This document shows positions 1 through 64,000 of a DNA stretch of 64,000 nucleotides, in pieces. The stretch's first letter is position 1. Every line of letters starts with the position of its first letter. The notes beneath the pieces were generated by a model, which was not told the DNA's origin, did no database searches, and worked only from the letters and a program-made list of their open reading frames with translations. The DNA lies in contig CABZFH010000004.1 in the NCBI GenBank assembly GCA_902524895.1, positions 66,987 to 130,986 on the forward strand, given 5' to 3'. Origin of the DNA: an uncultured Alphaproteobacteria bacterium (GTDB lineage: Bacteria > Pseudomonadota > Alphaproteobacteria > Methylaequorales > Methylaequoraceae). The translations under genes were made by a program, and so were the position numbers.

Positions 1-428
1 CCGTTTTTTTTCATTAGTTCTTTTTCTTGATAAAATGTCTCATCTTTTATAGAGTACCAACCTTCGTATTTATCTAAGTAAACTTGATTGTTTTTTACAA
101 GTTTTTCCCAAAAAAATTTAACAGATTCCTTATGTCTTAATTCAGTTGTTCTAATAAAATCATCATTTGAAAGATTTAAAATTTCACTGAGATTAAGAAA
201 ATTTTTAGAAATCATATCAACGTATTCTTGAGGATTTGAATTATTTTTCCTAGCAGCTTTTTCAACTTTCAAACCATGCTCATCAGTTCCAGTTAGAAAT
301 TTAACATCATAATTATAGAGTTTAAAAAATCGCGCAATTGTATCTGAAATTATAGAAGTATATGCATGTCCTATATGAGGTATGTCATTAACATAGTATA
401 TTGGGGTTGTGATGTATAACTCTTTCAT
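1..428 (-). CDS. metG: Methionyl-tRNA synthetase, N-terminal part only (gene runs off the left window edge)
   Basis: Absent from the ORF track because it is open at the window edge. My minus-strand translation from the ATG at 428-426 reads MKELYITTPIYYVNDIPHIGHAYTSIISDTIARFFKLYNYDVKFLTGTDEHGLKVEKAA. This is a class I aaRS HIGH motif in a MetRS-type context. There is a 4-nt ATGA overlap with the holB stop. Confidence 0.85.
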   Translation of the reverse strand, partial: MKELYITTPIYYVNDIPHIGHAYTSIISDTIARFFKLYNYDVKFLTGTDEHGLKVEKAARKNNSNPQEYVDMISKNFLNLSEILNLSNDDFIRTTELRHKESVKFFWEKLVKNNQVYLDKYEGWYSIKDETFYQEKELMKKN

Positions 429-1360
429 TTGCTTAATTTAATCTTACTAAAATAATTTACAAATATCTCTGTAATTTCTTGTTTAATGGATAAGTTCAAA
501 TTCTCATTATTTTGTGTTGTTATTAAATTAAGAAACTCTATTATATTTTTATATAATCTTAAATTTTTATATTCTTTCTTTAAAAGGTTTGTTGTTTCAT
601 AGTAAAAAAAAGATTTTACTATGGTTAAAATTAAATCTTGTTTATCAAAAAATGTATCAATAATTTCCTTTATTTTTAAATGCTCAAGATGATCTCTGGA
701 AATTATAGATTCAATTTTTTTAATAATTTCAATTCCATTAGACTCATAGATTTGTAAAAATAGTCTTGGATTACCATTACTATAATTATAAAAAAAATTC
801 AACATTTCCGAATTATATTCGATATTTTTTATTTTTAAAAAATTTAAAAAATCAATTCTAGACAATTCTTCAAATCTTAAATTAATGCATCTTGAAGATA
901 TCGTTCTTGGAACATTAAATATATTATGTACGATTAAGAAAATAATTAATTTTGAAGGTGGCTCTTCAATAGTTTTCAGGAGTGCGTTTTTTACATTAAT
1001 ATTCAAACTATCAAAGTTATCGATTAAAAGATAAGAGAAACCGTTGTCATCAAAATTTGAGAGTTGAATATTTTCAATTACCTTTCTAATCATAGCCATA
1101 TCGGCTTTGTTTTCTTCTTCGCAATTTATTTCTAGAACAGAACGTATATAAGCTTTTCTCAAATATTTATCAAATTTATCTGATTTTTTAATCTCTTTTT
1201 TTTCTGCCAATGACCAGTAAATAAAACTTTTAATGGCTTTTTTTTTTCCTATACCTTGTGTTCCAAATATTAACCAAGAATGGTGAAATTTTTTTTTAAA
1301 AGAGTTTTTTAGAAATTCTAATTGTTCAAAATGTCCGATAACATCAGAATGTTTAGTCAT
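425..1360 (-). CDS. holB: DNA polymerase III delta-prime subunit
   Basis: Clamp-loader AAA+-like features: GTQGIGKKK, ALLKTIEEPP and an SRC motif (ISSRCINLRF). It sits in the conserved tmk-holB-metG arrangement. Confidence 0.8.
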   Translation of the reverse strand: MTKHSDVIGHFEQLEFLKNSFKKKFHHSWLIFGTQGIGKKKAIKSFIYWSLAEKKEIKKSDKFDKYLRKAYIRSVLEINCEEENKADMAMIRKVIENIQLSNFDDNGFSYLLIDNFDSLNINVKNALLKTIEEPPSKLIIFLIVHNIFNVPRTISSRCINLRFEELSRIDFLNFLKIKNIEYNSEMLNFFYNYSNGNPRLFLQIYESNGIEIIKKIESIISRDHLEHLKIKEIIDTFFDKQDLILTIVKSFFYYETTNLLKKEYKNLRLYKNIIEFLNLITTQNNENLNLSIKQEITEIFVNYFSKIKLSK

Positions 1361-2003
1361 TTTCTAATGCGTAAGGTATTTTAATTTTCAAAAATTTACT
1401 TTTATTGAGACTGTCTATAATACTTTTGTGTACATTTAACCGAGATTGAGAACCATCAATTATTCTTATTCTTTTACTTCTTCTTGCCAATTCTAAGTAG
1501 GATTTTCGTACTTTTTCATGAAATTCAATATTATAAGATTCATACCTGTTTTCATTAGATTTTCTTTTTATTGTTCTGGAAAGTCCAATGTTTGGAGCTA
1601 TGTCAATTAAAAAAGTAATTTTTGGTATAACTTTTTTAATAATCACTTCATTTATTAATTTAAAATATTTTTTTTTAATTCCTTTGGCTAAAATTTGATA
1701 TGCAAATGTTGAATCTATAAATCTATCACACACAATAACATTTTGTTTAATAGCTGGTATAATAATGTTTTTTAGATGTTCATTTCTTGCAGCATTTACT
1801 AGGAGCAGTTCTGTTATAGGGTCCCATTCAAATTTTTGCTTTTTTACTAGAATTTCTCTTATTTTTTCACCTTGAATTGTTCCTCCCGGCTCTCTAGTAA
1901 GAATGACTCTTTTAGTTACTTTCTTCAACGATTTAAAAAGAAACGAAGCTTGAGTGGACTTACCAGTCCCTTCTCCACCTTCCAAAGTGATTAACTTATT
2001 CAT
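1353..2003 (-). CDS. tmk: Thymidylate kinase
   Basis: P-loop LITLEGGEGTGKSTQ, plus REPGGT and DRF motifs. It overlaps holB by 8 nt. Confidence 0.9.
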   Translation of the reverse strand: MNKLITLEGGEGTGKSTQASFLFKSLKKVTKRVILTREPGGTIQGEKIREILVKKQKFEWDPITELLLVNAARNEHLKNIIIPAIKQNVIVCDRFIDSTFAYQILAKGIKKKYFKLINEVIIKKVIPKITFLIDIAPNIGLSRTIKRKSNENRYESYNIEFHEKVRKSYLELARRSKRIRIIDGSQSRLNVHKSIIDSLNKSKFLKIKIPYALEND

Positions 2004-3142
2004 TCTTTTAGACTAAAAATACTTTCTCCAAGTATCAAGTACTTTAACTTAAAAAAAACTTTTGAAAAAAAATTTTTTTCTTTGATCGAAACATCAGAGG
2101 TTAGAGAAACTTTTTTAATTAGATTCCCTTTTTGATCTTTAATTAATAATTCTGCTATTTCATCATTTTTTTTAATTGGTGCAACTAATGGTGAAGTATA
2201 TTTCAACGACACTTTTATTTGTTTTTTTATTGATCTGGGAACATTAATAATTAAATTTTGGTTACTTTTAACTTCAATCTTATTCTCTGATCCATTCCAA
2301 ACATTTATTTTTTCAACTAATTGTCCTTTTTCTAAAATCTTTACGTTTTTAAAATTATTAAAAGCTATATCCATAAATCGTTTTGATTCTTTTTTTCTCT
2401 GGTTATTACTTTCAAGTCCATTTAGAACCAATATCACACGTCTATCTTTTCTTTTTGAAGAGGCTGCTAATCCAAAACCTCCTAATGAGGTTCTCCCTGT
2501 TTTTAAGCCATCAGTATATGGGTCTGAAAATAAAAGTGGATTTCTGTTATTTTGTTTAATATTACTATAAGAAAATTCTTTTTCAGAGTAGATTTTATAA
2601 AGATCAGGAAAATCCCTGATTGTTTTCAAAGATAATTTTAAAATGTCTCTCGCACTCATTAAATGATCTGGGTCGGGCCAACCTGTTGAATTTGAAAAGA
2701 AGGAATCAGTTAAACCTATTTCTTTGGCTAAAATATTTAATTCCTCTGCAAAACTAGATTCTGTTCCAGAAAATCCTTCAGCAATTGTTATACAAGCATC
2801 ATTCCCAGATTGAACAATTATTCCCCTTAAAAGATCTTCAATAGTGACATATGAGTTCACTTTTAAAAACATTTTAGATCCTCCCTTTTTCCATGCTTTT
2901 TCACTTACCTGAAATTTATCTTTAAGCGAAATTTCACCATTATCAATTTTCTTAAATGTGTAGTAAACTGTCATTAACTTGCTCATTGAACTAGGAGACA
3001 TTAATTCATCTGCATTTTTTTCAAATATAACTGAATCCGTTTGCACATCATATAAAATAGCCTGTTGAGCAGATGTGCTAATTGGAAGAGCTTTATTTGG
3101 CAATAAAAAATAAAAAATGGCTAGGACTTTTAAAAATTTCAT
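2000..3142 (-). CDS. D-alanyl-D-alanine carboxypeptidase (PBP5/6 family)
   Basis: N-terminal signal peptide. The SxxK (SMSK), SGN and KTG motifs occur in the correct order. Confidence 0.85.
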   Translation of the reverse strand: MKFLKVLAIFYFLLPNKALPISTSAQQAILYDVQTDSVIFEKNADELMSPSSMSKLMTVYYTFKKIDNGEISLKDKFQVSEKAWKKGGSKMFLKVNSYVTIEDLLRGIIVQSGNDACITIAEGFSGTESSFAEELNILAKEIGLTDSFFSNSTGWPDPDHLMSARDILKLSLKTIRDFPDLYKIYSEKEFSYSNIKQNNRNPLLFSDPYTDGLKTGRTSLGGFGLAASSKRKDRRVILVLNGLESNNQRKKESKRFMDIAFNNFKNVKILEKGQLVEKINVWNGSENKIEVKSNQNLIINVPRSIKKQIKVSLKYTSPLVAPIKKNDEIAELLIKDQKGNLIKKVSLTSDVSIKEKNFFSKVFFKLKYLILGESIFSLKE

Positions 3143-4062
3143 TTGAGTTTTTCTATTATTAATTTTGAATTTTGTAATCCATTATTTTTCAATTTTTCTA
3201 AAATATTTTGTGCAACTGATTGACTTGAAATTGGACCTATTCTAACTCTATAAAAATATCTTTCGTTTACAAATTCACGCTTAATAAATGCTTTAAAATT
3301 TTCTAGTTTTTCTAATAACTTTCTAGCATTTCTGATATCTGAAAAAGCACCAACCTGAATTAACATTTTCTTATCATTAAATTCTTTATCTAATTTAATT
3401 GTTTCATTTTTTGATATTTTTTCTTTTTTTTGATCATTTATTTTTCTTAATTTTATTTTCTTTTGTTCATCATTATTTGATACGTTTGTTTTTATTTCTT
3501 TTTTTACCACCTTCTCTGATTGCCCAGCATCTGATACAAAAACCTCATAATTGGCGTAAGCCATAGCAATCTTTCTACTTTTTTCTTCATTGATTTGTAC
3601 TCTTACTTTTGCTGTCCCACTTTTTAAAATTCCAAGAGTTTCAGCTGCTTTTTTTGATAAATCAATAATTCTTCCTCTTACAAATGGACCTCTGTCATTT
3701 ATTCTAATTTCTAATTTTTTATTATTTTCTAAATTTGTTACGATTACAATTGAGGGAATAGGTAAAGTCTTATGTGCAGCAGAGACAGCATTTTGATTAA
3801 AAATTTCACCATTTGCTGTTTTTTTTCCATGAAAGTTTGGTCCGTACCATGATGCAATTCCGACTTCGTCATACTGATAATCTACTGCGGGATAAAACCA
3901 CTGACCATTAATTTTATATGGCTTACCAACTTTATAACTAGGTCTGTCACCGTAGTTAGAGTCACCTAGAATTTTTGCACTATTAATTATAAAAGATGTT
4001 TCGGAACAACTAGTAATAAAAGACAACAAAAGTATTAGTAATACATATTTATTTTTCTTCAT
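3139..4062 (-). CDS. rlpA: Rare lipoprotein A (DPBB domain plus C-terminal SPOR-like domain)
   Basis: Lipobox ITSC, DPBB core ASWYGPNFHGKKTANGEIF, and a C-terminal LIQVGAFSDIRNARKL SPOR-type segment. Confidence 0.8.
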   Translation of the reverse strand: MKKNKYVLLILLLSFITSCSETSFIINSAKILGDSNYGDRPSYKVGKPYKINGQWFYPAVDYQYDEVGIASWYGPNFHGKKTANGEIFNQNAVSAAHKTLPIPSIVIVTNLENNKKLEIRINDRGPFVRGRIIDLSKKAAETLGILKSGTAKVRVQINEEKSRKIAMAYANYEVFVSDAGQSEKVVKKEIKTNVSNNDEQKKIKLRKINDQKKEKISKNETIKLDKEFNDKKMLIQVGAFSDIRNARKLLEKLENFKAFIKREFVNERYFYRVRIGPISSQSVAQNILEKLKNNGLQNSKLIIEKLK

Positions 4063-5041
4063 TAATTCTATCTGACAAAATATTAACAGCTAGAGCAAAA
4101 TAATTTGATCTATTCCAGTTAAGAATTACATCAAAATTCTTTGTCACTAAAAAGACTCTATTTGAAGATTCATCTGGTATAATTATTCTTAATCTGTTCT
4201 CACTGTAACTCTTTTTAATAGCTAATCCCATAGATTTCCAAAAGTTTTCGTTTTTATAGACTTTTTTCTTTGATAAATCTAATATTTCATTATTTAAAAC
4301 AAACGCTTTGATTTCCTCACCCCAACTAATATCATTTTTCCAACCCATTTTTGATAAATAATTAGCACCTGATGCTAAAGCATCAGAATAATTGTTTAGG
4401 AGGTCTTTTTTACCGTCATTATCAAAATCCTGAGCATAATTTACAAATGTGCTAGGCATAAATTGGGTGTGTCCAAATGCACCTGCCCAGGATCCTTTTA
4501 GGTTTTTTCTTGAAATATGACCATCATCAATAATTTTGAGGGAGTGTTTTAATTCTTTTAAAAAAAAATTAGCTCTTCTACCATCATATGATAATGAAGC
4601 CAGAGAATTTAAAACATCAAATTTTCCTTTGTGTTTTCCATATGAGGTTTCAATTCCCCATAAAGAAACAATAACGTGGGGTGAAACTTTATATTTCTTT
4701 TCAATATCTTTTATCAGAATTAAATGTTCTTTTAATTTTAATCTTCCTATTTCCACTCTGTTGGGTGTTATAACTTTACTTAAATATTGATTAAATGTTA
4801 ACTTGAACTCAGGTTGTTTTTTATCTAATTCAACTACTCTTGAATTAAATTTGATTTCACTTAAAATTTTCACGGTATCAGCTTTTAAATCAAGACTTTT
4901 TAATTCAATTTTTAAATTATTTAACCACTTTTCCCAAGAAATTACATTTTCTTTATATTTAAACTTTGAAGAATCAAGGGGTTCTGAAGATAACCGTTCG
5001 CAAAAAAGAAATATAAAAATAAAAATAAGAGTATTAAACAT
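4049..5041 (-). CDS. Lytic murein transglycosylase (MltB/SLT_2-like)
   Basis: Signal peptide. GIETSYG and TQFMPSTF motifs are typical of the lytic transglycosylase B family. Confidence 0.75.
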   Translation of the reverse strand: MFNTLIFIFIFLFCERLSSEPLDSSKFKYKENVISWEKWLNNLKIELKSLDLKADTVKILSEIKFNSRVVELDKKQPEFKLTFNQYLSKVITPNRVEIGRLKLKEHLILIKDIEKKYKVSPHVIVSLWGIETSYGKHKGKFDVLNSLASLSYDGRRANFFLKELKHSLKIIDDGHISRKNLKGSWAGAFGHTQFMPSTFVNYAQDFDNDGKKDLLNNYSDALASGANYLSKMGWKNDISWGEEIKAFVLNNEILDLSKKKVYKNENFWKSMGLAIKKSYSENRLRIIIPDESSNRVFLVTKNFDVILNWNRSNYFALAVNILSDRINEEK

Positions 5042-6191
5042 TTCTAAATTTTATATTTTTTCTATTTAAATCTTTTATTTTTTTACATCCCATAAGTTTC
5101 ATATTTCTTTCCAATTCATTTTTTAAATTACCAACACATCTTTTTACTGCGTGATAACCTCCTGCAGCTAGTGAATATAAATATAACCTTCCACCAGAAC
5201 ACGCATTAGCTCCTAATGAGAGCGCCTTAAGCATATGAGTGCCTCTTCTTATACCTCCATCGCAAATTACTTCAATTTCACCCCCTACAGAGTCCAATAT
5301 TTCCTTTAATTGGTCAAATGGTGCTCTGGCTCCATCTAATTGTCTCCCGCCATGATTAGAAATCATAATTGCCGAAGCACCAATCTTTACTGCCATTTTT
5401 GCATCTTCTACAGACATTATTCCCTTTAAACAAAAAGGTCCATTCCAATATTTTCTTATATTTTCAGCATCTTTCCAAGACATATTCTGGTCTAGCATTG
5501 TGCTAAAATAATCACCTATTGATATAGCTTGTTTAGTTCCTTCTCCAACATAATTACTTAAAAATGGTAAATCAAATTTTTCTCTAAACAAATAATTTAA
5601 AGTCCAATAAGGAGAAAAAGCATAACTGAAAAAACTACTTAAGGTGAATTTTGGTGGCGAAGTAAACCCAGTTCTCAAATCTCTTTCTCTATTTCCGCCC
5701 GTAATAGTATCAACAGTTAATGCAAGAGCATCAAATTTTCTTTCTTTGCACTCATCTATCATATTTTTTGTTAGTGCTTTATCCTTATGAAAATAGAGTT
5801 GAAATATTTTAGGGGCACTTAAATTAGATATTCTTTTTGCTGAAACTGTTGACAATGAAGATATTCCAAAAAAAATATTAAAATCTTCGGCCGCTTTGCC
5901 AACTGCTAATTCTCCTTCATAATGAAATATCCTCTGCAAAGCAGTTGGTGATAAAAAAAAAGGTAAATTCATTTTTTTTCCAAATATGGTAGTTGATAAA
6001 TCAATATTTTCAACACCTCTTAAAACGTTAGGCACTAAATCACAATTATTAAAGGCCTCAGTATTTCTTTGCAAAGTTACCTCATCATCTGCTGCTCCAT
6101 CGATATAATGAAAAACTGGAAAAGGAAGCCTTCGTTTAGCTAACCGTCTAAAGTCTTCAACATTATTAAAATTTTTAAATTTTTTTACCAT
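5034..6191 (-). CDS. FMN-dependent alpha-hydroxy-acid dehydrogenase (L-lactate dehydrogenase / glycolate oxidase family)
   Basis: SNHGGRQLDG and DGGIRRG motifs; length about 385 aa. Confidence 0.8.
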   Translation of the reverse strand: MVKKFKNFNNVEDFRRLAKRRLPFPVFHYIDGAADDEVTLQRNTEAFNNCDLVPNVLRGVENIDLSTTIFGKKMNLPFFLSPTALQRIFHYEGELAVGKAAEDFNIFFGISSLSTVSAKRISNLSAPKIFQLYFHKDKALTKNMIDECKERKFDALALTVDTITGGNRERDLRTGFTSPPKFTLSSFFSYAFSPYWTLNYLFREKFDLPFLSNYVGEGTKQAISIGDYFSTMLDQNMSWKDAENIRKYWNGPFCLKGIMSVEDAKMAVKIGASAIMISNHGGRQLDGARAPFDQLKEILDSVGGEIEVICDGGIRRGTHMLKALSLGANACSGGRLYLYSLAAGGYHAVKRCVGNLKNELERNMKLMGCKKIKDLNRKNIKFRNV

Positions 6192-6255
6192 AAATAAATT
6201 TGTTAAACTTAACTTAATACATGTATTAAGATATTTTAAGTAATAAATAGAATAA

Positions 6256-7023
6256 ATGGATATTTTTAAAAAAAAACAAAAGCTAAAAAAGAAAAAAAAA
6301 CTAATTCAATTTATTGAAGATTGTAGTCAGTTAGATGAAATTTCAATAAAAACTACAGGAGACTTACAAAATAAATATTTGAAAATAGTACTACATTCAA
6401 TTATGCAATCTTTTCAAATTGATACAAAAATACCAACTTGGATTAAAGAATTAGAAGGTCTTTCAGGAAGAAAGTTTAGATATTTTTTAAATATTTTAAT
6501 AGAAAATCTTGAAAAACCTCGATATTTAGAAATAGGAAGTTGGCTGGGATCTACTGCATGTTCTGCCTCTTATGGAAACAATCTTAAGTTGACTTGTATT
6601 GATGATTGGAGTCAAACATTTAAGGGAATTAAAGAACCGAGAAAAAAATTTTACAAGAACCTCAATAGATCATTGAATAAAAATTCTGTCACAAATGTAT
6701 TAGAGACAGATTACAAGCAAATAAACTACAAAGACATTGGTAAACATAACGTTTTTTTCTTTGATGGACCTCACCACAAACAAGATCATTTTGATGCTAT
6801 AATTTTGACTCAAGATGCACTCGAAGACGAATTTATTATGATTATAGATGATTGGAACTGGAAGCAAGTAAGAGATGGTACAAATCAAGCTTTAAAAACT
6901 CTTAATTTGAAAATTATTTCATTTGTGGAAATTAGAACAACGCAAAATGACTTAAAGCCTTTATTTGAAGGAAAAAATTCAGATTGGCACAATGGTTATG
7001 CATTATTCATTATAAGAAAATAA
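6256..7023 (+). CDS. Hypothetical protein, possibly a class I SAM-dependent methyltransferase (TylF/Methyltransf_24-like)
   Basis: YLEIGSWLGSTACSA resembles a SAM-binding motif I, and FFFDGPHHKQDH resembles the distal acidic motif. The call is weak. Confidence 0.4.
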   Translation: MDIFKKKQKLKKKKKLIQFIEDCSQLDEISIKTTGDLQNKYLKIVLHSIMQSFQIDTKIPTWIKELEGLSGRKFRYFLNILIENLEKPRYLEIGSWLGSTACSASYGNNLKLTCIDDWSQTFKGIKEPRKKFYKNLNRSLNKNSVTNVLETDYKQINYKDIGKHNVFFFDGPHHKQDHFDAIILTQDALEDEFIMIIDDWNWKQVRDGTNQALKTLNLKIISFVEIRTTQNDLKPLFEGKNSDWHNGYALFIIRK

Positions 7024-7028
7024 AAAAA

Positions 7029-7172
7029 TTATTTTTTTTTCAAAGAATGTTTTATCGCACTACTAAAATTCTTCTTATCTTTTTTTGCTAAATACCTTAA
7101 AACAGCAACTTTATCATCGTAATTTTTAGTATCATCGAACAATTTGTTTAAAATTTTTTTTTTATTATTCAT
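7029..7172 (-). CDS. Small hypothetical ORF (47 aa) translationally coupled to yajQ
   Basis: Below the ORF-track size cutoff. The ATG overlaps the yajQ stop (ATGA). It reads MNNKKKILNKLFDDTKNYDDKVAVLRYLAKKDKKNFSSAIKHSLKKK. No family was recognised. Confidence 0.25.
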   Translation of the reverse strand: MNNKKKILNKLFDDTKNYDDKVAVLRYLAKKDKKNFSSAIKHSLKKK

Positions 7173-7657
7173 CAGTCTCTAAAATTTATATATTGAAGTG
7201 GTTGTTTTATATCAAGCTCCTTAACTAAATTTATTGTTTCTTGTAAAATATCTCTTTTATTACCAGAAATCCTTAATTCCTCTCCTCTAATCGCTGTTTG
7301 AACTTTTAGTTTACTAGATTTAATTTCTTTATTAATTTTTTGAGATAGCTCTCTATCTATTCCTTGAATTATCTCGGCAGTTTGGCGTAAAGTTCCACCT
7401 TGAGCGTTTTCAATATTTGAAAACTTAAGAGAGCCGGCATTTAGTTTTCTTTTTACAAAATGAGTTCTCAAAATTTGTTGGACTTGATCAATTTTATAAT
7501 TATCTTCAGCGTTAAGAATGATCTTATTGTCATCTTTTTTTATATTTGATATACTATTTTTGAAATCATATCGCGAGGTGATTTCTCTCATAGCACCATT
7601 GATAGCATTATCAACTTCAGCAAGATCTACTTTTGAAACGATATCAAATGATGGCAT
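7172..7657 (-). CDS. yajQ: YajQ-family nucleotide-binding protein (UPF0234)
   Basis: N-terminus MPSFDIVSKVDLAEVDNAINGAMREITSRYDFK and the 161-aa length are typical of YajQ. Confidence 0.85.
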   Translation of the reverse strand: MPSFDIVSKVDLAEVDNAINGAMREITSRYDFKNSISNIKKDDNKIILNAEDNYKIDQVQQILRTHFVKRKLNAGSLKFSNIENAQGGTLRQTAEIIQGIDRELSQKINKEIKSSKLKVQTAIRGEELRISGNKRDILQETINLVKELDIKQPLQYINFRD

Positions 7658-7807
7658 AATAAATTCAAATTTGAATAGTGATTATAAATATATTTTTAAT
7701 AATATAACAGATTTTTAAAAAATTTGCTAAAATTATGTAATTTAAAATGTTTTAAATATATTTCAGATATTTTATTTATTTATGGATGATTTTTATTTTA
7801 TAACTTT

Positions 7808-8119
7808 ATGATCAAACAATTTATAACTTATATTTTAACTTTTAACATATATTTTCTACAAAATCAGGTTTCTTCTATGAGTGATCAACGAACATGTGAA
7901 CCAGATATAATAAATAAATACAGTAATGTACAAGAAAAACTTAAAGTATGCGATAAAGGAAATAGAATTATTATCAGACATAGTTATAATTTATCATCGG
8001 AAATACTTATTGGAAGGCTTTGTGATCTTAAATTCACAGTATTACACGATAAAAATAAAAGTAAAGTTATCAACTCAAAGAAACAACAGCCTGATTTTGT
8101 TTGCATTTATTTGCCTTAA
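7808..8119 (+). CDS. Hypothetical protein
   Basis: Plain ORF with no recognisable motif, convergent with the helicase gene. Confidence 0.3.
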   Translation: MIKQFITYILTFNIYFLQNQVSSMSDQRTCEPDIINKYSNVQEKLKVCDKGNRIIIRHSYNLSSEILIGRLCDLKFTVLHDKNKSKVINSKKQQPDFVCIYLP

Positions 8120-8127
8120 ATTAATAT

Positions 8128-9942
8128 TTAGCCAATTTTGTAGTAAGGTAATTCCTCAGTATTAGTTACGCCCATTGCTGCAATTCTTTCAATAATTTGC
8201 AATGCCTTTTGAAATTTTCTTTCATTTACTTCAACATTATTGTCGAAAAAATTATGACCACATAAAGAAACTCCATAATTAGTTTGGACAGGCCTTATAA
8301 CACGTCCTTTTGATAATCCGTCACTTAGAGCAGTAAAAACAAATTCGTCTTGCTGCTCGATATTGACTTCTTTTTCATTTAAAAATTCTCTTACTTTCTT
8401 TTCTCCTTCAAGAGTGAGATTCCAAAACTCCGTCTCTGAACTTGTGATATCACCTGAAACATAATTAAAAGCAAGACAAAATGCTAAAAATAATTTTTCA
8501 TATATGTTTGAATCTTTCCAGGCAGAGGATTCCATGCTTTTCCAAACAAATATATTCATTTCTTTATATATTTTTGGAACTCTTTCGAAAAATACTTTGT
8601 GCAAACTATGATCATTTTTGGGTTTATCAATTTTATCATCAATAAATAAGTCTGACCCAGAATAACTACCACACTCACATTTTTCATCAGAACGTAGCTT
8701 TTTTTTATAAATCATAGAACATCTCTTTCCGCTATCTACAAGTCCCTCGCAAAGCATAAAGGTATAATTTCTATCTTTTGTAAACTGTTGTTTGCTAATC
8801 CAATTAAATCGATTTTTAAATTCTAAATAAGACTTTCTATGATTCCATAATTTCCATTTTAACTTCTCAACCGGACCAAAAGTCGAATAATTAGAACTCA
8901 CATCAATAACTAAACATGAATCTTTGTTCTTAGCTGATCTGAGTCCCCTTCCCACAGATTGTCCCCAAAATACTTTTGAAAGCGTTGGTCTTAAATGTAC
9001 AATAATATTACAATTTGGATTATCCCATCCCTCTGACAAAACACCAACTGATACCAAACATTCAACTTCACCTTTTTCATGCTTATCTAATATCAGCATT
9101 CTTTGTTTTAAAGGTGTTTTAGCGGTTATAATTTCTACATTAAGTTTTTTATCTTCAATTTGCCTTTTTGTTTCCTCTGCAACCAAAACATCAGGACAAA
9201 ACCATGCAGATATTGGTTTATTTTTAATATTAATTCGATTTTTTAAATATATGTTACATGCATACTCAATCATTGAGGATTTTATAATAGCATTTGATAA
9301 TTGTTCTATTGGAAAATCTCCTGTGGAAATATCTAAATTATTTAATTCTAAATCATGTATAAAATATGGCTTATAAATTGCTGGAACTAACACATTTTCT
9401 TTTATTAGTTCCTCAATATCAGCACAATCAATGATCGCATCGAACGCTAAACCTAATTGATCTTTCTGGTCGCCTGTCCTTCTTTCAGGTGAGGCAGTTA
9501 ACCCAAGAAGCTTTGAAGAATCCTTTGCAAAACCATCAAATTCATCAAGTAAACCTTTGTATGCCTGCCCATTAGGCGAAACTCTGTGTGCTTCGTCAAT
9601 TATAAGTAGATCGCACATCTTTATAGCTTCAATAAGAAAGTCTCTGGATCTAAGATTTGTGGATATTAATACATCATAACTATCAAAAGGTTTGCCGGTT
9701 TCAGACAAACCTAATTTTTTTACTCTATGCAAATTAGACAACCCTTTTTCTAGTTGCTCTAATAAGACTAATCTGTGACAAAGAACAACAATCCTTTTTT
9801 CTTTGTAAAACTTATTTATAATTTCACTAGCTAGTACAGTTTTACCTGCTCCTGTTGGAGCTTTTAGAATAAATTTCCTGTAATTTTTTATAATTTCAGG
9901 GAATTCATCAATAACTTTTTGTTGCCATCTCCTTAATTTCAT
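8128..9942 (-). CDS. Superfamily-2 DEAD/DEAH helicase (ResIII-type N-terminus) with an unassigned C-terminal domain
   Basis: Motif I APTGAGKT, motif II IIDEAHRV, motif III GLTASP, helicase-C segment SEGWDNPNCNIIVHLRPT and motif VI QSVGRGLR. The last ~230 aa are unassigned. Confidence 0.75.
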   Translation of the reverse strand: MKLRRWQQKVIDEFPEIIKNYRKFILKAPTGAGKTVLASEIINKFYKEKRIVVLCHRLVLLEQLEKGLSNLHRVKKLGLSETGKPFDSYDVLISTNLRSRDFLIEAIKMCDLLIIDEAHRVSPNGQAYKGLLDEFDGFAKDSSKLLGLTASPERRTGDQKDQLGLAFDAIIDCADIEELIKENVLVPAIYKPYFIHDLELNNLDISTGDFPIEQLSNAIIKSSMIEYACNIYLKNRINIKNKPISAWFCPDVLVAEETKRQIEDKKLNVEIITAKTPLKQRMLILDKHEKGEVECLVSVGVLSEGWDNPNCNIIVHLRPTLSKVFWGQSVGRGLRSAKNKDSCLVIDVSSNYSTFGPVEKLKWKLWNHRKSYLEFKNRFNWISKQQFTKDRNYTFMLCEGLVDSGKRCSMIYKKKLRSDEKCECGSYSGSDLFIDDKIDKPKNDHSLHKVFFERVPKIYKEMNIFVWKSMESSAWKDSNIYEKLFLAFCLAFNYVSGDITSSETEFWNLTLEGEKKVREFLNEKEVNIEQQDEFVFTALSDGLSKGRVIRPVQTNYGVSLCGHNFFDNNVEVNERKFQKALQIIERIAAMGVTNTEELPYYKIG

Positions 9943-10020
9943 AGATTGGTATTTTATAATATTTTTTATTGATTATCCATGTATGTTTATGTAATAAGTT
10001 AAAAACTAATTAAAAGAACA

Positions 10021-10425
10021 ATGAGATCTAATTTTTTAAAATCAAAATTACATCGAATAAAATTAACTGATGTTCATATCGATTATGAGGGATCGTGCGC
10101 TATTGATGAGACTATCCTTAATGCATCAGATATTTGCGAGTATGAAATGTTGCATATTTATAATCTTGCCAATGGGAATAGATTTACAACTTATGCGATA
10201 AAAGCAGAAAAAGATTCCGGCATTGTTTCTTTTAATGGAGCAGCTGCATTTCAAGGTAAAGTAAATGATTTAATTATAATTTGTACTTATACACAACTAG
10301 AAGCATCAGAAATAAAAAGTCACAAGCCTAAATTGGTTCATTTCAAAAAGAATGAGAACACAATTGATTTTATAAAATCAACGATTCCATTACAAAAGGC
10401 AAAAATTGTAAACTATAATGTCTAG
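10021..10425 (+). CDS. panD: Aspartate 1-decarboxylase
   Basis: LKSKLHRIKLTD and the self-processing site YEGSCAID. Confidence 0.9.
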   Translation: MRSNFLKSKLHRIKLTDVHIDYEGSCAIDETILNASDICEYEMLHIYNLANGNRFTTYAIKAEKDSGIVSFNGAAAFQGKVNDLIIICTYTQLEASEIKSHKPKLVHFKKNENTIDFIKSTIPLQKAKIVNYNV

Positions 10426-10648
10426 AGGAATGACAATCATAATAGTCTTGCTGCTAATAACAATAACATTATCATTTTGGTATGGACGAAAAAAAGCTCC
10501 GCCACCATGGATGAAATGTAAAGAATCTTTATTTTCTCAGGTAATTTTAAAAAAATGTACTCCTAGTATAATGGCAATTCCAGACTCAGAATTTGAGAAG
10601 CAAAAAAAAGAATTAGATGAGATTAAATTGAATGAAGAAAAGTTTTAA
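10418..10648 (+). CDS. Hypothetical single-pass membrane protein
   Basis: 8-nt overlap with panD and one N-terminal TM helix. Confidence 0.4.
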   Translation: MSRGMTIIIVLLLITITLSFWYGRKKAPPPWMKCKESLFSQVILKKCTPSIMAIPDSEFEKQKKELDEIKLNEEKF

Positions 10649-10651
10649 AAT

Positions 10652-10882
10652 CTATTTTCGAGTATACCTTGAAAGGTTCTTCCATTTTTTTCCAGTAAAT
10701 CTATCGTAAGTATATTTATTACCTTTTTTATCATATGATGTAGAGTATCTAATGTGATCAAAATTATTGGCAACAATTATAAAAGAAAGTGAAAGCCATG
10801 TAATATGAATTAAATAAAGCTTTTTATTATATACTAGTACGTAAATATTTGAGATAATTGCGAAAATATTAAATAAAAACAT
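10652..10882 (-). CDS. Hypothetical small membrane protein
   Basis: ORF with two hydrophobic helices and no recognised family. Confidence 0.35.
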   Translation of the reverse strand: MFLFNIFAIISNIYVLVYNKKLYLIHITWLSLSFIIVANNFDHIRYSTSYDKKGNKYTYDRFTGKKWKNLSRYTRK

Positions 10883-11033
10883 AAAGTACTTTTCTTGAAA
10901 GTTTAAGAAATTAAAAATTAAAATATTATTATACCTTGAAAGTAAACGACTTCAAAAAAAAAAATTAATCATTAATATTTTTATTGTTTTTATTGTTTTT
11001 ACTGATAAAAATTTATTATAAAGATATTTTTAA

Positions 11034-11109
11034 GCCGGTTTAGCTCAGTTGGTAGAGCAACTGATTTGTAATCAGTAGGTCGGGTGTTCGAGTCACCCAA
11101 CCGGCACCA
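11034..11109 (+). tRNA. tRNA-Thr (anticodon UGU), CCA encoded
   Basis: Hand-folded cloverleaf: acceptor GCCGGTT/AACCGGC, D stem GCTC/GAGC, anticodon stem ACTGA/TCAGT with loop TTTGTAA, T arm GGGTG-TTCGAGT-CACCC. Total 76 nt. Confidence 0.95.
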
Positions 11110-11506
11110 CTCAGCAAGAATTTCAGCGATCATATCAAAAATGAATGCCACTAGGGCTCCAAAGTTGACTTATCAAAATTTAATTAGAGTTCTTTAGTTC
11201 TGTTTGTCTTTAGAACAACTTGTTATTGTATGTATAAGGAAGAATATAAAATTTAATACTTCATAATCTTTGTCATCTGACCAGAATCTTTGTGATTAGA
11301 GATAAAGTGAGATTGATAGACTTCAAAATGTATTCGATTTAACTGTTTCATTAATATCATTTTATTAACTTCTTTCTCTCTAATAGATTTATTTTTATTA
11401 TTATTAATTATGTCTAGTTCTATTAGTCTAGTTTTACTTAGTCTAAGACTAAAATCTTTTTTAGTGTGAGACGAAAATGCTTTTAATGAGTGTCTTTATT
11501 TAGACC

Positions 11507-11530
11507 AAAAAAAAAGGTCCAATAAGACCT
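11507..11530 (-). terminator. Putative rho-independent terminator downstream of the DprA-like/PRTase pair
   Basis: On the minus strand, AGGTC-TTATTG-GACCT is followed by a run of nine T. The stem is only 5 bp. Confidence 0.45.
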
Positions 11531-11654
11531 ATTTTAAAATTCAATTTTTACATACTATTAAACTCTAACTTGTTTGTCAAATTAATTTTTTTAAATCACT
11601 GAATTTATTGTATTTTTTTTTTTAAGATTCTTAAATACTTCAACTTAATTATTT

Positions 11655-12545
11655 TCAATAAAATACTTCAAGATCCTCTTTACGTGATAGTGATTTTATA
11701 TCTCTATCGTTCAATAATTTCAAATTACCTGATGTTTTTTCTGGATCTTTAAAACGAAAATGATGATTCCAACAATAAATTTTTTTCCCTTGCTTTCTTG
11801 CAAACTCTATAGTTTTCATGGAACCACCATTTATTTTTGATTCAATTAATATAATACTTTCGCTGATACCACTTTGAAGTCTATTCCTTTCAATAAAGAA
11901 TGCCTTATTCGGTTTACTTTCCAAAGTATACTCAGTAATCAAACAACCATTTTTATTTAAAATCTGATTTGCTAATTCTTGATTTGCTTTTGGATAAATA
12001 TTTTTTAAACCAGAAGGTAGTATGCTTATAGTTGTTCCCTTTTCTAAAGAACCTTTATGAGCATTTTCATCACATCCAAGAGCTAATCCACTAACAATAG
12101 TTACTCCGTTAGACGCTAATTTTTCACTCACCTTGTATGAAATATCCTTTGCGTAATCACTTGAATCTCTAGCACCAATTATAGCAATTTTTTTTTTTGA
12201 TTTTAAAAGAGGTAAATTTCCCATTGAAAATAACAGTGTTGGTGGATTATTTATTATTCTAAACTCATTCGGGTACTGATCATCATAATAATTGATAATT
12301 TTAACCCCCATTTGTTGGCATTTATCAATCTCTCTATTTGCAGCGTCATATGCAATATCAAAACTGGTTTTCGAAATTTCAGGAAGTTTAATTTTTTGTT
12401 TAGATATAACATTAAATGACTTAAAAAACTCCTCTGAAGACTCAAAATCTTTATTTAAATATTTAGAAATCGTAAGAGCTTTAACATTTCCAATTTTTGG
12501 TAATCCCTTTAATGATAAAAGTGTAGTTGTGCTAGGCTTAAACAA
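11655..12545 (-). CDS. DprA/Smf-like (SLOG-fold) protein
   Basis: Rossmann core IAIIGARDSSDYAKDISYKVSEKLASNGVTIVSGLALGCDENAHKGSL matches the DprA signature GxR..S.yG...SGlAxGiDxxAH. Confidence 0.75.
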   Translation of the reverse strand: MFKPSTTTLLSLKGLPKIGNVKALTISKYLNKDFESSEEFFKSFNVISKQKIKLPEISKTSFDIAYDAANREIDKCQQMGVKIINYYDDQYPNEFRIINNPPTLLFSMGNLPLLKSKKKIAIIGARDSSDYAKDISYKVSEKLASNGVTIVSGLALGCDENAHKGSLEKGTTISILPSGLKNIYPKANQELANQILNKNGCLITEYTLESKPNKAFFIERNRLQSGISESIILIESKINGGSMKTIEFARKQGKKIYCWNHHFRFKDPEKTSGNLKLLNDRDIKSLSRKEDLEVFY

Positions 12546-13482
12546 AGGATACAGTTCTTCCTAGGGCTAAACAAATTACTCGATGTGCACCATTTTCAAT
12601 GAGTTTTTTTTTACAAGCCTGAATTGAAGTACCAGAAGTTATTATGTCATCAAGAAGAAGAATAATTTTTCCTTTGATTACATCTAACCATCTTGAGTTT
12701 ATAGATACTGATTTATACTCAATATTTGCATCTCTAACACCACCAGTGGACTTCTTTTCTAGTGAAATAATTCTTTTGATCACGCTCAAATTAGTATCAC
12801 TTTCATAGACCCATTTTTTATCTGCACTTTCATAAAATGATATTACTGCACTCCCATTAGCTATATTAAAATTATCCTCTGATGATAGATTTTTTGCAAT
12901 AATATCAATCGCATTTGCGTTATCCTGTGTAGAAGAAGGTACGGTTGTAATAATAAATTTTCCATTTTGATTTATTAAACCCGTGAGAATGTTAGTAAAG
13001 TATTCAATAGCTTTAATTTTCCTATCTTTAATAGCCAATAATTTTTTTGAAAATTCTATGTCATCTGCGTTAGTTGCGAATTGTAATTTCCTAGTTGGAA
13101 TATATTTACCTATATAAAAAATATTTTTATTGTAGGGATCATCTATATTTTCCTTTAAACTACCATCAATTTCATGCAGCCTATCGGGAGCAAATCTAAA
13201 AACCTCATACCAACTATTTTTTGGGGATAATGTTTCAGTATTCTGTTTTTGTAAAAATCGAGATTCTTTAATTGAATTTACTGCGTGTATATATTGAACA
13301 AGCTTTTTTGATCTTCTATTTACCCAAGAAACACTTTTATTCTTTTTATTTAAAATATTATTTGTAAATCTTCTTGTAAATTCCTCTATTACACCCTCAA
13401 TTTCCTTTAAGCTATTACACCTTGCAGCAATTACCATTAATTCAGTAGCTTTTTTTTTGAAATAAATTTTTTTCAAATCCAT
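12538..13482 (-). CDS. ComF-type phosphoribosyltransferase-domain protein with an unassigned N-terminal ~190 aa
   Basis: PRPP loop ILLLDDIITSGTS, upstream TVPSS, and a C-terminal ALGRT. No ComFC-type Cys4 zinc finger is present. It overlaps the DprA-like gene by 8 nt. Confidence 0.7.
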   Translation of the reverse strand: MDLKKIYFKKKATELMVIAARCNSLKEIEGVIEEFTRRFTNNILNKKNKSVSWVNRRSKKLVQYIHAVNSIKESRFLQKQNTETLSPKNSWYEVFRFAPDRLHEIDGSLKENIDDPYNKNIFYIGKYIPTRKLQFATNADDIEFSKKLLAIKDRKIKAIEYFTNILTGLINQNGKFIITTVPSSTQDNANAIDIIAKNLSSEDNFNIANGSAVISFYESADKKWVYESDTNLSVIKRIISLEKKSTGGVRDANIEYKSVSINSRWLDVIKGKIILLLDDIITSGTSIQACKKKLIENGAHRVICLALGRTVSFV

Positions 13483-13488
13483 TATTTT

Positions 13489-13704
13489 ATGATAATTAAT
13501 TATATTATGAAAATAAATGATAAATATAAAAATGCAGACTCAAACAAAGAAGCAATCAAATTACTTCCTGAAATTATAACCTTTTTAGGCTCTGTATCAG
13601 CTGCCGAAGGAAGAGCATTAAATGATAGGGATGCAGCAACTGAACTAACAAAATTAGCTGACATAGCGGAAGAAATTAAAAAAAAAATTGGATACGGATA
13701 TTAA
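13489..13704 (+). CDS. Hypothetical small protein
   Basis: Plain ORF. The real start may be the internal ATG at about 13507. It is divergent from the PRTase gene with almost no spacer. Confidence 0.35.
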   Translation: MIINYIMKINDKYKNADSNKEAIKLLPEIITFLGSVSAAEGRALNDRDAATELTKLADIAEEIKKKIGYGY

Positions 13705-13735
13705 ATTAATTATAATTCATAAATTAAGGTTTTAA

Positions 13736-13873
13736 ATGGTAATTATAACAGTACCCCCTCAAAGAGAAGATTTTAAATCTGATGATGAATTTAATATTCA
13801 TTACAATAAATGGAAAAAAGAATTCGACAAAATGATAGATAACAAAGACAAATCTGTGGTTAAACATTTTTAA
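13736..13873 (+). CDS. Hypothetical small ORF (45 aa)
   Basis: Below the track cutoff. It reads MVIITVPPQREDFKSDDEFNIHYNKWKKEFDKMIDNKDKSVVKHF. Confidence 0.25.
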   Translation: MVIITVPPQREDFKSDDEFNIHYNKWKKEFDKMIDNKDKSVVKHF

Positions 13874-14014
13874 AATTAATTAATTATTAAATCTTAAGTT
13901 TTAAAGCCTTTCACTTTTGTTAAGCACTAATATTTTTTTATTGCTAAATTAAAAACTTTTTTCCACTCTTTATATGCTTTTTTATAATCTCTATCTAACT
14001 TGTAATCATTTCTT

Positions 14015-14242
14015 TTAGGTGGTGGAAGGATAGTTGTCATTTTGTCTGTTTTTTTCCTTGAAATACTTTTTTTTCCATTTAATTGAATTTAACAAAAAAA
14101 AGATGATAAGCCCCGGTTGGATTATGATAAAAAGCCAGACATTAATCTCTTCATAAGACATCCCTAAATAGTCACTAGCTTTATAAAGAAATTTAATGCA
14201 CCAATTACATACTTCAATCATCACTTGATCGTACATAAACAC
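14015..14242 (-). CDS. Hypothetical small membrane protein
   Basis: ORF with one clear TM helix (VWLFIIIQPGLIIFFLLNSI). Confidence 0.3.
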   Translation of the reverse strand: MFMYDQVMIEVCNWCIKFLYKASDYLGMSYEEINVWLFIIIQPGLIIFFLLNSIKWKKKYFKEKNRQNDNYPSTT

Positions 14243-14304
14243 TCCTTGTTCATTTTAAATTAATATATACTTGGTATTTATAAAATTCCAAATTAATTTG
14301 GGGT

Positions 14305-14350
14305 ATAGTAACGACCTACCGTTCTGGAATAGTAACGACCTAACCGTTCT
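14305..14350 (+). promoter_or_regulatory. Two direct repeats ATAGTAACGACCTA(A)CCGTTCT; candidate operator or iteron upstream of the small-ORF block
   Basis: Copy 1 is 14305-14325 and copy 2 is 14329-14350, identical except for one inserted A. They are unusually G+C-containing for an intergenic stretch here. Confidence 0.45.
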
Positions 14351-14396
14351 ATCTCAAACAGTAAAAAGTTTCCATACATTCAAATTTTCTTGGTTA

Positions 14397-14438
14397 ATAA
14401 TAATTAACAAAGGAGAAATAATAATTAACAAAGGAGAA
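14397..14438 (+). repeat. Perfect 21-bp tandem duplication (2 copies plus a 5-nt partial third) that duplicates a Shine-Dalgarno sequence
   Basis: ATAATAATTAACAAAGGAGAA occurs at 14397-14417 and again at 14418-14438, followed by ATAATGATG. The AAGGAG is therefore present twice. Confidence 0.85.
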
Positions 14439-14441
14439 ATA

Positions 14442-14609
14442 ATGATGAGAAAGAAACAAACTAATTATCTTGAAGAAGCAACTAATAGATTTGTCGAAGA
14501 GCTCAGAAGGAAAGGTATAAAAGTTCAAACTTTAGAACCTAAAGACAGTGTAACATCGACAATAACTTTTATTCCAAGAATAAAAATTAAGGAGAGAAAT
14601 AATGGTTAA
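14442..14609 (+). CDS. Hypothetical small protein (55 aa); shortened version of track ORF 14271..14609
   Basis: An ATGATG lies directly after the second AAGGAG copy. The upstream part of the track ORF runs through the repeats and looks non-coding. Confidence 0.4.
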   Translation: MMRKKQTNYLEEATNRFVEELRRKGIKVQTLEPKDSVTSTITFIPRIKIKERNNG

Positions 14610-14698
14610 AATCATTTGGAAAGAATTAAAAGAAGATGATCCGATTTTTAACACTGGATTTATCATTTCACCTATTAAAATAAAAAAAAGGACTAAAA

Positions 14699-14920
14699 AT
14701 GTTAAGTGAAAAAGAATCAAATGAGCTATCCCAAAGAGTGATTTCAGTACTGTCAAAAGAGAGGTTATCAAAATGTTCTAAAATGCAATTACAGATGATG
14801 GATCGGTTAATGGATCAGGAGCTCGAAGAAGTGAAAAACGATCCGACACAGATCACAGATCCTCAAATAATGGGAATATACGAAATGGTGATGGATCATC
14901 TTCAACCGTATGATTTTTAA
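14699..14920 (+). CDS. Hypothetical small acidic protein
   Basis: ORF preceded by another unlisted 35-codon ORF (14603-14710) that it overlaps, giving phage-like tight packing. Confidence 0.4.
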   Translation: MLSEKESNELSQRVISVLSKERLSKCSKMQLQMMDRLMDQELEEVKNDPTQITDPQIMGIYEMVMDHLQPYDF

Positions 14921-15011
14921 AAAAATATTATACATTTTTTATATCAAGTAATTGATATGGGGAGTTTATTCTCCCCTTTCCCTCTTTTGGATTTAAAGAT
15001 ATAGTTAAATT

Positions 15012-15317
15012 ATGTGGATTCAGTTTAACAATGCATTCTTATCAATAGTAGAAAATAGAGATAATGAACTAGAGTTATTAGTTAGAGCTCGTATTAAAGG
15101 TGACATTGAGAAAATTTTTCCTGAAGCTCATGTATTTGAAGATGATAGTGCAGATTATAAATACAGAGCATTTATTTCAAAGGCTAAGGTTGCGGCTAGA
15201 ATGATGCTTAAGATAACAGAGATTAACTATGATAATTTTAAAAATTCTGTAAAAGAGATTACAAGAAAAAATGCGTATAGCAATATTTGGGTAGAATTAA
15301 GGAAACTTCAAAAATAA
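15012..15317 (+). CDS. Hypothetical protein
   Basis: ORF of 101 aa with no recognised motif. Confidence 0.4.
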   Translation: MWIQFNNAFLSIVENRDNELELLVRARIKGDIEKIFPEAHVFEDDSADYKYRAFISKAKVAARMMLKITEINYDNFKNSVKEITRKNAYSNIWVELRKLQK

Positions 15318-15323
15318 ATTAAC

Positions 15324-16616
15324 TCAAAGTTTTGATATCTCATCATATATTGTATTTCTAACTTTGTTTATCTCATCTTTATTTTTAATAAACTTTTTTG
15401 CAACATCTAAAATTTTATTAGCTGCAGATTCTCTTTTTTTTGATCTAACGTTATTAATCTCAACTACCTTTTCTTGATTTCTAACTTGTGATCTTTGTCT
15501 ACAAATTTCGGAAATATGCTTAGTGATTAATGAGATATGATTAACAAAATTATAGTAAAAGTTATTTTTTTCAAAATCATCTCGTCTACCATTGGGGACA
15601 AGCTTTGAACTTATTATATGAAGCTCACCAATGGTCCAAGCATTGAATCTTGACTCTTGAAACTGATCTAAAAAAATTGTGTTTTCACCGATTTGAATAT
15701 TTCCAACCCGCGCTCTTAATCCAGGAAGTGCAGTACTTTTATTTATGGCACCAAAATATCCATGATTTAACAAAAAGCCATAGGCTAAAAGTTCATTATC
15801 ATTATCCACTATCTCCAACTTTTCGACACCATTAATATAATCAGTAGTTGTTGAATTAAAGTCATATGAATTTCTAAATGTTCTAGTTATCGCTGTTTCA
15901 CCATTAAGTAAAATATTATGATACGAAATTTTAATTTTTTCTCTCAGAAGTTCATTTATTTGATCTTTAAATTTAAAGCTATCTGAAAAAGGAACAGGAG
16001 CAACTTGAGATAGATACTTCTCGATCATCATATTGTTAAGAAGTACATCATTTTTTAATCTGAGTATTTTCTTCAACTCAACCTTAAAATAATGAGCACT
16101 TGTATCACTTGTTTCTTGTAGTTCATGAGTTGTTGAATCATCAACTATTTTTTTTAAATCTGATTTAATTGAATGATCAACCAATAATTTTTTTAATTGT
16201 CGACAATCCCACTTCAAAGTATTTATTTTATTTTCTCCAGCGCATTTACTTGTAAACACTAACTCCTGACAATAAGCTAATCCTGCTAAACGTCCAATAC
16301 CTCTAAACCCTCTAGCATCTGTACCTCTTTTAGGACTGTTTCCAAAAGAAAGAAGTATTTTTGCAAACTCATTACTTGATAGGCCAGTGCCGTTGTCTTC
16401 GATAATAATTGATCTATCTATGTAATTAATATTGATTTTTATTTTACCGTCATCTTCTATTGATTTTAATAACCCTTTACTAACAGCTTTTTCTATTGAA
16501 TCAGCAGAGTTTTGTATATACTCGCGATAAATTGTCAAAGGGTCTAAATACATTCCTGAAGTAAGTAACTCAAGGATGTCTTTACCTATTGTTATTTGTT
16601 TTAAACTACTATTCAT
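15324..16616 (-). CDS. GHKL-superfamily ATPase (HATPase_c_3 / MORC-Hsp90-MutL-like)
   Basis: Bergerat-fold motifs: N box EYIQNSADS, G1 IEDNGTGLS, G2 GFRGIGRLAG. Confidence 0.75.
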   Translation of the reverse strand: MNSSLKQITIGKDILELLTSGMYLDPLTIYREYIQNSADSIEKAVSKGLLKSIEDDGKIKININYIDRSIIIEDNGTGLSSNEFAKILLSFGNSPKRGTDARGFRGIGRLAGLAYCQELVFTSKCAGENKINTLKWDCRQLKKLLVDHSIKSDLKKIVDDSTTHELQETSDTSAHYFKVELKKILRLKNDVLLNNMMIEKYLSQVAPVPFSDSFKFKDQINELLREKIKISYHNILLNGETAITRTFRNSYDFNSTTTDYINGVEKLEIVDNDNELLAYGFLLNHGYFGAINKSTALPGLRARVGNIQIGENTIFLDQFQESRFNAWTIGELHIISSKLVPNGRRDDFEKNNFYYNFVNHISLITKHISEICRQRSQVRNQEKVVEINNVRSKKRESAANKILDVAKKFIKNKDEINKVRNTIYDEISKL

Positions 16617-16621
16617 GATAA

Positions 16622-18235
16622 CTATCTGGCTATAACTTTTCTCATATTTTCTTCAATTTCAGTATCAGGATTATGGTCCAATCCAGCGTCCTCTACTATT
16701 TCATCATCAGCCATAGCAATATTTAGCTTATTTTTTATTTGTTTTTGGGAAGACCAAATTTTTCTGTTTTCTTCTATTGTCAAACGTTTATAAAAAGGAA
16801 TCATATTTCTAATCTTATTATTTTTAATTTTTTTTGATTCTTTCAAATACTCTGAAGGGAAATGTGATGCTAAAAAATTCATTAGTTCTTCAACCTCCGA
16901 TTCATATAGTTTGTTAATTTGTGTATTAAACTCATCTAGTTCAGCTCGACCACCGAATTTCTCAAACCAATCTCTATTAAAAGTAAAATCATGTGGCATT
17001 CTTAGAATTTTTAGAAATTCGTCTTCAGTATCACCAAATGCTTTTTTAAAAAATTCAGGTGCACCACTGACAACTCCGTGAGTTGCTTGGAGAATAATTT
17101 GAATTGAGCGCAAATAATATTTATTCCAATGCTCACCAACATGCCCCCTATCTGGCCTATCTGTTGGTTGATACCTCATTGGAAAAGAATAAATTTGGGT
17201 ACCAAGCTCTTCATTAAGACTGACATTTATTCTCATTCTTTGAAAAAGGTCATTTGGTGTATCATGGAAATTATACAGCATGTAATTTGATAAAAAATTC
17301 AAACCTGAAGCGCTTGCATACCGAACAGCTTGCTCATAGGGTTTTATTAAACCTACATGGTCAAAAGCAATCCTGAGAGGTGATAAACATACTCTACTTA
17401 ACTGTTTCATAAAATGCTCTGATTTTGCTAAAATTCTGGCATCTACACCCTGATTAAAATCAACACGTCTTTGAACTTTTTTACCTGTTCTAGGGTTGAC
17501 CATAGTTGCCCCTTTTGCAAAACCTAAATCGACAACTTCATCAATTATCTCTTTTAATCGAGGAGAAGCCACAACATTATTATCCATTAAAATTAAATCT
17601 TTTTTTGGACCATATAGTTTTTCAATTCCACCAACTATTTTGCTAAGCGGTGGCATTTCGCGCATTCCACCCTCAAGTTTTGGTACTCCACAAAAAGCAC
17701 ATTTTCTAACACACCCTCTTGTTGCGTAAGCGAAATAAGCGTCATGAACGGGATATTTATACTCAATTTGTCCAAGAATACTATAATCTGGTATTAGGTC
17801 CTCAATGGGGGTGCTATCTAAATCTTCGGAATATAGCTCCTCTTCGAAATCATCAAGTTGTAACGATTCTGCTGGAGATTTATCAAGTAAGCCTTGAATG
17901 AAACGAATTCCTCTCCATTTATCTTGAGACAAAAACTTCTCATGCATAAGTGAAGCAGCTATTCCACCTACAAAAATCTTATCGTGTTGTTGACTAACTA
18001 GCTTGGAAGCATATTCAATTGTTTCTGAAATTTTATTCCATTCAAAAGAAAACAATGTTGTAATATAAATTCTATCCCAAACAATTCTTTCCGCACTTTT
18101 ATCTTCACCTTTAATAAATTTAACATTATCTTTTTTACCATTAGCTCCATGGTATTGAGCTATTTTCATTAAACCCAAAGGGGGATATTTGTTTTTGTAT
18201 CCAGGTTCTATCAATAATATGTTTTTATTTGCCAT
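16622..18235 (-). CDS. Radical SAM enzyme with an N-terminal B12-binding-type domain
   Basis: LLIEPGYKNKYPPLGLMKIAQY and IFVGGIAAS suggest a cobalamin-binding-like domain. ATRGCVRKCAFCGV is the CxxxCxxC cluster motif. Confidence 0.75.
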   Translation of the reverse strand: MANKNILLIEPGYKNKYPPLGLMKIAQYHGANGKKDNVKFIKGEDKSAERIVWDRIYITTLFSFEWNKISETIEYASKLVSQQHDKIFVGGIAASLMHEKFLSQDKWRGIRFIQGLLDKSPAESLQLDDFEEELYSEDLDSTPIEDLIPDYSILGQIEYKYPVHDAYFAYATRGCVRKCAFCGVPKLEGGMREMPPLSKIVGGIEKLYGPKKDLILMDNNVVASPRLKEIIDEVVDLGFAKGATMVNPRTGKKVQRRVDFNQGVDARILAKSEHFMKQLSRVCLSPLRIAFDHVGLIKPYEQAVRYASASGLNFLSNYMLYNFHDTPNDLFQRMRINVSLNEELGTQIYSFPMRYQPTDRPDRGHVGEHWNKYYLRSIQIILQATHGVVSGAPEFFKKAFGDTEDEFLKILRMPHDFTFNRDWFEKFGGRAELDEFNTQINKLYESEVEELMNFLASHFPSEYLKESKKIKNNKIRNMIPFYKRLTIEENRKIWSSQKQIKNKLNIAMADDEIVEDAGLDHNPDTEIEENMRKVIAR

Positions 18236-18288
18236 ACCTATATATAGTATCAGAAAACTCTATTAAATACAAAATGTAGGAAAAAATT

Positions 18289-19326
18289 TTAATATTTTTT
18301 GTCTAGAGTTTTTGCTCTTTTTTCAAGAATTTTAGCTAGAGTTTTTAGTTCATATTTAATAGCGTCTTTTATCTTTTTATTTTCATTAGTTGTTTTGGCT
18401 TTTAATAGATCGAATAATTTAGAATCTAAATTTGGGTCATCCCTAAAATTCTGATTTATCTCTTTTAAAGCCGCAACTACACCTGTAGAGGATGGATGAG
18501 ACCTCCATTCGTTTCTTGATTTATGAAAATCTCCATGACTACAAAATTTTTTCAATATTTTTACAGCGTTAGCACCTGCAATTTTAGAAAAATGATTTCT
18601 CCAGACGGTAGAAGAAAAAACACCTTCTTCATCAGCTTTTTGTATTGATGCAATAAAATTTTCATAAAAATTTTTTTTATCTACAGTTTGTGCTTTAAAT
18701 ATATCGTTCAGGTCTCTGGATTTTACTAGCCATGAAATGATACTATATTTATTTTCATCTAATCTATTTTTATTAATTACTTCAATAGTCTCCTTCATTT
18801 CATCAATGTTTTTAGTAGTTAACTTAAATTTATCGTGTATCTCATCTTTAGAAAATTGATTTAATAATGATACAATTTTAAGAGCTTTATTATAGGCTTG
18901 CCATTCGTCTTTACCTTGAACATGAATAAAGTACAAAAACTGTTCTAGCTCTATTTCTGTATAGTCTGATATAACAAGTACATCAATTTTAGGCCAATGT
19001 GGAAGACTCGAATCGTTGTCAATATCTTTTAACCAATGATGGGCGGCTAGCCTTTGATTTCCCTCTATAGCAAGAAATTCATCTGTATATTCAATTTTTT
19101 TGACAACTATAGGTTCAAACATTTGCTTGGCTGTAAGGAGGTCTTCTTTCAGGTCTTTTACTTTTTTTTTTCCTCCTCCATAAAGAAAATGATTCTTGAT
19201 ATCAGAGTGACCCCACTCGGGGTTATGCTGTTTAATATTTAAAATTCTTGGGTTATCAGGGTCAAATTTTATATTATTAAAATCTATACCCTCTTTAGAC
19301 TCTGCCTTAATAAATTCTTTTCTCAT
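18289..19326 (-). CDS. ParB/sulfiredoxin-fold N-terminal domain protein (paralog A)
   Basis: IKFDPDNPRI and LAIEGNQRLAA resemble ParB box motifs. The central ~130 aa are highly similar to the 672-aa paralog. Confidence 0.65.
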   Translation of the reverse strand: MRKEFIKAESKEGIDFNNIKFDPDNPRILNIKQHNPEWGHSDIKNHFLYGGGKKKVKDLKEDLLTAKQMFEPIVVKKIEYTDEFLAIEGNQRLAAHHWLKDIDNDSSLPHWPKIDVLVISDYTEIELEQFLYFIHVQGKDEWQAYNKALKIVSLLNQFSKDEIHDKFKLTTKNIDEMKETIEVINKNRLDENKYSIISWLVKSRDLNDIFKAQTVDKKNFYENFIASIQKADEEGVFSSTVWRNHFSKIAGANAVKILKKFCSHGDFHKSRNEWRSHPSSTGVVAALKEINQNFRDDPNLDSKLFDLLKAKTTNENKKIKDAIKYELKTLAKILEKRAKTLDKKY

Positions 19327-19330
19327 AAAA

Positions 19331-20779
19331 TTAAAGTTTTAAAATTTCTTTTATAATTGAACTAAAATTATACTTAATTTTTCTTTTAAACTCAAATTCG
19401 TCTATGTCACCGATTAAAAGCTTTGCAGACCAATACTTAGCATTTACTAAACTGTCTATCCATTCATCTATAGAATTTTTCATTATTAAGTTATAGATAA
19501 AACAGTCTTTATTTTGAGAGATTCTATGAATTCTATCTTGTGCTTGAAGGTAATCGTCCAAACTTAAAGTTCTATCATAAAAAATACAGTGATTAGCCAC
19601 TGTTAATGTTAAACCCTCCTTAGATGATTGAGGAGTAGCAATTATAATTTTTAAATCATCGTTATTCTTGAATTTTTCAATAGAGCTGTTTCGCTGTTCT
19701 ATAGTTTGTCTACCATGAAGCTCTAGTGGTTTATATTGGCTTAGCACTTTAAACAACCAATAAATGTTCTTAAGATAGGCTGACCAAATAATAAGTTTTT
19801 CTCCGTTAGCTATAATTTTATTTATTATTTTCAAAAGTGATTTAAATTTTCCAGGCTTATTATTATAACTATCATCAATTAAAAAAGGGTTACTAGTTAT
19901 TTGAATCAATCTTATAATTCTTTTAAGAATTGGCTCAGCGTCTTCTTCAACTTTTTTTCCAGATTTTTGGATAAAGATTCTAAATTCCTCTTTTAATTCT
20001 AAATATTTTAAATGTTGATTGTGTTCCCAGTCTGTTTGAACATTTATAAAGTGTTTTTTTGGCAACTTGACTCCACTTTTTTCTTTGGTCTCCCTGACTG
20101 TAAAGTGGCTTATTTTTTCAAAAATTAAAGTTAGGTTATTAGAAAATCTAAGTTGTGCATTTTGGTCATTTTGAAGCTTATTATTTAAATCAAATTTTTT
20201 TTTAAATGACTCAAAATCGTAACCAAGAGCTCTACCATCATCTAAAAATTTAATCTGTGACCAAATATCATAAGGCCTGTTTGCAGAGGGAGTTCCTGTC
20301 ATAATACATTTTTTTTTAAAAGAATTTGATATTTCTAAAAAATTTTGAGTCAATTTACTTAATGGATTTTTTATTTTTGCAGACTCATCTAATATAATTC
20401 CAACTTCATTGTTCAAAGCCAGCTTTTCAATTCTTGGTCTTTCAAGATTAATAACCTCAAAATTTGCTAATAAAAAATTAACATTAGCAAAAAAAAGATC
20501 AGAATTATTTTCAATATTCTGTGATAAAATCCCATAGCTTAAATGACTGTGTTTAGCAATTTCATCTGTCCAATTTTTTATTAAACCTTTTTTAGTAAAA
20601 ACAATGACTTTTGATAAAATTTGATTTTTTAACCAATATAAAATTAAATCAATGGCAATCTTAGACTTACCTAAACCTTGTTCTAAAAAAATAGCACAAT
20701 ACTCAAGGTCTTTAAGTTTTTCATAAGACCTGGATTGTACATCAAGTGCAGTTGAGATACTTTTAAAATAATTTTTCAT
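19331..20779 (-). CDS. SNF2-family helicase/translocase
   Basis: Motif I GLGKSKIAI, motif II ILDESAKIKN, motif III MTGTPSANRPYDIWSQIKFL, motif VI QAQDRIHRISQ. Confidence 0.8.
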   Translation of the reverse strand: MKNYFKSISTALDVQSRSYEKLKDLEYCAIFLEQGLGKSKIAIDLILYWLKNQILSKVIVFTKKGLIKNWTDEIAKHSHLSYGILSQNIENNSDLFFANVNFLLANFEVINLERPRIEKLALNNEVGIILDESAKIKNPLSKLTQNFLEISNSFKKKCIMTGTPSANRPYDIWSQIKFLDDGRALGYDFESFKKKFDLNNKLQNDQNAQLRFSNNLTLIFEKISHFTVRETKEKSGVKLPKKHFINVQTDWEHNQHLKYLELKEEFRIFIQKSGKKVEEDAEPILKRIIRLIQITSNPFLIDDSYNNKPGKFKSLLKIINKIIANGEKLIIWSAYLKNIYWLFKVLSQYKPLELHGRQTIEQRNSSIEKFKNNDDLKIIIATPQSSKEGLTLTVANHCIFYDRTLSLDDYLQAQDRIHRISQNKDCFIYNLIMKNSIDEWIDSLVNAKYWSAKLLIGDIDEFEFKRKIKYNFSSIIKEILKL

Positions 20780-21213
20780 TCTTTTATCGATTTTGAAATG
20801 ACTAAGATATCCTTAAATTCATTTATACTTTTTAAGTAACTAAAAACTCCCAAATACGAAATGCAGGGTACAGCTAAAACAAACAATGAATTTAATTTTT
20901 TTAATTGGGGTTTATTCAGAAAATCTAAGTATGTTCTTATTTGTGTATCTGCTTTATGTTTTAAAGCAACATCTCCATAATTTTTTCTCTCATAAAGCTC
21001 TGAAAATGTTTTTGCTTCCCCTATAATTAAAAAATTTAGACTATATGAAAAAGCGGCAAAATCAGGAAGCTTTGAGCCACCAGGTTGTGGTAAGTTGGCT
21101 AACCATGAGCGATCAGAGGCAGTTTGAATAAAATCATTTGAAGTTTGCAAATATTTTTTCCTGAACCATAACTGAATGTAATCAGTTAGCATGTGATGTA
21201 ATTTTGATGTCAC
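20776..21213 (-). CDS. Hypothetical protein, possible PD-(D/E)xK nuclease fold
   Basis: LPDFAAF followed 15 residues later by IIGEAKT fits D...ExK spacing. Both neighbours overlap it by 4 nt. The call is weak. Confidence 0.35.
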   Translation of the reverse strand: MTSKLHHMLTDYIQLWFRKKYLQTSNDFIQTASDRSWLANLPQPGGSKLPDFAAFSYSLNFLIIGEAKTFSELYERKNYGDVALKHKADTQIRTYLDFLNKPQLKKLNSLFVLAVPCISYLGVFSYLKSINEFKDILVISKSIKE

Positions 21214-22325
21214 TCTTCATGTATATGAGAATCAACAGCACTAGTAAGTGCCTCAAGTTCTCCTGATATTTCTTTAATTAAAAGTTGTATTTCGTGAAAA
21301 TCATTAGATTGAGCTCTTAAAGTATCCTCATCATAATAAGGTTGTAAAGCAGCTGCAAAAGCTTGCAATTCTTCGAGTAATTTTCTTTTTATAGAAGGAG
21401 ATTTATCTTTATCTTGTTTTCTTTCATTAATAAATTCTTGAATTAGTGGAGTAGCATCTTTTTGAAACTGCTTGGATAGAAACCTTTTTCTATAACTTGG
21501 TTTTTCAAACATTCTTGCTAACGGAGCTACTTGTCTAGCGTTTACCAACTTACCTGTTCTAACAGCCTTTGCAAATTCAATATCATCAAATTCTGGCTCA
21601 AATTTTGACTTATATTTGTTATATTCTTCAAAAAAAGCAAATAATTGTGGAGTGAAAGGTTTAGGTCCTTCAATGCATTCTTCGTGGTTTTGGTCAAAAA
21701 ACTTTTTTACTCTTTCCATATGATTAAATGCATTAATCCTTAATTCTAAACTCCCTCTTGCAGCACTACTTCCGCATTTAGCAAGTATTTGTTCATATTG
21801 AACAGAATCTTTTTTTTTTATGTACGCTAATTTTTTTGCCCTTGAATATGGGGGCCATTCCTTAACACCGACAATATGAGCAATCGCCATAACATCCTCA
21901 AAATCATCTTCATTCTCTAAGACACAGCAGATAATTTTATTTGTCCATGGCTCAGGGTTATTCTGTGAATTTAAATCTTTGTAAATCGCAAGCCTTGTAT
22001 TACCCTCAGATACGATATATTTATATTCACCTTCAGGTTTGGGTAATTCTAAAGCATGTATTGGATTAATAATACCTTTCTTAGCTTTTATAGAGGCTTG
22101 CAATTGGGCAAAATCTGAAGTAGATGATTGCATTTTGTCAGCGTCAATCATAAAAGATAAAAGTAGTTGACATTTATCTTGAGGAATTTCATTTTCATCA
22201 TCTGGACTAATAAATATGGGAGAACTTGTAGCACTTGTTTCAAGACTTTGTCCAAAAAAGCGAGGATTCTTAGGATTGAACTTTATTTCTTTTATTGGAA
22301 TATTTTTAACTTCTTTAATTGCCAT
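21210..22325 (-). CDS. ParB/sulfiredoxin-fold N-terminal domain protein (paralog B)
   Basis: IPIKEIKFNPKNPRFF and IVSEGNTRLAIY. Confidence 0.65.
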   Translation of the reverse strand: MAIKEVKNIPIKEIKFNPKNPRFFGQSLETSATSSPIFISPDDENEIPQDKCQLLLSFMIDADKMQSSTSDFAQLQASIKAKKGIINPIHALELPKPEGEYKYIVSEGNTRLAIYKDLNSQNNPEPWTNKIICCVLENEDDFEDVMAIAHIVGVKEWPPYSRAKKLAYIKKKDSVQYEQILAKCGSSAARGSLELRINAFNHMERVKKFFDQNHEECIEGPKPFTPQLFAFFEEYNKYKSKFEPEFDDIEFAKAVRTGKLVNARQVAPLARMFEKPSYRKRFLSKQFQKDATPLIQEFINERKQDKDKSPSIKRKLLEELQAFAAALQPYYDEDTLRAQSNDFHEIQLLIKEISGELEALTSAVDSHIHEE

Positions 22326-22335
22326 TTTTTAATTA

Positions 22336-24354
22336 TTACATAAAATTCACTCCATTGGTAATATTATTCTTGAAAACTTTTTTTCTCCCACTAACGTAAT
22401 GAAATAGTTTCATACCGTCTAGTCTTTCTGTTCTACCTACACCTCTTTTAAAAAAAAATCTCTCTTCTGGTTTAATTTTTTTTTCTTTAGCTGTTTTGGA
22501 CTCGTTATATTTTTTATAATAAATTTCAATACCATCAAAATTAGTTTGACAGTCTATTATACAAATTTTTTTATTGCTAATATGTCTGAAAATTTTTAAG
22601 TCCCATGAATTAGAATGTTCTGAACCCATAGTATCATTCAATAAATTATCGATTACTCTGAGATACTTATCATCGTCTTCATAATCATCTTCTTCAATAC
22701 CAATTATTTTTTTATCATCTGTTACTCCAATTAATACGGTCCCTCCTTTGGTGTTTAATAATGAATTCACAGCTTTTAAAGTACTAAATCTTATTACGGG
22801 GTCTTTAGGATTATTTGTCTTTAAATCTTTACTAAATGTTGATTTTAATTCTACAACTGCTGATTCATGATTATCTATCATCGCATCAATTCTGGCAGAT
22901 TCTTCTTGTCTTAATTTTGACGAATCATCTTTATCTATCGTGGTGTCATTAAAAATTTCTAGTCGTTCAAGAATAAAAGCAGCATCTTTTTCTTTAAACT
23001 TTTGTAAAGCTCCCATATTAAAACAGAGTTCTTTAATTACATTTAAATCATGAAGCTCCGAAAACTTTCCCTGTCTTAGATAAAAACTAAACGGTTGTTT
23101 ACATTTTTTTAAAAAACAAAACTCATGCTCTTTTGATAGGTTTTCGTAATTATAAAAAAAATCAAAAAATTCATCTTTAAGTTTATAAATAAAGTCATTA
23201 ATTTCTGATTCGTTAAGTAAATTTTTCTTAAACTTTTCTATTGTAGTATTTTCAAAACTTTTGATCTTCAAACATTTATCGTCAATCTCTAATGTTTTTG
23301 TAAAATGCATAAAACTTTCATATGCTTTTAATTTAATTACACTTGCATTCTTAGCTTCCTCATCAAATTCTTCCGCTATTTTATCTAATTCCTCATCTCG
23401 TTCTTTTGAAGTTTTTCCCTTAAACTCCCTGTCTAAACAAACTGCTTCCTCCCAGGGACTATTAAATTGCATTTGTAGTCTTTTTCTATAGGGAATAAAA
23501 TCATTCTTCTCATTTAATGAATCTAATAAAAGTTCTTTTTTTGATTTTTCAAGATCCCCATGAACACAGAATTGTTTTAAGACAGACAAATTATTTTTTT
23601 TTGCAAGAGCAGCAAAGTGATTTCTCCAAAGAATAGAAGAAAAATCGCCCTCTTCATCACCTTTTTGTATTGATGCAATAAATTTTTCATAAAAAATTTT
23701 TTTATTCACAGTTTGTGCCGTAAATATATCATTCAGGTCTCTAGATTTTACTAGCCATGAAATTATAGAAAACTTATTTTCATCTAGTTTATAATCATTC
23801 ATTAAATCAACAATTTGCTTGATCTGATTAATTTTCTCTGGAGTTACTTTAAATTTTTTACTCACCTTATCTATGCTGAACTTGTTTAGGAATGACACAA
23901 TGTTCAAGGCTTTTTCATAGGAAGACCAATGACTGGGAAATAAAGCTTTATTTGGAAGGCCTTCTTGGAATTTCTTTGATAATTCTTCATCAATAATTAA
24001 GCAAGGAATTCTGATAAAATGTGTGGGAAATTTTTTTTTATTTTCTAGATATCTTTTTTTAAGTTTTAATAAACTAACATATCTCCTAGCACCCTCAATA
24101 ATAAGGTATGAAGGAACAATTTCATGATTTGACCCAATAACATTAAAATCTGATAGTATAACTTTCAAAGGCTCAAAAATACCTTCATTTTCAATACTAT
24201 CCATTAAATGTTTTAATTGATTAGAATCTGATAGAATATCTATTGCTTCTTTTTGTGATGATGGAACTTTACTTGCAAATCGTGCGGAATTTAAATCAAT
24301 TTTTAATTGAAACGCATTTAGTTGCTTGTATTGAGTTTTTGAATTAAGTGTCAT
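22336..24354 (-). CDS. ParB-like domain protein (paralog C) fused to a C-terminal AlbA_2/Schlafen-type domain
   Basis: The N-terminus has YLIIEGARRYVSL. The central module is shared with paralog A. The C-terminus ESAVVELKSTF...NTKGGTVLIGVTDDKKIIGIE matches the AlbA_2 pattern E.K....GG.l.iGv.d.g.i.Gi. Confidence 0.65.
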   Translation of the reverse strand: MTLNSKTQYKQLNAFQLKIDLNSARFASKVPSSQKEAIDILSDSNQLKHLMDSIENEGIFEPLKVILSDFNVIGSNHEIVPSYLIIEGARRYVSLLKLKKRYLENKKKFPTHFIRIPCLIIDEELSKKFQEGLPNKALFPSHWSSYEKALNIVSFLNKFSIDKVSKKFKVTPEKINQIKQIVDLMNDYKLDENKFSIISWLVKSRDLNDIFTAQTVNKKIFYEKFIASIQKGDEEGDFSSILWRNHFAALAKKNNLSVLKQFCVHGDLEKSKKELLLDSLNEKNDFIPYRKRLQMQFNSPWEEAVCLDREFKGKTSKERDEELDKIAEEFDEEAKNASVIKLKAYESFMHFTKTLEIDDKCLKIKSFENTTIEKFKKNLLNESEINDFIYKLKDEFFDFFYNYENLSKEHEFCFLKKCKQPFSFYLRQGKFSELHDLNVIKELCFNMGALQKFKEKDAAFILERLEIFNDTTIDKDDSSKLRQEESARIDAMIDNHESAVVELKSTFSKDLKTNNPKDPVIRFSTLKAVNSLLNTKGGTVLIGVTDDKKIIGIEEDDYEDDDKYLRVIDNLLNDTMGSEHSNSWDLKIFRHISNKKICIIDCQTNFDGIEIYYKKYNESKTAKEKKIKPEERFFFKRGVGRTERLDGMKLFHYVSGRKKVFKNNITNGVNFM

Positions 24355-24395
24355 AAATTAATAGTATAAAATTAAATAAATAATTCAAAAAATTT
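24355..24395. promoter_or_regulatory. 41-bp divergent intergenic region that must hold the promoters of the seven-gene operon and the GxxExxY gene
   Basis: Inferred from gene geometry only. The region is pure A/T-rich (contains TATAAAAT). Confidence 0.35.
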
Positions 24396-24890
24396 ATGAA
24401 AAAATTCTTATACAAACTTGAAGATATTTCAAAAAAAGTATTTAAACAACTATCAGGACTTAAAGAAGAAGATTTTCAAACCGCTCTTGGTATTGAATTT
24501 AGAAAAAATAAAATTGACTTTATGCGTGAAGCTGGACTTGAAGTCTTCTACGATAATCATCCAATTAGTCTTCATGAACTCGACTTTCTAGTTCCTCCCT
24601 GTATGGATTTAAAAGAACCCATCATCATTGAAACAAAAGTTAATTCGGCCATAGCAGAAGATCATCGTCAACAATTGAGGAATTACCTTCGTTCAGCCGC
24701 AAAAAATGATAATGCTATCATTAAAAAAATTAAAACAGGATTAATACTTAACTTTAAAAAGAATGAAGTTTTTACCGAAAGTGTTCGTCAACGCAAAGAA
24801 ACTCAAGATATTGAGATTGAGGTATGGACATATGAAAAAAACAAGTTTACTCAACAATTCTCTAATAAAAAGATCGAAGAAAAATCCTAA
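24396..24890 (+). CDS. GxxExxY-family protein (PD-(D/E)xK nuclease superfamily)
   Basis: GLKEEDF (a GxxExxF variant), followed by LDFLV and IIIETK (D...ExK). Confidence 0.55.
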   Translation: MKKFLYKLEDISKKVFKQLSGLKEEDFQTALGIEFRKNKIDFMREAGLEVFYDNHPISLHELDFLVPPCMDLKEPIIIETKVNSAIAEDHRQQLRNYLRSAAKNDNAIIKKIKTGLILNFKKNEVFTESVRQRKETQDIEIEVWTYEKNKFTQQFSNKKIEEKS

Positions 24891-25021
24891 AATTTTTTTT
24901 TGGCCATTATGTTATACACTATAAGCCCTTACCCTACCTGCAAAAAATTAAAAAATTGATTTCAGAAAACTAATAGATTATTAATTTATCTAACAGTTTT
25001 AACTTTTATTACGAGTTATAG

Positions 25022-25300
25022 ATGAAGAATTTAAAGGGTACTGATTTCCAGAAAATGGTTTGGAATGAGATAAAAAAAATTCCCAAGGGGAAAATAATTA
25101 CATACAAAGAACTTGCTATAAAGATAGGTAAGCCGAAAGCGTATCGTGCTGTTGCTAGTGCGTGTGCTAAGAATCCGTTATTAGAAATTATTCCTTGTCA
25201 TAGAGTTATAAGAAGTGACGGTAAAATGGGTAATTATATGGGTGATAAAGGAATAGAAAGAAAGAAAAAACTACTTGAAAAAGAAGGTATAAAATTTTAG
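25022..25300 (+). CDS. Methylated-DNA-protein-cysteine methyltransferase-family protein (C-terminal DNA-binding/acceptor domain only, 92 aa)
   Basis: Active-site motif IIPCHRVIRSDG, preceded by the helix-turn-helix region TYKELAIKIGKPKAYRAVASA. Confidence 0.8.
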   Translation: MKNLKGTDFQKMVWNEIKKIPKGKIITYKELAIKIGKPKAYRAVASACAKNPLLEIIPCHRVIRSDGKMGNYMGDKGIERKKKLLEKEGIKF

Positions 25301-25310
25301 GAATACATTT

Positions 25311-25514
25311 ATGATTCAAAAAACACTTATTATCATTGGAGTTTTATTTATTCTTGTAGGGTTATTATATCCATTTTTGAGAGACATTGGATTGGGTAGA
25401 TTACCAGGTGATATTATTATTAAAAAAGAAAACTCTTCTTTTTATTTTCCAATAGTTACCTGTATTGTTGTGAGTGTAATTATTAGTTTAATACTGATGT
25501 TTTTCAGAAAATAA
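25311..25514 (+). CDS. Small two-TM membrane protein (DUF2905-like)
   Basis: 67 aa with two TM helices and an RLPGDI motif, as I remember for DUF2905. Confidence 0.55.
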   Translation: MIQKTLIIIGVLFILVGLLYPFLRDIGLGRLPGDIIIKKENSSFYFPIVTCIVVSVIISLILMFFRK

Positions 25515-25524
25515 CAGAGAAACC

Positions 25525-26148
25525 TTACTTTATTACATCAAAAATTGCATTTTCTGCAAAGTTAGTTGATCTGCAAGTTCGTGTAGGAATACTTCCTGAA
25601 ATAGGATTGATAACATTTATTGTTTGATAGCCTCCTGATACAAAACTATAAGTTTGGTTTAGTTTAGGATCATAATACCCAAGTGCATGTTGTGTTGAAA
25701 ACGTATAATTTGTATTAATACTTATTTTTGTAGATTCATTATCAATTTTTTGTATATCGATATTCATTTTTGCTTCAAGTACTGCCAATAAGCCAGTTTT
25801 AGCATAATCAATGTAAGAACCTTTGAATTCTTCACCAGTAAAAAAAAGAGTATATTCAAAATCACCACAATCTATAAAATCTTCAACTCCTTTTGAACCA
25901 AATGATAAAGTTAAAAATCCAGAATCTTTGTCTAAGTTTTCGATTTTAAAAAAAGAATCACTTACAAAATCAATTACAGAGGTCCAAGTTTCGTCAAAAT
26001 TTTTATTAATAATTACGGAATTTTTGAAATTAGTATCATCAATATTTGGTGGAACATATTTACCGATATTTTCTGTAATTTTTTCTACTTTTGTTGCACA
26101 CGAAGAAAGAAGAATTGTCATAAATAGAGATAAAAGAAATCTTTTCAT
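25525..26148 (-). CDS. Hypothetical lipoprotein
   Basis: Signal peptide with lipobox LLSSC. Confidence 0.5.
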   Translation of the reverse strand: MKRFLLSLFMTILLSSCATKVEKITENIGKYVPPNIDDTNFKNSVIINKNFDETWTSVIDFVSDSFFKIENLDKDSGFLTLSFGSKGVEDFIDCGDFEYTLFFTGEEFKGSYIDYAKTGLLAVLEAKMNIDIQKIDNESTKISINTNYTFSTQHALGYYDPKLNQTYSFVSGGYQTINVINPISGSIPTRTCRSTNFAENAIFDVIK

Positions 26149-26310
26149 CTAAATTATATATGAATCTAAATTATAAACTCAAGCAATGATAAAATATTTA
26201 ATAAGGTATTAAGTAAACTAACACATAAATCTCTCAGATTAAATTTACATTAGTTTTACTTAATTATTAATGGTATCAATAAGTAGTTTGATTTTCAAAT
26301 TTAACTGAAA

Positions 26311-26362
26311 TTTTGATTGGTAATGAATAGGTCGGGTTTTAAAGGCACTTAGCTTACACCAC
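26311..26362 (+). repeat. Decayed direct copy of the 3' half of tRNA-Thr (att-like island boundary)
   Basis: By hand alignment, 26329-26362 (AGGTCGGGTTTTAAAGGCACTTAGCTTACACCAC) matches tRNA positions 11077-11110 (AGGTCGGGTGTTCGAGTCACCCAACCGGCACCAC) at 24 of 34 positions without gaps. The first 9 and last 6 positions all match. The 14 nt upstream match at 11 of 14. Confidence 0.5.
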
Positions 26363-26756
26363 AAAGTTTATATTCATTTTAATCTACTAGTCTAGACTGA
26401 GGTAAAAAATTTATTGCTCATTTGATAGATTAACGTGGTGAATAATATTTTTAAAATTGAAGAATTCATTAGTTTTGGATTTCTAGTATTAATATTTATA
26501 ATCGTACTGTTCTTATTTTTCACTAATAGATTTTAGAATAACTTACATAAAATTAATAATAGTTTTTAGAAAATAGATGCGTAGATCCTAACTTAATTAA
26601 AAATTTATTATTATTATGATTCCCTACCTAATAGTATTCTGGTAATTTGCTCTTATAACAAAAATATTGTTCTAATTAAGTTACATTAATAAGAATATAT
26701 ATGTAACCTCCTATTTGAGAAATTCAGAAAATGAGAAATAATTAGTCATTAATAAA

Positions 26757-27119
26757 CTACTTTTTTGGCGGATATTTAACAATTATATAAATTGAAATCA
26801 AAAATCCTGAAAAATACAAAGCTAAAAAAACAGAACTGGGAAAATTAAAGAAAATTATTTTTGATAAATATTTGCTTATAAAGGTTTGATTTGTAACGAT
26901 TCCTCTTAAATCATTTTCTAAAATAGTCAAGGGGCAAATAATACCAAACAAACTTTCAATTGTAACTAATGTAATTAAGAACAAATGTGTATATCTTATT
27001 TTTTTACTACTTACCCAATTCCATTTTTTGGAATATCCATAAGGCACTAGACCAAAAAGGCTAATTATAAAAAAAACAATCAAAAAATGAATTATTAAAA
27101 TTAAATCAGCTACTAGCAT
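26757..27119 (-). CDS. Hypothetical multi-pass membrane protein (DUF2784-like)
   Basis: 120 aa with four hydrophobic helices and CPLT in helix 3. The family assignment is from memory. Confidence 0.45.
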   Translation of the reverse strand: MLVADLILIIHFLIVFFIISLFGLVPYGYSKKWNWVSSKKIRYTHLFLITLVTIESLFGIICPLTILENDLRGIVTNQTFISKYLSKIIFFNFPSSVFLALYFSGFLISIYIIVKYPPKK

Positions 27120-27130
27120 ATTTTAACAAA

Positions 27131-27424
27131 TTATATGATTTCAAGATTTCCTGCTTCATTCTTATTTATTTCTTCACCCTTTAGAATTATTTTCTTTCTT
27201 TCAATTCCTTTGTTCCTCATATATCCAACCATTTTATAATTACTTCTTATAACTTTGTATTAAGGAATGGTTAATATTTTTAGATTTTTAGTATCTGCTT
27301 TAGCTACTGCAAGATAGGCTTTTAGGTTTCCAATTTTAATTGCAATTTCTCTATAAGTGGATATTTTGCCTTTTAAAATTTTTTTAATTTGTTTCCAAAT
27401 CATTTTCTGAAAAGCTGTATCCAT
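27131..27424 (-). pseudogene. MGMT-family pseudogene, paralog of 25022..25300, with an in-frame TAA at the active-site Cys position
   Basis: Not in the ORF track. My translation is MDTAFQKMIWKQIKKILKGKISTYREIAIKIGNLKAYLAVAKADTKNLKILTIP*YKVIRSNYKMVGYMRNKGIERKKIILKGEE. It aligns with ...TDFQKMVWNEIKKIPKGKIITYKELAIKIGKPKAYRAVASACAKNPLLEIIPCHRVIRSDGKMGNYMGDKGIERKKKLLEKE. The stop lies at 27260-27262. Confidence 0.75.
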
Positions 27425-27432
27425 GGTATTTT

Positions 27433-28146
27433 TCATCTATTTAATTTTCTCCATTTTTTGGGATGAATGAATTTGCCCTCCCATATACCCAATCTATTTT
27501 CTGAAGCAAACTTCTCATCTAAAATATAATCTGAAGAATAATCTTTATATGCTAAAGCCCAACCATTTCTTACTAATTCTTTATTAATATTAGTATTTCC
27601 AACAAAACATTCAGCTACAACACGCTTATATCTATCTACATCTTTTTGTTCACACCTGACGAATTTGCTACCAATTAGTGAATTTAAAAAATCCCTTGAT
27701 TTGACTCCGCAATTATAATTTTTTTTATTAATCTCACAGATTTGTTTCATCTCAGGAGCATCGATACCATGCAGTCTATATTTTATTTTATCAATATGAA
27801 TAGTATCACCGTCAATAATTCTTATATTATTGATTAATCTAGATGTGTTTAATCTTTTATCTTTCTTACCTATTAAATCTGATTCGTAACATAATGGCTC
27901 ATAACCCCCAGGTTTTGAATAAGCACTCCTTTTACCACATTTCTTTCCATTGGTCATTATTGAATAAGGACAAGGACATTGACCTGGATATTTTGCTATA
28001 GATTCATTAATCAACTGCTCAGATGTTTTGCCCACGCATGCATTACTGGTAAAAAATACAAAAATTAGAAAAAAGTTAAAAAAAAATAAATTTTTTGAAT
28101 AATATTCTCTTTTAATAAAATTTTTTTTAAAATTAAAAAACACCAT
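27433..28146 (-). CDS. Secreted or membrane-anchored thermonuclease (SNase) family protein with a Cys-rich N-terminal module
   Basis: IIDGDTIHIDKIKYRLHGIDAPE and GWALAY SNase motifs. The N-terminus has a TM/signal segment plus CPCPY...CGKRSAYSKPGGYEPLCY. Confidence 0.8.
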   Translation of the reverse strand: MVFFNFKKNFIKREYYSKNLFFFNFFLIFVFFTSNACVGKTSEQLINESIAKYPGQCPCPYSIMTNGKKCGKRSAYSKPGGYEPLCYESDLIGKKDKRLNTSRLINNIRIIDGDTIHIDKIKYRLHGIDAPEMKQICEINKKNYNCGVKSRDFLNSLIGSKFVRCEQKDVDRYKRVVAECFVGNTNINKELVRNGWALAYKDYSSDYILDEKFASENRLGIWEGKFIHPKKWRKLNR

Positions 28147-28464
28147 AAAACTATCTTGTAAATAATAATTAAAATTATTTTAATCTCCTAATCTTTATTT
28201 ATTTTTCAGAAAAGTTTTATTTCATTTAAGCTCTCAATAACAAATTTTTATATGATATAGAATAACTTGTGTTACCCATCCACTTTTTTGACTTTTTATA
28301 AATTTTTGCAAATTCTGAGACTTCCTTAGATGAAGACATGCATTTGTCAAAAAATATTATAAACCATAAAAAGGTTGTTGCTCGACATTTTCATACTAGA
28401 AAATAAAGAGGTGGAGATTGTCTACCCTAAATAAACACAAGTATTAGAATATTCACTATTTTTA

Positions 28465-29445
28465 TTAATTTTGAGTATTAATTACTTTTATAAAAATTTC
28501 AGCATACTTATTTAATTTCTGCAAACCAACACCATTGAGTCTACTAAACTCATCATGAGTTTTTGGCTTATGAAGCACCATCTGATGCAAAGTTGCATCG
28601 GAAAAAATTATATATGCTGGAACTCTAAGTTCTTTGGCTAATTTTAACCGCATTGACTTTAAATCAGTTAACAAATTTCTGTCGCTTTCAATCATTTCAT
28701 TATTTAAAATATCTTTCTTAAACTTTTTTTCTTTGTGAGGTTTTTTTTCATCAGTTCTTTTATAAAAATAATCTTCCTCCCCCTTAAGTATTTTTTCTCC
28801 ACTTGGAGTAATTTCGATTGCACCATATTTTTGTATATTAATTCTTAAATTATCAGAAGAAACTAATTGACGTATAAAGTTAGTCCAAAACTCTTTGCTA
28901 GCTGATCTTCCTACACCAAAAGTTTTTATTCTGTCGTGACCTCTTTGCTTGATTTTAGAATTACCTACACCTCTGAGTATATCAATAATATGATTAGAAC
29001 CAAAGCTTTGTCCTGTTCTATAAATTGCAGACATTGCCATTTGAGCATATTCAGTACCTTCAATCATTCGTGGAGGATTAGTACAATTATCACACCTACC
29101 ACAAGGTTCACATTTTTCTCTAAAATATGAAAGTAATGTCTGTTTTCTGCATGTAGCTGAATCACAATAAGTCATCAACGAATCTAAACGTTTAATTTCT
29201 TTAATTTTAAATGTTTCAGAGGCCTCACTGTCATATATCCATTTTCTTCTTTGAAATAAATCCTGAAGACCGAATATCAGCAAAGTATCAGAATCAATGC
29301 CATCCCTTCCCGCTCTTCCAATTTCTTGATAAAAGTTTTCCATGCTGCCTGGCAAACTAGTATGGGCTACAAATCTTACATTAGATTTATCTATACCCAT
29401 TCCAAAAGCTATTGTGGCACAAATTACAATATTATCCTCACTCAT
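28465..29445 (-). pseudogene. recQ: recQ lacking its 5' half (helicase C-terminal lobe, zinc/RQC and HRDC regions retained)
   Basis: It starts inside helicase motif V-VI: ICATIAFGMGIDKSNVRFVAHTSLPGSMENFYQEIGRAGRDG. Next come the Cys cluster CRKQ...CEPCGRCDNC and the HRDC-like end FSDATLHQMV. Motifs I-IV (about 290 aa) are absent. Confidence 0.85.
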
Positions 29446-29640
29446 AAATTTCTTGAACTAGCCAGGAAAGAAAGAAAAGCAGGTAATAGAACTTTGCTTG
29501 ATGTCTTAGGTGGAGAGACATCATTAATAAATGCTCAAGCTGATGCAATTGGTGCTACAATTGAAGTTCAGATAAATAGTTTCACTTTACTTAGTTTGAT
29601 GGGTAAACTTACAACAGACAGAATTATATTAATTAAATAA
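29446..29640 (+). pseudogene. 3'-terminal remnant (about 64 codons) of a TolC-family gene
   Basis: LELARKERKAGNRTLLDVLGGETSLINAQADAIGATIEVQINSFTLLSLMGKL aligns without gaps to the C-terminus of the intact TolC at 45831..47162 (FEGVEQEAGVGTRTTFDILSAQQALTDAESNLVNAKFQLINSSFDLLQACGLL). It begins exactly where the recQ fragment ends. Confidence 0.65.
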
Positions 29641-29747
29641 TAAAATTTTTTTGTCGAAATAAGATATAATGAAATAGAAAAATTTAAAACATGTAAAACT
29701 ACAAAAAAATAATAATTTCAATGGCATGTTGATTACTTTTAAACAAA

Positions 29748-32681
29748 GTGTACACAGAAAAAAAAAATATAGATGACCTTTTAAAAAAAGTTATAGACAA
29801 AAACAGTCAAAATAATTCTGTTGAAAATTTAAATGAGTCTAAACAAGTAAATTTAGTCTCTGAAAATGAACGTAACAATAGCATGGGTGATTCAATTGAT
29901 AAGATTTTGCACGACGCTATGCTTGAGAGTGCTAATACAAGCATAGAAAAAATAAGGAATAAATTATCAAATTTTTCAGAAAGTTTTGAAAACAAATCTT
30001 ATCATTCCACTATTTCTCAACATGATTTTTTTGATAAAATAAACGATAAATTTAATTTTGATCAGGAAAATGAGAGATTAGAAACAAGCTCTTTTTTTGA
30101 CGAGTTTGAATATAAAAATATACCAGATTGGATAATTACCGCCGATTTTAACAGAACTGAAACTGATTTGATCGCTACAGGAAAAAATTATGAAGAAATT
30201 ATTTTTTCTGATTATTTTACTTATCACGACTTACCATCAATAGTTACTCAAAATGGATTATTACTTAAAGGGTCGACACTTAAAACACTTGCAGGATCTT
30301 TGGCACCAAATCAATTTGCTCAAGTCTCTGGAAATGAAGTATTATCAATAGGTGAGGTATCTAATACAAAAGGAATTGTCAAAGCATCGAGACTTGATGG
30401 CAATGTTTACACGCTTTCAAAGGGAGATCCAATTTTCAAAGGAGATGTAATTGAAACAGGCCCAAATAGTTCTGTTGGTCTTACTTTTTTAGATAAAACA
30501 ACACTTTCATTATCGGAGGGTGGAAAAATGGTTCTTGACGAGCTCGTTTATGATCCAGCAACAGGGGCAGGAGATTTTGCCGTTGACATGTTAGAGGGTG
30601 CTTTTAGTTTTGTTAGCGGTGAAATTGCAAAAACTGGTGAAGATTCAATGACAGTAACTACCCCAGTTGCTACAATTGGTATCAGAGGAACTACAGTAGC
30701 AGGAAAAGCTGCAGTTGAAGGAAATGAAAATTCCTTTACTTTACTTCAGGATGCAGGTGGTGAAGTTGGTGAAATTTCTATTAGTAATTCCGCTGGAAGT
30801 CAAACATTATCTCAGGTTGGTGCAACCACAAGTGTCTCAAGTTTTAATGCACTACCTCCACCACCAATTATCTTGTCTGCTGCTGAAATTCAAGCTAATT
30901 ACGGAACTGCATTAGATGTACTTCCTCCAACCCCAGCGATTGCACCCCAACCTCAACCATCACCGCCACCTCAAGAAGAATCTCAAACTCTAGAAGAAGA
31001 ATCTGAAACAGACGGGGAAAATGAAAATTCTGAGGAAAGTTCCGAAGAAGATGAAATAACAGAAGAAAATGAAACCGACGAAGAAAACGAAGAAATTGTG
31101 GAGGAAGAAAATAACGAAGAAGATATTCTTGAAGGAGATGAAGAATTGATTGCAGAAAGTGAGGAAACTCCTGAATCTCAGGATGAAAGTATTGATGCTG
31201 CTGAAGAAAATTCATCACTTGAATCTGATTCAGTCAATAATGACGAACTAGAGGATACAAATAATTTAATTCAAGAAGAGGGTCTTGATGAGTTAATCGA
31301 AAGCGCGGCTGAGGAAGAACTATTATCTGAACAAGCCCTGGCAGATATCAATGATTCTGAACTATTATCTGATTTTGAAGATTCAGGTGGGCCGGGAGAG
31401 TTTGGAGCTAACTTAGGTCCTGAAAATATTGATAATGAGGTTCTTGGTGGAGGTATTTTGACTGAATTAGGAGATAACGATTTTGGAGGTGCTGAAAATC
31501 AGGGATTCGGTGGAATTGAACCTTTTGACAGTTTTGGAGCTTCAGGAGCATTTGGTACAGGTATTTTTATGAGTGGAGATAGTTTTGGAATTGAATTATC
31601 ATCAGAATCATCTTTCTTTAGTCCATTTGGTGAAGAAGAGATGTTTATGAATTCTATGATCATGCCTGGAGCTGAGGATAATCTGTATGGTACGGGTTTT
31701 GGAGATATTGGGTTTATGGACGGTTTTATCGAATCTTATGATTCGTATGATGAAGAAGTAACTGATGAATATTTCGAAGATCCATCTTTATATGAAGATT
31801 ATGAGACAATTAATAGTTCTGATGAAGAGGAAACGGAAACTTCTTCCAATTCTTCATCATCCACAACAGGTACAACAGCAAATGACAATTTAACAGGAAC
31901 CAATGCAAATGATACAATTTCAGGTTTAGCTGGGAATGATAACATAAACGGAAACGAGGGCGATGATATATTAGACGGAAATGACGGACTTGATACAATA
32001 AGAGGTGGCGAGGGCAATGACACAATAAGAGGAGGTGACGCAAATGATACACTTTATGGTGGTCTTGGAAATGATATAATTTATGGAGGACTAGGCGCAG
32101 ATACAATAAACGGAGGTAATGGTATTGATACAATTTATGGTGGTACTGGCTCAGATACAATTAAAGGAGGTTTAGGGTATGATAACTTTGTCATGACCGA
32201 TATATCTGATGCGGTTGATACAATAACAGATTTTGAACAAGGGGATAGAATTGTTGCGCTATACGAGCCTTCTCATCCAACCTTTACCAGAAGTGGAGTA
32301 GAGCACGTCCATAATACTAATTTTACATACGACATTGATGCGAACGGAAATAATTTACCCAATTTTTTAAACTTTATGTATAATTTTGATAACATTCCCA
32401 GCGGAGATTACAGTGATCCAACAGAAGTTTCAAAAGGTTTTGAATTTAGATTCTATGATTCAAATGATTATTACGATGCAAGCAGTACAATAAAAACAGA
32501 TTTTATGATAATAACTGGTGATGGAACAAATTCTGCTATGTTTCATTGGGATGATCAAGATTATGATGGAAGTTTTCATCTAGACGATTCTGAATTAACT
32601 TTATTGGGCACACTAGAAAATTTTGAAAATGATTTATTAACTTCAAATGAGTTAACAGTAACTCTTCCATATGGTGCATAA
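29748..32681 (+). CDS. Large secreted RTX-type protein (FecR-like domain, long acidic low-complexity linker, Ca-binding nonapeptide repeats); probable T1SS substrate
   Basis: FecR-like segment GIVKASRLDGNVYTLSKGDPIFKGDVIETGPNSSVGLTFLDKTTLSL, an E/D/S-rich region, and eleven GGxGxDxUx repeats. The GTG start is uncertain. Confidence 0.8.
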   Translation: MYTEKKNIDDLLKKVIDKNSQNNSVENLNESKQVNLVSENERNNSMGDSIDKILHDAMLESANTSIEKIRNKLSNFSESFENKSYHSTISQHDFFDKINDKFNFDQENERLETSSFFDEFEYKNIPDWIITADFNRTETDLIATGKNYEEIIFSDYFTYHDLPSIVTQNGLLLKGSTLKTLAGSLAPNQFAQVSGNEVLSIGEVSNTKGIVKASRLDGNVYTLSKGDPIFKGDVIETGPNSSVGLTFLDKTTLSLSEGGKMVLDELVYDPATGAGDFAVDMLEGAFSFVSGEIAKTGEDSMTVTTPVATIGIRGTTVAGKAAVEGNENSFTLLQDAGGEVGEISISNSAGSQTLSQVGATTSVSSFNALPPPPIILSAAEIQANYGTALDVLPPTPAIAPQPQPSPPPQEESQTLEEESETDGENENSEESSEEDEITEENETDEENEEIVEEENNEEDILEGDEELIAESEETPESQDESIDAAEENSSLESDSVNNDELEDTNNLIQEEGLDELIESAAEEELLSEQALADINDSELLSDFEDSGGPGEFGANLGPENIDNEVLGGGILTELGDNDFGGAENQGFGGIEPFDSFGASGAFGTGIFMSGDSFGIELSSESSFFSPFGEEEMFMNSMIMPGAEDNLYGTGFGDIGFMDGFIESYDSYDEEVTDEYFEDPSLYEDYETINSSDEEETETSSNSSSSTTGTTANDNLTGTNANDTISGLAGNDNINGNEGDDILDGNDGLDTIRGGEGNDTIRGGDANDTLYGGLGNDIIYGGLGADTINGGNGIDTIYGGTGSDTIKGGLGYDNFVMTDISDAVDTITDFEQGDRIVALYEPSHPTFTRSGVEHVHNTNFTYDIDANGNNLPNFLNFMYNFDNIPSGDYSDPTEVSKGFEFRFYDSNDYYDASSTIKTDFMIITGDGTNSAMFHWDDQDYDGSFHLDDSELTLLGTLENFENDLLTSNELTVTLPYGA
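31896..32192 (+). repeat. Eleven consecutive 27-bp (9-aa) RTX calcium-binding repeats
   Basis: GTNANDTIS GLAGNDNIN GNEGDDILD GNDGLDTIR GGEGNDTIR GGDANDTLY GGLGNDIIY GGLGADTIN GGNGIDTIY GGTGSDTIK GGLGYDNFV. Confidence 0.85.
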
Positions 32682-32695
32682 AATAGTATTTAGAT

Positions 32696-34282
32696 ATGAA
32701 ATTTTGGTTTAAAATAATTAAAGATGCTGATGGGATACTAACTCTTTTAGGTTTATCTTTTGTAATAATAACTATGGGTCTGTTAAGTCCATTATTTATA
32801 ATTCAAATTTTTAATAGATACATTACATTTGGCTTAGAAGGTACGTTATTTTTTCTCATAACAGGAGCTTTGATTGTTGCAATTATAGAGTATATATTTA
32901 GAAATTTAAGGCATTCCTTTTGTGCTCGTATCATAGTGCATCCTATAAAACAATTAAAACTTACAATATCTAATTTTTACTTTTATAATTCAAATAATAA
33001 TAATAAAAACAATAATATAATTGATTTAATTGATCTAAAAAATAATGTTTTTCAAACTTTAAATCCTATCAATCAATCAAACGTTTTGGACTTTCTTTTT
33101 GCTGTAATGATTTTAATTATTCTTTTTGTATTAAATGTAAAATTGGCGTTTATTTTTTTAATTTTTTTTATGTTAATTTTTTTAATCCAGGTTTTAATTT
33201 TAAGGTTTAAACTGCAACGTAGTTTAAATAGAAAAGATGATTTAATTTTTTTTTCTGATTTAACGTTTAAATCTGAATATTTAAAGATATTAAATAACTT
33301 CAAATTTATCGGTGGAAATTTATCATTAATTGTGAAAAATCAACTGGATAGCTTAAAACAAATAGCTATTACATCAAGTAATCATATTAATTTTAATCAT
33401 TTTATAATCATACTTAATTCTGTGTTGATTATAGGTGCGGGAAGTTATTTTGTAGTTCAAGGAGATTTAGATATAGGAACTTTAATTGGTTTCAATATTT
33501 TTTCTTCACGCGCGTTACAAATAAGTATTAATGCTCAAAATTCATATTATAACTTTGAAAAAATTAGTAAATATTTTGATTTTACTTCAAATTTCTTGAA
33601 ATCTTACGACAAAAAAAAGAATTTTATTAAATTAAACAATGACAGATTCATAATAAATTTAGATAATTTAAAGCCAAGAGATGCTTCAGAGTCTCCAAAT
33701 CTGATCAAAAATTTTTCCATGGTTGCTAATCCTGGAGAGATAACAAACATTTCTGGTCCAAATAGTTCTGGAAAAACCCTTTTATGCAAATTAATTTTAG
33801 GTTTGGAGAGCTCATATGGTGGAGAGATAAAAATCAATAATTTTGATCTAGAAAAATTGTCATTGACTTGGTGGAGAAGCATAATTGGTTATGTGCCTCA
33901 AAATCAGTTATGTCTCAACACATCTATTATTGACAATATAGTCATTAATAATGAAAAAATTTCAGAAGAAAAAATTTTGAATAATTTGAAGGTTTATGGT
34001 TTTACTAAAATGCTTAGAAATGCAAATCTATCAATAAATTCTAAACTTTCGAGTAATATTTCTCCTGGAATTCACAAAAGAATTCATTATGCAAGAGTTT
34101 TAATGGCAGACAAAAAAATCATACTTATTGATGACCCTTTTGAAAACTTAGATTCAGAGGGAAAAAGTCATGTTATGAAGTATTTAAATTTATTTAAAAA
34201 TCAAAAAAAAACAGTTATTTGTTTTAGTAATGAAGAAGAAATTATAAAATTTTCAGATCAAAGGTATGAGGTATATGAATAA
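32696..34282 (+). CDS. T1SS-type ABC transporter (TMD plus NBD, no N-terminal C39 domain) with non-canonical catalytic motifs
   Basis: Walker A GPNSSGKT, Q-loop YVPQNQ, signature ISPGI instead of LSGGQ, Walker B ILIDDP (Asp where the catalytic Glu is expected), and H-loop position CFSNE (Asn for His). Confidence 0.75.
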   Translation: MKFWFKIIKDADGILTLLGLSFVIITMGLLSPLFIIQIFNRYITFGLEGTLFFLITGALIVAIIEYIFRNLRHSFCARIIVHPIKQLKLTISNFYFYNSNNNNKNNNIIDLIDLKNNVFQTLNPINQSNVLDFLFAVMILIILFVLNVKLAFIFLIFFMLIFLIQVLILRFKLQRSLNRKDDLIFFSDLTFKSEYLKILNNFKFIGGNLSLIVKNQLDSLKQIAITSSNHINFNHFIIILNSVLIIGAGSYFVVQGDLDIGTLIGFNIFSSRALQISINAQNSYYNFEKISKYFDFTSNFLKSYDKKKNFIKLNNDRFIINLDNLKPRDASESPNLIKNFSMVANPGEITNISGPNSSGKTLLCKLILGLESSYGGEIKINNFDLEKLSLTWWRSIIGYVPQNQLCLNTSIIDNIVINNEKISEEKILNNLKVYGFTKMLRNANLSINSKLSSNISPGIHKRIHYARVLMADKKIILIDDPFENLDSEGKSHVMKYLNLFKNQKKTVICFSNEEEIIKFSDQRYEVYE

Positions 34283-35513
34283 GGATTGGAAGAAATGGGA
34301 TTATAAGAATGAAATGAGTTTTTCATCTTCTAAAAAGAAAATAAAAGTTTTCAGTACAAAATTAAAGATTTCTATATTGATTTTTATAATTTTATTTTTT
34401 AGCTTAATTAATATAAAGATATTAGAAGTTTTAAGTTTGGCAGACGGAAAAGTAATTCCACAAGGAAGAATAAAATTTGTTCAACATTTAGAAGGTGGAA
34501 TTGTTGAGAAAATTTTAATTTCTGAAGGAGATAAAGTAAAAATGAATCAACCATTAATTACATTATCTAAGGCAAAGGCCTCCTCAGAATATGAAGAAAT
34601 AAATACAAGATTAAAATCTGTTGAGCTATCAATTTTAAGAATAAATGCTGAAAAAAAATATTTAAATGAAATTCCAAATGATAAAATTCAAAAATTTGAT
34701 TTAAACCGAGTTAAGTCTGAAAATCAATTTTTAATGAGTAGAAGAAAAAAAATCGAATCTGAAAAAGATACCATGAAAAAGAATATTTTAAATATTCAAA
34801 AGAGATATGATTTGACAAAAGAACAGACACAGATTAGCGAAGAATTATTAAAAGTAAAAGCCACTAATAGATTTAAGCATCTTGAATTATTACGAGAATT
34901 ATCTAATTTAGAGGGTCAACTTGATGAACAAAAAAACAAGTTACAGACTTTAAGTCTTAACTTTGTAGAACAACTAGAAAGTGAGATGAATGAACTTAAG
35001 AAAGAAAAGTCAGAACTCTTAAAAAGAATAACAAAATATACGGACAGTCTTGATAGAACTACATTAAAAAGTCCTGTCAACGGTGTTGTTAAGTTGATTT
35101 CTGTTAACTCTAAAGGTGCCATTGTAGCTCCGGGTGTCACTGTTGTAGAAATTGTACCTGAAAATGAAAAACTTATTATTGAGGCCCAACTACCATTGTC
35201 AGAAATTGGATTCATAAAAAATGGTTTGGATTGTATTATTAGGCTCAAATCTAGTGATGGTTCAAGATTTAAACCAATAAACGGAAAGGTTGTTTTTGTT
35301 GGTGCTGACAGAATCTCTAATCAAAACAATGATGGTTTTTACTTAGTAAAAATCGAAACCAAAGAAAATTCATTTTTAAAAGGAAATCAATCTTTTAACC
35401 TTTATTCTGGTGTGCCTGTGACAGCAGGAATAATTACTGGGAAAAGAAGTTTTGTTGATTATTTTTTTTCACCATTTAGAAAAAATATTAATTTTGCTCT
35501 TTCCGAAAGATAA
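34266..35513 (+). CDS. HlyD-family membrane fusion protein (T1SS)
   Basis: One N-terminal TM, a long coiled coil and a C-terminal barrel with SGVPVTAGIITGKRS. It overlaps the ABC gene by 17 nt. Confidence 0.8.
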   Translation: MRYMNKDWKKWDYKNEMSFSSSKKKIKVFSTKLKISILIFIILFFSLINIKILEVLSLADGKVIPQGRIKFVQHLEGGIVEKILISEGDKVKMNQPLITLSKAKASSEYEEINTRLKSVELSILRINAEKKYLNEIPNDKIQKFDLNRVKSENQFLMSRRKKIESEKDTMKKNILNIQKRYDLTKEQTQISEELLKVKATNRFKHLELLRELSNLEGQLDEQKNKLQTLSLNFVEQLESEMNELKKEKSELLKRITKYTDSLDRTTLKSPVNGVVKLISVNSKGAIVAPGVTVVEIVPENEKLIIEAQLPLSEIGFIKNGLDCIIRLKSSDGSRFKPINGKVVFVGADRISNQNNDGFYLVKIETKENSFLKGNQSFNLYSGVPVTAGIITGKRSFVDYFFSPFRKNINFALSER

Positions 35514-35816
35514 TTAAAATGTACTTTTAGTAATAATCTCTGATTTATAAATAATACCTTGGTTTTTTTTATGCAATTCAAGAAAAAAAAATAACTCATT
35601 AAAAATTTTTTCACTTTCTTCTTCAGAAACAATTAACGTCAATATTTCTGATTCTCCTGCATCACCAAATTGCTTTCTACTGAAAAGATCATTTGTTCTT
35701 CCGTTAGCAAATCCGACAGTTTTGACTGATTTCTTTTTGGAGAATTTCTCTATAACATTATGACCAAGTCCTTTCCTGATTAATCCACCAATTTCAATAA
35801 AATTATTTTTTTTCAT
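35514..35816 (-). CDS. PII-like small regulatory protein (second of a pair)
   Basis: About 100 aa with a beta-alpha-beta pattern. Its position downstream of a DUF1538 gene fits the remembered gene context. Motif evidence is weak. Confidence 0.4.
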   Translation of the reverse strand: MKKNNFIEIGGLIRKGLGHNVIEKFSKKKSVKTVGFANGRTNDLFSRKQFGDAGESEILTLIVSEEESEKIFNELFFFLELHKKNQGIIYKSEIITKSTF

Positions 35817-36168
35817 TTTCTACTCTTTTTAAAACATCTTGTGGTATATAAGTAGCTACTCTGTCTAACTTACTCATCCACATGATTCCTTTTCCAGGTG
35901 TGTCTAAATCTCCTGAGAGATACATTGATTCGAAAACTCTATTAGATTGTTCTTTTGAGACAATTATTCTAATCACCTCTTTTTGTTCATCAATTGTGAC
36001 TCCTATAAGTCCCAGCCTATCTCTAATTCCAGTACCTTTTGCATAGTTAATTGTCGCACCTTGAGCCCCAACCGCACTCGCTGCTTTTACGATTTTATCT
36101 GCATTTCCACTTTCGACTACACATGTAATTAAATAAACATCAGATAAATATGTAATTTGTCTAGCCAT
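35803..36168 (-). CDS. PII-family (GlnB-like fold) regulatory protein
   Basis: LITCVVESGNADKIVKAASAVGAQGATINYAKGTGIRDRLG...KEVIRIIV is PII-like. It overlaps both neighbours. Confidence 0.55.
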   Translation of the reverse strand: MARQITYLSDVYLITCVVESGNADKIVKAASAVGAQGATINYAKGTGIRDRLGLIGVTIDEQKEVIRIIVSKEQSNRVFESMYLSGDLDTPGKGIMWMSKLDRVATYIPQDVLKRVENEKK

Positions 36169-37885
36169 TAGTTTCTCCTTTTTGTCTTAGTTTTATGAAT
36201 ATACCCATGATCAGTACAGCTAATATAGGACAAATACTTGCCATTGACAAAATACCAAATCCCTCGGTAGCAGAAACAGCATTTCCTAATCCTAACCCCA
36301 TTGCCAATACTAATGGTACAGTGACAGGTCCAGTTGTTACTCCTGCGCTATCCCATGCAACATTCACAAATTCTTCTGTAGAAAAATATGTCAAAATAAT
36401 TGCAGTCAAATAAAGAGGTATTAATAACATTGCAAGATCAAAATTAAAAATTATCTTTCCAACGCCTAGTGCAATTCCAAAAGCTACACCACTTGCAACA
36501 CTATACATCAACATTGCTTTTCTAAACGCACCATTTGTTAGATCTTGTACCGTTGCGCCTAATGCATTTAAAGCTGGTTCAGCTAATGTTGATCCAAATC
36601 CAAGTATCCAGGCGAATATTATAACAATTGAAAGTCCTAATGACTTGTTATAAATAGGCGAGATATCACTAGAATCAATTTTCATAAATGCTGCAGGTAA
36701 AATATCACCTGCTTGACCTCCTATTGCTCCTAATCCATAGGTCAAACCCAAGTTAAATATGCACATACCAATTATTGATAATGTTAATCCATAACCAGTT
36801 ACTAAATTATTAGGTAATTTAGACTTAAGAATAATGAATAAGACAAACATTAAAAAAATTACTAGTGGAAGAATTGATTGAATTCCTGCAAGAATTTCAA
36901 TAAATGGTGTTTGATTCCATTTTGATTCTTCAAGTCCTTGAAACGTGGAATTAGAAGTAGTCAACAAAGCCGCATCAATAATTTCCTGAGGTGATGATTG
37001 AAGCGAAACAAAAATTGATAAAATTAAAACTGCTATTATAGGAAATATAGATGCTAGAGTTACAACACCAAAACCAGATAGTGATGAATCACCTTTTCCT
37101 GCAGAAGCAGCTATACCGATTCCTAAAGATAAGACAAGAGGAACAGTTACCGGACCAGTTGTAACTGCTCCGCAATCCCATGCTAAACCAAGAATTGTTC
37201 TCAAATCTGGATTATTCCATGCATATAAAGTTAAAAGAATGGCAGGTATGAGAGAAAGATATATCATTGGTTTTAACGACCACCCTCTGACAAACCTCAA
37301 AGTTCCAAGAACTGCAGCTAAACCAACTCCAGCTCCAACCATTAGAACTAGTGGTTGGGTCCAGTTATTTAAAAGCTCATACAAATATGGCGCTTTTGCT
37401 ACATCAATTCCCCCGCCAAATGCCTGTAATGCCCCAATTGCGGGTTCAGCGAAGGTGACACCAACTCCTAATATTGCAATTATTAAAAGCACAACCCCCA
37501 TAGAAGCTTTTTTTGGTAAGTTATCACCAATTATTGTGCCAAATGGCATAAGACCAACTTTGAGTCCTTCCATAAAAACTGCAAGTCCAATAATAACTGC
37601 AACTAATCCTAAACCTATAATTGTTGCTTCTTGAATCGGTTGCCTTAATATTAGTAACTGAAAAATAAATAAGTAGGCTGCTAATGGCATCACAGCTTTT
37701 ATCTGTTCAAATATTCTTGATGAAGTATATGGTATTAATAAATTTAAGGCTTTAAAAAACCCTATATTTATCTTTTCCGGTTTTAGAGCTAATTTTCCAG
37801 ATTTTTCTGGTTTTGGGGTAAGTATGTTATAACTTATTGATCTATGTCTAATCTCAGATTCATGAACAAAATCAGAATACTTCAT
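36161..37885 (-). CDS. DUF1538-family integral membrane protein (two internal repeats)
   Basis: The internal duplication is visible: AWDCGAVTTGPVTVPLVLSLGIGIA and AWDSAGVTTGPVTVPLVLAMGLGLG. More than 12 TM helices. Confidence 0.6.
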   Translation of the reverse strand: MKYSDFVHESEIRHRSISYNILTPKPEKSGKLALKPEKINIGFFKALNLLIPYTSSRIFEQIKAVMPLAAYLFIFQLLILRQPIQEATIIGLGLVAVIIGLAVFMEGLKVGLMPFGTIIGDNLPKKASMGVVLLIIAILGVGVTFAEPAIGALQAFGGGIDVAKAPYLYELLNNWTQPLVLMVGAGVGLAAVLGTLRFVRGWSLKPMIYLSLIPAILLTLYAWNNPDLRTILGLAWDCGAVTTGPVTVPLVLSLGIGIAASAGKGDSSLSGFGVVTLASIFPIIAVLILSIFVSLQSSPQEIIDAALLTTSNSTFQGLEESKWNQTPFIEILAGIQSILPLVIFLMFVLFIILKSKLPNNLVTGYGLTLSIIGMCIFNLGLTYGLGAIGGQAGDILPAAFMKIDSSDISPIYNKSLGLSIVIIFAWILGFGSTLAEPALNALGATVQDLTNGAFRKAMLMYSVASGVAFGIALGVGKIIFNFDLAMLLIPLYLTAIILTYFSTEEFVNVAWDSAGVTTGPVTVPLVLAMGLGLGNAVSATEGFGILSMASICPILAVLIMGIFIKLRQKGETNG

Positions 37886-37954
37886 AACATTTCAATAGTA
37901 TTACAAATCTTTATTAATTCAATCTTTTTAAATTAAAAGAAAATACATCAAAAA

Positions 37955-38392
37955 CTATGAATAGATCATTTGTGCTAGCCTATGGTGAAGTTGTAAAGCT
38001 AATGCTCTAATGACATTTGGTTCATCCTTGACTAATTTTTTAAGATTATCACTTGAAATTGGAAGATTGTAATCTGAGTTTTTTGCTAACTCAATTGCAA
38101 ACTCTTTAATTAGTTTGTGGAGTTCAAGGCTCGAAGATAACAACAATTCATTTAAGGCAGAAGGTTTTATCTCAACAATTTCAGCAGGTGTAACAGCCTT
38201 TATACTAGCTTTTCTTTCTTCACCAAGAATAAGAGATAACTCTCCAAAAATTTCTCCCTCTGAAATTTTTCCAACCTTATCTCCATCCCTTTCAACATTG
38301 AATGATCCAGAAATAACCAGATAAGCTGCATCACCCTTGTCACCTTGTTTAAAAACAAATTGATCTGGTAAAATTTTTATTTTTGTTGTCAT
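37955..38392 (-). CDS. Stand-alone cyclic-nucleotide-binding domain protein
   Basis: CAP-effector-domain signature GEIFGELSLILGEERKASIKA. Confidence 0.8.
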   Translation of the reverse strand: MTTKIKILPDQFVFKQGDKGDAAYLVISGSFNVERDGDKVGKISEGEIFGELSLILGEERKASIKAVTPAEIVEIKPSALNELLLSSSLELHKLIKEFAIELAKNSDYNLPISSDNLKKLVKDEPNVIRALALQLHHRLAQMIYS

Positions 38393-38398
38393 TATTAA

Positions 38399-40756
38399 TC
38401 ATTTAGTAGTAGCAACAAAAACACCATCCCATATTTCAGGAGGGGGGTAGTTTTTGAAATCTATAATTCGTTTCTGAATAATACTATAATACTCTTTCAT
38501 TACTCCCTTCAATAGGTTTTCATTATTTTTTATAATTTTTAACGCTTCGTCCCAATTCTTATTAAAATAAAAATTTAAAAGATTTTCATGTTGTTCTTTA
38601 AAAAATTTAAATTCATTTTTATTTCTTAGTTCACTGTCTCCAAGAAGAGTAAATATAGAAACAGCTTCTTTTTTGCCTTTAACTGCGATTTTATCTAATT
38701 GCAAAGTAGCAAACTCGTGCTGAACTTCTGTATTGGTTTCTTCTCCGATAACTGTTTTTACTCCGTAACCTTTTGATTGTCCTTCAAGTCTTGATGCTAA
38801 ATTAACAGAGTCGCCTAATACTGAATAATCAAATCTTTGATCAGAGCCCATATTACCTACTACACATTCTCCTGTATTAATACCAATCCCAATTTTTAAT
38901 TCTAGATATTCTATTTTTGCAACTTTAGCTTCTTTTTCCCTCTGTTCATTTAATTTTTTTAGTTCTTCATGCATCTCCAAAGTTGCCGTACATGCTTGAG
39001 ATTCATGATCTTTTGAATTAAGTGGTGCATTCCAAAATGCCATTATACAGTCTCCCATGTATTTATCTATTGTTCCATTGTGAGAAATAATTTTGTCTGT
39101 CAAAGGTGTTAAAAATCTATTTATCAATTTTGTAAGTCCTTGAGGATCAGATTTAAATAATTCAGAAATTGCTGTAAACCCTCTTACATCACAAAAGAGA
39201 AATGTCATTTTTTTAGTTTCACCCCCCAATTTTAGCTTATTTGGATCTGCTGCTAATTGTTCTACGAGTGCTGGTGATAAGTATTGAGAAAAAGCACCTC
39301 GAATTTGTTTTTTTTCGTTTGCATCTCTCAAATAATTTGCAAATGTAGTTGAAAAATAAATCATAAAACTCGATAGAGCAGCAAAAGTTGGATCGAAAAG
39401 TATTTTTTTATCAATATATAAACTTAAACTTATATAAAACGCTGCTCCAACGATTATACAAAAAAAAGAAATATTTAAAATAGGACCAAATTTGAATGAC
39501 GAAAATGTAAAAATTAAACCTAAAATTACAATGAACATTGATTCATAAAAAGGCATATTTACTCCTGATTTTAAAAACGGAGCTCCAATGATTTCTACTT
39601 TCTCAGCTTTTTTTATTGCCTCATTGGCGTCTAAACCTAACTTGAGTGAATTATCGTAAATTTCTTGAGATTTTTTTTTACTTGAATAATATAAAATTGC
39701 AGAAATAATTGTATCGATTAGATTAGCGTGAATTTCAACACCAGGCATTCTTTTGTCAACTGATGTGGGTTTAATGTCTTTAAGCCCAATTGCTGAAGTG
39801 CCTAAAATTCCTAGTTTTCCTTTGAGTCTTTCAGCCCCAACTTTGCCGCTAATTATATCAGAAGCGCTTACATAATATCTAGGGTTTTCAACATTTTGTT
39901 TGTCTGAGCTACCGTAATGAACCCAGACCCTTCCTTCAGCATCAGTTGGTATTGAGGCTTTACCAATTGCTTTTGTTTGAATTATAATTTCTTCAATTCC
40001 ATTAATGCCAGTTTTGCTTGCAATACTATTTCCTTGAAATGCAACTCGAATCATTTCTAGGGCTAAAGTTGGTCTAATTTTATTATCAATATTTGAAATT
40101 ATTGGTATTCTTCGAATAATTCCGTCAGGTTCTTCTGACAAAGAGATAATACCGGCTCCAGAACTAGCTTTTTCGAATGAAGGAACATTGGCAAGAAGGC
40201 CGGGGTATTTTTTTAACCATTTTTTTTTGGGATCTTCACCCAAAATCGCTTTAACAGAGGTATCTCTAACATCATTTCTTTTTGAATCTCCAATTTCATT
40301 CATAGCTGAATGACCTAAAACTACCGGTATCGTATTCATAGCACTAACGGCTATTTCCTCATTTGAAGGAAGTTCTAAAAGTTTTTTATGTAAATCGGGG
40401 TAATTATCTTTTAGGTTTTTTGCAATAAACTCTGGTGAGGTTCTATCCTTTTCAGAAAACAAAACATCTAAGCCAATAACTAACATACCAGCTTCACCAG
40501 ATTTTTTAAAAAGTTCTGCAAGGATATTTCTTGACCAAGGCCATTGACCAATTTCTTTTAGAGATTTTTCATCAATATCTATAATAACAGAGTAAGTATT
40601 TCCATTTGTTTCTCTTGGCTCATGCCTTTGCAGTACATCAAAATATTTTAAACGAAAAATTTCAATTAATTCTGGATCCGAAATTCTAATTCCACCGAAC
40701 AAAAAAGCTGAAAGAATCGCAAATAAACTTACAAGTGATCTAAATTTTAGTTTCAT
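38399..40756 (-). CDS. CHASE2-sensor class III adenylate/guanylate cyclase
   Basis: N-terminal TM plus a large extracytoplasmic domain and a TM cluster (CHASE2 architecture). Cyclase core: FLFCDVRGFTAISE, YMGDCIMAFWNAP, GINTGECVVGNMGS, YSVLGDSVNLASRLEG. Confidence 0.85.
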   Translation of the reverse strand: MKLKFRSLVSLFAILSAFLFGGIRISDPELIEIFRLKYFDVLQRHEPRETNGNTYSVIIDIDEKSLKEIGQWPWSRNILAELFKKSGEAGMLVIGLDVLFSEKDRTSPEFIAKNLKDNYPDLHKKLLELPSNEEIAVSAMNTIPVVLGHSAMNEIGDSKRNDVRDTSVKAILGEDPKKKWLKKYPGLLANVPSFEKASSGAGIISLSEEPDGIIRRIPIISNIDNKIRPTLALEMIRVAFQGNSIASKTGINGIEEIIIQTKAIGKASIPTDAEGRVWVHYGSSDKQNVENPRYYVSASDIISGKVGAERLKGKLGILGTSAIGLKDIKPTSVDKRMPGVEIHANLIDTIISAILYYSSKKKSQEIYDNSLKLGLDANEAIKKAEKVEIIGAPFLKSGVNMPFYESMFIVILGLIFTFSSFKFGPILNISFFCIIVGAAFYISLSLYIDKKILFDPTFAALSSFMIYFSTTFANYLRDANEKKQIRGAFSQYLSPALVEQLAADPNKLKLGGETKKMTFLFCDVRGFTAISELFKSDPQGLTKLINRFLTPLTDKIISHNGTIDKYMGDCIMAFWNAPLNSKDHESQACTATLEMHEELKKLNEQREKEAKVAKIEYLELKIGIGINTGECVVGNMGSDQRFDYSVLGDSVNLASRLEGQSKGYGVKTVIGEETNTEVQHEFATLQLDKIAVKGKKEAVSIFTLLGDSELRNKNEFKFFKEQHENLLNFYFNKNWDEALKIIKNNENLLKGVMKEYYSIIQKRIIDFKNYPPPEIWDGVFVATTK

Positions 40757-40762
40757 GAAAAA

Positions 40763-42478
40763 TTATGGTTCTGCAAAACTGTTACCTAATGTTCTTACTA
40801 AAGGATAAATAAAGTAGGTGATCAATCGTCTTTTTCCAACTTTAATCTTTCCCGATACTTTCATTCCTGGCATAATATTAAATCCTGGTGGTGTATCTTT
40901 TAGTAGATTCTCTGTTATTTCTGCTCTTGCTCTGTAGTAGTTTCCTGTTTGTCCGTCAACATTTTCATTTACTGTGTCTGCGGATATATAATTTATCTTT
41001 CCTTTCAGTTCTCCGTGTTTTTGAGCCGGAAGCGCACTTAATTGAATTTTTACAGATGTATCCGGAATTAATTTACTGATGTCAGAGGGATCAACATCAA
41101 AAACAGCAAGAAGTTCAACTCCAACAGGGACTAGAGTGACTACAGCATTTCCAGGATTAATAACTGCTCCCGGATAAAGTGAATGCAGATCAAGGACCAT
41201 TCCATCTGACGGTGCTTTGACAATTACATCCGTTTGCTGTCTATTAAGTTTTTTTATGTCTTCAACTAAAGCCATCTTCTGATCTTCAAGAGTTACAAGC
41301 TCATCATTAATTCCACCAAACCATTGACTCATATATTCTTCCTTACTGGATTTAAGTTCACTTAATTTGTTTGTTGTTTTGGTGTATTCTTTTTCCAAGG
41401 AAAGCGTTTTGTTTCTTTCACCAAGTACTTGTGCTTCAGGTACTAAGTCAAGTTTAAATAGGCTTTTTTTTGATGCCTCCAGTTGTTTTTGTATCTCTAA
41501 TTGTTCTGAAATAAACCTCAAATCGTCTTCTGTAGAAGCTATTTGTTTTTTTAAAGAAGCAGATTTAGCTAAAAATTGTTCTTTTTTATCTTTAAATATA
41601 GTGTTTTGTCTGCTATCGATTGGGTTTCCAACATTTTTATTATTTCTTAAATTTGACTGTTTCTTTAGCCTGTCTATTTTGGCCTCTATAACATTAAGTT
41701 GATAGTTTAATTTTCTTTTATCGGCCTTTTGAAGAATATCATCAAATATTACAAGAGATTCGCCTTCAGTAATCTTTTGTCCTTTTTTAACTAACACTTC
41801 TCTTACTACTGACTTATAATTTGATTGTACTTCAATGTTCGGTACAATTGTGGTAATTTTACCGGATGCTGACACTGATGTATCAATTACAGAAATCGAG
41901 CTCCACAGAATTAGGAAGAGAATTAAAAAACCTAAGGAAAAAATAGTATATTTCACTGGTTGGGGAACCTTTCTGCCTTTAATTCTTTCAATATCGGAAT
42001 CATATTCCTCTAATAATTCTCTCATTAAATCATTTTTTTTTCTTTCCTCTATTTGATCAGCAGTTAAATTATTTGAAATTTGTTCTTTATCTTCTTCTTC
42101 ATTTGAGGATTCAAAAGCATCAACTGTGAGTTTTTCATTGGCATTTCTTGCATAACCTGCAAGTTGCTGCATCATATTAAATGCTGTTTGAGGCGAGTTT
42201 TTTAAAAAAACTAAAAGCGCATTTTGATCTATCTCTTTTACTATAGTTTCTTTGGTAGCTCTTGCCATAGCACTTCTAGGTTGCCTATCAATTAGTGCCA
42301 TTTCACCAAACAAGGCACCTTTTTTTAACTTTGCAAGAGTTATATATTCGTCACCATTAAATTTGCAAATCTCAATTTCTCCACTAGAAACTTGATATGC
42401 AAAATCTCCAACTTCCCCCTCACGAAAAAGAACATCACCTGCTGCCAAACTTCTTAATTTAGGCTTATTTTCAGTCAT
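40763..42478 (-). CDS. HlyD-family membrane fusion protein with an N-terminal cNMP-binding domain
   Basis: Residues 1-~115 read GDVLFREGEVGDFAYQV...GALFGEMALIDRQPRSAMARA (CAP effector domain). One TM helix, a coiled coil and a HlyD barrel (MPGMKVSGKIKVGKRR) follow. Confidence 0.8.
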   Translation of the reverse strand: MTENKPKLRSLAAGDVLFREGEVGDFAYQVSSGEIEICKFNGDEYITLAKLKKGALFGEMALIDRQPRSAMARATKETIVKEIDQNALLVFLKNSPQTAFNMMQQLAGYARNANEKLTVDAFESSNEEEDKEQISNNLTADQIEERKKNDLMRELLEEYDSDIERIKGRKVPQPVKYTIFSLGFLILFLILWSSISVIDTSVSASGKITTIVPNIEVQSNYKSVVREVLVKKGQKITEGESLVIFDDILQKADKRKLNYQLNVIEAKIDRLKKQSNLRNNKNVGNPIDSRQNTIFKDKKEQFLAKSASLKKQIASTEDDLRFISEQLEIQKQLEASKKSLFKLDLVPEAQVLGERNKTLSLEKEYTKTTNKLSELKSSKEEYMSQWFGGINDELVTLEDQKMALVEDIKKLNRQQTDVIVKAPSDGMVLDLHSLYPGAVINPGNAVVTLVPVGVELLAVFDVDPSDISKLIPDTSVKIQLSALPAQKHGELKGKINYISADTVNENVDGQTGNYYRARAEITENLLKDTPPGFNIMPGMKVSGKIKVGKRRLITYFIYPLVRTLGNSFAEP

Positions 42479-42481
42479 AAA

Positions 42482-44641
42482 TTAAATCGCTTTTTTAATC
42501 TTTTGTTGATGAACACCTAACATATCGATCTGCTTATAATACGTATCTCTAAAAAAGCCACTTTGATTTAGTAATTCTTCAAAACCTCCTTCTTGCGAAA
42601 TGGTAGATTTTTCAAGTACAAAAATTTTATTACAAAGTCGAAGGTGCCATAATCTACTAGAGACAATTATAACTGTTCTTCCAACTGCGATATCCTCAAG
42701 TGCGTCATATAATTTTATTTCACTATCTACATCAAAACCACTGATAGCATCGTCAAATATTAGAATTCTTGGATTTCTGATAAGTGCTCTAGCTATTTGA
42801 AGTTTTTGTCTCATTCCTGTAGATAAATTTGCAGCATTTTCCTCTAAAACTGTTTCATATCCTTCAACGAAGTTCTCAATATCTTCATGAGCAGAAACCT
42901 TCTTTGCAGCCCAAATTATTCTATCCATAGAAGAATTTGGCATTGGTCTAGCAATATTCTCTCTTATTGTGCCTGGAAAAAAATAACTACTATCATCGAC
43001 AAGAGAAACTTGAGAACGTAGATGACTTAAATCTAAGAGTCTCAAATCACTGTTGTCGTATGAAATCATTCCAGACTTCGGTCTATACAAACCAACTAAT
43101 AATTTTGTAAGAGTACTCTTACCACACCCACTTTTGCCAGTTAATCCAATAACTTGTCTGGGATTAATATTTAAATTTATATTCTCAAGTATCTTGGTTT
43201 CATCATCATATCCAAAATCTAGATTTTTAACCGAAATTTGTCCCATTAGTTGAGGCTTTTGTCCTTTTGAAGTATTATCAGATGGGGCATCTATTATGCT
43301 TGATAGAATTTTAACTGAGTTGAGTAGTTTTCCTATTTCAGTTTTTAAAGTTACTAATGAAATAATCGGTGTAGAAACTCTAGATGCAAGCATATTAAAT
43401 CCTACAAGTATTCCAGCTGATAATCCACCAGCAAAAACTAAATGAACACCAACAAAAATAACCATTGCTGTCATTAGTTGATTAATAGTTGATGTCACAT
43501 TCTGAAGAATTGCATTTTTATGCTGAAGTTTTTCAGAAGAAATAATATAGTTTGCTTCAATATCTCTCCAAGCATCCTTAATACTTGGCTCGAGAGCTAA
43601 TCCTTTTACATTTTCTATTCCATGTACTGCAATTGAAACAAATTCTTGTCTTTTTGACTCGTCTTTACTCATTTCTATTGAAGCATCCCTTGATTTTTTT
43701 GAAAAATACATTGAGCTCAATGCTCCAGCAATGCTAAAAACCAAAACAACTGAAAATAAAACAGGACTATAAAAAAAAAGAATTGGAACAAAGACAACTA
43801 ATGCGATTGAATCTAATGCAGTTGAAAAAATTTTTTGTGTTAACAAATTTTTAATTAAACTAATTTGAGAAGTAAACTTTGCAAACATGTCCGATTCTTT
43901 GTTGTATCTTTGCATTGGTAGAGATAAAAGTTTATCAAACGCTTTTATAGACAACTTTGCTTCAACTTTTTGAGATAAGAAATCTAGTAAGTATAATTTT
44001 AGATATCCTAAAACCCCGTTGCACAGATATGCTACAACTACTCCGGAAGTAATAACATACAAAGTTGAATAAGCTTCATAATTTACAACTTTATCTAAGA
44101 CTAACATCATAAAAACTGCAGGAATCACTGCAAAAATATTTAAAATTAACGCCACCACAAGTAGTTGAACGATTACAGAACGATTTCTCAAACTTTCACC
44201 TATTAACCAAGATATTGAAAATTCGCTTGTTTCTTCAAAAAGTTTTAATTTAGGCTTAAGTAATATTAAATTTCCTAACCAAGCTTTTTTAAGTTCTTCA
44301 ATTGAAATTTGTTGAGGTTTTGGGTTTGGATTACCAGCATCTAAACATAACAAAAATTTTTCATCATTTTTTTTCAGCATTCTTAATCCAATAATATAAC
44401 GTCCATTCTTAAGCTTTAATATTTGTTGTTTTTTTTTTAACAATTCAGCTAATTCTTCAGCTTTGACTTGAACAGATTTGGCTTTTAGATCAAATGCATT
44501 TGCTAACTGACACATTTCTTCAGAGGTTAACTCTCTATTTTCAATTTGAAATTTTTCAGGTATATCATTGGGACCTACATGAATACCATATTGTCTTGAT
44601 ATTAAAATAATTGATTTTTGCGATCCTCTCAAAACAGTCAT
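42482..44641 (-). CDS. HlyB-type T1SS ABC transporter with an N-terminal C39-like domain lacking the catalytic Cys; non-canonical NBD motifs
   Basis: The C39-like N-terminus (~130 aa) has no Cys at the expected N-terminal position. Six TM helices. Walker A GKSGCGKST, Q-loop position LVDDSS (Asp for Gln), signature LSTGM, Walker B LIFDDA (Asp for Glu), H-loop position IVSSRL (Ser for His). Confidence 0.85.
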   Translation of the reverse strand: MTVLRGSQKSIILISRQYGIHVGPNDIPEKFQIENRELTSEEMCQLANAFDLKAKSVQVKAEELAELLKKKQQILKLKNGRYIIGLRMLKKNDEKFLLCLDAGNPNPKPQQISIEELKKAWLGNLILLKPKLKLFEETSEFSISWLIGESLRNRSVIVQLLVVALILNIFAVIPAVFMMLVLDKVVNYEAYSTLYVITSGVVVAYLCNGVLGYLKLYLLDFLSQKVEAKLSIKAFDKLLSLPMQRYNKESDMFAKFTSQISLIKNLLTQKIFSTALDSIALVVFVPILFFYSPVLFSVVLVFSIAGALSSMYFSKKSRDASIEMSKDESKRQEFVSIAVHGIENVKGLALEPSIKDAWRDIEANYIISSEKLQHKNAILQNVTSTINQLMTAMVIFVGVHLVFAGGLSAGILVGFNMLASRVSTPIISLVTLKTEIGKLLNSVKILSSIIDAPSDNTSKGQKPQLMGQISVKNLDFGYDDETKILENINLNINPRQVIGLTGKSGCGKSTLTKLLVGLYRPKSGMISYDNSDLRLLDLSHLRSQVSLVDDSSYFFPGTIRENIARPMPNSSMDRIIWAAKKVSAHEDIENFVEGYETVLEENAANLSTGMRQKLQIARALIRNPRILIFDDAISGFDVDSEIKLYDALEDIAVGRTVIIVSSRLWHLRLCNKIFVLEKSTISQEGGFEELLNQSGFFRDTYYKQIDMLGVHQQKIKKAI

Positions 44642-44670
44642 AATAAACGTATTATATAAGTTATTGGGTA

Positions 44671-44707
44671 AAAAAAAACCCTCTAAAAATTTTAGAGGGT
44701 TTTTTTT
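44671..44707 (-). terminator. Strong symmetric hairpin flanked by A and T runs (bidirectional rho-independent terminator or attenuator) between the substrate gene and the ABC gene
   Basis: AAAAAAAA-CCCTCTAAAA-A-TTTTAGAGGG-TTTTTTTT. Confidence 0.7.
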
Positions 44708-44724
44708 ATCAATGTAGTTATTTA

Positions 44725-45735
44725 TTAAGCCATTCCTGACGTATCGTCATCTGTAGAAGGATCAGGGATAGCAGCATCACCAGCAGGGACGTCAGGTTGG
44801 TCTACTGAAGCGGGGTCATAACCGGGCTCAGGCATTGCTTCTGCAGAACTTTGATCCATGTAAGAGGATGCTTCATCCATTTCTGGGGGATAATCCACAG
44901 GTGCTGGTCCATCATCAAGGCCTCCGTCGTCTGGACCACTTGCTGCCATCATCGGATCTGTTGGCGGCATATCTGGACCCATTTCTGGTGGTGGTGTAGC
45001 AGGACCAAATTCAGGTCCCCCTGGCTCACCAACACTAGCAGGATCTCCACCTGGCGGCGGCATGTCCCCTGGTCCTGCCATATCACCTGGAGGATAGTCC
45101 ATCGGTGCTGGTCCGTCATCGTAACCACCTTCACCTGGACCTTCAGGCGGTTGTGGCGCCATTCCAGTAGCTGGGTCAATAGCTGGACCTGCCATATCAC
45201 CTGGAGGCATATCTGCTGGGCCTGCCATATCACCTGGACCTTCAGGCGGTTGTGGCGCCATTCCAGTATCTGGATCAATAGCTGGACCTGCCATATCACC
45301 TGGAGGCATATCTGCTGGGCCTGCCATATCACCTGGAGGAGGCATATCACCTTCCGTACCTGGAGGTGGCATATCCGCTGGTCCCATATCAGTCATACTT
45401 GATGGACCATCCATCCCAGTTGGGGGGCCATCCATTGGACCATATTCTGCTTCAAAAGCACTATCTACAGAGGTTCCAGCTGCATCAAAAGCTTCCATTG
45501 GATCCATGCTAGGGTTAGCTTCCATAGCAGAAGTAAAACCTTCAGTGGCTGAAGTAACCATTGTATCAACCATACCAGAATCAGCTCCCATATCTGTCAT
45601 TACGGCACCTGCGGCTTCAGTAGCTGCACTTAATGCTTCCGCAGGAGATCCACCTGAATCAAGTACTGCAGTGTAAGCATCCTGGGCTGCAGATCCAGCT
45701 GAATCTGCCATATTATCATATTCATATGGTGGCAT
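44725..45735 (-). CDS. Extremely acidic Pro/Gly/Asp/Met/Ala-rich repetitive protein with no Lys, Arg, His, Cys or Trp; putative T1SS cargo
   Basis: 336-aa ORF with an AAGGAAA RBS. Third codon positions remain A/T-biased like the host. It sits between tolC and the ABC/MFP genes. There is no signal peptide. Confidence 0.7.
   Translation of the reverse strand: MPPYEYDNMADSAGSAAQDAYTAVLDSGGSPAEALSAATEAAGAVMTDMGADSGMVDTMVTSATEGFTSAMEANPSMDPMEAFDAAGTSVDSAFEAEYGPMDGPPTGMDGPSSMTDMGPADMPPPGTEGDMPPPGDMAGPADMPPGDMAGPAIDPDTGMAPQPPEGPGDMAGPADMPPGDMAGPAIDPATGMAPQPPEGPGEGGYDDGPAPMDYPPGDMAGPGDMPPPGGDPASVGEPGGPEFGPATPPPEMGPDMPPTDPMMAASGPDDGGLDDGPAPVDYPPEMDEASSYMDQSSAEAMPEPGYDPASVDQPDVPAGDAAIPDPSTDDDTSGMA
45132..45329 (-). 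repeat. Two tandem copies of a 99-bp (33-aa) unit, 97/99 identical
   Basis: Unit 45132-45230 versus 45231-45329 differs at two positions only. It encodes GPGDMAGPADMPPGDMAGPAIDP(D/A)TGMAPQPPE. Confidence 0.9.
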
Positions 45736-45830
45736 ATTAATTTCCTTATTTTAAAAGTTTATTTGCTATTACATTTTGCTTTTACATTATTTGATGATAA
45801 AAAACTTTTCAATTTGGTTCAAGTTAAAAA

Positions 45831-47162
45831 CTAAATTTTGATTTTTAAATAATTAAAAGTTAACAAGCCACAAGCTTGCAGTAAATCAAAAGAAGAATTA
45901 ATTAATTGAAATTTTGCATTAACTAAATTTGATTCTGCATCGGTTAATGCTTGTTGAGCACTTAATATATCAAATGTAGTTCTTGTTCCAACGCCAGCTT
46001 CTTGTTCTACTCCTTCAAATGCTACTAGATTTGATTCAACAGAGGCTTCAAGGGCTTTAATGCTAGACTTTAAACTTTCAATTTTTTTCCAGGCACTTTT
46101 GACTTCATGTTGAAGATTAATTTTTTTACTTTCAATTTTTCTTTGTGAGATAATTGCAGTATTCTTTGATTTTTCAAGATTAAAAAAATTATGCCCTTTA
46201 TTAAATAAAGGCATGCTTAGGTTTGCTGTTACCTCAAAAGAATCTTTTCTTTCAATTGTTCTTGAACTTTCCATAGTTTTTCCGTAAGAGCCACTAATTG
46301 AGAACTCAGGAAAAAAGTTTAAAGTGTTTGATCGAATTTGAATTTTAGAGTTTATAAGTTCAAACCTTAACTTATTAAGATCAGGATTATTTAAAAAAGC
46401 CAATTCTAGAGATTCATTTAAAGATGTTGGAAGATTTGGTATTTTTCCAAATTTCAACCAATCTATCGGATTATTTGATGTAATCTTTTCTTTGTTCTTT
46501 TTTTTCCAGTTTATATCTGGTTCTCTTCCAACAACGGCTACGTATTCAGAAATAGCAATTTCTAAATTATTTTCTGCCTCTATTCTCTCAGATATTGCTT
46601 TTTCAAGGCTAGCTTTAGCAAGAAAAACATCTGTTTTCGTTACGCTTTTAAATTCAAATCTCTGTTCTGTGGCAACTAATTTTGTATTTAAGGTAGTTTC
46701 ATTTTTGATAGCTACGTCCAGTAAAAACCTTTCTTTTAAAACCGTGTAAAATGCTTTTGACGCTCTTAAAAGAACATCTTGAATTATTGATTTATCAGCA
46801 AATCTTTGAGCTTTTAAATTGTTTTTTGCAGATTCAAAAGATAAAAATTTGCTAGATCCAAGAGGTTGACTTATGTCTATATCGATAGTGGATGGGTTAA
46901 GTGCGTCATAACCGTAGTTAGATGTATCAGGAAATGATTCAGTGATTTTTCTACCCTGAGACATCGATAATTCAACTGATGGTAAAAAATCTGTTTTTGA
47001 GATAACAACTTCTTTTATCTTATTTTTTAAATCTAATTTACTTTTGTTTATGTCGGGATAGTACTTATAACTATCTATTAGAGTATCTTCAAGGGTTTCA
47101 GAAGATAAATTTGTGTCGAGAGTTATTAATAAAAAAAGTAATGAAAAATAATAAACTATCAT
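45831..47162 (-). CDS. tolC: TolC-family outer-membrane channel
   Basis: Signal peptide and two OEP repeats. The C-terminal GTRTTFDILSAQQAL...LL motif is typical of TolC. Confidence 0.85.
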   Translation of the reverse strand: MIVYYFSLLFLLITLDTNLSSETLEDTLIDSYKYYPDINKSKLDLKNKIKEVVISKTDFLPSVELSMSQGRKITESFPDTSNYGYDALNPSTIDIDISQPLGSSKFLSFESAKNNLKAQRFADKSIIQDVLLRASKAFYTVLKERFLLDVAIKNETTLNTKLVATEQRFEFKSVTKTDVFLAKASLEKAISERIEAENNLEIAISEYVAVVGREPDINWKKKNKEKITSNNPIDWLKFGKIPNLPTSLNESLELAFLNNPDLNKLRFELINSKIQIRSNTLNFFPEFSISGSYGKTMESSRTIERKDSFEVTANLSMPLFNKGHNFFNLEKSKNTAIISQRKIESKKINLQHEVKSAWKKIESLKSSIKALEASVESNLVAFEGVEQEAGVGTRTTFDILSAQQALTDAESNLVNAKFQLINSSFDLLQACGLLTFNYLKIKI

Positions 47163-47270
47163 AATGAAATAATCGCAAAATTTATAATACTTCTTCCGCT
47201 CAAATTAATAAATTTTTTTATTTTTTTCTTTGATTATTTTTAAACTATGTAATATTACAAAAATCATTTA

Positions 47271-47347
<77 letters not shown>

Positions 47348-47409
47348 CTTCACTCCGGAAAGAATTAAAAAATTGATTTTTTTTGAACTGTTTAATATTA
47401 TGACTAATT

Positions 47410-48027
47410 ATGTTTTTTTATCGATTTATAAGAATTGATACTTGTATTTTTTTTGGGTTGTTATTTTTCCCCTTTTTATTGTTTTGTAATTATGATAAAG
47501 CAATTGAATTATATAAAAATAAGGAATATCCAGAATCTATATTAGAATTTAAAAGGTTTATAGATTCTGAAATAGAACATGAGAAAAAAAAAGATGCTAT
47601 GTACAATCTCGCCATTATTTATGATTTTGGCTTAGGAATAAAAGAAAACAAAGATAAGGCCGTTAAATGGTATAAAAAAGCATCAAATTTAAATCATAAA
47701 ATTGCTCAATTCAATCTAGCATGGATGTTTTACAATGGTGAGAAGCTTGAGAAAAATAACTTTGAGGCTTTCAATTATTATCTAAGATCTGCTAATCAGG
47801 GTTATAATAAAGCACAATTTAATTTAGCTAATTTATATTTTGCAGGCGAGGGGACAATAAAAGATTATGTGGAATCATATAAATGGTTTAAAATTTCTTC
47901 TTTAAATGGAATCAAGGAAAGTGAAAATTTTTTATCTACATTAATCAGAAAACTTCATCCCGAAGAATTAACCTTAGCAAATCAGAAAGTTGACGACTGG
48001 ATAAAAAGCTACAAACAAAATCAATAA
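47410..48027 (+). CDS. Sel1-repeat (TPR-like) protein
   Basis: Repeated KAVKWYKKASNLNHKIAQFNLAWMFYNGEK / AFNYYLRSANQGYNKAQFNLANLYFAGEG units, plus an N-terminal hydrophobic segment. Confidence 0.75.
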   Translation: MFFYRFIRIDTCIFFGLLFFPFLLFCNYDKAIELYKNKEYPESILEFKRFIDSEIEHEKKKDAMYNLAIIYDFGLGIKENKDKAVKWYKKASNLNHKIAQFNLAWMFYNGEKLEKNNFEAFNYYLRSANQGYNKAQFNLANLYFAGEGTIKDYVESYKWFKISSLNGIKESENFLSTLIRKLHPEELTLANQKVDDWIKSYKQNQ

Positions 48028-48130
48028 TATTTTTTAAATCAATAATATCTATAAATATAATAAATTTTACATATAATTAATTTTATCATACTATAATATT
48101 AACATTCCTCCCGAATTTAAAAAAAAAGCA

Positions 48131-48487
48131 TCAATTTGGTGCTTTTTTTTTGTTGCAATTATAAATTAAAATTTTTCTTTTTTTATAAATAGTCCACTCA
48201 TAGGAACTTAGATTTAAAACACTATAATTCTCATATATACTATTATACATTATTATTTCTGTTTCATTAAAATGCTTAATTTTGTCATAAATAATTCCTG
48301 ATTGATAAATGATCTCTTTTTTATTTACATCTATTATTTTGTAAAATTTTGAAATTATATTAAAAGCATTAGCATTATTTATAATTTTGCAGTTTAAATG
48401 TATTTGTTCAGAAGCTAATTTCTTTTTCAAAGTAAAAGATAATAATATGATAATTGAAATTATAAAAAATTTTAAATATTTAATCAT
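48131..48487 (-). CDS. Hypothetical exported protein
   Basis: ORF with an N-terminal hydrophobic signal-like segment. Confidence 0.35.
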   Translation of the reverse strand: MIKYLKFFIISIIILLSFTLKKKLASEQIHLNCKIINNANAFNIISKFYKIIDVNKKEIIYQSGIIYDKIKHFNETEIIMYNSIYENYSVLNLSSYEWTIYKKRKILIYNCNKKKAPN

Positions 48488-48498
48488 ATAATTATTTA

Positions 48499-48575
48499 TG
48501 GCGACCCCGGTACGATTCGAACGTACGACCTACTGCTTAGAAGGCAGTTGCTCTATCCAGCTGAGCTACGGGGCC
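48499..48575 (-). tRNA. tRNA-Arg (anticodon UCU), CCA encoded
   Basis: The reverse complement is GGCCCCGTAGCTCAGCTGGATAGAGCAACTGCCTTCTAAGCAGTAGGTCGTACGTTCGAATCGTACCGGGGTCGCCA. It folds as a cloverleaf with anticodon loop CTTCTAA. Confidence 0.95.
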
Positions 48576-48710
48576 AGGTTTCCTCTCACATTTCACAATA
48601 TAATTTAATGTATTTATTAAATATACAATTAAATTTATAAATAAAATAAGTTTTAATTTAGTTATTAGTTATTATATGTTCAAAATTAACAATTCTTAAA
48701 TTAATTAATT

Positions 48711-50189
48711 ATGGACAAGGCTTATCAAGGTTTAAAAAAAATATTTGAACGTAACTCCATACTTTCAGATATTGATAACTTACTTCAATGGGATTTGTCT
48801 ACGATTATGCCTGAAAAATCTAGAGAAAATAGAACTAAACAACTGTCACTATTATCTGAGTTAAAATGTGAAATATTTTCGGATATAAAAGTTAAAAAAT
48901 TATTTGATAGTGTTAACAAGGATAAGTTAAATATCACTGAGCACTCAAATTTTAGAGAAATGCAAAAAGCTTTTATCTACTTTGACACAATACCGAAAAA
49001 ATTAATAAAAAAAAAAACTGAAATAGCTGCAATGTGTGAAGGAAAGTGGAGAAAAGCCAGGAAACAAAAAAATTTTAACTTAGTAAAAAAAGAAATGTCA
49101 GAGTTGATAAAAATAGTTAGGGAAGAAGGCAAATTTTTATCAGAAGTCTATGAGTGTTCAAAATATGATGCTCTTCTAAAATGTTATGAAAATTCATTTA
49201 GCACTAAACAGATTGAAGTTTATTTTGAGGATTTAAAAAACTTTATTAATCAAAAATATAACATAATAGTAAATAATCAAATAGGGTCTAAGTGCGTGAA
49301 GATAAATATTAGTGAAAAGGAACAATTCGAACTATCTAAATTTTTTATGAAGAAATTGGGATTTGACTTTAAAAGAGGTAGGCTTGATATGAGTGCTCAC
49401 CCATTTTGTGGTGGTTCTATTGGTGATGTGAGAATTACCACACGCATCAACTCCAACAATAATTTTTCTGCATTTGAAGCAGTTATGCATGAAACTGGTC
49501 ATGCATTATATGAACAAAATCTTCCAAAAAATTGGAGTCATCAACCAGCCGGAAAATCTGGAGGAATGGCATTGCATGAGAGTCAATCACTTTTTATAGA
49601 GATGCAGATAATGAAATCAAAAGAATTTATAACTTATCTTACAAAAGTTTTAAATCAAAAATTCTTAAATCAAAAATCACAGATTAATATTAATGATTTA
49701 TATAATACACTTAATAAAGTTGAAAAAAGTTTTATTCGTGTCGAAGCTGATGAAGTAACCTATCCCCTTCATGTAATATTAAGATTCAATATTGAAAAGC
49801 AAATTATTGAAAATGGCATTGGTACTGAGGAATTACCAGATCTTTGGAATTCAGAATTTATGAAGATTTTTGGCATGGAAATTAAAGATGACTCAGACGG
49901 ATGTTTGCAAGATATTCATTGGTATGTAGGATTATTCGGATATTTTCCTACCTATACACTTGGTGCTATGATTTCAGCTCAATTTGCATATCAATTTAGG
50001 AAAGATATTAAAAATTTAGATAAATTTATTGATGTTGGAGATTTTAAAATAATAAATAAATGGTTAAAAAAAAATATCCATCAGAAAGCTTCTTTTTTTT
50101 CAACAAATGAAATTCTAAAAATGATCACTGGTAAATCATTGGATCTCAATTATTTTACTAAATACCTACAACAAAAATATATCAGTTAG
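48711..50189 (+). CDS. Carboxypeptidase Taq (M32) family metallopeptidase
   Basis: HETGHALYE (HExxH), HESQS and DIHW motifs. Confidence 0.85.
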   Translation: MDKAYQGLKKIFERNSILSDIDNLLQWDLSTIMPEKSRENRTKQLSLLSELKCEIFSDIKVKKLFDSVNKDKLNITEHSNFREMQKAFIYFDTIPKKLIKKKTEIAAMCEGKWRKARKQKNFNLVKKEMSELIKIVREEGKFLSEVYECSKYDALLKCYENSFSTKQIEVYFEDLKNFINQKYNIIVNNQIGSKCVKINISEKEQFELSKFFMKKLGFDFKRGRLDMSAHPFCGGSIGDVRITTRINSNNNFSAFEAVMHETGHALYEQNLPKNWSHQPAGKSGGMALHESQSLFIEMQIMKSKEFITYLTKVLNQKFLNQKSQININDLYNTLNKVEKSFIRVEADEVTYPLHVILRFNIEKQIIENGIGTEELPDLWNSEFMKIFGMEIKDDSDGCLQDIHWYVGLFGYFPTYTLGAMISAQFAYQFRKDIKNLDKFIDVGDFKIINKWLKKNIHQKASFFSTNEILKMITGKSLDLNYFTKYLQQKYIS

Positions 50190-51127
50190 ATACTATCAAG
50201 TGTTTTTATATGCGCTAATACTCCCTTAGCATTTCCATGCAAGTTATAGCCACCTTCTAAGATTGAAATTATTTTATTATCACAAAATTTTTTGGATAAA
50301 TTCATTACTATTTTAGTTAATTTTTCAAAACCTTTATCTGAAATTTCAAAACAACCTAAAGGATCGTCATGCCTACCGTCAAATCCAGCAGAAATCAATA
50401 TAAATTCAGGTTTGAATTTGCTAGCTCTTGGAACAAGAATATTATTAAAAACTTCTATTATTTTTTCATCGTTTGTACCGCATGGAAGGTGGACATTAAT
50501 ATTATAACCTTTTCCTTTACCAATACCTATTTTTGTAGTTTGACCTGTACCAGGGTAAGCATCTTTATCATGTGTTGAAAAAAATAAAACTGTATTATCA
50601 TCGTAGAACATATCTTGAGTGGCATTTCCATGATGGTAATCCCAATCAACAATTAATATCTTCTTATAATTATATTTTTTTTGAAGATATTTTGCAGTTA
50701 TTGCAATGTTATTAAAAAAACAAAATCCTTCTACTTTCCCGGTATTTATTGCATGATGACCAGGAGGTCTTATGGCACAAAAAATATTACTACATCTATT
50801 TTTTTCTATCTTTTCAACTGCTGATAGGCAACTTTTTACGCCAGATATTGCAACCTCATATGCTTCTGGATAGTTTTCTTTAATAGATTCAATATGATTA
50901 TCTGTATGTACCGTATTTAGCCATTGTTTAACTTTGATATGTTTTTTAAATGAAATACATTTGTTTAATAAGTTATGTTTTTTTAATTGGTCATAAATAT
51001 AACTTATTCTTTTCGGTGATTCAGGATGATCAGGTGAAAGATGAAATTTCTGGAATATTTTGTCTACCATGATTTTATTTTTGGTTGAGATTTTTATTCC
51101 ATTCGCGCTTACAAAACTACATTTCAA
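50186..51127 (-). CDS. Histone deacetylase-family amidohydrolase (acetoin utilisation / acetylpolyamine type)
   Basis: RPPGHHA, DWDYHHGNATQ and EGGY motifs. Confidence 0.85.
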   Translation of the reverse strand: MKCSFVSANGIKISTKNKIMVDKIFQKFHLSPDHPESPKRISYIYDQLKKHNLLNKCISFKKHIKVKQWLNTVHTDNHIESIKENYPEAYEVAISGVKSCLSAVEKIEKNRCSNIFCAIRPPGHHAINTGKVEGFCFFNNIAITAKYLQKKYNYKKILIVDWDYHHGNATQDMFYDDNTVLFFSTHDKDAYPGTGQTTKIGIGKGKGYNINVHLPCGTNDEKIIEVFNNILVPRASKFKPEFILISAGFDGRHDDPLGCFEISDKGFEKLTKIVMNLSKKFCDNKIISILEGGYNLHGNAKGVLAHIKTLDSI

Positions 51128-51203
51128 TAGTTTGAAAAAGAAAAGAAAAAAAGAGTAAAAAAAAACTTTAAATAATTTCTTTTTTGTTTTTGCATATTAG
51201 GTT

Positions 51204-51788
51204 CTATCTTGCTCTTAGAGAAGATTTCCAAGCTACAATTTCTTTTTCACTTTGCATACAACATGATGTTATAGGATATTTTTCTTTAATCTCTGATGAT
51301 AGTCTTGAATCAGTCTCACTTTCTTGAACATACATTATGCATCCAATGCTATGGACTATTCCATTTGAAGCAGTAATGTCTTTCTCTATAACAACCATAT
51401 CTTTCACGTAAATTTCTTCTTTTCTATGTAATGATAATGATTTGTTACTTACGGTTTTTTCAATTGAGATAGATTCATTTAAGTTGTTACTAGAGAAGTT
51501 GCCAATCATTATATGATCCATCATTAAATTTTTTCTAAAATATTCATCTTCTAATAAAGAATATTCTTTTCTAAATTTTTTAAAAGCTTCATTGTTAGGT
51601 GCAAAAATTGTCCAGTCCCAAGGTAATTTTTTTTTGAGTATATCGTCTAATCCTGATGTTAATATATATTGGTGAAACTCACTCAAATTTGAATTATTGC
51701 TTATTATATCTAAAACTGATGACTGCGAAGCCCAAATCTTATTGTAACCAAAAAATAAAAAAACATAGAAGATGAACTTGATAAACAT
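51204..51788 (-). CDS. Fasciclin (FAS1) domain protein, secreted
   Basis: Signal peptide, plus TIFAPNNEAF and ASNGIVHSI FAS1 motifs. Confidence 0.75.
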   Translation of the reverse strand: MFIKFIFYVFLFFGYNKIWASQSSVLDIISNNSNLSEFHQYILTSGLDDILKKKLPWDWTIFAPNNEAFKKFRKEYSLLEDEYFRKNLMMDHIMIGNFSSNNLNESISIEKTVSNKSLSLHRKEEIYVKDMVVIEKDITASNGIVHSIGCIMYVQESETDSRLSSEIKEKYPITSCCMQSEKEIVAWKSSLRAR

Positions 51789-51853
51789 TTAACTTTTAAT
51801 GTATTGTTAAAATTAAGACTTTATTTTATATTACAAAATTATAGAAGAATAAA

Positions 51854-52180
51854 CTAGCTTTTTTTTGCCCAATCCAGATATTCTTTATTTGTATTTTTAG
51901 AATTTAGTATTGTTATGAAAGGCACATCATAATCATGATTAACTTTAATAAAACTGATAACAGACTTTGGATCAGAAATAGTTTTAATTAATAAAGATAC
52001 TTCACTAGAACTTTTTATTTTATTATCTTCGAGGTAAAAGCTTCTTATATCATTAGTTATATTAATACAAACCGCTTTTTTGTTTTTTAATAGTGTCTTT
52101 GTTATTTTTTTTGCAGATTTCATTGAGCCGCAAATGGTATAGATTATATTAAACATTAAAATTAAAAGGGTAGAATACAA
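51854..52180 (-). CDS. cutA: CutA1-like divalent-cation tolerance protein
   Basis: The size and pattern ...AKKITKTLLKNKKAVCINI...YDVPFI are CutA-like. The true start is probably the internal Met at about 52156. Confidence 0.6.
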   Translation of the reverse strand: MYSTLLILMFNIIYTICGSMKSAKKITKTLLKNKKAVCINITNDIRSFYLEDNKIKSSSEVSLLIKTISDPKSVISFIKVNHDYDVPFITILNSKNTNKEYLDWAKKS

Positions 52181-52248
52181 TTTTTTTTATTAATTATTAC
52201 ATAATTATTAAATAAAAAAAAACTTTTAGTAATTTTTGGGAAAATTTT

Positions 52249-53172
52249 ATGAAACATACTAAAGTCATTAAAATTGAAGGCTTAGATAAATTATATAAAG
52301 ATGGAACTATGGCACTCATTAATATTAATTTAAATGTTAAAAAGGGAGAAATTTTTGCTTTGCTTGGACCAAATGGAGCAGGTAAAACAAGCTTGATTAA
52401 TTCCGTATGTGGAATAGTCAAGTTTTCAAAAGGAAATATTCAAGTTTTTGGTTATGATGTTTTAAAAGAATATAGAAAATCAAGATCACTAATTGGTTTA
52501 GTTCCACAGGAATTAACAACGGATTCATTTGAAACTGTTCAAAATACTGTTTCATTTTCAAGAGGGCTTTTTGGGAAAAAAAAATGTGATATTAAAATTG
52601 AAAATATACTTAAAAATTTATCTTTATGGGATAAAAGAAAATCACAGATTAGAACTCTTTCTGGTGGAATGAAAAGAAGAGTAATGATCGCAAAAGCACT
52701 TTCCCATGAACCCGAAATTTTGTTTTTGGATGAACCATCAGCCGGAGTTGATGTAGAACTTCGTAAATCTATGTGGAATCAAATAAGAAATCTTAAAAAG
52801 TCAGGTGTTACAATTATTCTCACAACTCATTATATTGAAGAGGCAGAGGAAATGGCTGATAGGATAGGAATCCTTAATAAAGGTAAGTTAATTATGGTGG
52901 AGAGGAAAAATAGAATTATGAAAAATTTAGGAAAAAAAATATTTGAAATCACTTTAAAAAAAAATATAAAATCTTTGCCTAGTGTATTTAATGGATTTGA
53001 TTTAGAAATTTATAGCGACACTAAACTTATTTACTATAATAACCCAAAAAATTCAAAAACTATTGTCGACGTTTTAGATAAATTAAAATTGCATTCTATA
53101 GATGTTGAAGATATTACTACAAAAAGGAATTCTTTAGAGGAAATTTTTATAAATATTGTAGGACAAAAATGA
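52249..53172 (+). CDS. ABC transporter ATP-binding protein (ABC-2 exporter type)
   Basis: Canonical [27 protein letters not shown] and TTHYIEEA motifs. Confidence 0.85.
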
Positions 53173-53930
53173 ATTTCACAAGCATATTTGCAATTTATAA
53201 ATTTGAAATGTCTAGAACGTTTCGTACCGTTACTCAATCTATTGCAGCACCAGTAATATCAACAATTTTATATTTTATTGTTTTTGGTTCGGCAATTGGT
53301 TCAAGAATTAGTGACATTGATGGAATAAGTTATGCATCTTTTATTGTTCCGGGATTGATAATGTTAACAATACTTAGTCAGAGTATTTCAAACGCATCAT
53401 TTGGAATTTATTTTCCTAGATTTACAGGTACGATTTATGAAGTTCTTTCTGCTCCGATATCTTTTTATGAGATAGCATTAGGTTACGTTGGTGCAGCTAC
53501 TTCAAAGTCAATGATTATTGGAATGATTGTTCTGTTAACTTCTAGTTTTTTTGTTGATTTAGAAATTAAACATCCAATTTGGATGTTTTTTTATCTATTC
53601 GCTACCTGTTTAACATTTTGTTTGATAGGTTTTATTATTGGTATTATGTCTGATGGATTTGATAAATTACAATTAGTGCCCTTACTTATAATAACACCTC
53701 TAACATTTTTGGGGGGTAGTTTTTATTCAATTTCAATGCTTCCTGACTTCTGGCAAAAGATTTCCTTACTTAACCCCTTATTGTACCTAATCAGTGGTTT
53801 TAGATGGAGTTTTTATGAAAATTCAGATGTTAATATTTTGATCAGTTTTGGTATGATAATTTTATTTCTGATAATTTGTATTTCAGTTATATATTATATT
53901 TTTAAGACAGGTTATAAGCTTAGAGAGTAA
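53169..53930 (+). CDS. ABC-2 family transporter permease
   Basis: Six TM helices and a 4-nt overlap with the ATPase gene. Confidence 0.75.
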
Positions 53931-53932
53931 TT

Positions 53933-54193
53933 ATGAATTACGCATTATATTTTGGTTTGGTTGCTGGTATTTGCACTACAATAAGTTTTTTACCACAAGT
54001 ACTGAAAATTTGGAGAACAAAAAGCGTTTATGATATATCTTTATTAACGTATTTAATATTTACTTTTGGTGTGGCTAATTGGTTGATATATGGTTTAATT
54101 ATCAGAGAAAAACCCATAATATTAGCAAACACAGTAACGCTAATTTTATGTCTGCTAATATTGATCGGTATAGTAAAATTTAAGAAGAAATAA
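53933..54193 (+). CDS. SemiSWEET / PQ-loop small transporter
   Basis: 86 aa with three TM helices and the PQ motif FLPQVLKIWRTKS. Confidence 0.65.
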   Translation: MNYALYFGLVAGICTTISFLPQVLKIWRTKSVYDISLLTYLIFTFGVANWLIYGLIIREKPIILANTVTLILCLLILIGIVKFKKK

Positions 54194-54194
54194 A

Positions 54195-54431
54195 TTATCT
54201 TAATAAAGCAAGAGCTTCATTAAGTATTTCTTCAGACTTTTGAACGTTTCCGCTTTTTAATTCTAATTCACCTTTATTCCTTAGATTTAGAACTTTAACA
54301 ATGATAGCTTTATCAAGATTTTTATTAAACTCTAATTGCTTGTCTATTTGAGCCATTGAAGAATATGGACAAGCTAAGGATATATTAGAAATAAATAATG
54401 CGGAAAAAAACATTAAACTAATTTTTTTCAT
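54195..54431 (-). CDS. Hypothetical small exported protein
   Basis: ORF with a signal peptide. Confidence 0.35.
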   Translation of the reverse strand: MKKISLMFFSALFISNISLACPYSSMAQIDKQLEFNKNLDKAIIVKVLNLRNKGELELKSGNVQKSEEILNEALALLR

Positions 54432-54451
54432 AACTTTTCTCCTTTTATTAA

Positions 54452-55048
54452 TTAAATATCATTTTTTTCGAGCAATTCAATAGCTTTAAAAATATTTTTA
54501 CTAACCAAATCCAGATATTTCGTCATTGCTTTTTCAACCGCAGTTTTTGCTACTTTTTTTGGATCACACACAAAAAAGTCTTTTCTGGTTGCTGAACCAA
54601 CCGCTCTAATTTTTGAATCAAAGATTTTTTTATTTCCATTAAAAAAAGAAATTTCACCATTTAATACCAGATTAAATTCTGATTGATCTCCGTTATAATC
54701 AAACTTTGCGAAGGCTTTTTTTTGTGAAATCTTTAAAAATAAGTTTTCATTGTTTTCAATCAAATCAATAGAATTATCAAACTTTAGATTGGAAAAAATA
54801 TTCTTCAATAGTTTATTTATTTCATAGTCGTAAATATCATGAATATTTATATTGAATTTTTTTTTTTCACACCTAAAAAAATTATAATTTTTTTTTAGTT
54901 CCCAACCTTTAGAATCTAAGGACACAAAAAATTCATCTTTAATTAGTTTTAAATTTTCTGGTTCCTCAATAATTAATTTGTTACTACTCTGTGAACAATT
55001 TAGTAATAACAATATACAAAATAAAATCTTATAATTAGCTTTAAACAT
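54452..55048 (-). CDS. Hypothetical lipoprotein
   Basis: Signal peptide with lipobox LLNC. Confidence 0.45.
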   Translation of the reverse strand: MFKANYKILFCILLLLNCSQSSNKLIIEEPENLKLIKDEFFVSLDSKGWELKKNYNFFRCEKKKFNINIHDIYDYEINKLLKNIFSNLKFDNSIDLIENNENLFLKISQKKAFAKFDYNGDQSEFNLVLNGEISFFNGNKKIFDSKIRAVGSATRKDFFVCDPKKVAKTAVEKAMTKYLDLVSKNIFKAIELLEKNDI

Positions 55049-55117
55049 TTTACAAAAAAGTTTAATTTGATTTTAATACTTTATTGAGAAAATTAAATAT
55101 TTTTTGGAAATTATATT

Positions 55118-56560
55118 ATGGATTTAAAACAAATAGGTTTTAACTTTGACAATTCATATTTGAACCTTTCTCAAACAACTTACATAAAAATAAAACCTCA
55201 GCCTGTTTCAAACCCTTCAATGGTTCTTTTTAATAAAGAGCTTGCTAAAGAACTGAATTTAGATTTCTCCAAAATACCATCTGAATTCATATCTAAGATA
55301 TTTGCAGGCAATCTAATTCCCAATAACACCGAGCCTTTTTCGCAAGCTTATGCTGGCCATCAATTTGGTCACTTTACAATTTTAGGAGATGGAAGAGCAA
55401 GTATTATTGGAGAACATTTAAATCAAAAAAATCAAAGATATGATATACAGTTAAAGGGATCGGGGAGAACGCCTTTTTCACGGAATGGTGATGGTAGAGC
55501 CGCCCTTGGACCTATGTTAAGAGAATATTTAATTAGTGAATCTCTTTATTCTTTAGGTATACCCACTACTAGATCTCTAGCTGTAGTAAAAACTGGAGAA
55601 TCTGTTCAAAGAGAAATCATTCATCCTGGTGCAATCTTATCAAGAGTTGCTAGTTCTCATATAAGAATAGGAACGTTTCAATATTTAGCTTCTAATAATA
55701 ATACAAGTGATTTAAAAAATTTGTTAGATTATACAATTAACAGACACTATCCAGAAATAAAAAAATCTAAAGATTCTGCTGTTGAATTGTTACATTCTTT
55801 TATGCTTAGACAAATAAATTCGGTTATTGAATGGATGAGAGTAGGCTTTGTGCATGGAGTAATGAATACTGATAATATGACTTTAAGTGGAGAAGCAATA
55901 GATTTTGGACCTTGTGCATTTATGGATGTTTATAAACCAAATACTTTTTTTAGTTCTATTGATTATAATGGTAGGTATTCTTATAAAAATCAGCCAATAA
56001 TTACGAAGTGGAATATTGCAAGATTTGCTGAAAGTATTATTCCACTTATTGATAAAAATAAAGAAACCTCAATTAAACTTGCTACTGAGGTACTAGAGTT
56101 ATTTGATAAATATTTTCAAAAAAATTGGTTAGAGATGATGAGATCTAAAATTGGACTAATAAGAAAACATAAGGACGACAAAAAGTTAATTTTAAGGTTA
56201 TTGACAATTATGGAAGAAAGAAGAATGGATTTTACTAATACTTTTAGAATGTTAAATCAAAAAAAATTATATTCAAAAAGCTTAGACTTTAAAAACTGGT
56301 ATAGTGATTGGCAAAAAAGAGTTGGAAATTTTGGCTCTTTTGAATCATCACAAAAAATTATGATGATAAAAAACCCATCAGTTATTCCAAGAAATAATTT
56401 AGTTGAACAGGTTTTAAATGATTCAAAATTTGGAAACTATAAATCAATTAAAAATTTTTTGAGGATTTTAAAAAAACCGTATAAAAACTACCTTAAAGAA
56501 ACTATATTTATTAAAGATCCAAAAATTGATCCAAGTTATAAAACTTTTTGCGGAACATAG
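55118..56560 (+). CDS. selO: Protein adenylyltransferase SelO (YdiU/UPF0061)
   Basis: QAYAGHQFGHFTILGDGRA, LKGSGRTPFSR and HGVMNTDNMTLSGEAIDFGP motifs. Confidence 0.9.
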   Translation: MDLKQIGFNFDNSYLNLSQTTYIKIKPQPVSNPSMVLFNKELAKELNLDFSKIPSEFISKIFAGNLIPNNTEPFSQAYAGHQFGHFTILGDGRASIIGEHLNQKNQRYDIQLKGSGRTPFSRNGDGRAALGPMLREYLISESLYSLGIPTTRSLAVVKTGESVQREIIHPGAILSRVASSHIRIGTFQYLASNNNTSDLKNLLDYTINRHYPEIKKSKDSAVELLHSFMLRQINSVIEWMRVGFVHGVMNTDNMTLSGEAIDFGPCAFMDVYKPNTFFSSIDYNGRYSYKNQPIITKWNIARFAESIIPLIDKNKETSIKLATEVLELFDKYFQKNWLEMMRSKIGLIRKHKDDKKLILRLLTIMEERRMDFTNTFRMLNQKKLYSKSLDFKNWYSDWQKRVGNFGSFESSQKIMMIKNPSVIPRNNLVEQVLNDSKFGNYKSIKNFLRILKKPYKNYLKETIFIKDPKIDPSYKTFCGT

Positions 56561-56563
56561 TTT

Positions 56564-57466
56564 ATGCGTAACCTCTTAATTAACTTACTTTGTTTTAATA
56601 TAATACTTCTTTTATTTGCAAACGTTTCTGCTGCTTCCAGAGATTCTCTTAAAGTGATAACAACGTTTACTATTCTGGCGGATATGGCACAAAACGTTGC
56701 AGGTGATTTGGCAATAGTTGAGTCTATAACTAAACCAGGAGCGGAAATACATGATTATCAACCAACACCCAAAGATATTTCTAAAGTAAAGGATGCAGAC
56801 TTAATTTTATGGAATGGTTTTAATTTAGAAATTTGGTTTGAAAAATTCTTTGTTAATTTTAAAAATATTCCCAGTGCAATACTCACAACAAATATTGTTC
56901 CAATTCCAATCAAATATGGAGATTATAAAGGAAAACCTAACCCACATGCATGGATGAATATTGAAAATGCAATTATTTATATTGATAATATAGAAAAAGC
57001 ATTGTCAAAAATTGATAAAAAAAATGAAAAAATTTACAAATTAAATGCTAACAATTATAAACAAGAAATTTTAAAAAATATTCGTCCCATTAAAGACAAA
57101 ATTCTTTCAATACCAACTAAAAAAAGATGGTTGGTTACATGCGAGGGAGCTTTCAGCTACCTTACAGAGTATTACGAAATGAAAGAATTATTCATATGGC
57201 CAACAAATTCCGATACTATGGGCACACCAAAACAAGTTAAAAATGTAATTGATGTAATTAATAATAATCAGATTGAAGTCATATTTTGTGAAAGTACTGT
57301 ATCACAGAAACCTGCATTACAAATTGCAAAAGAAACCAATATTTCTTATGGTGGAATGCTTTACGTTGATAGTCTATCAACAAAAAATGGGTCTGTTTCA
57401 ACATATTTAGATTTATTAAAAAAAACCTCTCTCACAATTATGGAGGGATTGTTACTTAATGAGTAA
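56564..57466 (+). CDS. Metal (Mn/Fe/Zn) ABC transporter substrate-binding protein, TroA/cluster-9 family
   Basis: Signal peptide. LKVITTFTILADMAQNV, EIHDYQPTPKD and NPHAWM motifs are typical of SitA/MntC/ZnuA-like SBPs. Confidence 0.8.
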   Translation: MRNLLINLLCFNIILLLFANVSAASRDSLKVITTFTILADMAQNVAGDLAIVESITKPGAEIHDYQPTPKDISKVKDADLILWNGFNLEIWFEKFFVNFKNIPSAILTTNIVPIPIKYGDYKGKPNPHAWMNIENAIIYIDNIEKALSKIDKKNEKIYKLNANNYKQEILKNIRPIKDKILSIPTKKRWLVTCEGAFSYLTEYYEMKELFIWPTNSDTMGTPKQVKNVIDVINNNQIEVIFCESTVSQKPALQIAKETNISYGGMLYVDSLSTKNGSVSTYLDLLKKTSLTIMEGLLLNE

Positions 57467-58301
57467 ATTTGGAATAATTGCTGAGGGTTTATCAGTTACT
57501 TACAAAAATGGTAAAAATGCACTAGCAAATGCCTCATTTAAGGTACCCCTAGGATCTATCGCAGCTCTTGTCGGTGTCAATGGTTCTGGAAAATCCACTG
57601 TTTTTAAAGCTATTATGGGTTTTGTACCAATAACTTACGGTAAGATAAAAATTTTAGATATGAGTGTTCAAAGTGCTTTAAGGCAAAGCTTAGTCGCATA
57701 TGTACCCCAGTCAGAAGAAATAGATTGGAATTTTCCTGTTTTGGTAAGTGATGTTGTTATGATGGGCAGATATGGTTTTATGGGTCTGATGAGGAATCCC
57801 TCAAAAAATGATATTTACGCTGTGGATGATGCTTTAACAAAAGTTGGAATGATAGCTTTTAAAAATAGTCAAATTGGAGAATTATCTGGCGGTCAAAGAC
57901 AAAGAGTATTTTTTGCAAGAGCAATAGCTCAAAATAGTAAAATCATTCTTCTAGATGAGCCTTTTACTGGTGTTGATGTTTTAACAGAAGAGGTAATGAT
58001 GCAGATTTTAAGAGATATGCGTGATGAAGGAAAACTTATCCTAGTTTCAACACACAATCTTGGATCCGTACCGAGATTTTGTGATCAAACTATTTTACTA
58101 AAAAAAAGAATTCTAGCTTACGGTGAAACTAAAAGAATTTTTAATAGAAAGAATTTAGAAAATACATTTGGAGGAGTTTTAAGACATTTTGTACTGGGTG
58201 GATCTGATTTACATGACGATAATGACAATAGAAAAGTCCACATAATTACCGATGATGAAAGACCATTTATTACTTATGACGACAAGGACGTAACAAAGTG
58301 A
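57459..58301 (+). CDS. Metal ABC transporter ATP-binding protein
   Basis: GVNGSGKST, LSGGQRQRV, LLDEPFTGVD and VSTHNL motifs. Confidence 0.85.
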   Translation: MSKFGIIAEGLSVTYKNGKNALANASFKVPLGSIAALVGVNGSGKSTVFKAIMGFVPITYGKIKILDMSVQSALRQSLVAYVPQSEEIDWNFPVLVSDVVMMGRYGFMGLMRNPSKNDIYAVDDALTKVGMIAFKNSQIGELSGGQRQRVFFARAIAQNSKIILLDEPFTGVDVLTEEVMMQILRDMRDEGKLILVSTHNLGSVPRFCDQTILLKKRILAYGETKRIFNRKNLENTFGGVLRHFVLGGSDLHDDNDNRKVHIITDDERPFITYDDKDVTK

Positions 58302-59146
58302 TAGATTTTTTATTGTCACCTTTCTCTTATGATTATATGTTTAAAGCAATATGGATTAGTGCATTAGTTGGTACTATATGCTCTTTTCTTTCAGCATTTT
58401 TAGTTTTGAAGGGATGGTCTTTGATTGGGGATGCTCTAAGTCACTCAATAGTTCCAGGAGTTGCCGGAGCTTACATATTAGGTCTACCATTCTCATTTGG
58501 AGCTTTTATAGCAGGAGGATTAGCGGCAATTTCAATATTATTTCTACAAAAGTTTTCAGGTTTAAAAGAAGATACCATCATAGGTTTGACCTTTACTTCG
58601 TTTTTTGGTTTAGGTCTTTTTATGGCATCTATCTCACCCATGTCAGTTAGTATCCAAACCATTATTCTAGGAAATATACTTGGCATTTCTGACTATGATA
58701 TTTTTCAAATTTTAATAATTTCTTTTATCACAATAATGATTTTGCTATGGAAATGGAAAGATTTAATGGTGGTTTTTTTTGATGAAAAACAAGCTAAAAC
58801 CATAGGTTTGCGTCCATTTTTTTTAAAGGCTGTATTTTTTATGCTATTGTCTGCCACATGTGTAACTGCATTACAAACTGTTGGAGCTTTTTTAGTAATT
58901 GCTTTAATTATAACGCCTGGAGCTACTGCTTATTTATTGACTGATAGATTCTCAAAATTACTACTTTATAGCACAATTATAGGGTTTTTTTCATGTTTTA
59001 TTGGAGCATACATAAGTTATTTCCTTGACGGTGCAACTGGCGGAGTTATTGTGATTTTACAAACAATATTGTTTATTTTGGTTTTTTTATTTGCACCGAA
59101 ACATGGATATCTTAGGAAATTAAGAATGTATAAGAAAATAAAATGA
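58298..59146 (+). CDS. Metal ABC transporter permease (ABC-3 family)
   Basis: Multi-TM protein with GDALSHSIVPGVA, paralogous to the next gene. Confidence 0.8.
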   Translation: MIDFLLSPFSYDYMFKAIWISALVGTICSFLSAFLVLKGWSLIGDALSHSIVPGVAGAYILGLPFSFGAFIAGGLAAISILFLQKFSGLKEDTIIGLTFTSFFGLGLFMASISPMSVSIQTIILGNILGISDYDIFQILIISFITIMILLWKWKDLMVVFFDEKQAKTIGLRPFFLKAVFFMLLSATCVTALQTVGAFLVIALIITPGATAYLLTDRFSKLLLYSTIIGFFSCFIGAYISYFLDGATGGVIVILQTILFILVFLFAPKHGYLRKLRMYKKIK

Positions 59147-59982
59147 TAGATTTTTTACTGGATCCATTTAATTTTAGATTTATGAATAATGCATTTCTTA
59201 TGGCAGTTATGATTTCTATCCCAACGTCAATGTTGTCTTGCTATCTTGTTCTTAAAGGTTGGTCTTTAATGGGAGATGCTATAAGTCATGCAGTTCTTCC
59301 AGGAATTGTTTTGGCATATATCTTTAAAATACCATTAATAATTGGAGCTTTTATTGCTGGTCTTTTCTGTTCACTAGTCTCTAGTTTTATTAGTGAAAAT
59401 AGTAGAATAAAAAAAGATACAGTATTAGGTGTAGTATTTTCTGGAATGTTTGGAATAGGTTTGGTCCTAGTAACAAAAGTTTCAACTAATTTGCATCTCG
59501 ATCATATTTTATTTGGAAATATTCTAGGTATTACAAATGAAAATTTATTACTAAGTATTTCAATATCTGCATTTGTAAGCTTTCTCATATTTATGAAAAG
59601 GAAGGATCTAATGCTTTTTGCATTTGACGAAATTCAATCAAATGTTCTAGGCATAAACAATAAATACTTAAATTTTTTGCTGATAACATTAACATCTGTT
59701 ACAGTAGTTGCTACTTTATCTTCAGTAGGAATTATACTTTCAATAGGTTTGTTGATCACTCCAGGTGCAATTGTGTTTTTATTAACAAAAAAATTTGATC
59801 AAATGTTGATTTTATCAATTTTAATAACTTCCATATCAGCTTTTTTTGGAGTTTATTTAAGTTTTTTTATGGATAGTTCCCCTGCACCAACAATTATACT
59901 AATTTTATCTTGTATTTTTTTTGGAACCTTAATTTTAAAAACAGCATACAAAAAAGAATTTAGAAAAAAATATTTTAAATAA
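59143..59982 (+). CDS. Metal ABC transporter permease (ABC-3 family), second subunit
   Basis: GDAISHAVLPGIV motif and a 4-nt overlap with the previous gene. Confidence 0.8.
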   Translation: MIDFLLDPFNFRFMNNAFLMAVMISIPTSMLSCYLVLKGWSLMGDAISHAVLPGIVLAYIFKIPLIIGAFIAGLFCSLVSSFISENSRIKKDTVLGVVFSGMFGIGLVLVTKVSTNLHLDHILFGNILGITNENLLLSISISAFVSFLIFMKRKDLMLFAFDEIQSNVLGINNKYLNFLLITLTSVTVVATLSSVGIILSIGLLITPGAIVFLLTKKFDQMLILSILITSISAFFGVYLSFFMDSSPAPTIILILSCIFFGTLILKTAYKKEFRKKYFK

Positions 59983-60020
59983 ACTAGTTAACTTGATAAT
60001 CAGTATTGCAAGATTGAAGA

Positions 60021-61697
60021 TTAAATTATTGCAGTTATTTTTCCTAATCTTTTCGTAAGTTCCATATTTTCGGAGTAGTCAACTGGAATACCAATAATAG
60101 CTGGTCCTTTTTGCATGCTAGCCTCTTTTAGTGCGGAAGGCAGTTCCTCAGCTTTAGTTAATTCAACGCCCCACATCCCAAAAGAATCAGATAGAAACTT
60201 AAAGTTAGGATTATTAAACTTTAAATCAGAGTGATTTCCTTCATATTGCAATTGCTGTTTCCACTTTATTAATCCATAACTACCATCAAGCCATACTATA
60301 ACTATAATATTTATTTTATATCTTACTGCAGTTTCAAGTTCTTGAACATTCATCAAGAATCCAGCATCTCCATTTATAGAAACAATCTTTTTTTTAGGAA
60401 AAGCCATTTTGGCCCCAATAGAACCTGGTAGGGCAAAGCCCATGGTACAAAAACCATTTGAAATCAAACATGTATTTGGCACTGCACAATTATATTCTCT
60501 TGCCACCCACATTTTGTGTGCTCCGACATCAGATAATAAGATATCGTCATTGTTCATAAATTTTCTCACCTCAGACAAAATTCTTTGAGGTTTCATGGGA
60601 AAAGAATTATCATGATTATTTAATTCCAAATCTTTGGTCATAAGATTTCTAAGTTTTTTTCTTTTTTTAATATTAAATAACGGTAATTTATTCTTATTAA
60701 TTTTTTCCAAGAGCCTTTTATTTAATTGGTATAAAGCAGCAGCTAAGTCTGAAATTATTTCAACATCTGGTAAATAATCTTTATCAATCTCGGCAGGGGT
60801 ATAATCAACGTGAATTATTTTTTTCTTTTTTTTTTTAAGTCTATTCCAAGCAGATGGACTGTATTCAACTAAATCGTATCCTATTGTAATCACTAAATCA
60901 GATTCATCGATAGCTAAATTATTAAAATCTCCGCTACCCAATCCAATTGTATAGAGACAATGCTCATCATCTTTTGAAATTCCTCCTTTTCCCATGAATG
61001 TGTTAACTACACCTATACCTAAATTTTTAGTTAAAACTCTTAAACGATTTGAAGCTCTTTTTCTTACAGTACCATTGCCTGCTAAAATTATTGGATTTTT
61101 TGATTTTAAGATTAAATCTAACGCATCATTTACAGCTCGATAATCTGCAGCCGGTCTTCGAATAAGAGTTGGCTCTATCGGTTTATCTATGATTTTTTCT
61201 TTTGCAACATCCTCAGGAATTTCCAAAACTGTTACCCCAGGTTTTTCTGCTTCAGCTATCTTAAAAGCTTTTCTGACCATCTCTGAAATGTTTTCTGAAG
61301 ATAAAATTGTTTGTGCCCACTTTGATATTGGTTTTATCATTCCAATAGAATCCATTATTTGGTGACTTTCTTTGTGAAGTCTTTTCGTTGATCCTTGACC
61401 AATGATCGCTACAACAGGTGCATAATCCATATTTGCATCCGCTAATCCAGTCATCAAATTAGTAACACCTGGTCCTAATGTTGATAGGCATACACCTGCT
61501 TTTCCAGTCAATCTCCCATAAGCATCGGCCATAAAAGCTGCTGATTGTTCATGTCTACACAAAATAAATTTTATTTTTTTACTTTTTTTTAGAGATAACA
61601 TAAAATCAGCATTTTCCTCTCCAGGCAAACCAAATATTCTTGTGACTCCCTCTTTTTCAAGACATTTAATCAACAAATCCGAAGCTTTCATTACCAA
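60021..61697 (-). CDS. Thiamine-pyrophosphate enzyme, acetolactate synthase large-subunit-like
   Basis: N-terminal LIKCLEKEGVTRIFGLPGEEN, GPGVTN and the TPP-binding motif NGDAGFLMNVQELETA. Confidence 0.8.
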   Translation of the reverse strand: MVMKASDLLIKCLEKEGVTRIFGLPGEENADFMLSLKKSKKIKFILCRHEQSAAFMADAYGRLTGKAGVCLSTLGPGVTNLMTGLADANMDYAPVVAIIGQGSTKRLHKESHQIMDSIGMIKPISKWAQTILSSENISEMVRKAFKIAEAEKPGVTVLEIPEDVAKEKIIDKPIEPTLIRRPAADYRAVNDALDLILKSKNPIILAGNGTVRKRASNRLRVLTKNLGIGVVNTFMGKGGISKDDEHCLYTIGLGSGDFNNLAIDESDLVITIGYDLVEYSPSAWNRLKKKKKKIIHVDYTPAEIDKDYLPDVEIISDLAAALYQLNKRLLEKINKNKLPLFNIKKRKKLRNLMTKDLELNNHDNSFPMKPQRILSEVRKFMNNDDILLSDVGAHKMWVAREYNCAVPNTCLISNGFCTMGFALPGSIGAKMAFPKKKIVSINGDAGFLMNVQELETAVRYKINIIVIVWLDGSYGLIKWKQQLQYEGNHSDLKFNNPNFKFLSDSFGMWGVELTKAEELPSALKEASMQKGPAIIGIPVDYSENMELTKRLGKITAII

Positions 61698-61785
61698 CTT
61701 ATATAAATAGAATTACTAATTGAGGTTTTAATTATGATATAAAAAAACATATGAAAATTCAAATTTATTCAAATAATTATTTGAA

Positions 61786-62163
61786 ATGAAATTAATAAAT
61801 TTTATATTGTTTTTCTTTTTTTCAAATTTAGGTATTTTTAATATGTCTCAAACATTTGCCGAAGAACCATGCATAATCAAAAATATTCTATTAATACCAG
61901 AGAATCTGAATTGTTCTAATAATGATTTGATTTTTGCTTATTTTTCTTTTGACTCGAGATACAGTAACCATAAGTATATTTTTAATGAGGTCTATAATGT
62001 TGATATAGTGGACAACTATTTGTCACTAATTAGAAATTTCTTAAAAAACTATTGTAAAGTTAATAATAAGGTAAAAATAAAATATATAATAAATTTTAAT
62101 AAAAATGGTGATGAGAAATACAACAACAGAGTCATTATTTCATGTAATTATAAATACCCATGA
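61786..62163 (+). CDS. Hypothetical exported protein
   Basis: ORF with an N-terminal signal-like segment. Confidence 0.35.
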   Translation: MKLINFILFFFFSNLGIFNMSQTFAEEPCIIKNILLIPENLNCSNNDLIFAYFSFDSRYSNHKYIFNEVYNVDIVDNYLSLIRNFLKNYCKVNNKVKIKYIINFNKNGDEKYNNRVIISCNYKYP

Positions 62164-62315
62164 ATGAAAAAGAATCTGAGCTTAAAGTTTGTCCTTTGTG
62201 TGATGCGCCATTACCATTTAAGCCTATTAACATTAGTTATTACAATAAATCTAATAAAATCTGTGATGATTGCTTTGAAATAGAAAAAAATGAGAGTAAG
62301 GAAAAAAAAGTGTGA
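62160..62315 (+). CDS. Small Cys-rich (CxxC...CxxC) zinc-ribbon-like ORF, 51 aa
   Basis: Below the track cutoff. ATGA overlap with the upstream stop. It reads MNEKESELKVCPLCDAPLPFKPINISYYNKSNKICDDCFEIEKNESKEKKV. Confidence 0.35.
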   Translation: MNEKESELKVCPLCDAPLPFKPINISYYNKSNKICDDCFEIEKNESKEKKV

Positions 62316-62463
62316 TCTCTGCAAAAATTTGGGTCCAACATTATTTAGATGCAGATGGAATAATATCTTAAAATGGAATTTTATTTGTGAAAAGTGTTTG
62401 GTGTTTGCAAAAACTAAACCTTACTATCAATACGGTGGTACATGGAAGGAAAAAAAATTATAA
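62290..62463 (+). CDS. Small Cys-rich (CxxC...CxxC) zinc-ribbon-like ORF, 57 aa
   Basis: Below the track cutoff. It overlaps the previous small ORF by 26 nt in another frame. It reads MRVRKKKCDLCKNLGPTLFRCRWNNILKWNFICEKCLVFAKTKPYYQYGGTWKEKKL. Confidence 0.4.
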   Translation: MRVRKKKCDLCKNLGPTLFRCRWNNILKWNFICEKCLVFAKTKPYYQYGGTWKEKKL

Positions 62464-62493
62464 AAAAATGACAAAATTTTAAGTTTGTAAATT

Positions 62494-63501
62494 ATGGATC
62501 TATTCACACAAGGTTTACTTGGAGCCTCACTATCGTCATCATTAGCATTAAAAAAAAAATCATATAAGGTTGCATGCTTTGCAGGTTTTTTGGGAGGATT
62601 ACTTCCGGATTTTGACATCTTAATTAGATCAAAAAATGATCCGCTACTTTTTTTAGATTTTCATAGACATTTTACACATTCTATATTTTTTTGTCCTATT
62701 GGTAGTATGTTTCTAGCACTATTGTTGTATTTTATTCAAAAAAAAACTTTTAAATTTTCTGAGCTTTATCTTTACTCTCTTTTAGGATTTCTATCTCACG
62801 GATTGTTAGATGCGTTTACAAGTTATGGAACACATTTATTCTGGCCATTTTCTAACGAGAGGATTTCCTTAAATATAATTTCAATTATTGATCCAATTTA
62901 CACTCTAATATTATTTTTTTCTTTAGCTTTTTTTTATTTTTTCAAATCAAAAAAAATTATTAAAGTTGGAATTTTATGCTCAATTTTCTATTTATTTATT
63001 TGTTTTATAAAACATGAAAGAGTTGAAAAAATTGTGTATCAAATTTCTGAACAAAAAAAACATGATATTGAAAAACTTTTAATTAAACCAACAATAGGTA
63101 ACAATTTTCTTTGGAGAACAATATATCTTTATAATGGAATATATTATATTAATGTAGTGTATATGCCAAATTTTAAAGAAGGATACTATATAAAAGGAGA
63201 TACTGTCAGGTTTATTGATAAAGAAAAGATATTACCTGAATTAGGAATAAATTCTAAGCAGAGGAATGATATCTTAAGATTTGCAAAGTTTTCAAATGAA
63301 TATATTTATTTCCACCCAAGCTATAAAAATGTGATAGCAGATTTAAGATATGGAAAAATGCCTTATGACAGTGAAGCACTGTGGGGTATTGAATATGATT
63401 TAGAAAAGCCAAACGATCATGTAAAATATCTTAATCTAAGAAATTATGAAAAATCAGATTACAAAAAATATTGGGAAATGATAAACGGAAAATTAGATTA
63501 A
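62494..63501 (+). CDS. Membrane-bound metal-dependent hydrolase (YdjM/DUF457-like)
   Basis: N-terminal MDLFTQGLLGA, HRHFTHS, several TM helices and a soluble C-terminal domain. Confidence 0.6.
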   Translation: MDLFTQGLLGASLSSSLALKKKSYKVACFAGFLGGLLPDFDILIRSKNDPLLFLDFHRHFTHSIFFCPIGSMFLALLLYFIQKKTFKFSELYLYSLLGFLSHGLLDAFTSYGTHLFWPFSNERISLNIISIIDPIYTLILFFSLAFFYFFKSKKIIKVGILCSIFYLFICFIKHERVEKIVYQISEQKKHDIEKLLIKPTIGNNFLWRTIYLYNGIYYINVVYMPNFKEGYYIKGDTVRFIDKEKILPELGINSKQRNDILRFAKFSNEYIYFHPSYKNVIADLRYGKMPYDSEALWGIEYDLEKPNDHVKYLNLRNYEKSDYKKYWEMINGKLD

Positions 63502-63595
63502 AATTATATTTATGAATGTATTATGAATAAATAACTCAGGTTAGATTAAGTTCTATATTGTTAGGATTATTTTATATTTAATTAAGGAGAAAAAT

Positions 63596-63673
63596 ATGGC
63601 TTGGAATACACCAAAGATTACTGAAATTTCAGTAGGTTTAGAAATTAATTCTTACGCTTGCGCTGAGAAGTAA
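63596..63673 (+). CDS. pqqA: PqqA-like peptide (coenzyme PQQ precursor), 25 aa
   Basis: Not in the ORF track. A strong RBS AAGGAGA lies 5 nt upstream. The peptide MAWNTPKITEISVGLEINSYACAEK carries the E-x-x-x-Y pair (EINSY) and the MAWxTP start that I remember from alphaproteobacterial PqqA. Confidence 0.7.
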   Translation: MAWNTPKITEISVGLEINSYACAEK

Positions 63674-63690
63674 TTTTAACTTATAATGAA

Positions 63691-63722
63691 AACCTGACAT
63701 AGATTTTGTCAGGTTTTTTTGT
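63691..63722 (+). terminator. Rho-independent terminator directly after pqqA
   Basis: AACCTGACA-TAGATTT-TGTCAGGTT followed by TTTTTTTG. Confidence 0.7.
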
Positions 63723-63802
63723 TTAAATTTTACTCAATAATGTTGTTATTGAGAAATTTATATGTAAAACATAATAATAATTTAATTTTTTAAGAGTAAA
63801 TC

Positions 63803-63961
63803 ATGACACTATTTAAGCTTGCAATATCTAGTGCTTTTGTTACAGGCGCCTTAGCTGCTGGTGCCTTTATAACAGGAACTGCTTTGGGATATTGCTCACA
63901 AAAAAAAGATATTGTGAACAAATTAAAGCAACTCACTATAAAAAAAAGACCTTCTGAATAA
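63803..63961 (+). CDS. Hypothetical small membrane protein (52 aa)
   Basis: Below the track cutoff. It reads MTLFKLAISSAFVTGALAAGAFITGTALGYCSQKKDIVNKLKQLTIKKRPSE, with one Gly/Ala-rich TM helix. Confidence 0.3.
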   Translation: MTLFKLAISSAFVTGALAAGAFITGTALGYCSQKKDIVNKLKQLTIKKRPSE

Positions 63962-64000
63962 AGAAATAATTGCTCTTTATTATATAGCTCTATTTCCCCT

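Follow-up and report, generated by a model that had tools for sequence, protein, structure and literature searches.

A Basic-Residue-Free Candidate Cargo of a HlyB-Type, Cyclic-Nucleotide-Associated Type I Secretion System in an Uncultured Alphaproteobacterium

Type I secretion systems (T1SSs) whose ABC exporters carry a C39-like domain pair with RTX cargos of >50 kDa (PMC8277102). RTX domains are disordered in the apo state, and their calcium-driven folding favors export (PMC4642704). The C termini of T1SS substrates are enriched in D, S, and T, depleted in K, R, and Pro, and end in two hydrophobic residues, [FLI][VAI] (PMC8861453). The closest described counterpart of the locus considered here is Escherichia coli HlyA/HlyB/HlyD/TolC, with partial parallels in hemophore HasA, LapA-type adhesins, and NHLP/Nif11-type cassettes. 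Here, we report a 336-amino-acid (aa) protein free of basic residues that probably (roughly 0.6, judged from its sequence and surroundings) serves a HlyB-type, cyclic-nucleotide-controlled T1SS as its dedicated non-RTX cargo.

The window, meaning the whole 64,000-nucleotide stretch that was analyzed (contig CABZFH010000004.1, positions 66,987 to 130,986; assembly GCA_902524895.1), derives from an uncultured, AT-rich marine alphaproteobacterium. The gene and its surroundings are listed below in window coordinates.

37955..38392, minus strand: stand-alone 145-aa cyclic-nucleotide-binding protein (PF00027; weak match to TIGR03896, a bacteriocin-type transport-associated protein family)
38399..40756, minus strand: class III nucleotidyl cyclase with a fused CHASE2 sensor (PF05226 plus PF00211)
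40763..42478, minus strand: membrane-fusion protein (MFP; HlyD family) with an N-terminal cytoplasmic cyclic-nucleotide (cNMP)-binding domain (PF00027 at residues 9-94, HlyD_3, TIGR01843)
42482..44641, minus strand: ABC exporter of HlyB type, its C39-like domain degenerate (TIGR01846, PF03412, ABC_membrane, ABC_tran)
44671..44707, minus strand: intrinsic terminator, hairpin plus T-run, between the cargo and ABC genes (dG -20 kcal/mol, z = -6.8)
44725..45735, minus strand: candidate cargo gene, 336-aa protein of ~33 kDa, ATG start (open reading frame [ORF] listing, composition)
45747-45743, minus strand: Shine-Dalgarno sequence AAGGA (consensus match only)
45822-45794, minus strand: promoter-like TTGAAC-17-TATCAT (consensus match only)
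45831..47162, minus strand: TolC-family outer-membrane channel (PF02321, TIGR01844; syntenic in related loci)
47410..48027, plus strand: Sel1-repeat protein, divergent from the cassette (PF08238)

The gene thus lies between tolC and the ABC/MFP genes, all on the minus strand, where the earlier note, made from the letters alone, had placed it. The exporter has E. coli HlyB as its best PDB sequence match (1e-104, residues 13-696); TIGR01846 scores 502 bits, under the cutoff of 725, and PF03412 matches residues 13-131 at 4.9e-9. The C39-like domain is noncatalytic, as in HlyB: in the HlyB alignment Tyr falls opposite His83 and Lys opposite Trp77, and extrapolation of the same alignment puts Gly at the Cys/Tyr9 position, so that the catalytic Cys is missing. 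The domain was degenerate in relatives' exporters wherever the N-terminal domain was read. An HlyD-family MFP and TolC complete the likeness, and the cargo gene sits directly upstream of the ABC gene with a terminator between them, as in hlyA-hlyB. Like the cargos of RTX exporters, the protein is acidic, Cys free, without an N-terminal signal, and predicted to be largely unfolded. Unlike HlyA and other RTX cargos, it has no GGxGxDxUx repeats, measures 33 kDa and not >50 kDa, and contains no Lys or Arg. The cassette also departs from the HlyA system in the cytoplasmic cNMP-binding domain of its MFP, in its additional CHASE2 cyclase and cNMP-binding protein, and in having no acyltransferase.

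Other systems resemble parts of the locus. Distant relatives of the N-terminal helical module of the protein (P0095 and P0114) are encoded in NHLP/Nif11-type cassettes (TIGR03794/03796/03797 plus TIGR03896) with an adjacent cNMP-binding protein, whereas the window cargo is leaderless and the window exporter has no catalytic Cys. The cargo of the P0095/P0114-type cassettes is, after cleavage, a helical protein of ~145 aa and not a short modified peptide. Hemophore HasA is likewise small, acidic, and non-RTX, with an uncleaved C-terminal signal (a candidate one here) and, as in relatives of the window protein, an acidic-then-hydrophobic end; HasA differs in being fully folded, in having basic residues, and in showing no sequence or fold similarity, and HasD-type exporters have no N-terminal appendage, unlike the window exporter with its C39-like domain. 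LapA-type adhesins share the plan of a folded N-terminal module, a repetitive region, and a C-terminal signal (candidate here), together with what may be nucleotide second-messenger control. The messenger in the window would, however, be cNMP acting through the MFP and not c-di-GMP through LapD, no LapG is encoded in the cassette, and the protein is 336 aa and not thousands of residues long, without adhesin domains. Finally, the tail of the protein recalls apo-state RTX domains (CyaA RD) in being highly acidic, Gly/Asp rich, and without confident predicted structure, with DxDGDG motifs in many relatives, but it has no beta-roll repeats, and its proline content of 28% makes folding improbable even when calcium is present.

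The gene is native, real, and under purifying selection: dN/dS in the N-terminal domain was 0.04 against the homolog in related locus L007 and 0.2-0.3 against those in L001 and L006, and indels among homologs keep the frame. Exact composition and GC3 values, which the earlier note had proposed to compute, confirmed both the Met/Pro/Asp/Gly/Ala richness and the low GC3. Fifteen amino acids are used (P, 19.3%; A, 14.6%; G, 14.3%; D, 14.0%; M, 10.1%), K, R, H, C, and W are all absent as first read from the translation, and D+E = 66 with K+R = 0; the charge is about -67 at pH 8. Those five missing residues make up 15.7% of the window's other long ORFs, and the chance of finding none in 336 residues is ~1e-25. 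Side-chain nitrogen amounts to 0.02 atoms per residue, versus 0.33 in neighboring proteins. The G+C spike, originally noticed by eye, was computed at 52.4% for the gene versus 29.1% for the window, with a peak of 58% in a 300-nucleotide (nt) profile. GC1/GC2/GC3 were 0.72/0.60/0.25, versus a background of 0.40/0.31/0.19, and GC3 dropped to 0.168 once the 34 ATG codons were removed. With GC3 at or below background, the spike is driven by amino acid content; third positions are A/T biased and the G+C is imposed through the amino acids of a native gene, as had been argued, and a foreign origin of the spike is ruled out. Long spurious ORFs in other frames, also noted earlier, reach 183 aa on the plus strand and 133 aa on the minus strand.

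The protein divides into three parts, one of which contains a tandem repeat (coordinates as above; all on the minus strand).

45436..45735, minus strand: N-terminal module covering residues 1-100, two helical hairpins predicted to form a four-helix bundle (AlphaFold2)
44887..45435, minus strand: tail, residues 101-283, Pro/Gly/Asp/Met repeats without confident predicted structure (AlphaFold2, composition)
45131..45337, minus strand: 99-bp tandem repeat, 2.1 copies, 97/99 identical, 33-aa unit GDMAGPADMPPGDMAGPAIDP[DA]TGMAPQPPEGP
44725..44886, minus strand: C-terminal region, residues 284-336 plus stop, candidate uncleaved T1SS signal (family comparison)

In the AlphaFold2 model, helices span residues 3-26, 31-48, 53-73, and 79-98, with pLDDT about 90 for residues 3-98. 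The module has the consensus AxxAFxxALxxGxxPxxAFxAAxxAA...G.P.E and is the most widely conserved portion: most of the 112 family clusters match the protein here. Profile searches gave no Pfam or NCBIfam match for the module or the whole protein and no consistent Pfam match common to 30 diverse family members; a PDB profile search gave 0 matches at E<=1. No known fold emerged for the module; the top Foldseek matches were generic four-helix bundles at E > 1 (best PDB match, E = 1.7). The tail shows no secondary structure, with block-mean pLDDT mostly <50 and up to 65. The earlier prediction of disorder therefore stands for the polyanionic tail (residues 100-336) and fails for residues 3-98. Besides the 99-bp repeat, which is as first described and is surrounded by 18/33-nt sub-repeats, the tail region holds a 55-nt repeat (D5), two copies of GG[YL]DDGPAP[MV]DYPP, and a 27-aa motif, AIDPATGMAPQPPEGPGEGGYDDGPAP. 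This motif is identical in L005 with 16 synonymous and 0 nonsynonymous differences; because 16/27 codons differ synonymously, recent recombination was rejected as its source. Ongoing expansion and contraction of the repeats, an idea of the earlier note, is borne out by alleles that range from 263 to 336 aa with a nearly identical N-terminal domain and by quite different repeat arrays in other family members. The C-terminal region has a conserved MDEASSYMDQSSAEA motif followed by the acidic end ...DDDTSGMA; this motif and an acidic-then-hydrophobic end (DDVV, DDIV, DGMA, DVA...) recur family-wide.

Neither K nor R occurs in 15 homologs and 11 further complete homologs (187-375 aa); the two variants lacking the Pro-rich tail do contain K/R. 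Across the sequences compared, K/R avoidance is a family trait and Met richness is specific to the subfamily of the window protein: Met makes up anything between 0.3 and 14% of a family member, with acidity and K/R avoidance constant, and the Met positions of the folded domain are held by A/L/I/V/F in relatives. Many relatives carry one or two D[ML]DGDG motifs (DxDGDG, EF-loop-like), a hint of calcium; no DxDxDG calcium-loop motif was found in the window protein. The L029 lineage encodes a 102-aa protein consisting of the helical module alone, without tail or C terminus. The single-cell genome AG-337-B08, labeled "uncultured Alphaproteobacteria bacterium," was the only species representative with a cargo homolog; it does not appear in the HIMB59 genome tables consulted, and the clade may be SAR11-like or HIMB59/AEGEAN-169-like. 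A 44-aa motif used as a protein-database query returned a single, uninformative candidate.

The order TolC-cargo-ABC-(cNMP)MFP-cyclase is found in the window, in L001-L007, and in 12/12 metagenome loci with flanks; in L008 the order is ABC-cNMP/MFP-cargo. In all loci with enough flank the cargo gene adjoins a HlyB-like ABC gene, and with a single exception it lies on the upstream side, so the search for T1SS-adjacent homologs suggested in the earlier note found adjacency throughout and in two gene orders. The CHASE2 cyclase is syntenic in six loci (L001, L005, L007, L017, L018, and L029), and the Sel1-repeat gene is kept beside TolC in five (L001, L007, L014, L015, and L029). A hairpin and T-run occur at the equivalent place in L001, L005, and L006 with a different stem sequence, and L007 has a near-identical copy of the window's terminator hairpin. 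The cNMP-binding domain of the MFP has an intact FGEMAL...PRSA cassette and, like the stand-alone protein, a weak TIGR03896 match. MFP homologs formed 555 clusters at E<=1e-10, and the cNMP-binding plus HlyD fusion was present in 120/120 among the matches listed; the fusion is thus common in ocean metagenomes. One of these homologs is labeled "Rickettsiales bacterium."

Several observations bear on whether the protein is exported. Direct reading of its N terminus, MPPYEYDNMADSAGSAAQDAY, found neither a basic n-region nor a hydrophobic h-region, and this, with the absence of K/R, upholds the claim that there is no signal peptide. It does not belong to the RTX family, as neither PF00353 nor a GG.G.D pattern matched within the protein. 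Its C terminus agrees in part with the published T1SS statistics: the last 20 residues contain 6 D, 4 S/T, and 0 K/R, and relatives end in VV, IV, VA, or MA; against them stand 4 P in the same 20 residues and an end of MA, not [FLI][VAI]. With 33 kDa and no GGxGxD motif, the protein also departs from the cargo rule for C39-like-domain exporters, and its N-terminal bundle, if stably folded, could stall export, which counts against the cargo reading. The helical-module relatives P0095 and P0114 have a textbook double-glycine leader and lie in NHLP-type export cassettes, next to a C39-ABC exporter that has the catalytic Cys and passes the TIGR03796 cutoff with 921 bits, another ABC protein, a HlyD of NHLP type, and a cNMP-binding protein. 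Sequence reading found no such leader (LSxxELxxIxGG) in the window protein, and since the window exporter has no catalytic Cys, export would depend on the C terminus. The other T1SS in the window is of RTX type, without an adjoining TolC gene in the window, and has its own cargo, a 977-aa protein at 29748-32681 (PF00353, 2.7e-23) beside its own ABC/MFP pair, which accounts for the alternative cargo. Conserved ABC/MFP adjacency in two gene orders, the conserved C-terminal region, and the leader-bearing relatives together support the earlier proposal of a likely T1SS cargo without RTX repeats. The earlier note had described neither this second system nor the cyclic-nucleotide layer (MFP domain, CHASE2 cyclase, and extra cNMP-binding protein).

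As an exported cargo, the protein would carry no Sec/Tat signal, would be recognized through its C-terminal region, and would pass unfolded, C terminus first, through ABC-MFP-TolC, with the acidic proline-rich tail standing in for RTX repeats. Charge repulsion and proline would hold the tail extended and soluble in the low-calcium cytosol, where it may give the C39-like domain a handle; once in seawater, with 10 mM Ca and 50 mM Mg, the tail would bind cations and so favor one-way export. The CHASE2 cyclase could sense an external cue and supply cNMP that binds the MFP and switches export on, a form of T1SS gating suggested by the domain fusion and the gene neighborhood. The helical module would be the conserved payload, and the whole protein is most likely a polyanion that binds cations after release or while loosely attached to the cell. 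In a broader and tentative version, which as a whole is unlikely, a cNMP-gated T1SS of streamlined marine Alphaproteobacteria would release a basic-residue-free protein on an external cue; its nitrogen-poor polyanionic tail would be an extracellular cation or trace-metal ligand or a surface-conditioning agent, invisible to tryptic metaproteomics, and no C39-like-domain T1SS before it would have had a non-RTX cargo, here one whose secretion competence comes from a proline-rich polyanion in place of the RTX beta-roll.

Alternatively, the protein might be retained at the surface as a LapA-like polyanionic filament, its N-terminal bundle folding early and plugging TolC on the periplasmic side, its acidic tail forming a brush that affects adhesion, grazing, or phage access, and cNMP controlling display and not release. 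T1SS export does run C terminus first, a compact, confidently folded module (AlphaFold2) directly precedes the long flexible linker, and tail length is hypervariable in near-identical alleles, which is typical of exposed surface structures. The AAG tripeptides at residues 41-43 and 85-87 also point this way, but a domain with 22% Ala should contain such tripeptides by chance, and their contexts, EAAG and DAAG, do not fit the (T/A/P)AA(G/V) consensus. Neither a LapG-type protease nor a LapD-type receptor is encoded in the cassette or the syntenic loci, and NHLP-type systems export the tail-less helical module behind a cleaved double-glycine leader, which argues for a released payload and not a periplasmic plug. 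We therefore regard surface retention as unlikely.

Released protein could also serve as an extracellular Met/Asp metal ligand, with Met thioethers binding Cu(I) or carboxylates binding Cu(II), Fe(III), or Zn, that buffers or scavenges trace metals. Met-only Cu(I) sites are known from Ctr1 and the Cus proteins. The protein has 10% Met versus 2% in the proteome, D or E precedes 15/34 Met, and there are three MxxM motifs (residues 46, 77, and 114); the enrichment is not mutational, because AT bias would favor Ile over Met. The substitution of folded-domain Met by A/L/I/V/F in relatives indicates, however, that there they act as core hydrophobic residues, and conserved Met ligands in that domain were rejected. 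With family Met content so variable against constant acidity and K/R avoidance, with no His or Cys in the protein, and with no metal-homeostasis genes in the cassette, the Met-based binder that the earlier note had proposed is weakened, and the metal-ligand reading as a whole seems quite improbable.

Still more doubtful is that the protein stays in the cytoplasm or periplasm and assists or regulates the secretion system, for instance as an acidic chaperone, a plug, or a decoy touching the C39-like or cNMP domain, with the real cargo encoded elsewhere. Its breach of the rule tying C39-like-domain exporters to RTX cargos and the retention of the helical module alone in the L029 lineage would fit such a role. 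It is opposed by the canonical cargo position with its own terminator, by the family-wide conservation of the acidic C-terminal end, by the double-glycine-leader relatives, which are exporter substrates by construction, and by the fact that the window's one other T1SS-type cargo is encoded alongside an ABC/MFP pair of its own. That the ORF is spurious, the G+C-rich repeat being noncoding or coding in another frame, is extremely improbable: two other frames hold long ORFs and several relatives' database entries are translated partly in alternative frames, but these stretches are W/R/C/H rich and follow obvious frameshifts inside repeats, purifying selection is strong and indels preserve the frame, and start-to-stop conservation in ~30 marine metagenomic and single-cell loci is confined to the minus-strand frame at 44725..45735, which rules out the alternative frames as the real product.

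A dedicated, exported non-RTX cargo would be an exception to the pairing of C39-like domains with large RTX proteins (PMC8277102) and could show what such a domain recognizes in an unfolded substrate. The cNMP-fused MFP and the operon's CHASE2 cyclase point to second-messenger gating of the T1SS machine itself; searches of the literature on cNMP-HlyD fusions, CHASE2 with T1SSs, and SAR11 T1SS cargo returned nothing relevant. Without Lys or Arg the cargo yields no tryptic peptides, and its genes are poorly assembled and often mistranslated in metagenomes, so marine bacterioplankton may have an exoprotein, potentially an abundant one, that has been systematically overlooked. If the protein is exported, its extreme, nitrogen-cheap composition belongs to a protein that is lost from the cell.

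The cassette around the cargo gene of the window was predicted from sequence to be a type I secretion system (T1SS) with a new class of cargo and a new control layer. Its genes, and those of a second T1SS in the window, were as follows.

Features of the window (coordinates, strand, description)
45831-47162, minus, TolC, first in cassette order
44725..45735, minus, cargo gene (ATG start, 336 aa), second in cassette order
45131-45337, minus, 99-bp tandem repeat in the cargo gene (2.1 copies, 97/99 identical)
42482-44641, minus, ABC exporter, next after the cargo gene
40763-42478, minus, membrane-fusion protein (MFP), next after the ABC exporter
38399-40756, minus, CHASE2 class III cyclase, next after the MFP
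37955-38392, minus, 145-aa cyclic nucleotide (cNMP)-binding protein, next after the cyclase
Beyond a tRNA-Pro, divergent to the cassette, Sel1-repeat gene
29748-35513, plus, second T1SS set (RTX/FecR cargo, ABC exporter, MFP)

The window protein (~33 kDa) used 15 amino acids (P, 19.3%; A, 14.6%; G, 14.3%; D, 14.0%; M, 10.1%; S, 6.5%; E, 5.7%; T, 5.1%), with no K, R, H, C, or W, 66 D+E against zero K+R, and a computed charge of ~-67 at pH 8. A set of 19 other long ORFs in the window averaged 9.3% K, 3.5% R, and 15.7% K+R+H+C+W, a composition from which the probability of zero K/R/H/C/W in 336 residues was ~1e-25. G+C content was 52.4% in the cargo gene versus 29.1% in the window (GC1/GC2/GC3, 0.72/0.60/0.25 versus 0.40/0.31/0.19 in the background), and GC3 fell to 0.168 once 34 ATG codons were removed; the G+C spike therefore follows from the amino acid content, codon usage being native. 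All elements of the observation in the earlier note were confirmed, namely, the 15-letter alphabet, the G+C excess over the neighbors, the A/T-biased third positions of a native gene, the near-perfect tandem repeat, and the long ORFs in other frames. A tRNA-Pro(UGG) gene (47271-47347, plus strand) lies ~110 bp from the start of tolC, and 1.5 kb separates it from the cargo gene, which has 19% proline with CCA at 35/65 Pro codons; this closeness may be coincidence.

The cargo gene is a real, conserved gene of an uncatalogued family. Searching 5.8 billion proteins returned 17 relatives; with a profile, 112 family clusters were recovered among 1.84 billion cluster representatives, and a metagenome scan returned 18 further loci. 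Among relatives, the reading frame was kept from start to stop, length differences being in-frame indels in the repeat region, and dN/dS over the N-terminal 112 codons was 0.04 against locus L007 (single-cell genome AG-337-B08), 0.27 against L001, and 0.20 against L006. Related genes had 48-53% G+C (GC3, 0.25-0.28) inside loci of 31-37% G+C. The closest labeled genomes were "uncultured Alphaproteobacteria bacterium AG-337-B08" and, for an MFP homolog, one "Rickettsiales bacterium." AG-337-B08 was absent from the HIMB59 genome tables consulted, and a window G+C content of 29% is compatible with SAR11 as well as with AEGEAN-169/HIMB59 (PMC10308909, PMC10734472). Several relatives' database entries turned W/R/C/H-rich past a frameshift inside the repeats (many metagenomic gene calls, including P0013, P0017, P0029, P0033, P0034, P0043, P0047, and P0063, switched there to a W/R/C/H/L-rich alternative frame), which shows that the repeat region is poorly assembled and its genes are often miscalled; the family is therefore undercounted and mistranslated in public catalogues.

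The protein had been expected to be intrinsically disordered, which did not hold throughout. AlphaFold2 (15-sequence alignment) predicted four helices (residues 3-26, 31-48, 53-73, and 79-98; pLDDT, ~90), followed by residues 100-336 with no predicted secondary structure (block-mean pLDDT mostly <50, up to 65). The helical module (residues 1-100) forms two predicted helical hairpins (family consensus, AxxAFxxALxxGxxPxxAFxAAxxAA...GxPxE), is the portion common to most family members, occurs in 2 to 7 copies in some relatives, and matched nothing in Pfam, NCBIfam, or the PDB (sequences and folds). The tail (residues 101-283) contains 51 P, 36 G, 34 D+E, and 21 M. The C-terminal region (residues 284-336) carries the motif MDEASSYMDQSSAEA, recognizable in distant relatives (e.g., MDEMHTHMDDAAAHG and MAHMDEAMSDHMDHAAAED), and the protein ends in an acidic run and then small/hydrophobic residues (DDDTSGMA; DDVV, DDIV, DEVV, or VDVA in other members).

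Lys/Arg absence is a family trait. It held in 15/17 of the homologs first identified, the exceptions being frameshifted entries plus one protein that has a single K. The metagenome scan added 11 complete proteins (187 to 375 aa) without Lys or Arg, and several distant members lower in Pro and Met also lack both. Two natural variants at the same cassette position had lost the Pro-rich tail: L023 (541-1158; 200 aa) has a non-Pro-rich tail and contains Lys and Arg, and L029 (4950-5276; 102 aa) consists of the helical module only, lacks both tail and C-terminal region, and contains Lys. All full-length members differ from these two in having no Lys, and K/R avoidance therefore accompanies the acidic repeat tail. 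The suggestion of ongoing repeat expansion and contraction was borne out: arrays differ greatly by lineage (GPPPEGDM ×12 in L017; GPGPDGPMGPPPGDM arrays in L019 and L026), and alleles with near-identical N-terminal 100 residues differ in their arrays and in length (263-336 aa). This turnover is real, with the caveat that repeats in short-read assemblies are unreliable.

A 27-aa stretch, AIDPATGMAPQPPEGPGEGGYDDGPAP, was identical in the window (45055-45182) and L005 (1390-1476), in proteins whose N-terminal domains share only 35-36% identity. Its 27 codons showed 16 synonymous and 0 nonsynonymous differences, which indicates a linear motif under strong purifying selection rather than recent exchange. 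This stretch or its core, GG[YFL]DDGPAP, is present in only some family members; the window protein has two copies, at the 55-nt DNA repeat D5. Many relatives carry instead D[ML]DGDG (0 copies in the window protein), which we take to fit the DxDxDG calcium-loop pattern.

Relatives were found beside T1SS genes, as the earlier note had proposed to look for, and cassette synteny with the ABC and MFP genes was kept in the window, L001-L007, and 12/12 metagenome loci with usable flanks; the more distant L008 has the order ABC, cNMP/MFP, cargo. The ABC exporter aligned with Escherichia coli HlyB over residues 13-696 (1e-104) and has a C39 domain. In that alignment, Tyr stands at the His83 position and Lys at Trp77, and extrapolating from it puts Gly in place of the catalytic Cys, substitutions that point to a noncatalytic, C39-like domain. 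The MFP begins with a cNMP-binding domain (residues 9-94; phosphate-binding cassette FGEMAL...PRSA intact), followed by a hydrophobic segment and a periplasmic HlyD part; 555 clusters matched it at E ≤ 1e-10, and the fusion was present in 120/120 of those listed, which came from marine data on contigs of up to 1.5 Mb. Upstream of the cargo gene are a Shine-Dalgarno sequence and a promoter-like site, and between the cargo and ABC genes, as in hlyA/hlyB, is a predicted strong intrinsic terminator (dG, -20 kcal/mol; z, -6.8). A hairpin and T-run occupy the same position in L001, L005, and L006 with different stem sequences, and the L007 hairpin is near-identical to that of the window. In the window as well as in L001-L004, a DUF1538 membrane protein gene (36161-37885, minus strand, in the window) comes directly after the cNMP-binding gene, and in L001 (17679-19776) it is followed by a P-II-like protein; membership of the DUF1538 gene in the cassette may or may not hold.

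Two database proteins, P0095 and P0114, were recovered with the profile of the helical module from 1.84 billion proteins (E = 4e-6 and 3e-5, respectively), with support from pairwise comparison, and bear textbook N-terminal double-glycine leaders (LSDDALDQVVGG and ISDEDLDNVVGG). P0095 is flanked by an ABC exporter whose C39 peptidase is predicted to be active (TIGR03796, 921 bits, above cutoff; QMEAVECGAACL), a second ABC exporter (TIGR03797), an NHLP-type HlyD (TIGR03794), and a TIGR03896-type cNMP-binding protein; P0114 has the same kind of cNMP-binding protein and an ABC gene. NHLP-type bacteriocin export cassettes carrying the helical module behind such a leader, with a predicted active C39-ABC, a further ABC, a HlyD, and a cNMP-binding protein, are at L011 (2-6652) and L009 (1-3443). 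Two kinds of ABC machine thus appear to export the helical module, and each is associated with cNMP-binding proteins. Of the indirect arguments for the window protein being cargo and its helical module the payload, this one is the strongest. Together with synteny, it lends indirect support to the proposal that a protein without RTX repeats is the likely T1SS cargo. After cleavage, the cargo in NHLP-type cassettes would be an acidic helical protein of ~145 aa, unusually large for such systems.

In the mechanism that we propose, the C-terminal region would be recognized and the protein exported unfolded, C terminus first, via ABC-MFP-TolC. The acidic Pro-rich tail would take the place of RTX repeats: in the cytosol it would remain extended, soluble, and open to tethering by the C39-like domain, and once outside it would bind Ca/Mg. 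An external cue would be sensed by the CHASE2 cyclase, whose cNMP would bind the MFP cytoplasmic domain and the 145-aa protein, permitting export. The favored extracellular role is a released cation-binding polyanion carrying the helical payload; as an alternative, the protein could be retained on the cell as a LapA-like surface filament. Another alternative, the Met/Asp metal ligand of the earlier note, is weakened in its Met part for the folded domain. There, Met positions are A/L/I/V/F in relatives, so Met is a hydrophobic core residue, and Met-richness is a subfamily trait (0.3-14% across the family). AT bias would favor Ile, not Met, yet Met is preferred in AT-rich lineages. A further alternative, an accessory protein that is not exported, would sit poorly with the leader-bearing relatives.

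For a "disordered polyanion adapted for secretion," RTX proteins offer a precedent (PMC4642704). Published T1SS C termini are enriched in D/T/S, depleted in K/R/E/P, and end in [FLI][VAI] (PMC8861453), statistics that the family matches only in part. A recent review reports that exporters with C39-like domains pair with RTX cargos of >50 kDa, and vice versa (PMC8277102), whereas the window cassette has a 33-kDa predicted cargo without RTX repeats. We found no description in the literature of a fusion between an MFP and a cNMP-binding domain or of a T1SS operon that includes a CHASE2 cyclase; NCBIfam TIGR03896 records cNMP-binding proteins beside bacteriocin-type exporters.

The cargo of the second T1SS (977 aa) has FecR and RTX repeats (PF00353, 2.7e-23), and its ABC exporter (528 aa) lacks an N-terminal appendage. 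With this exporter and its own MFP (415 aa, HlyD family), the RTX protein is accounted for. No TolC gene adjoins this set in the window, and both systems may share the TolC at 45831-47162. Beside the set, a 326-aa ORF (28465-29445, minus strand) comprises RecQ C-terminal parts only (Helicase_C end, Zn-binding domain, RQC, and HRDC). No ORF for the helicase core precedes it, and its upstream neighbor is the RTX gene, on the opposite strand. This ORF may represent a truncated recQ bordering an inserted secretion island.
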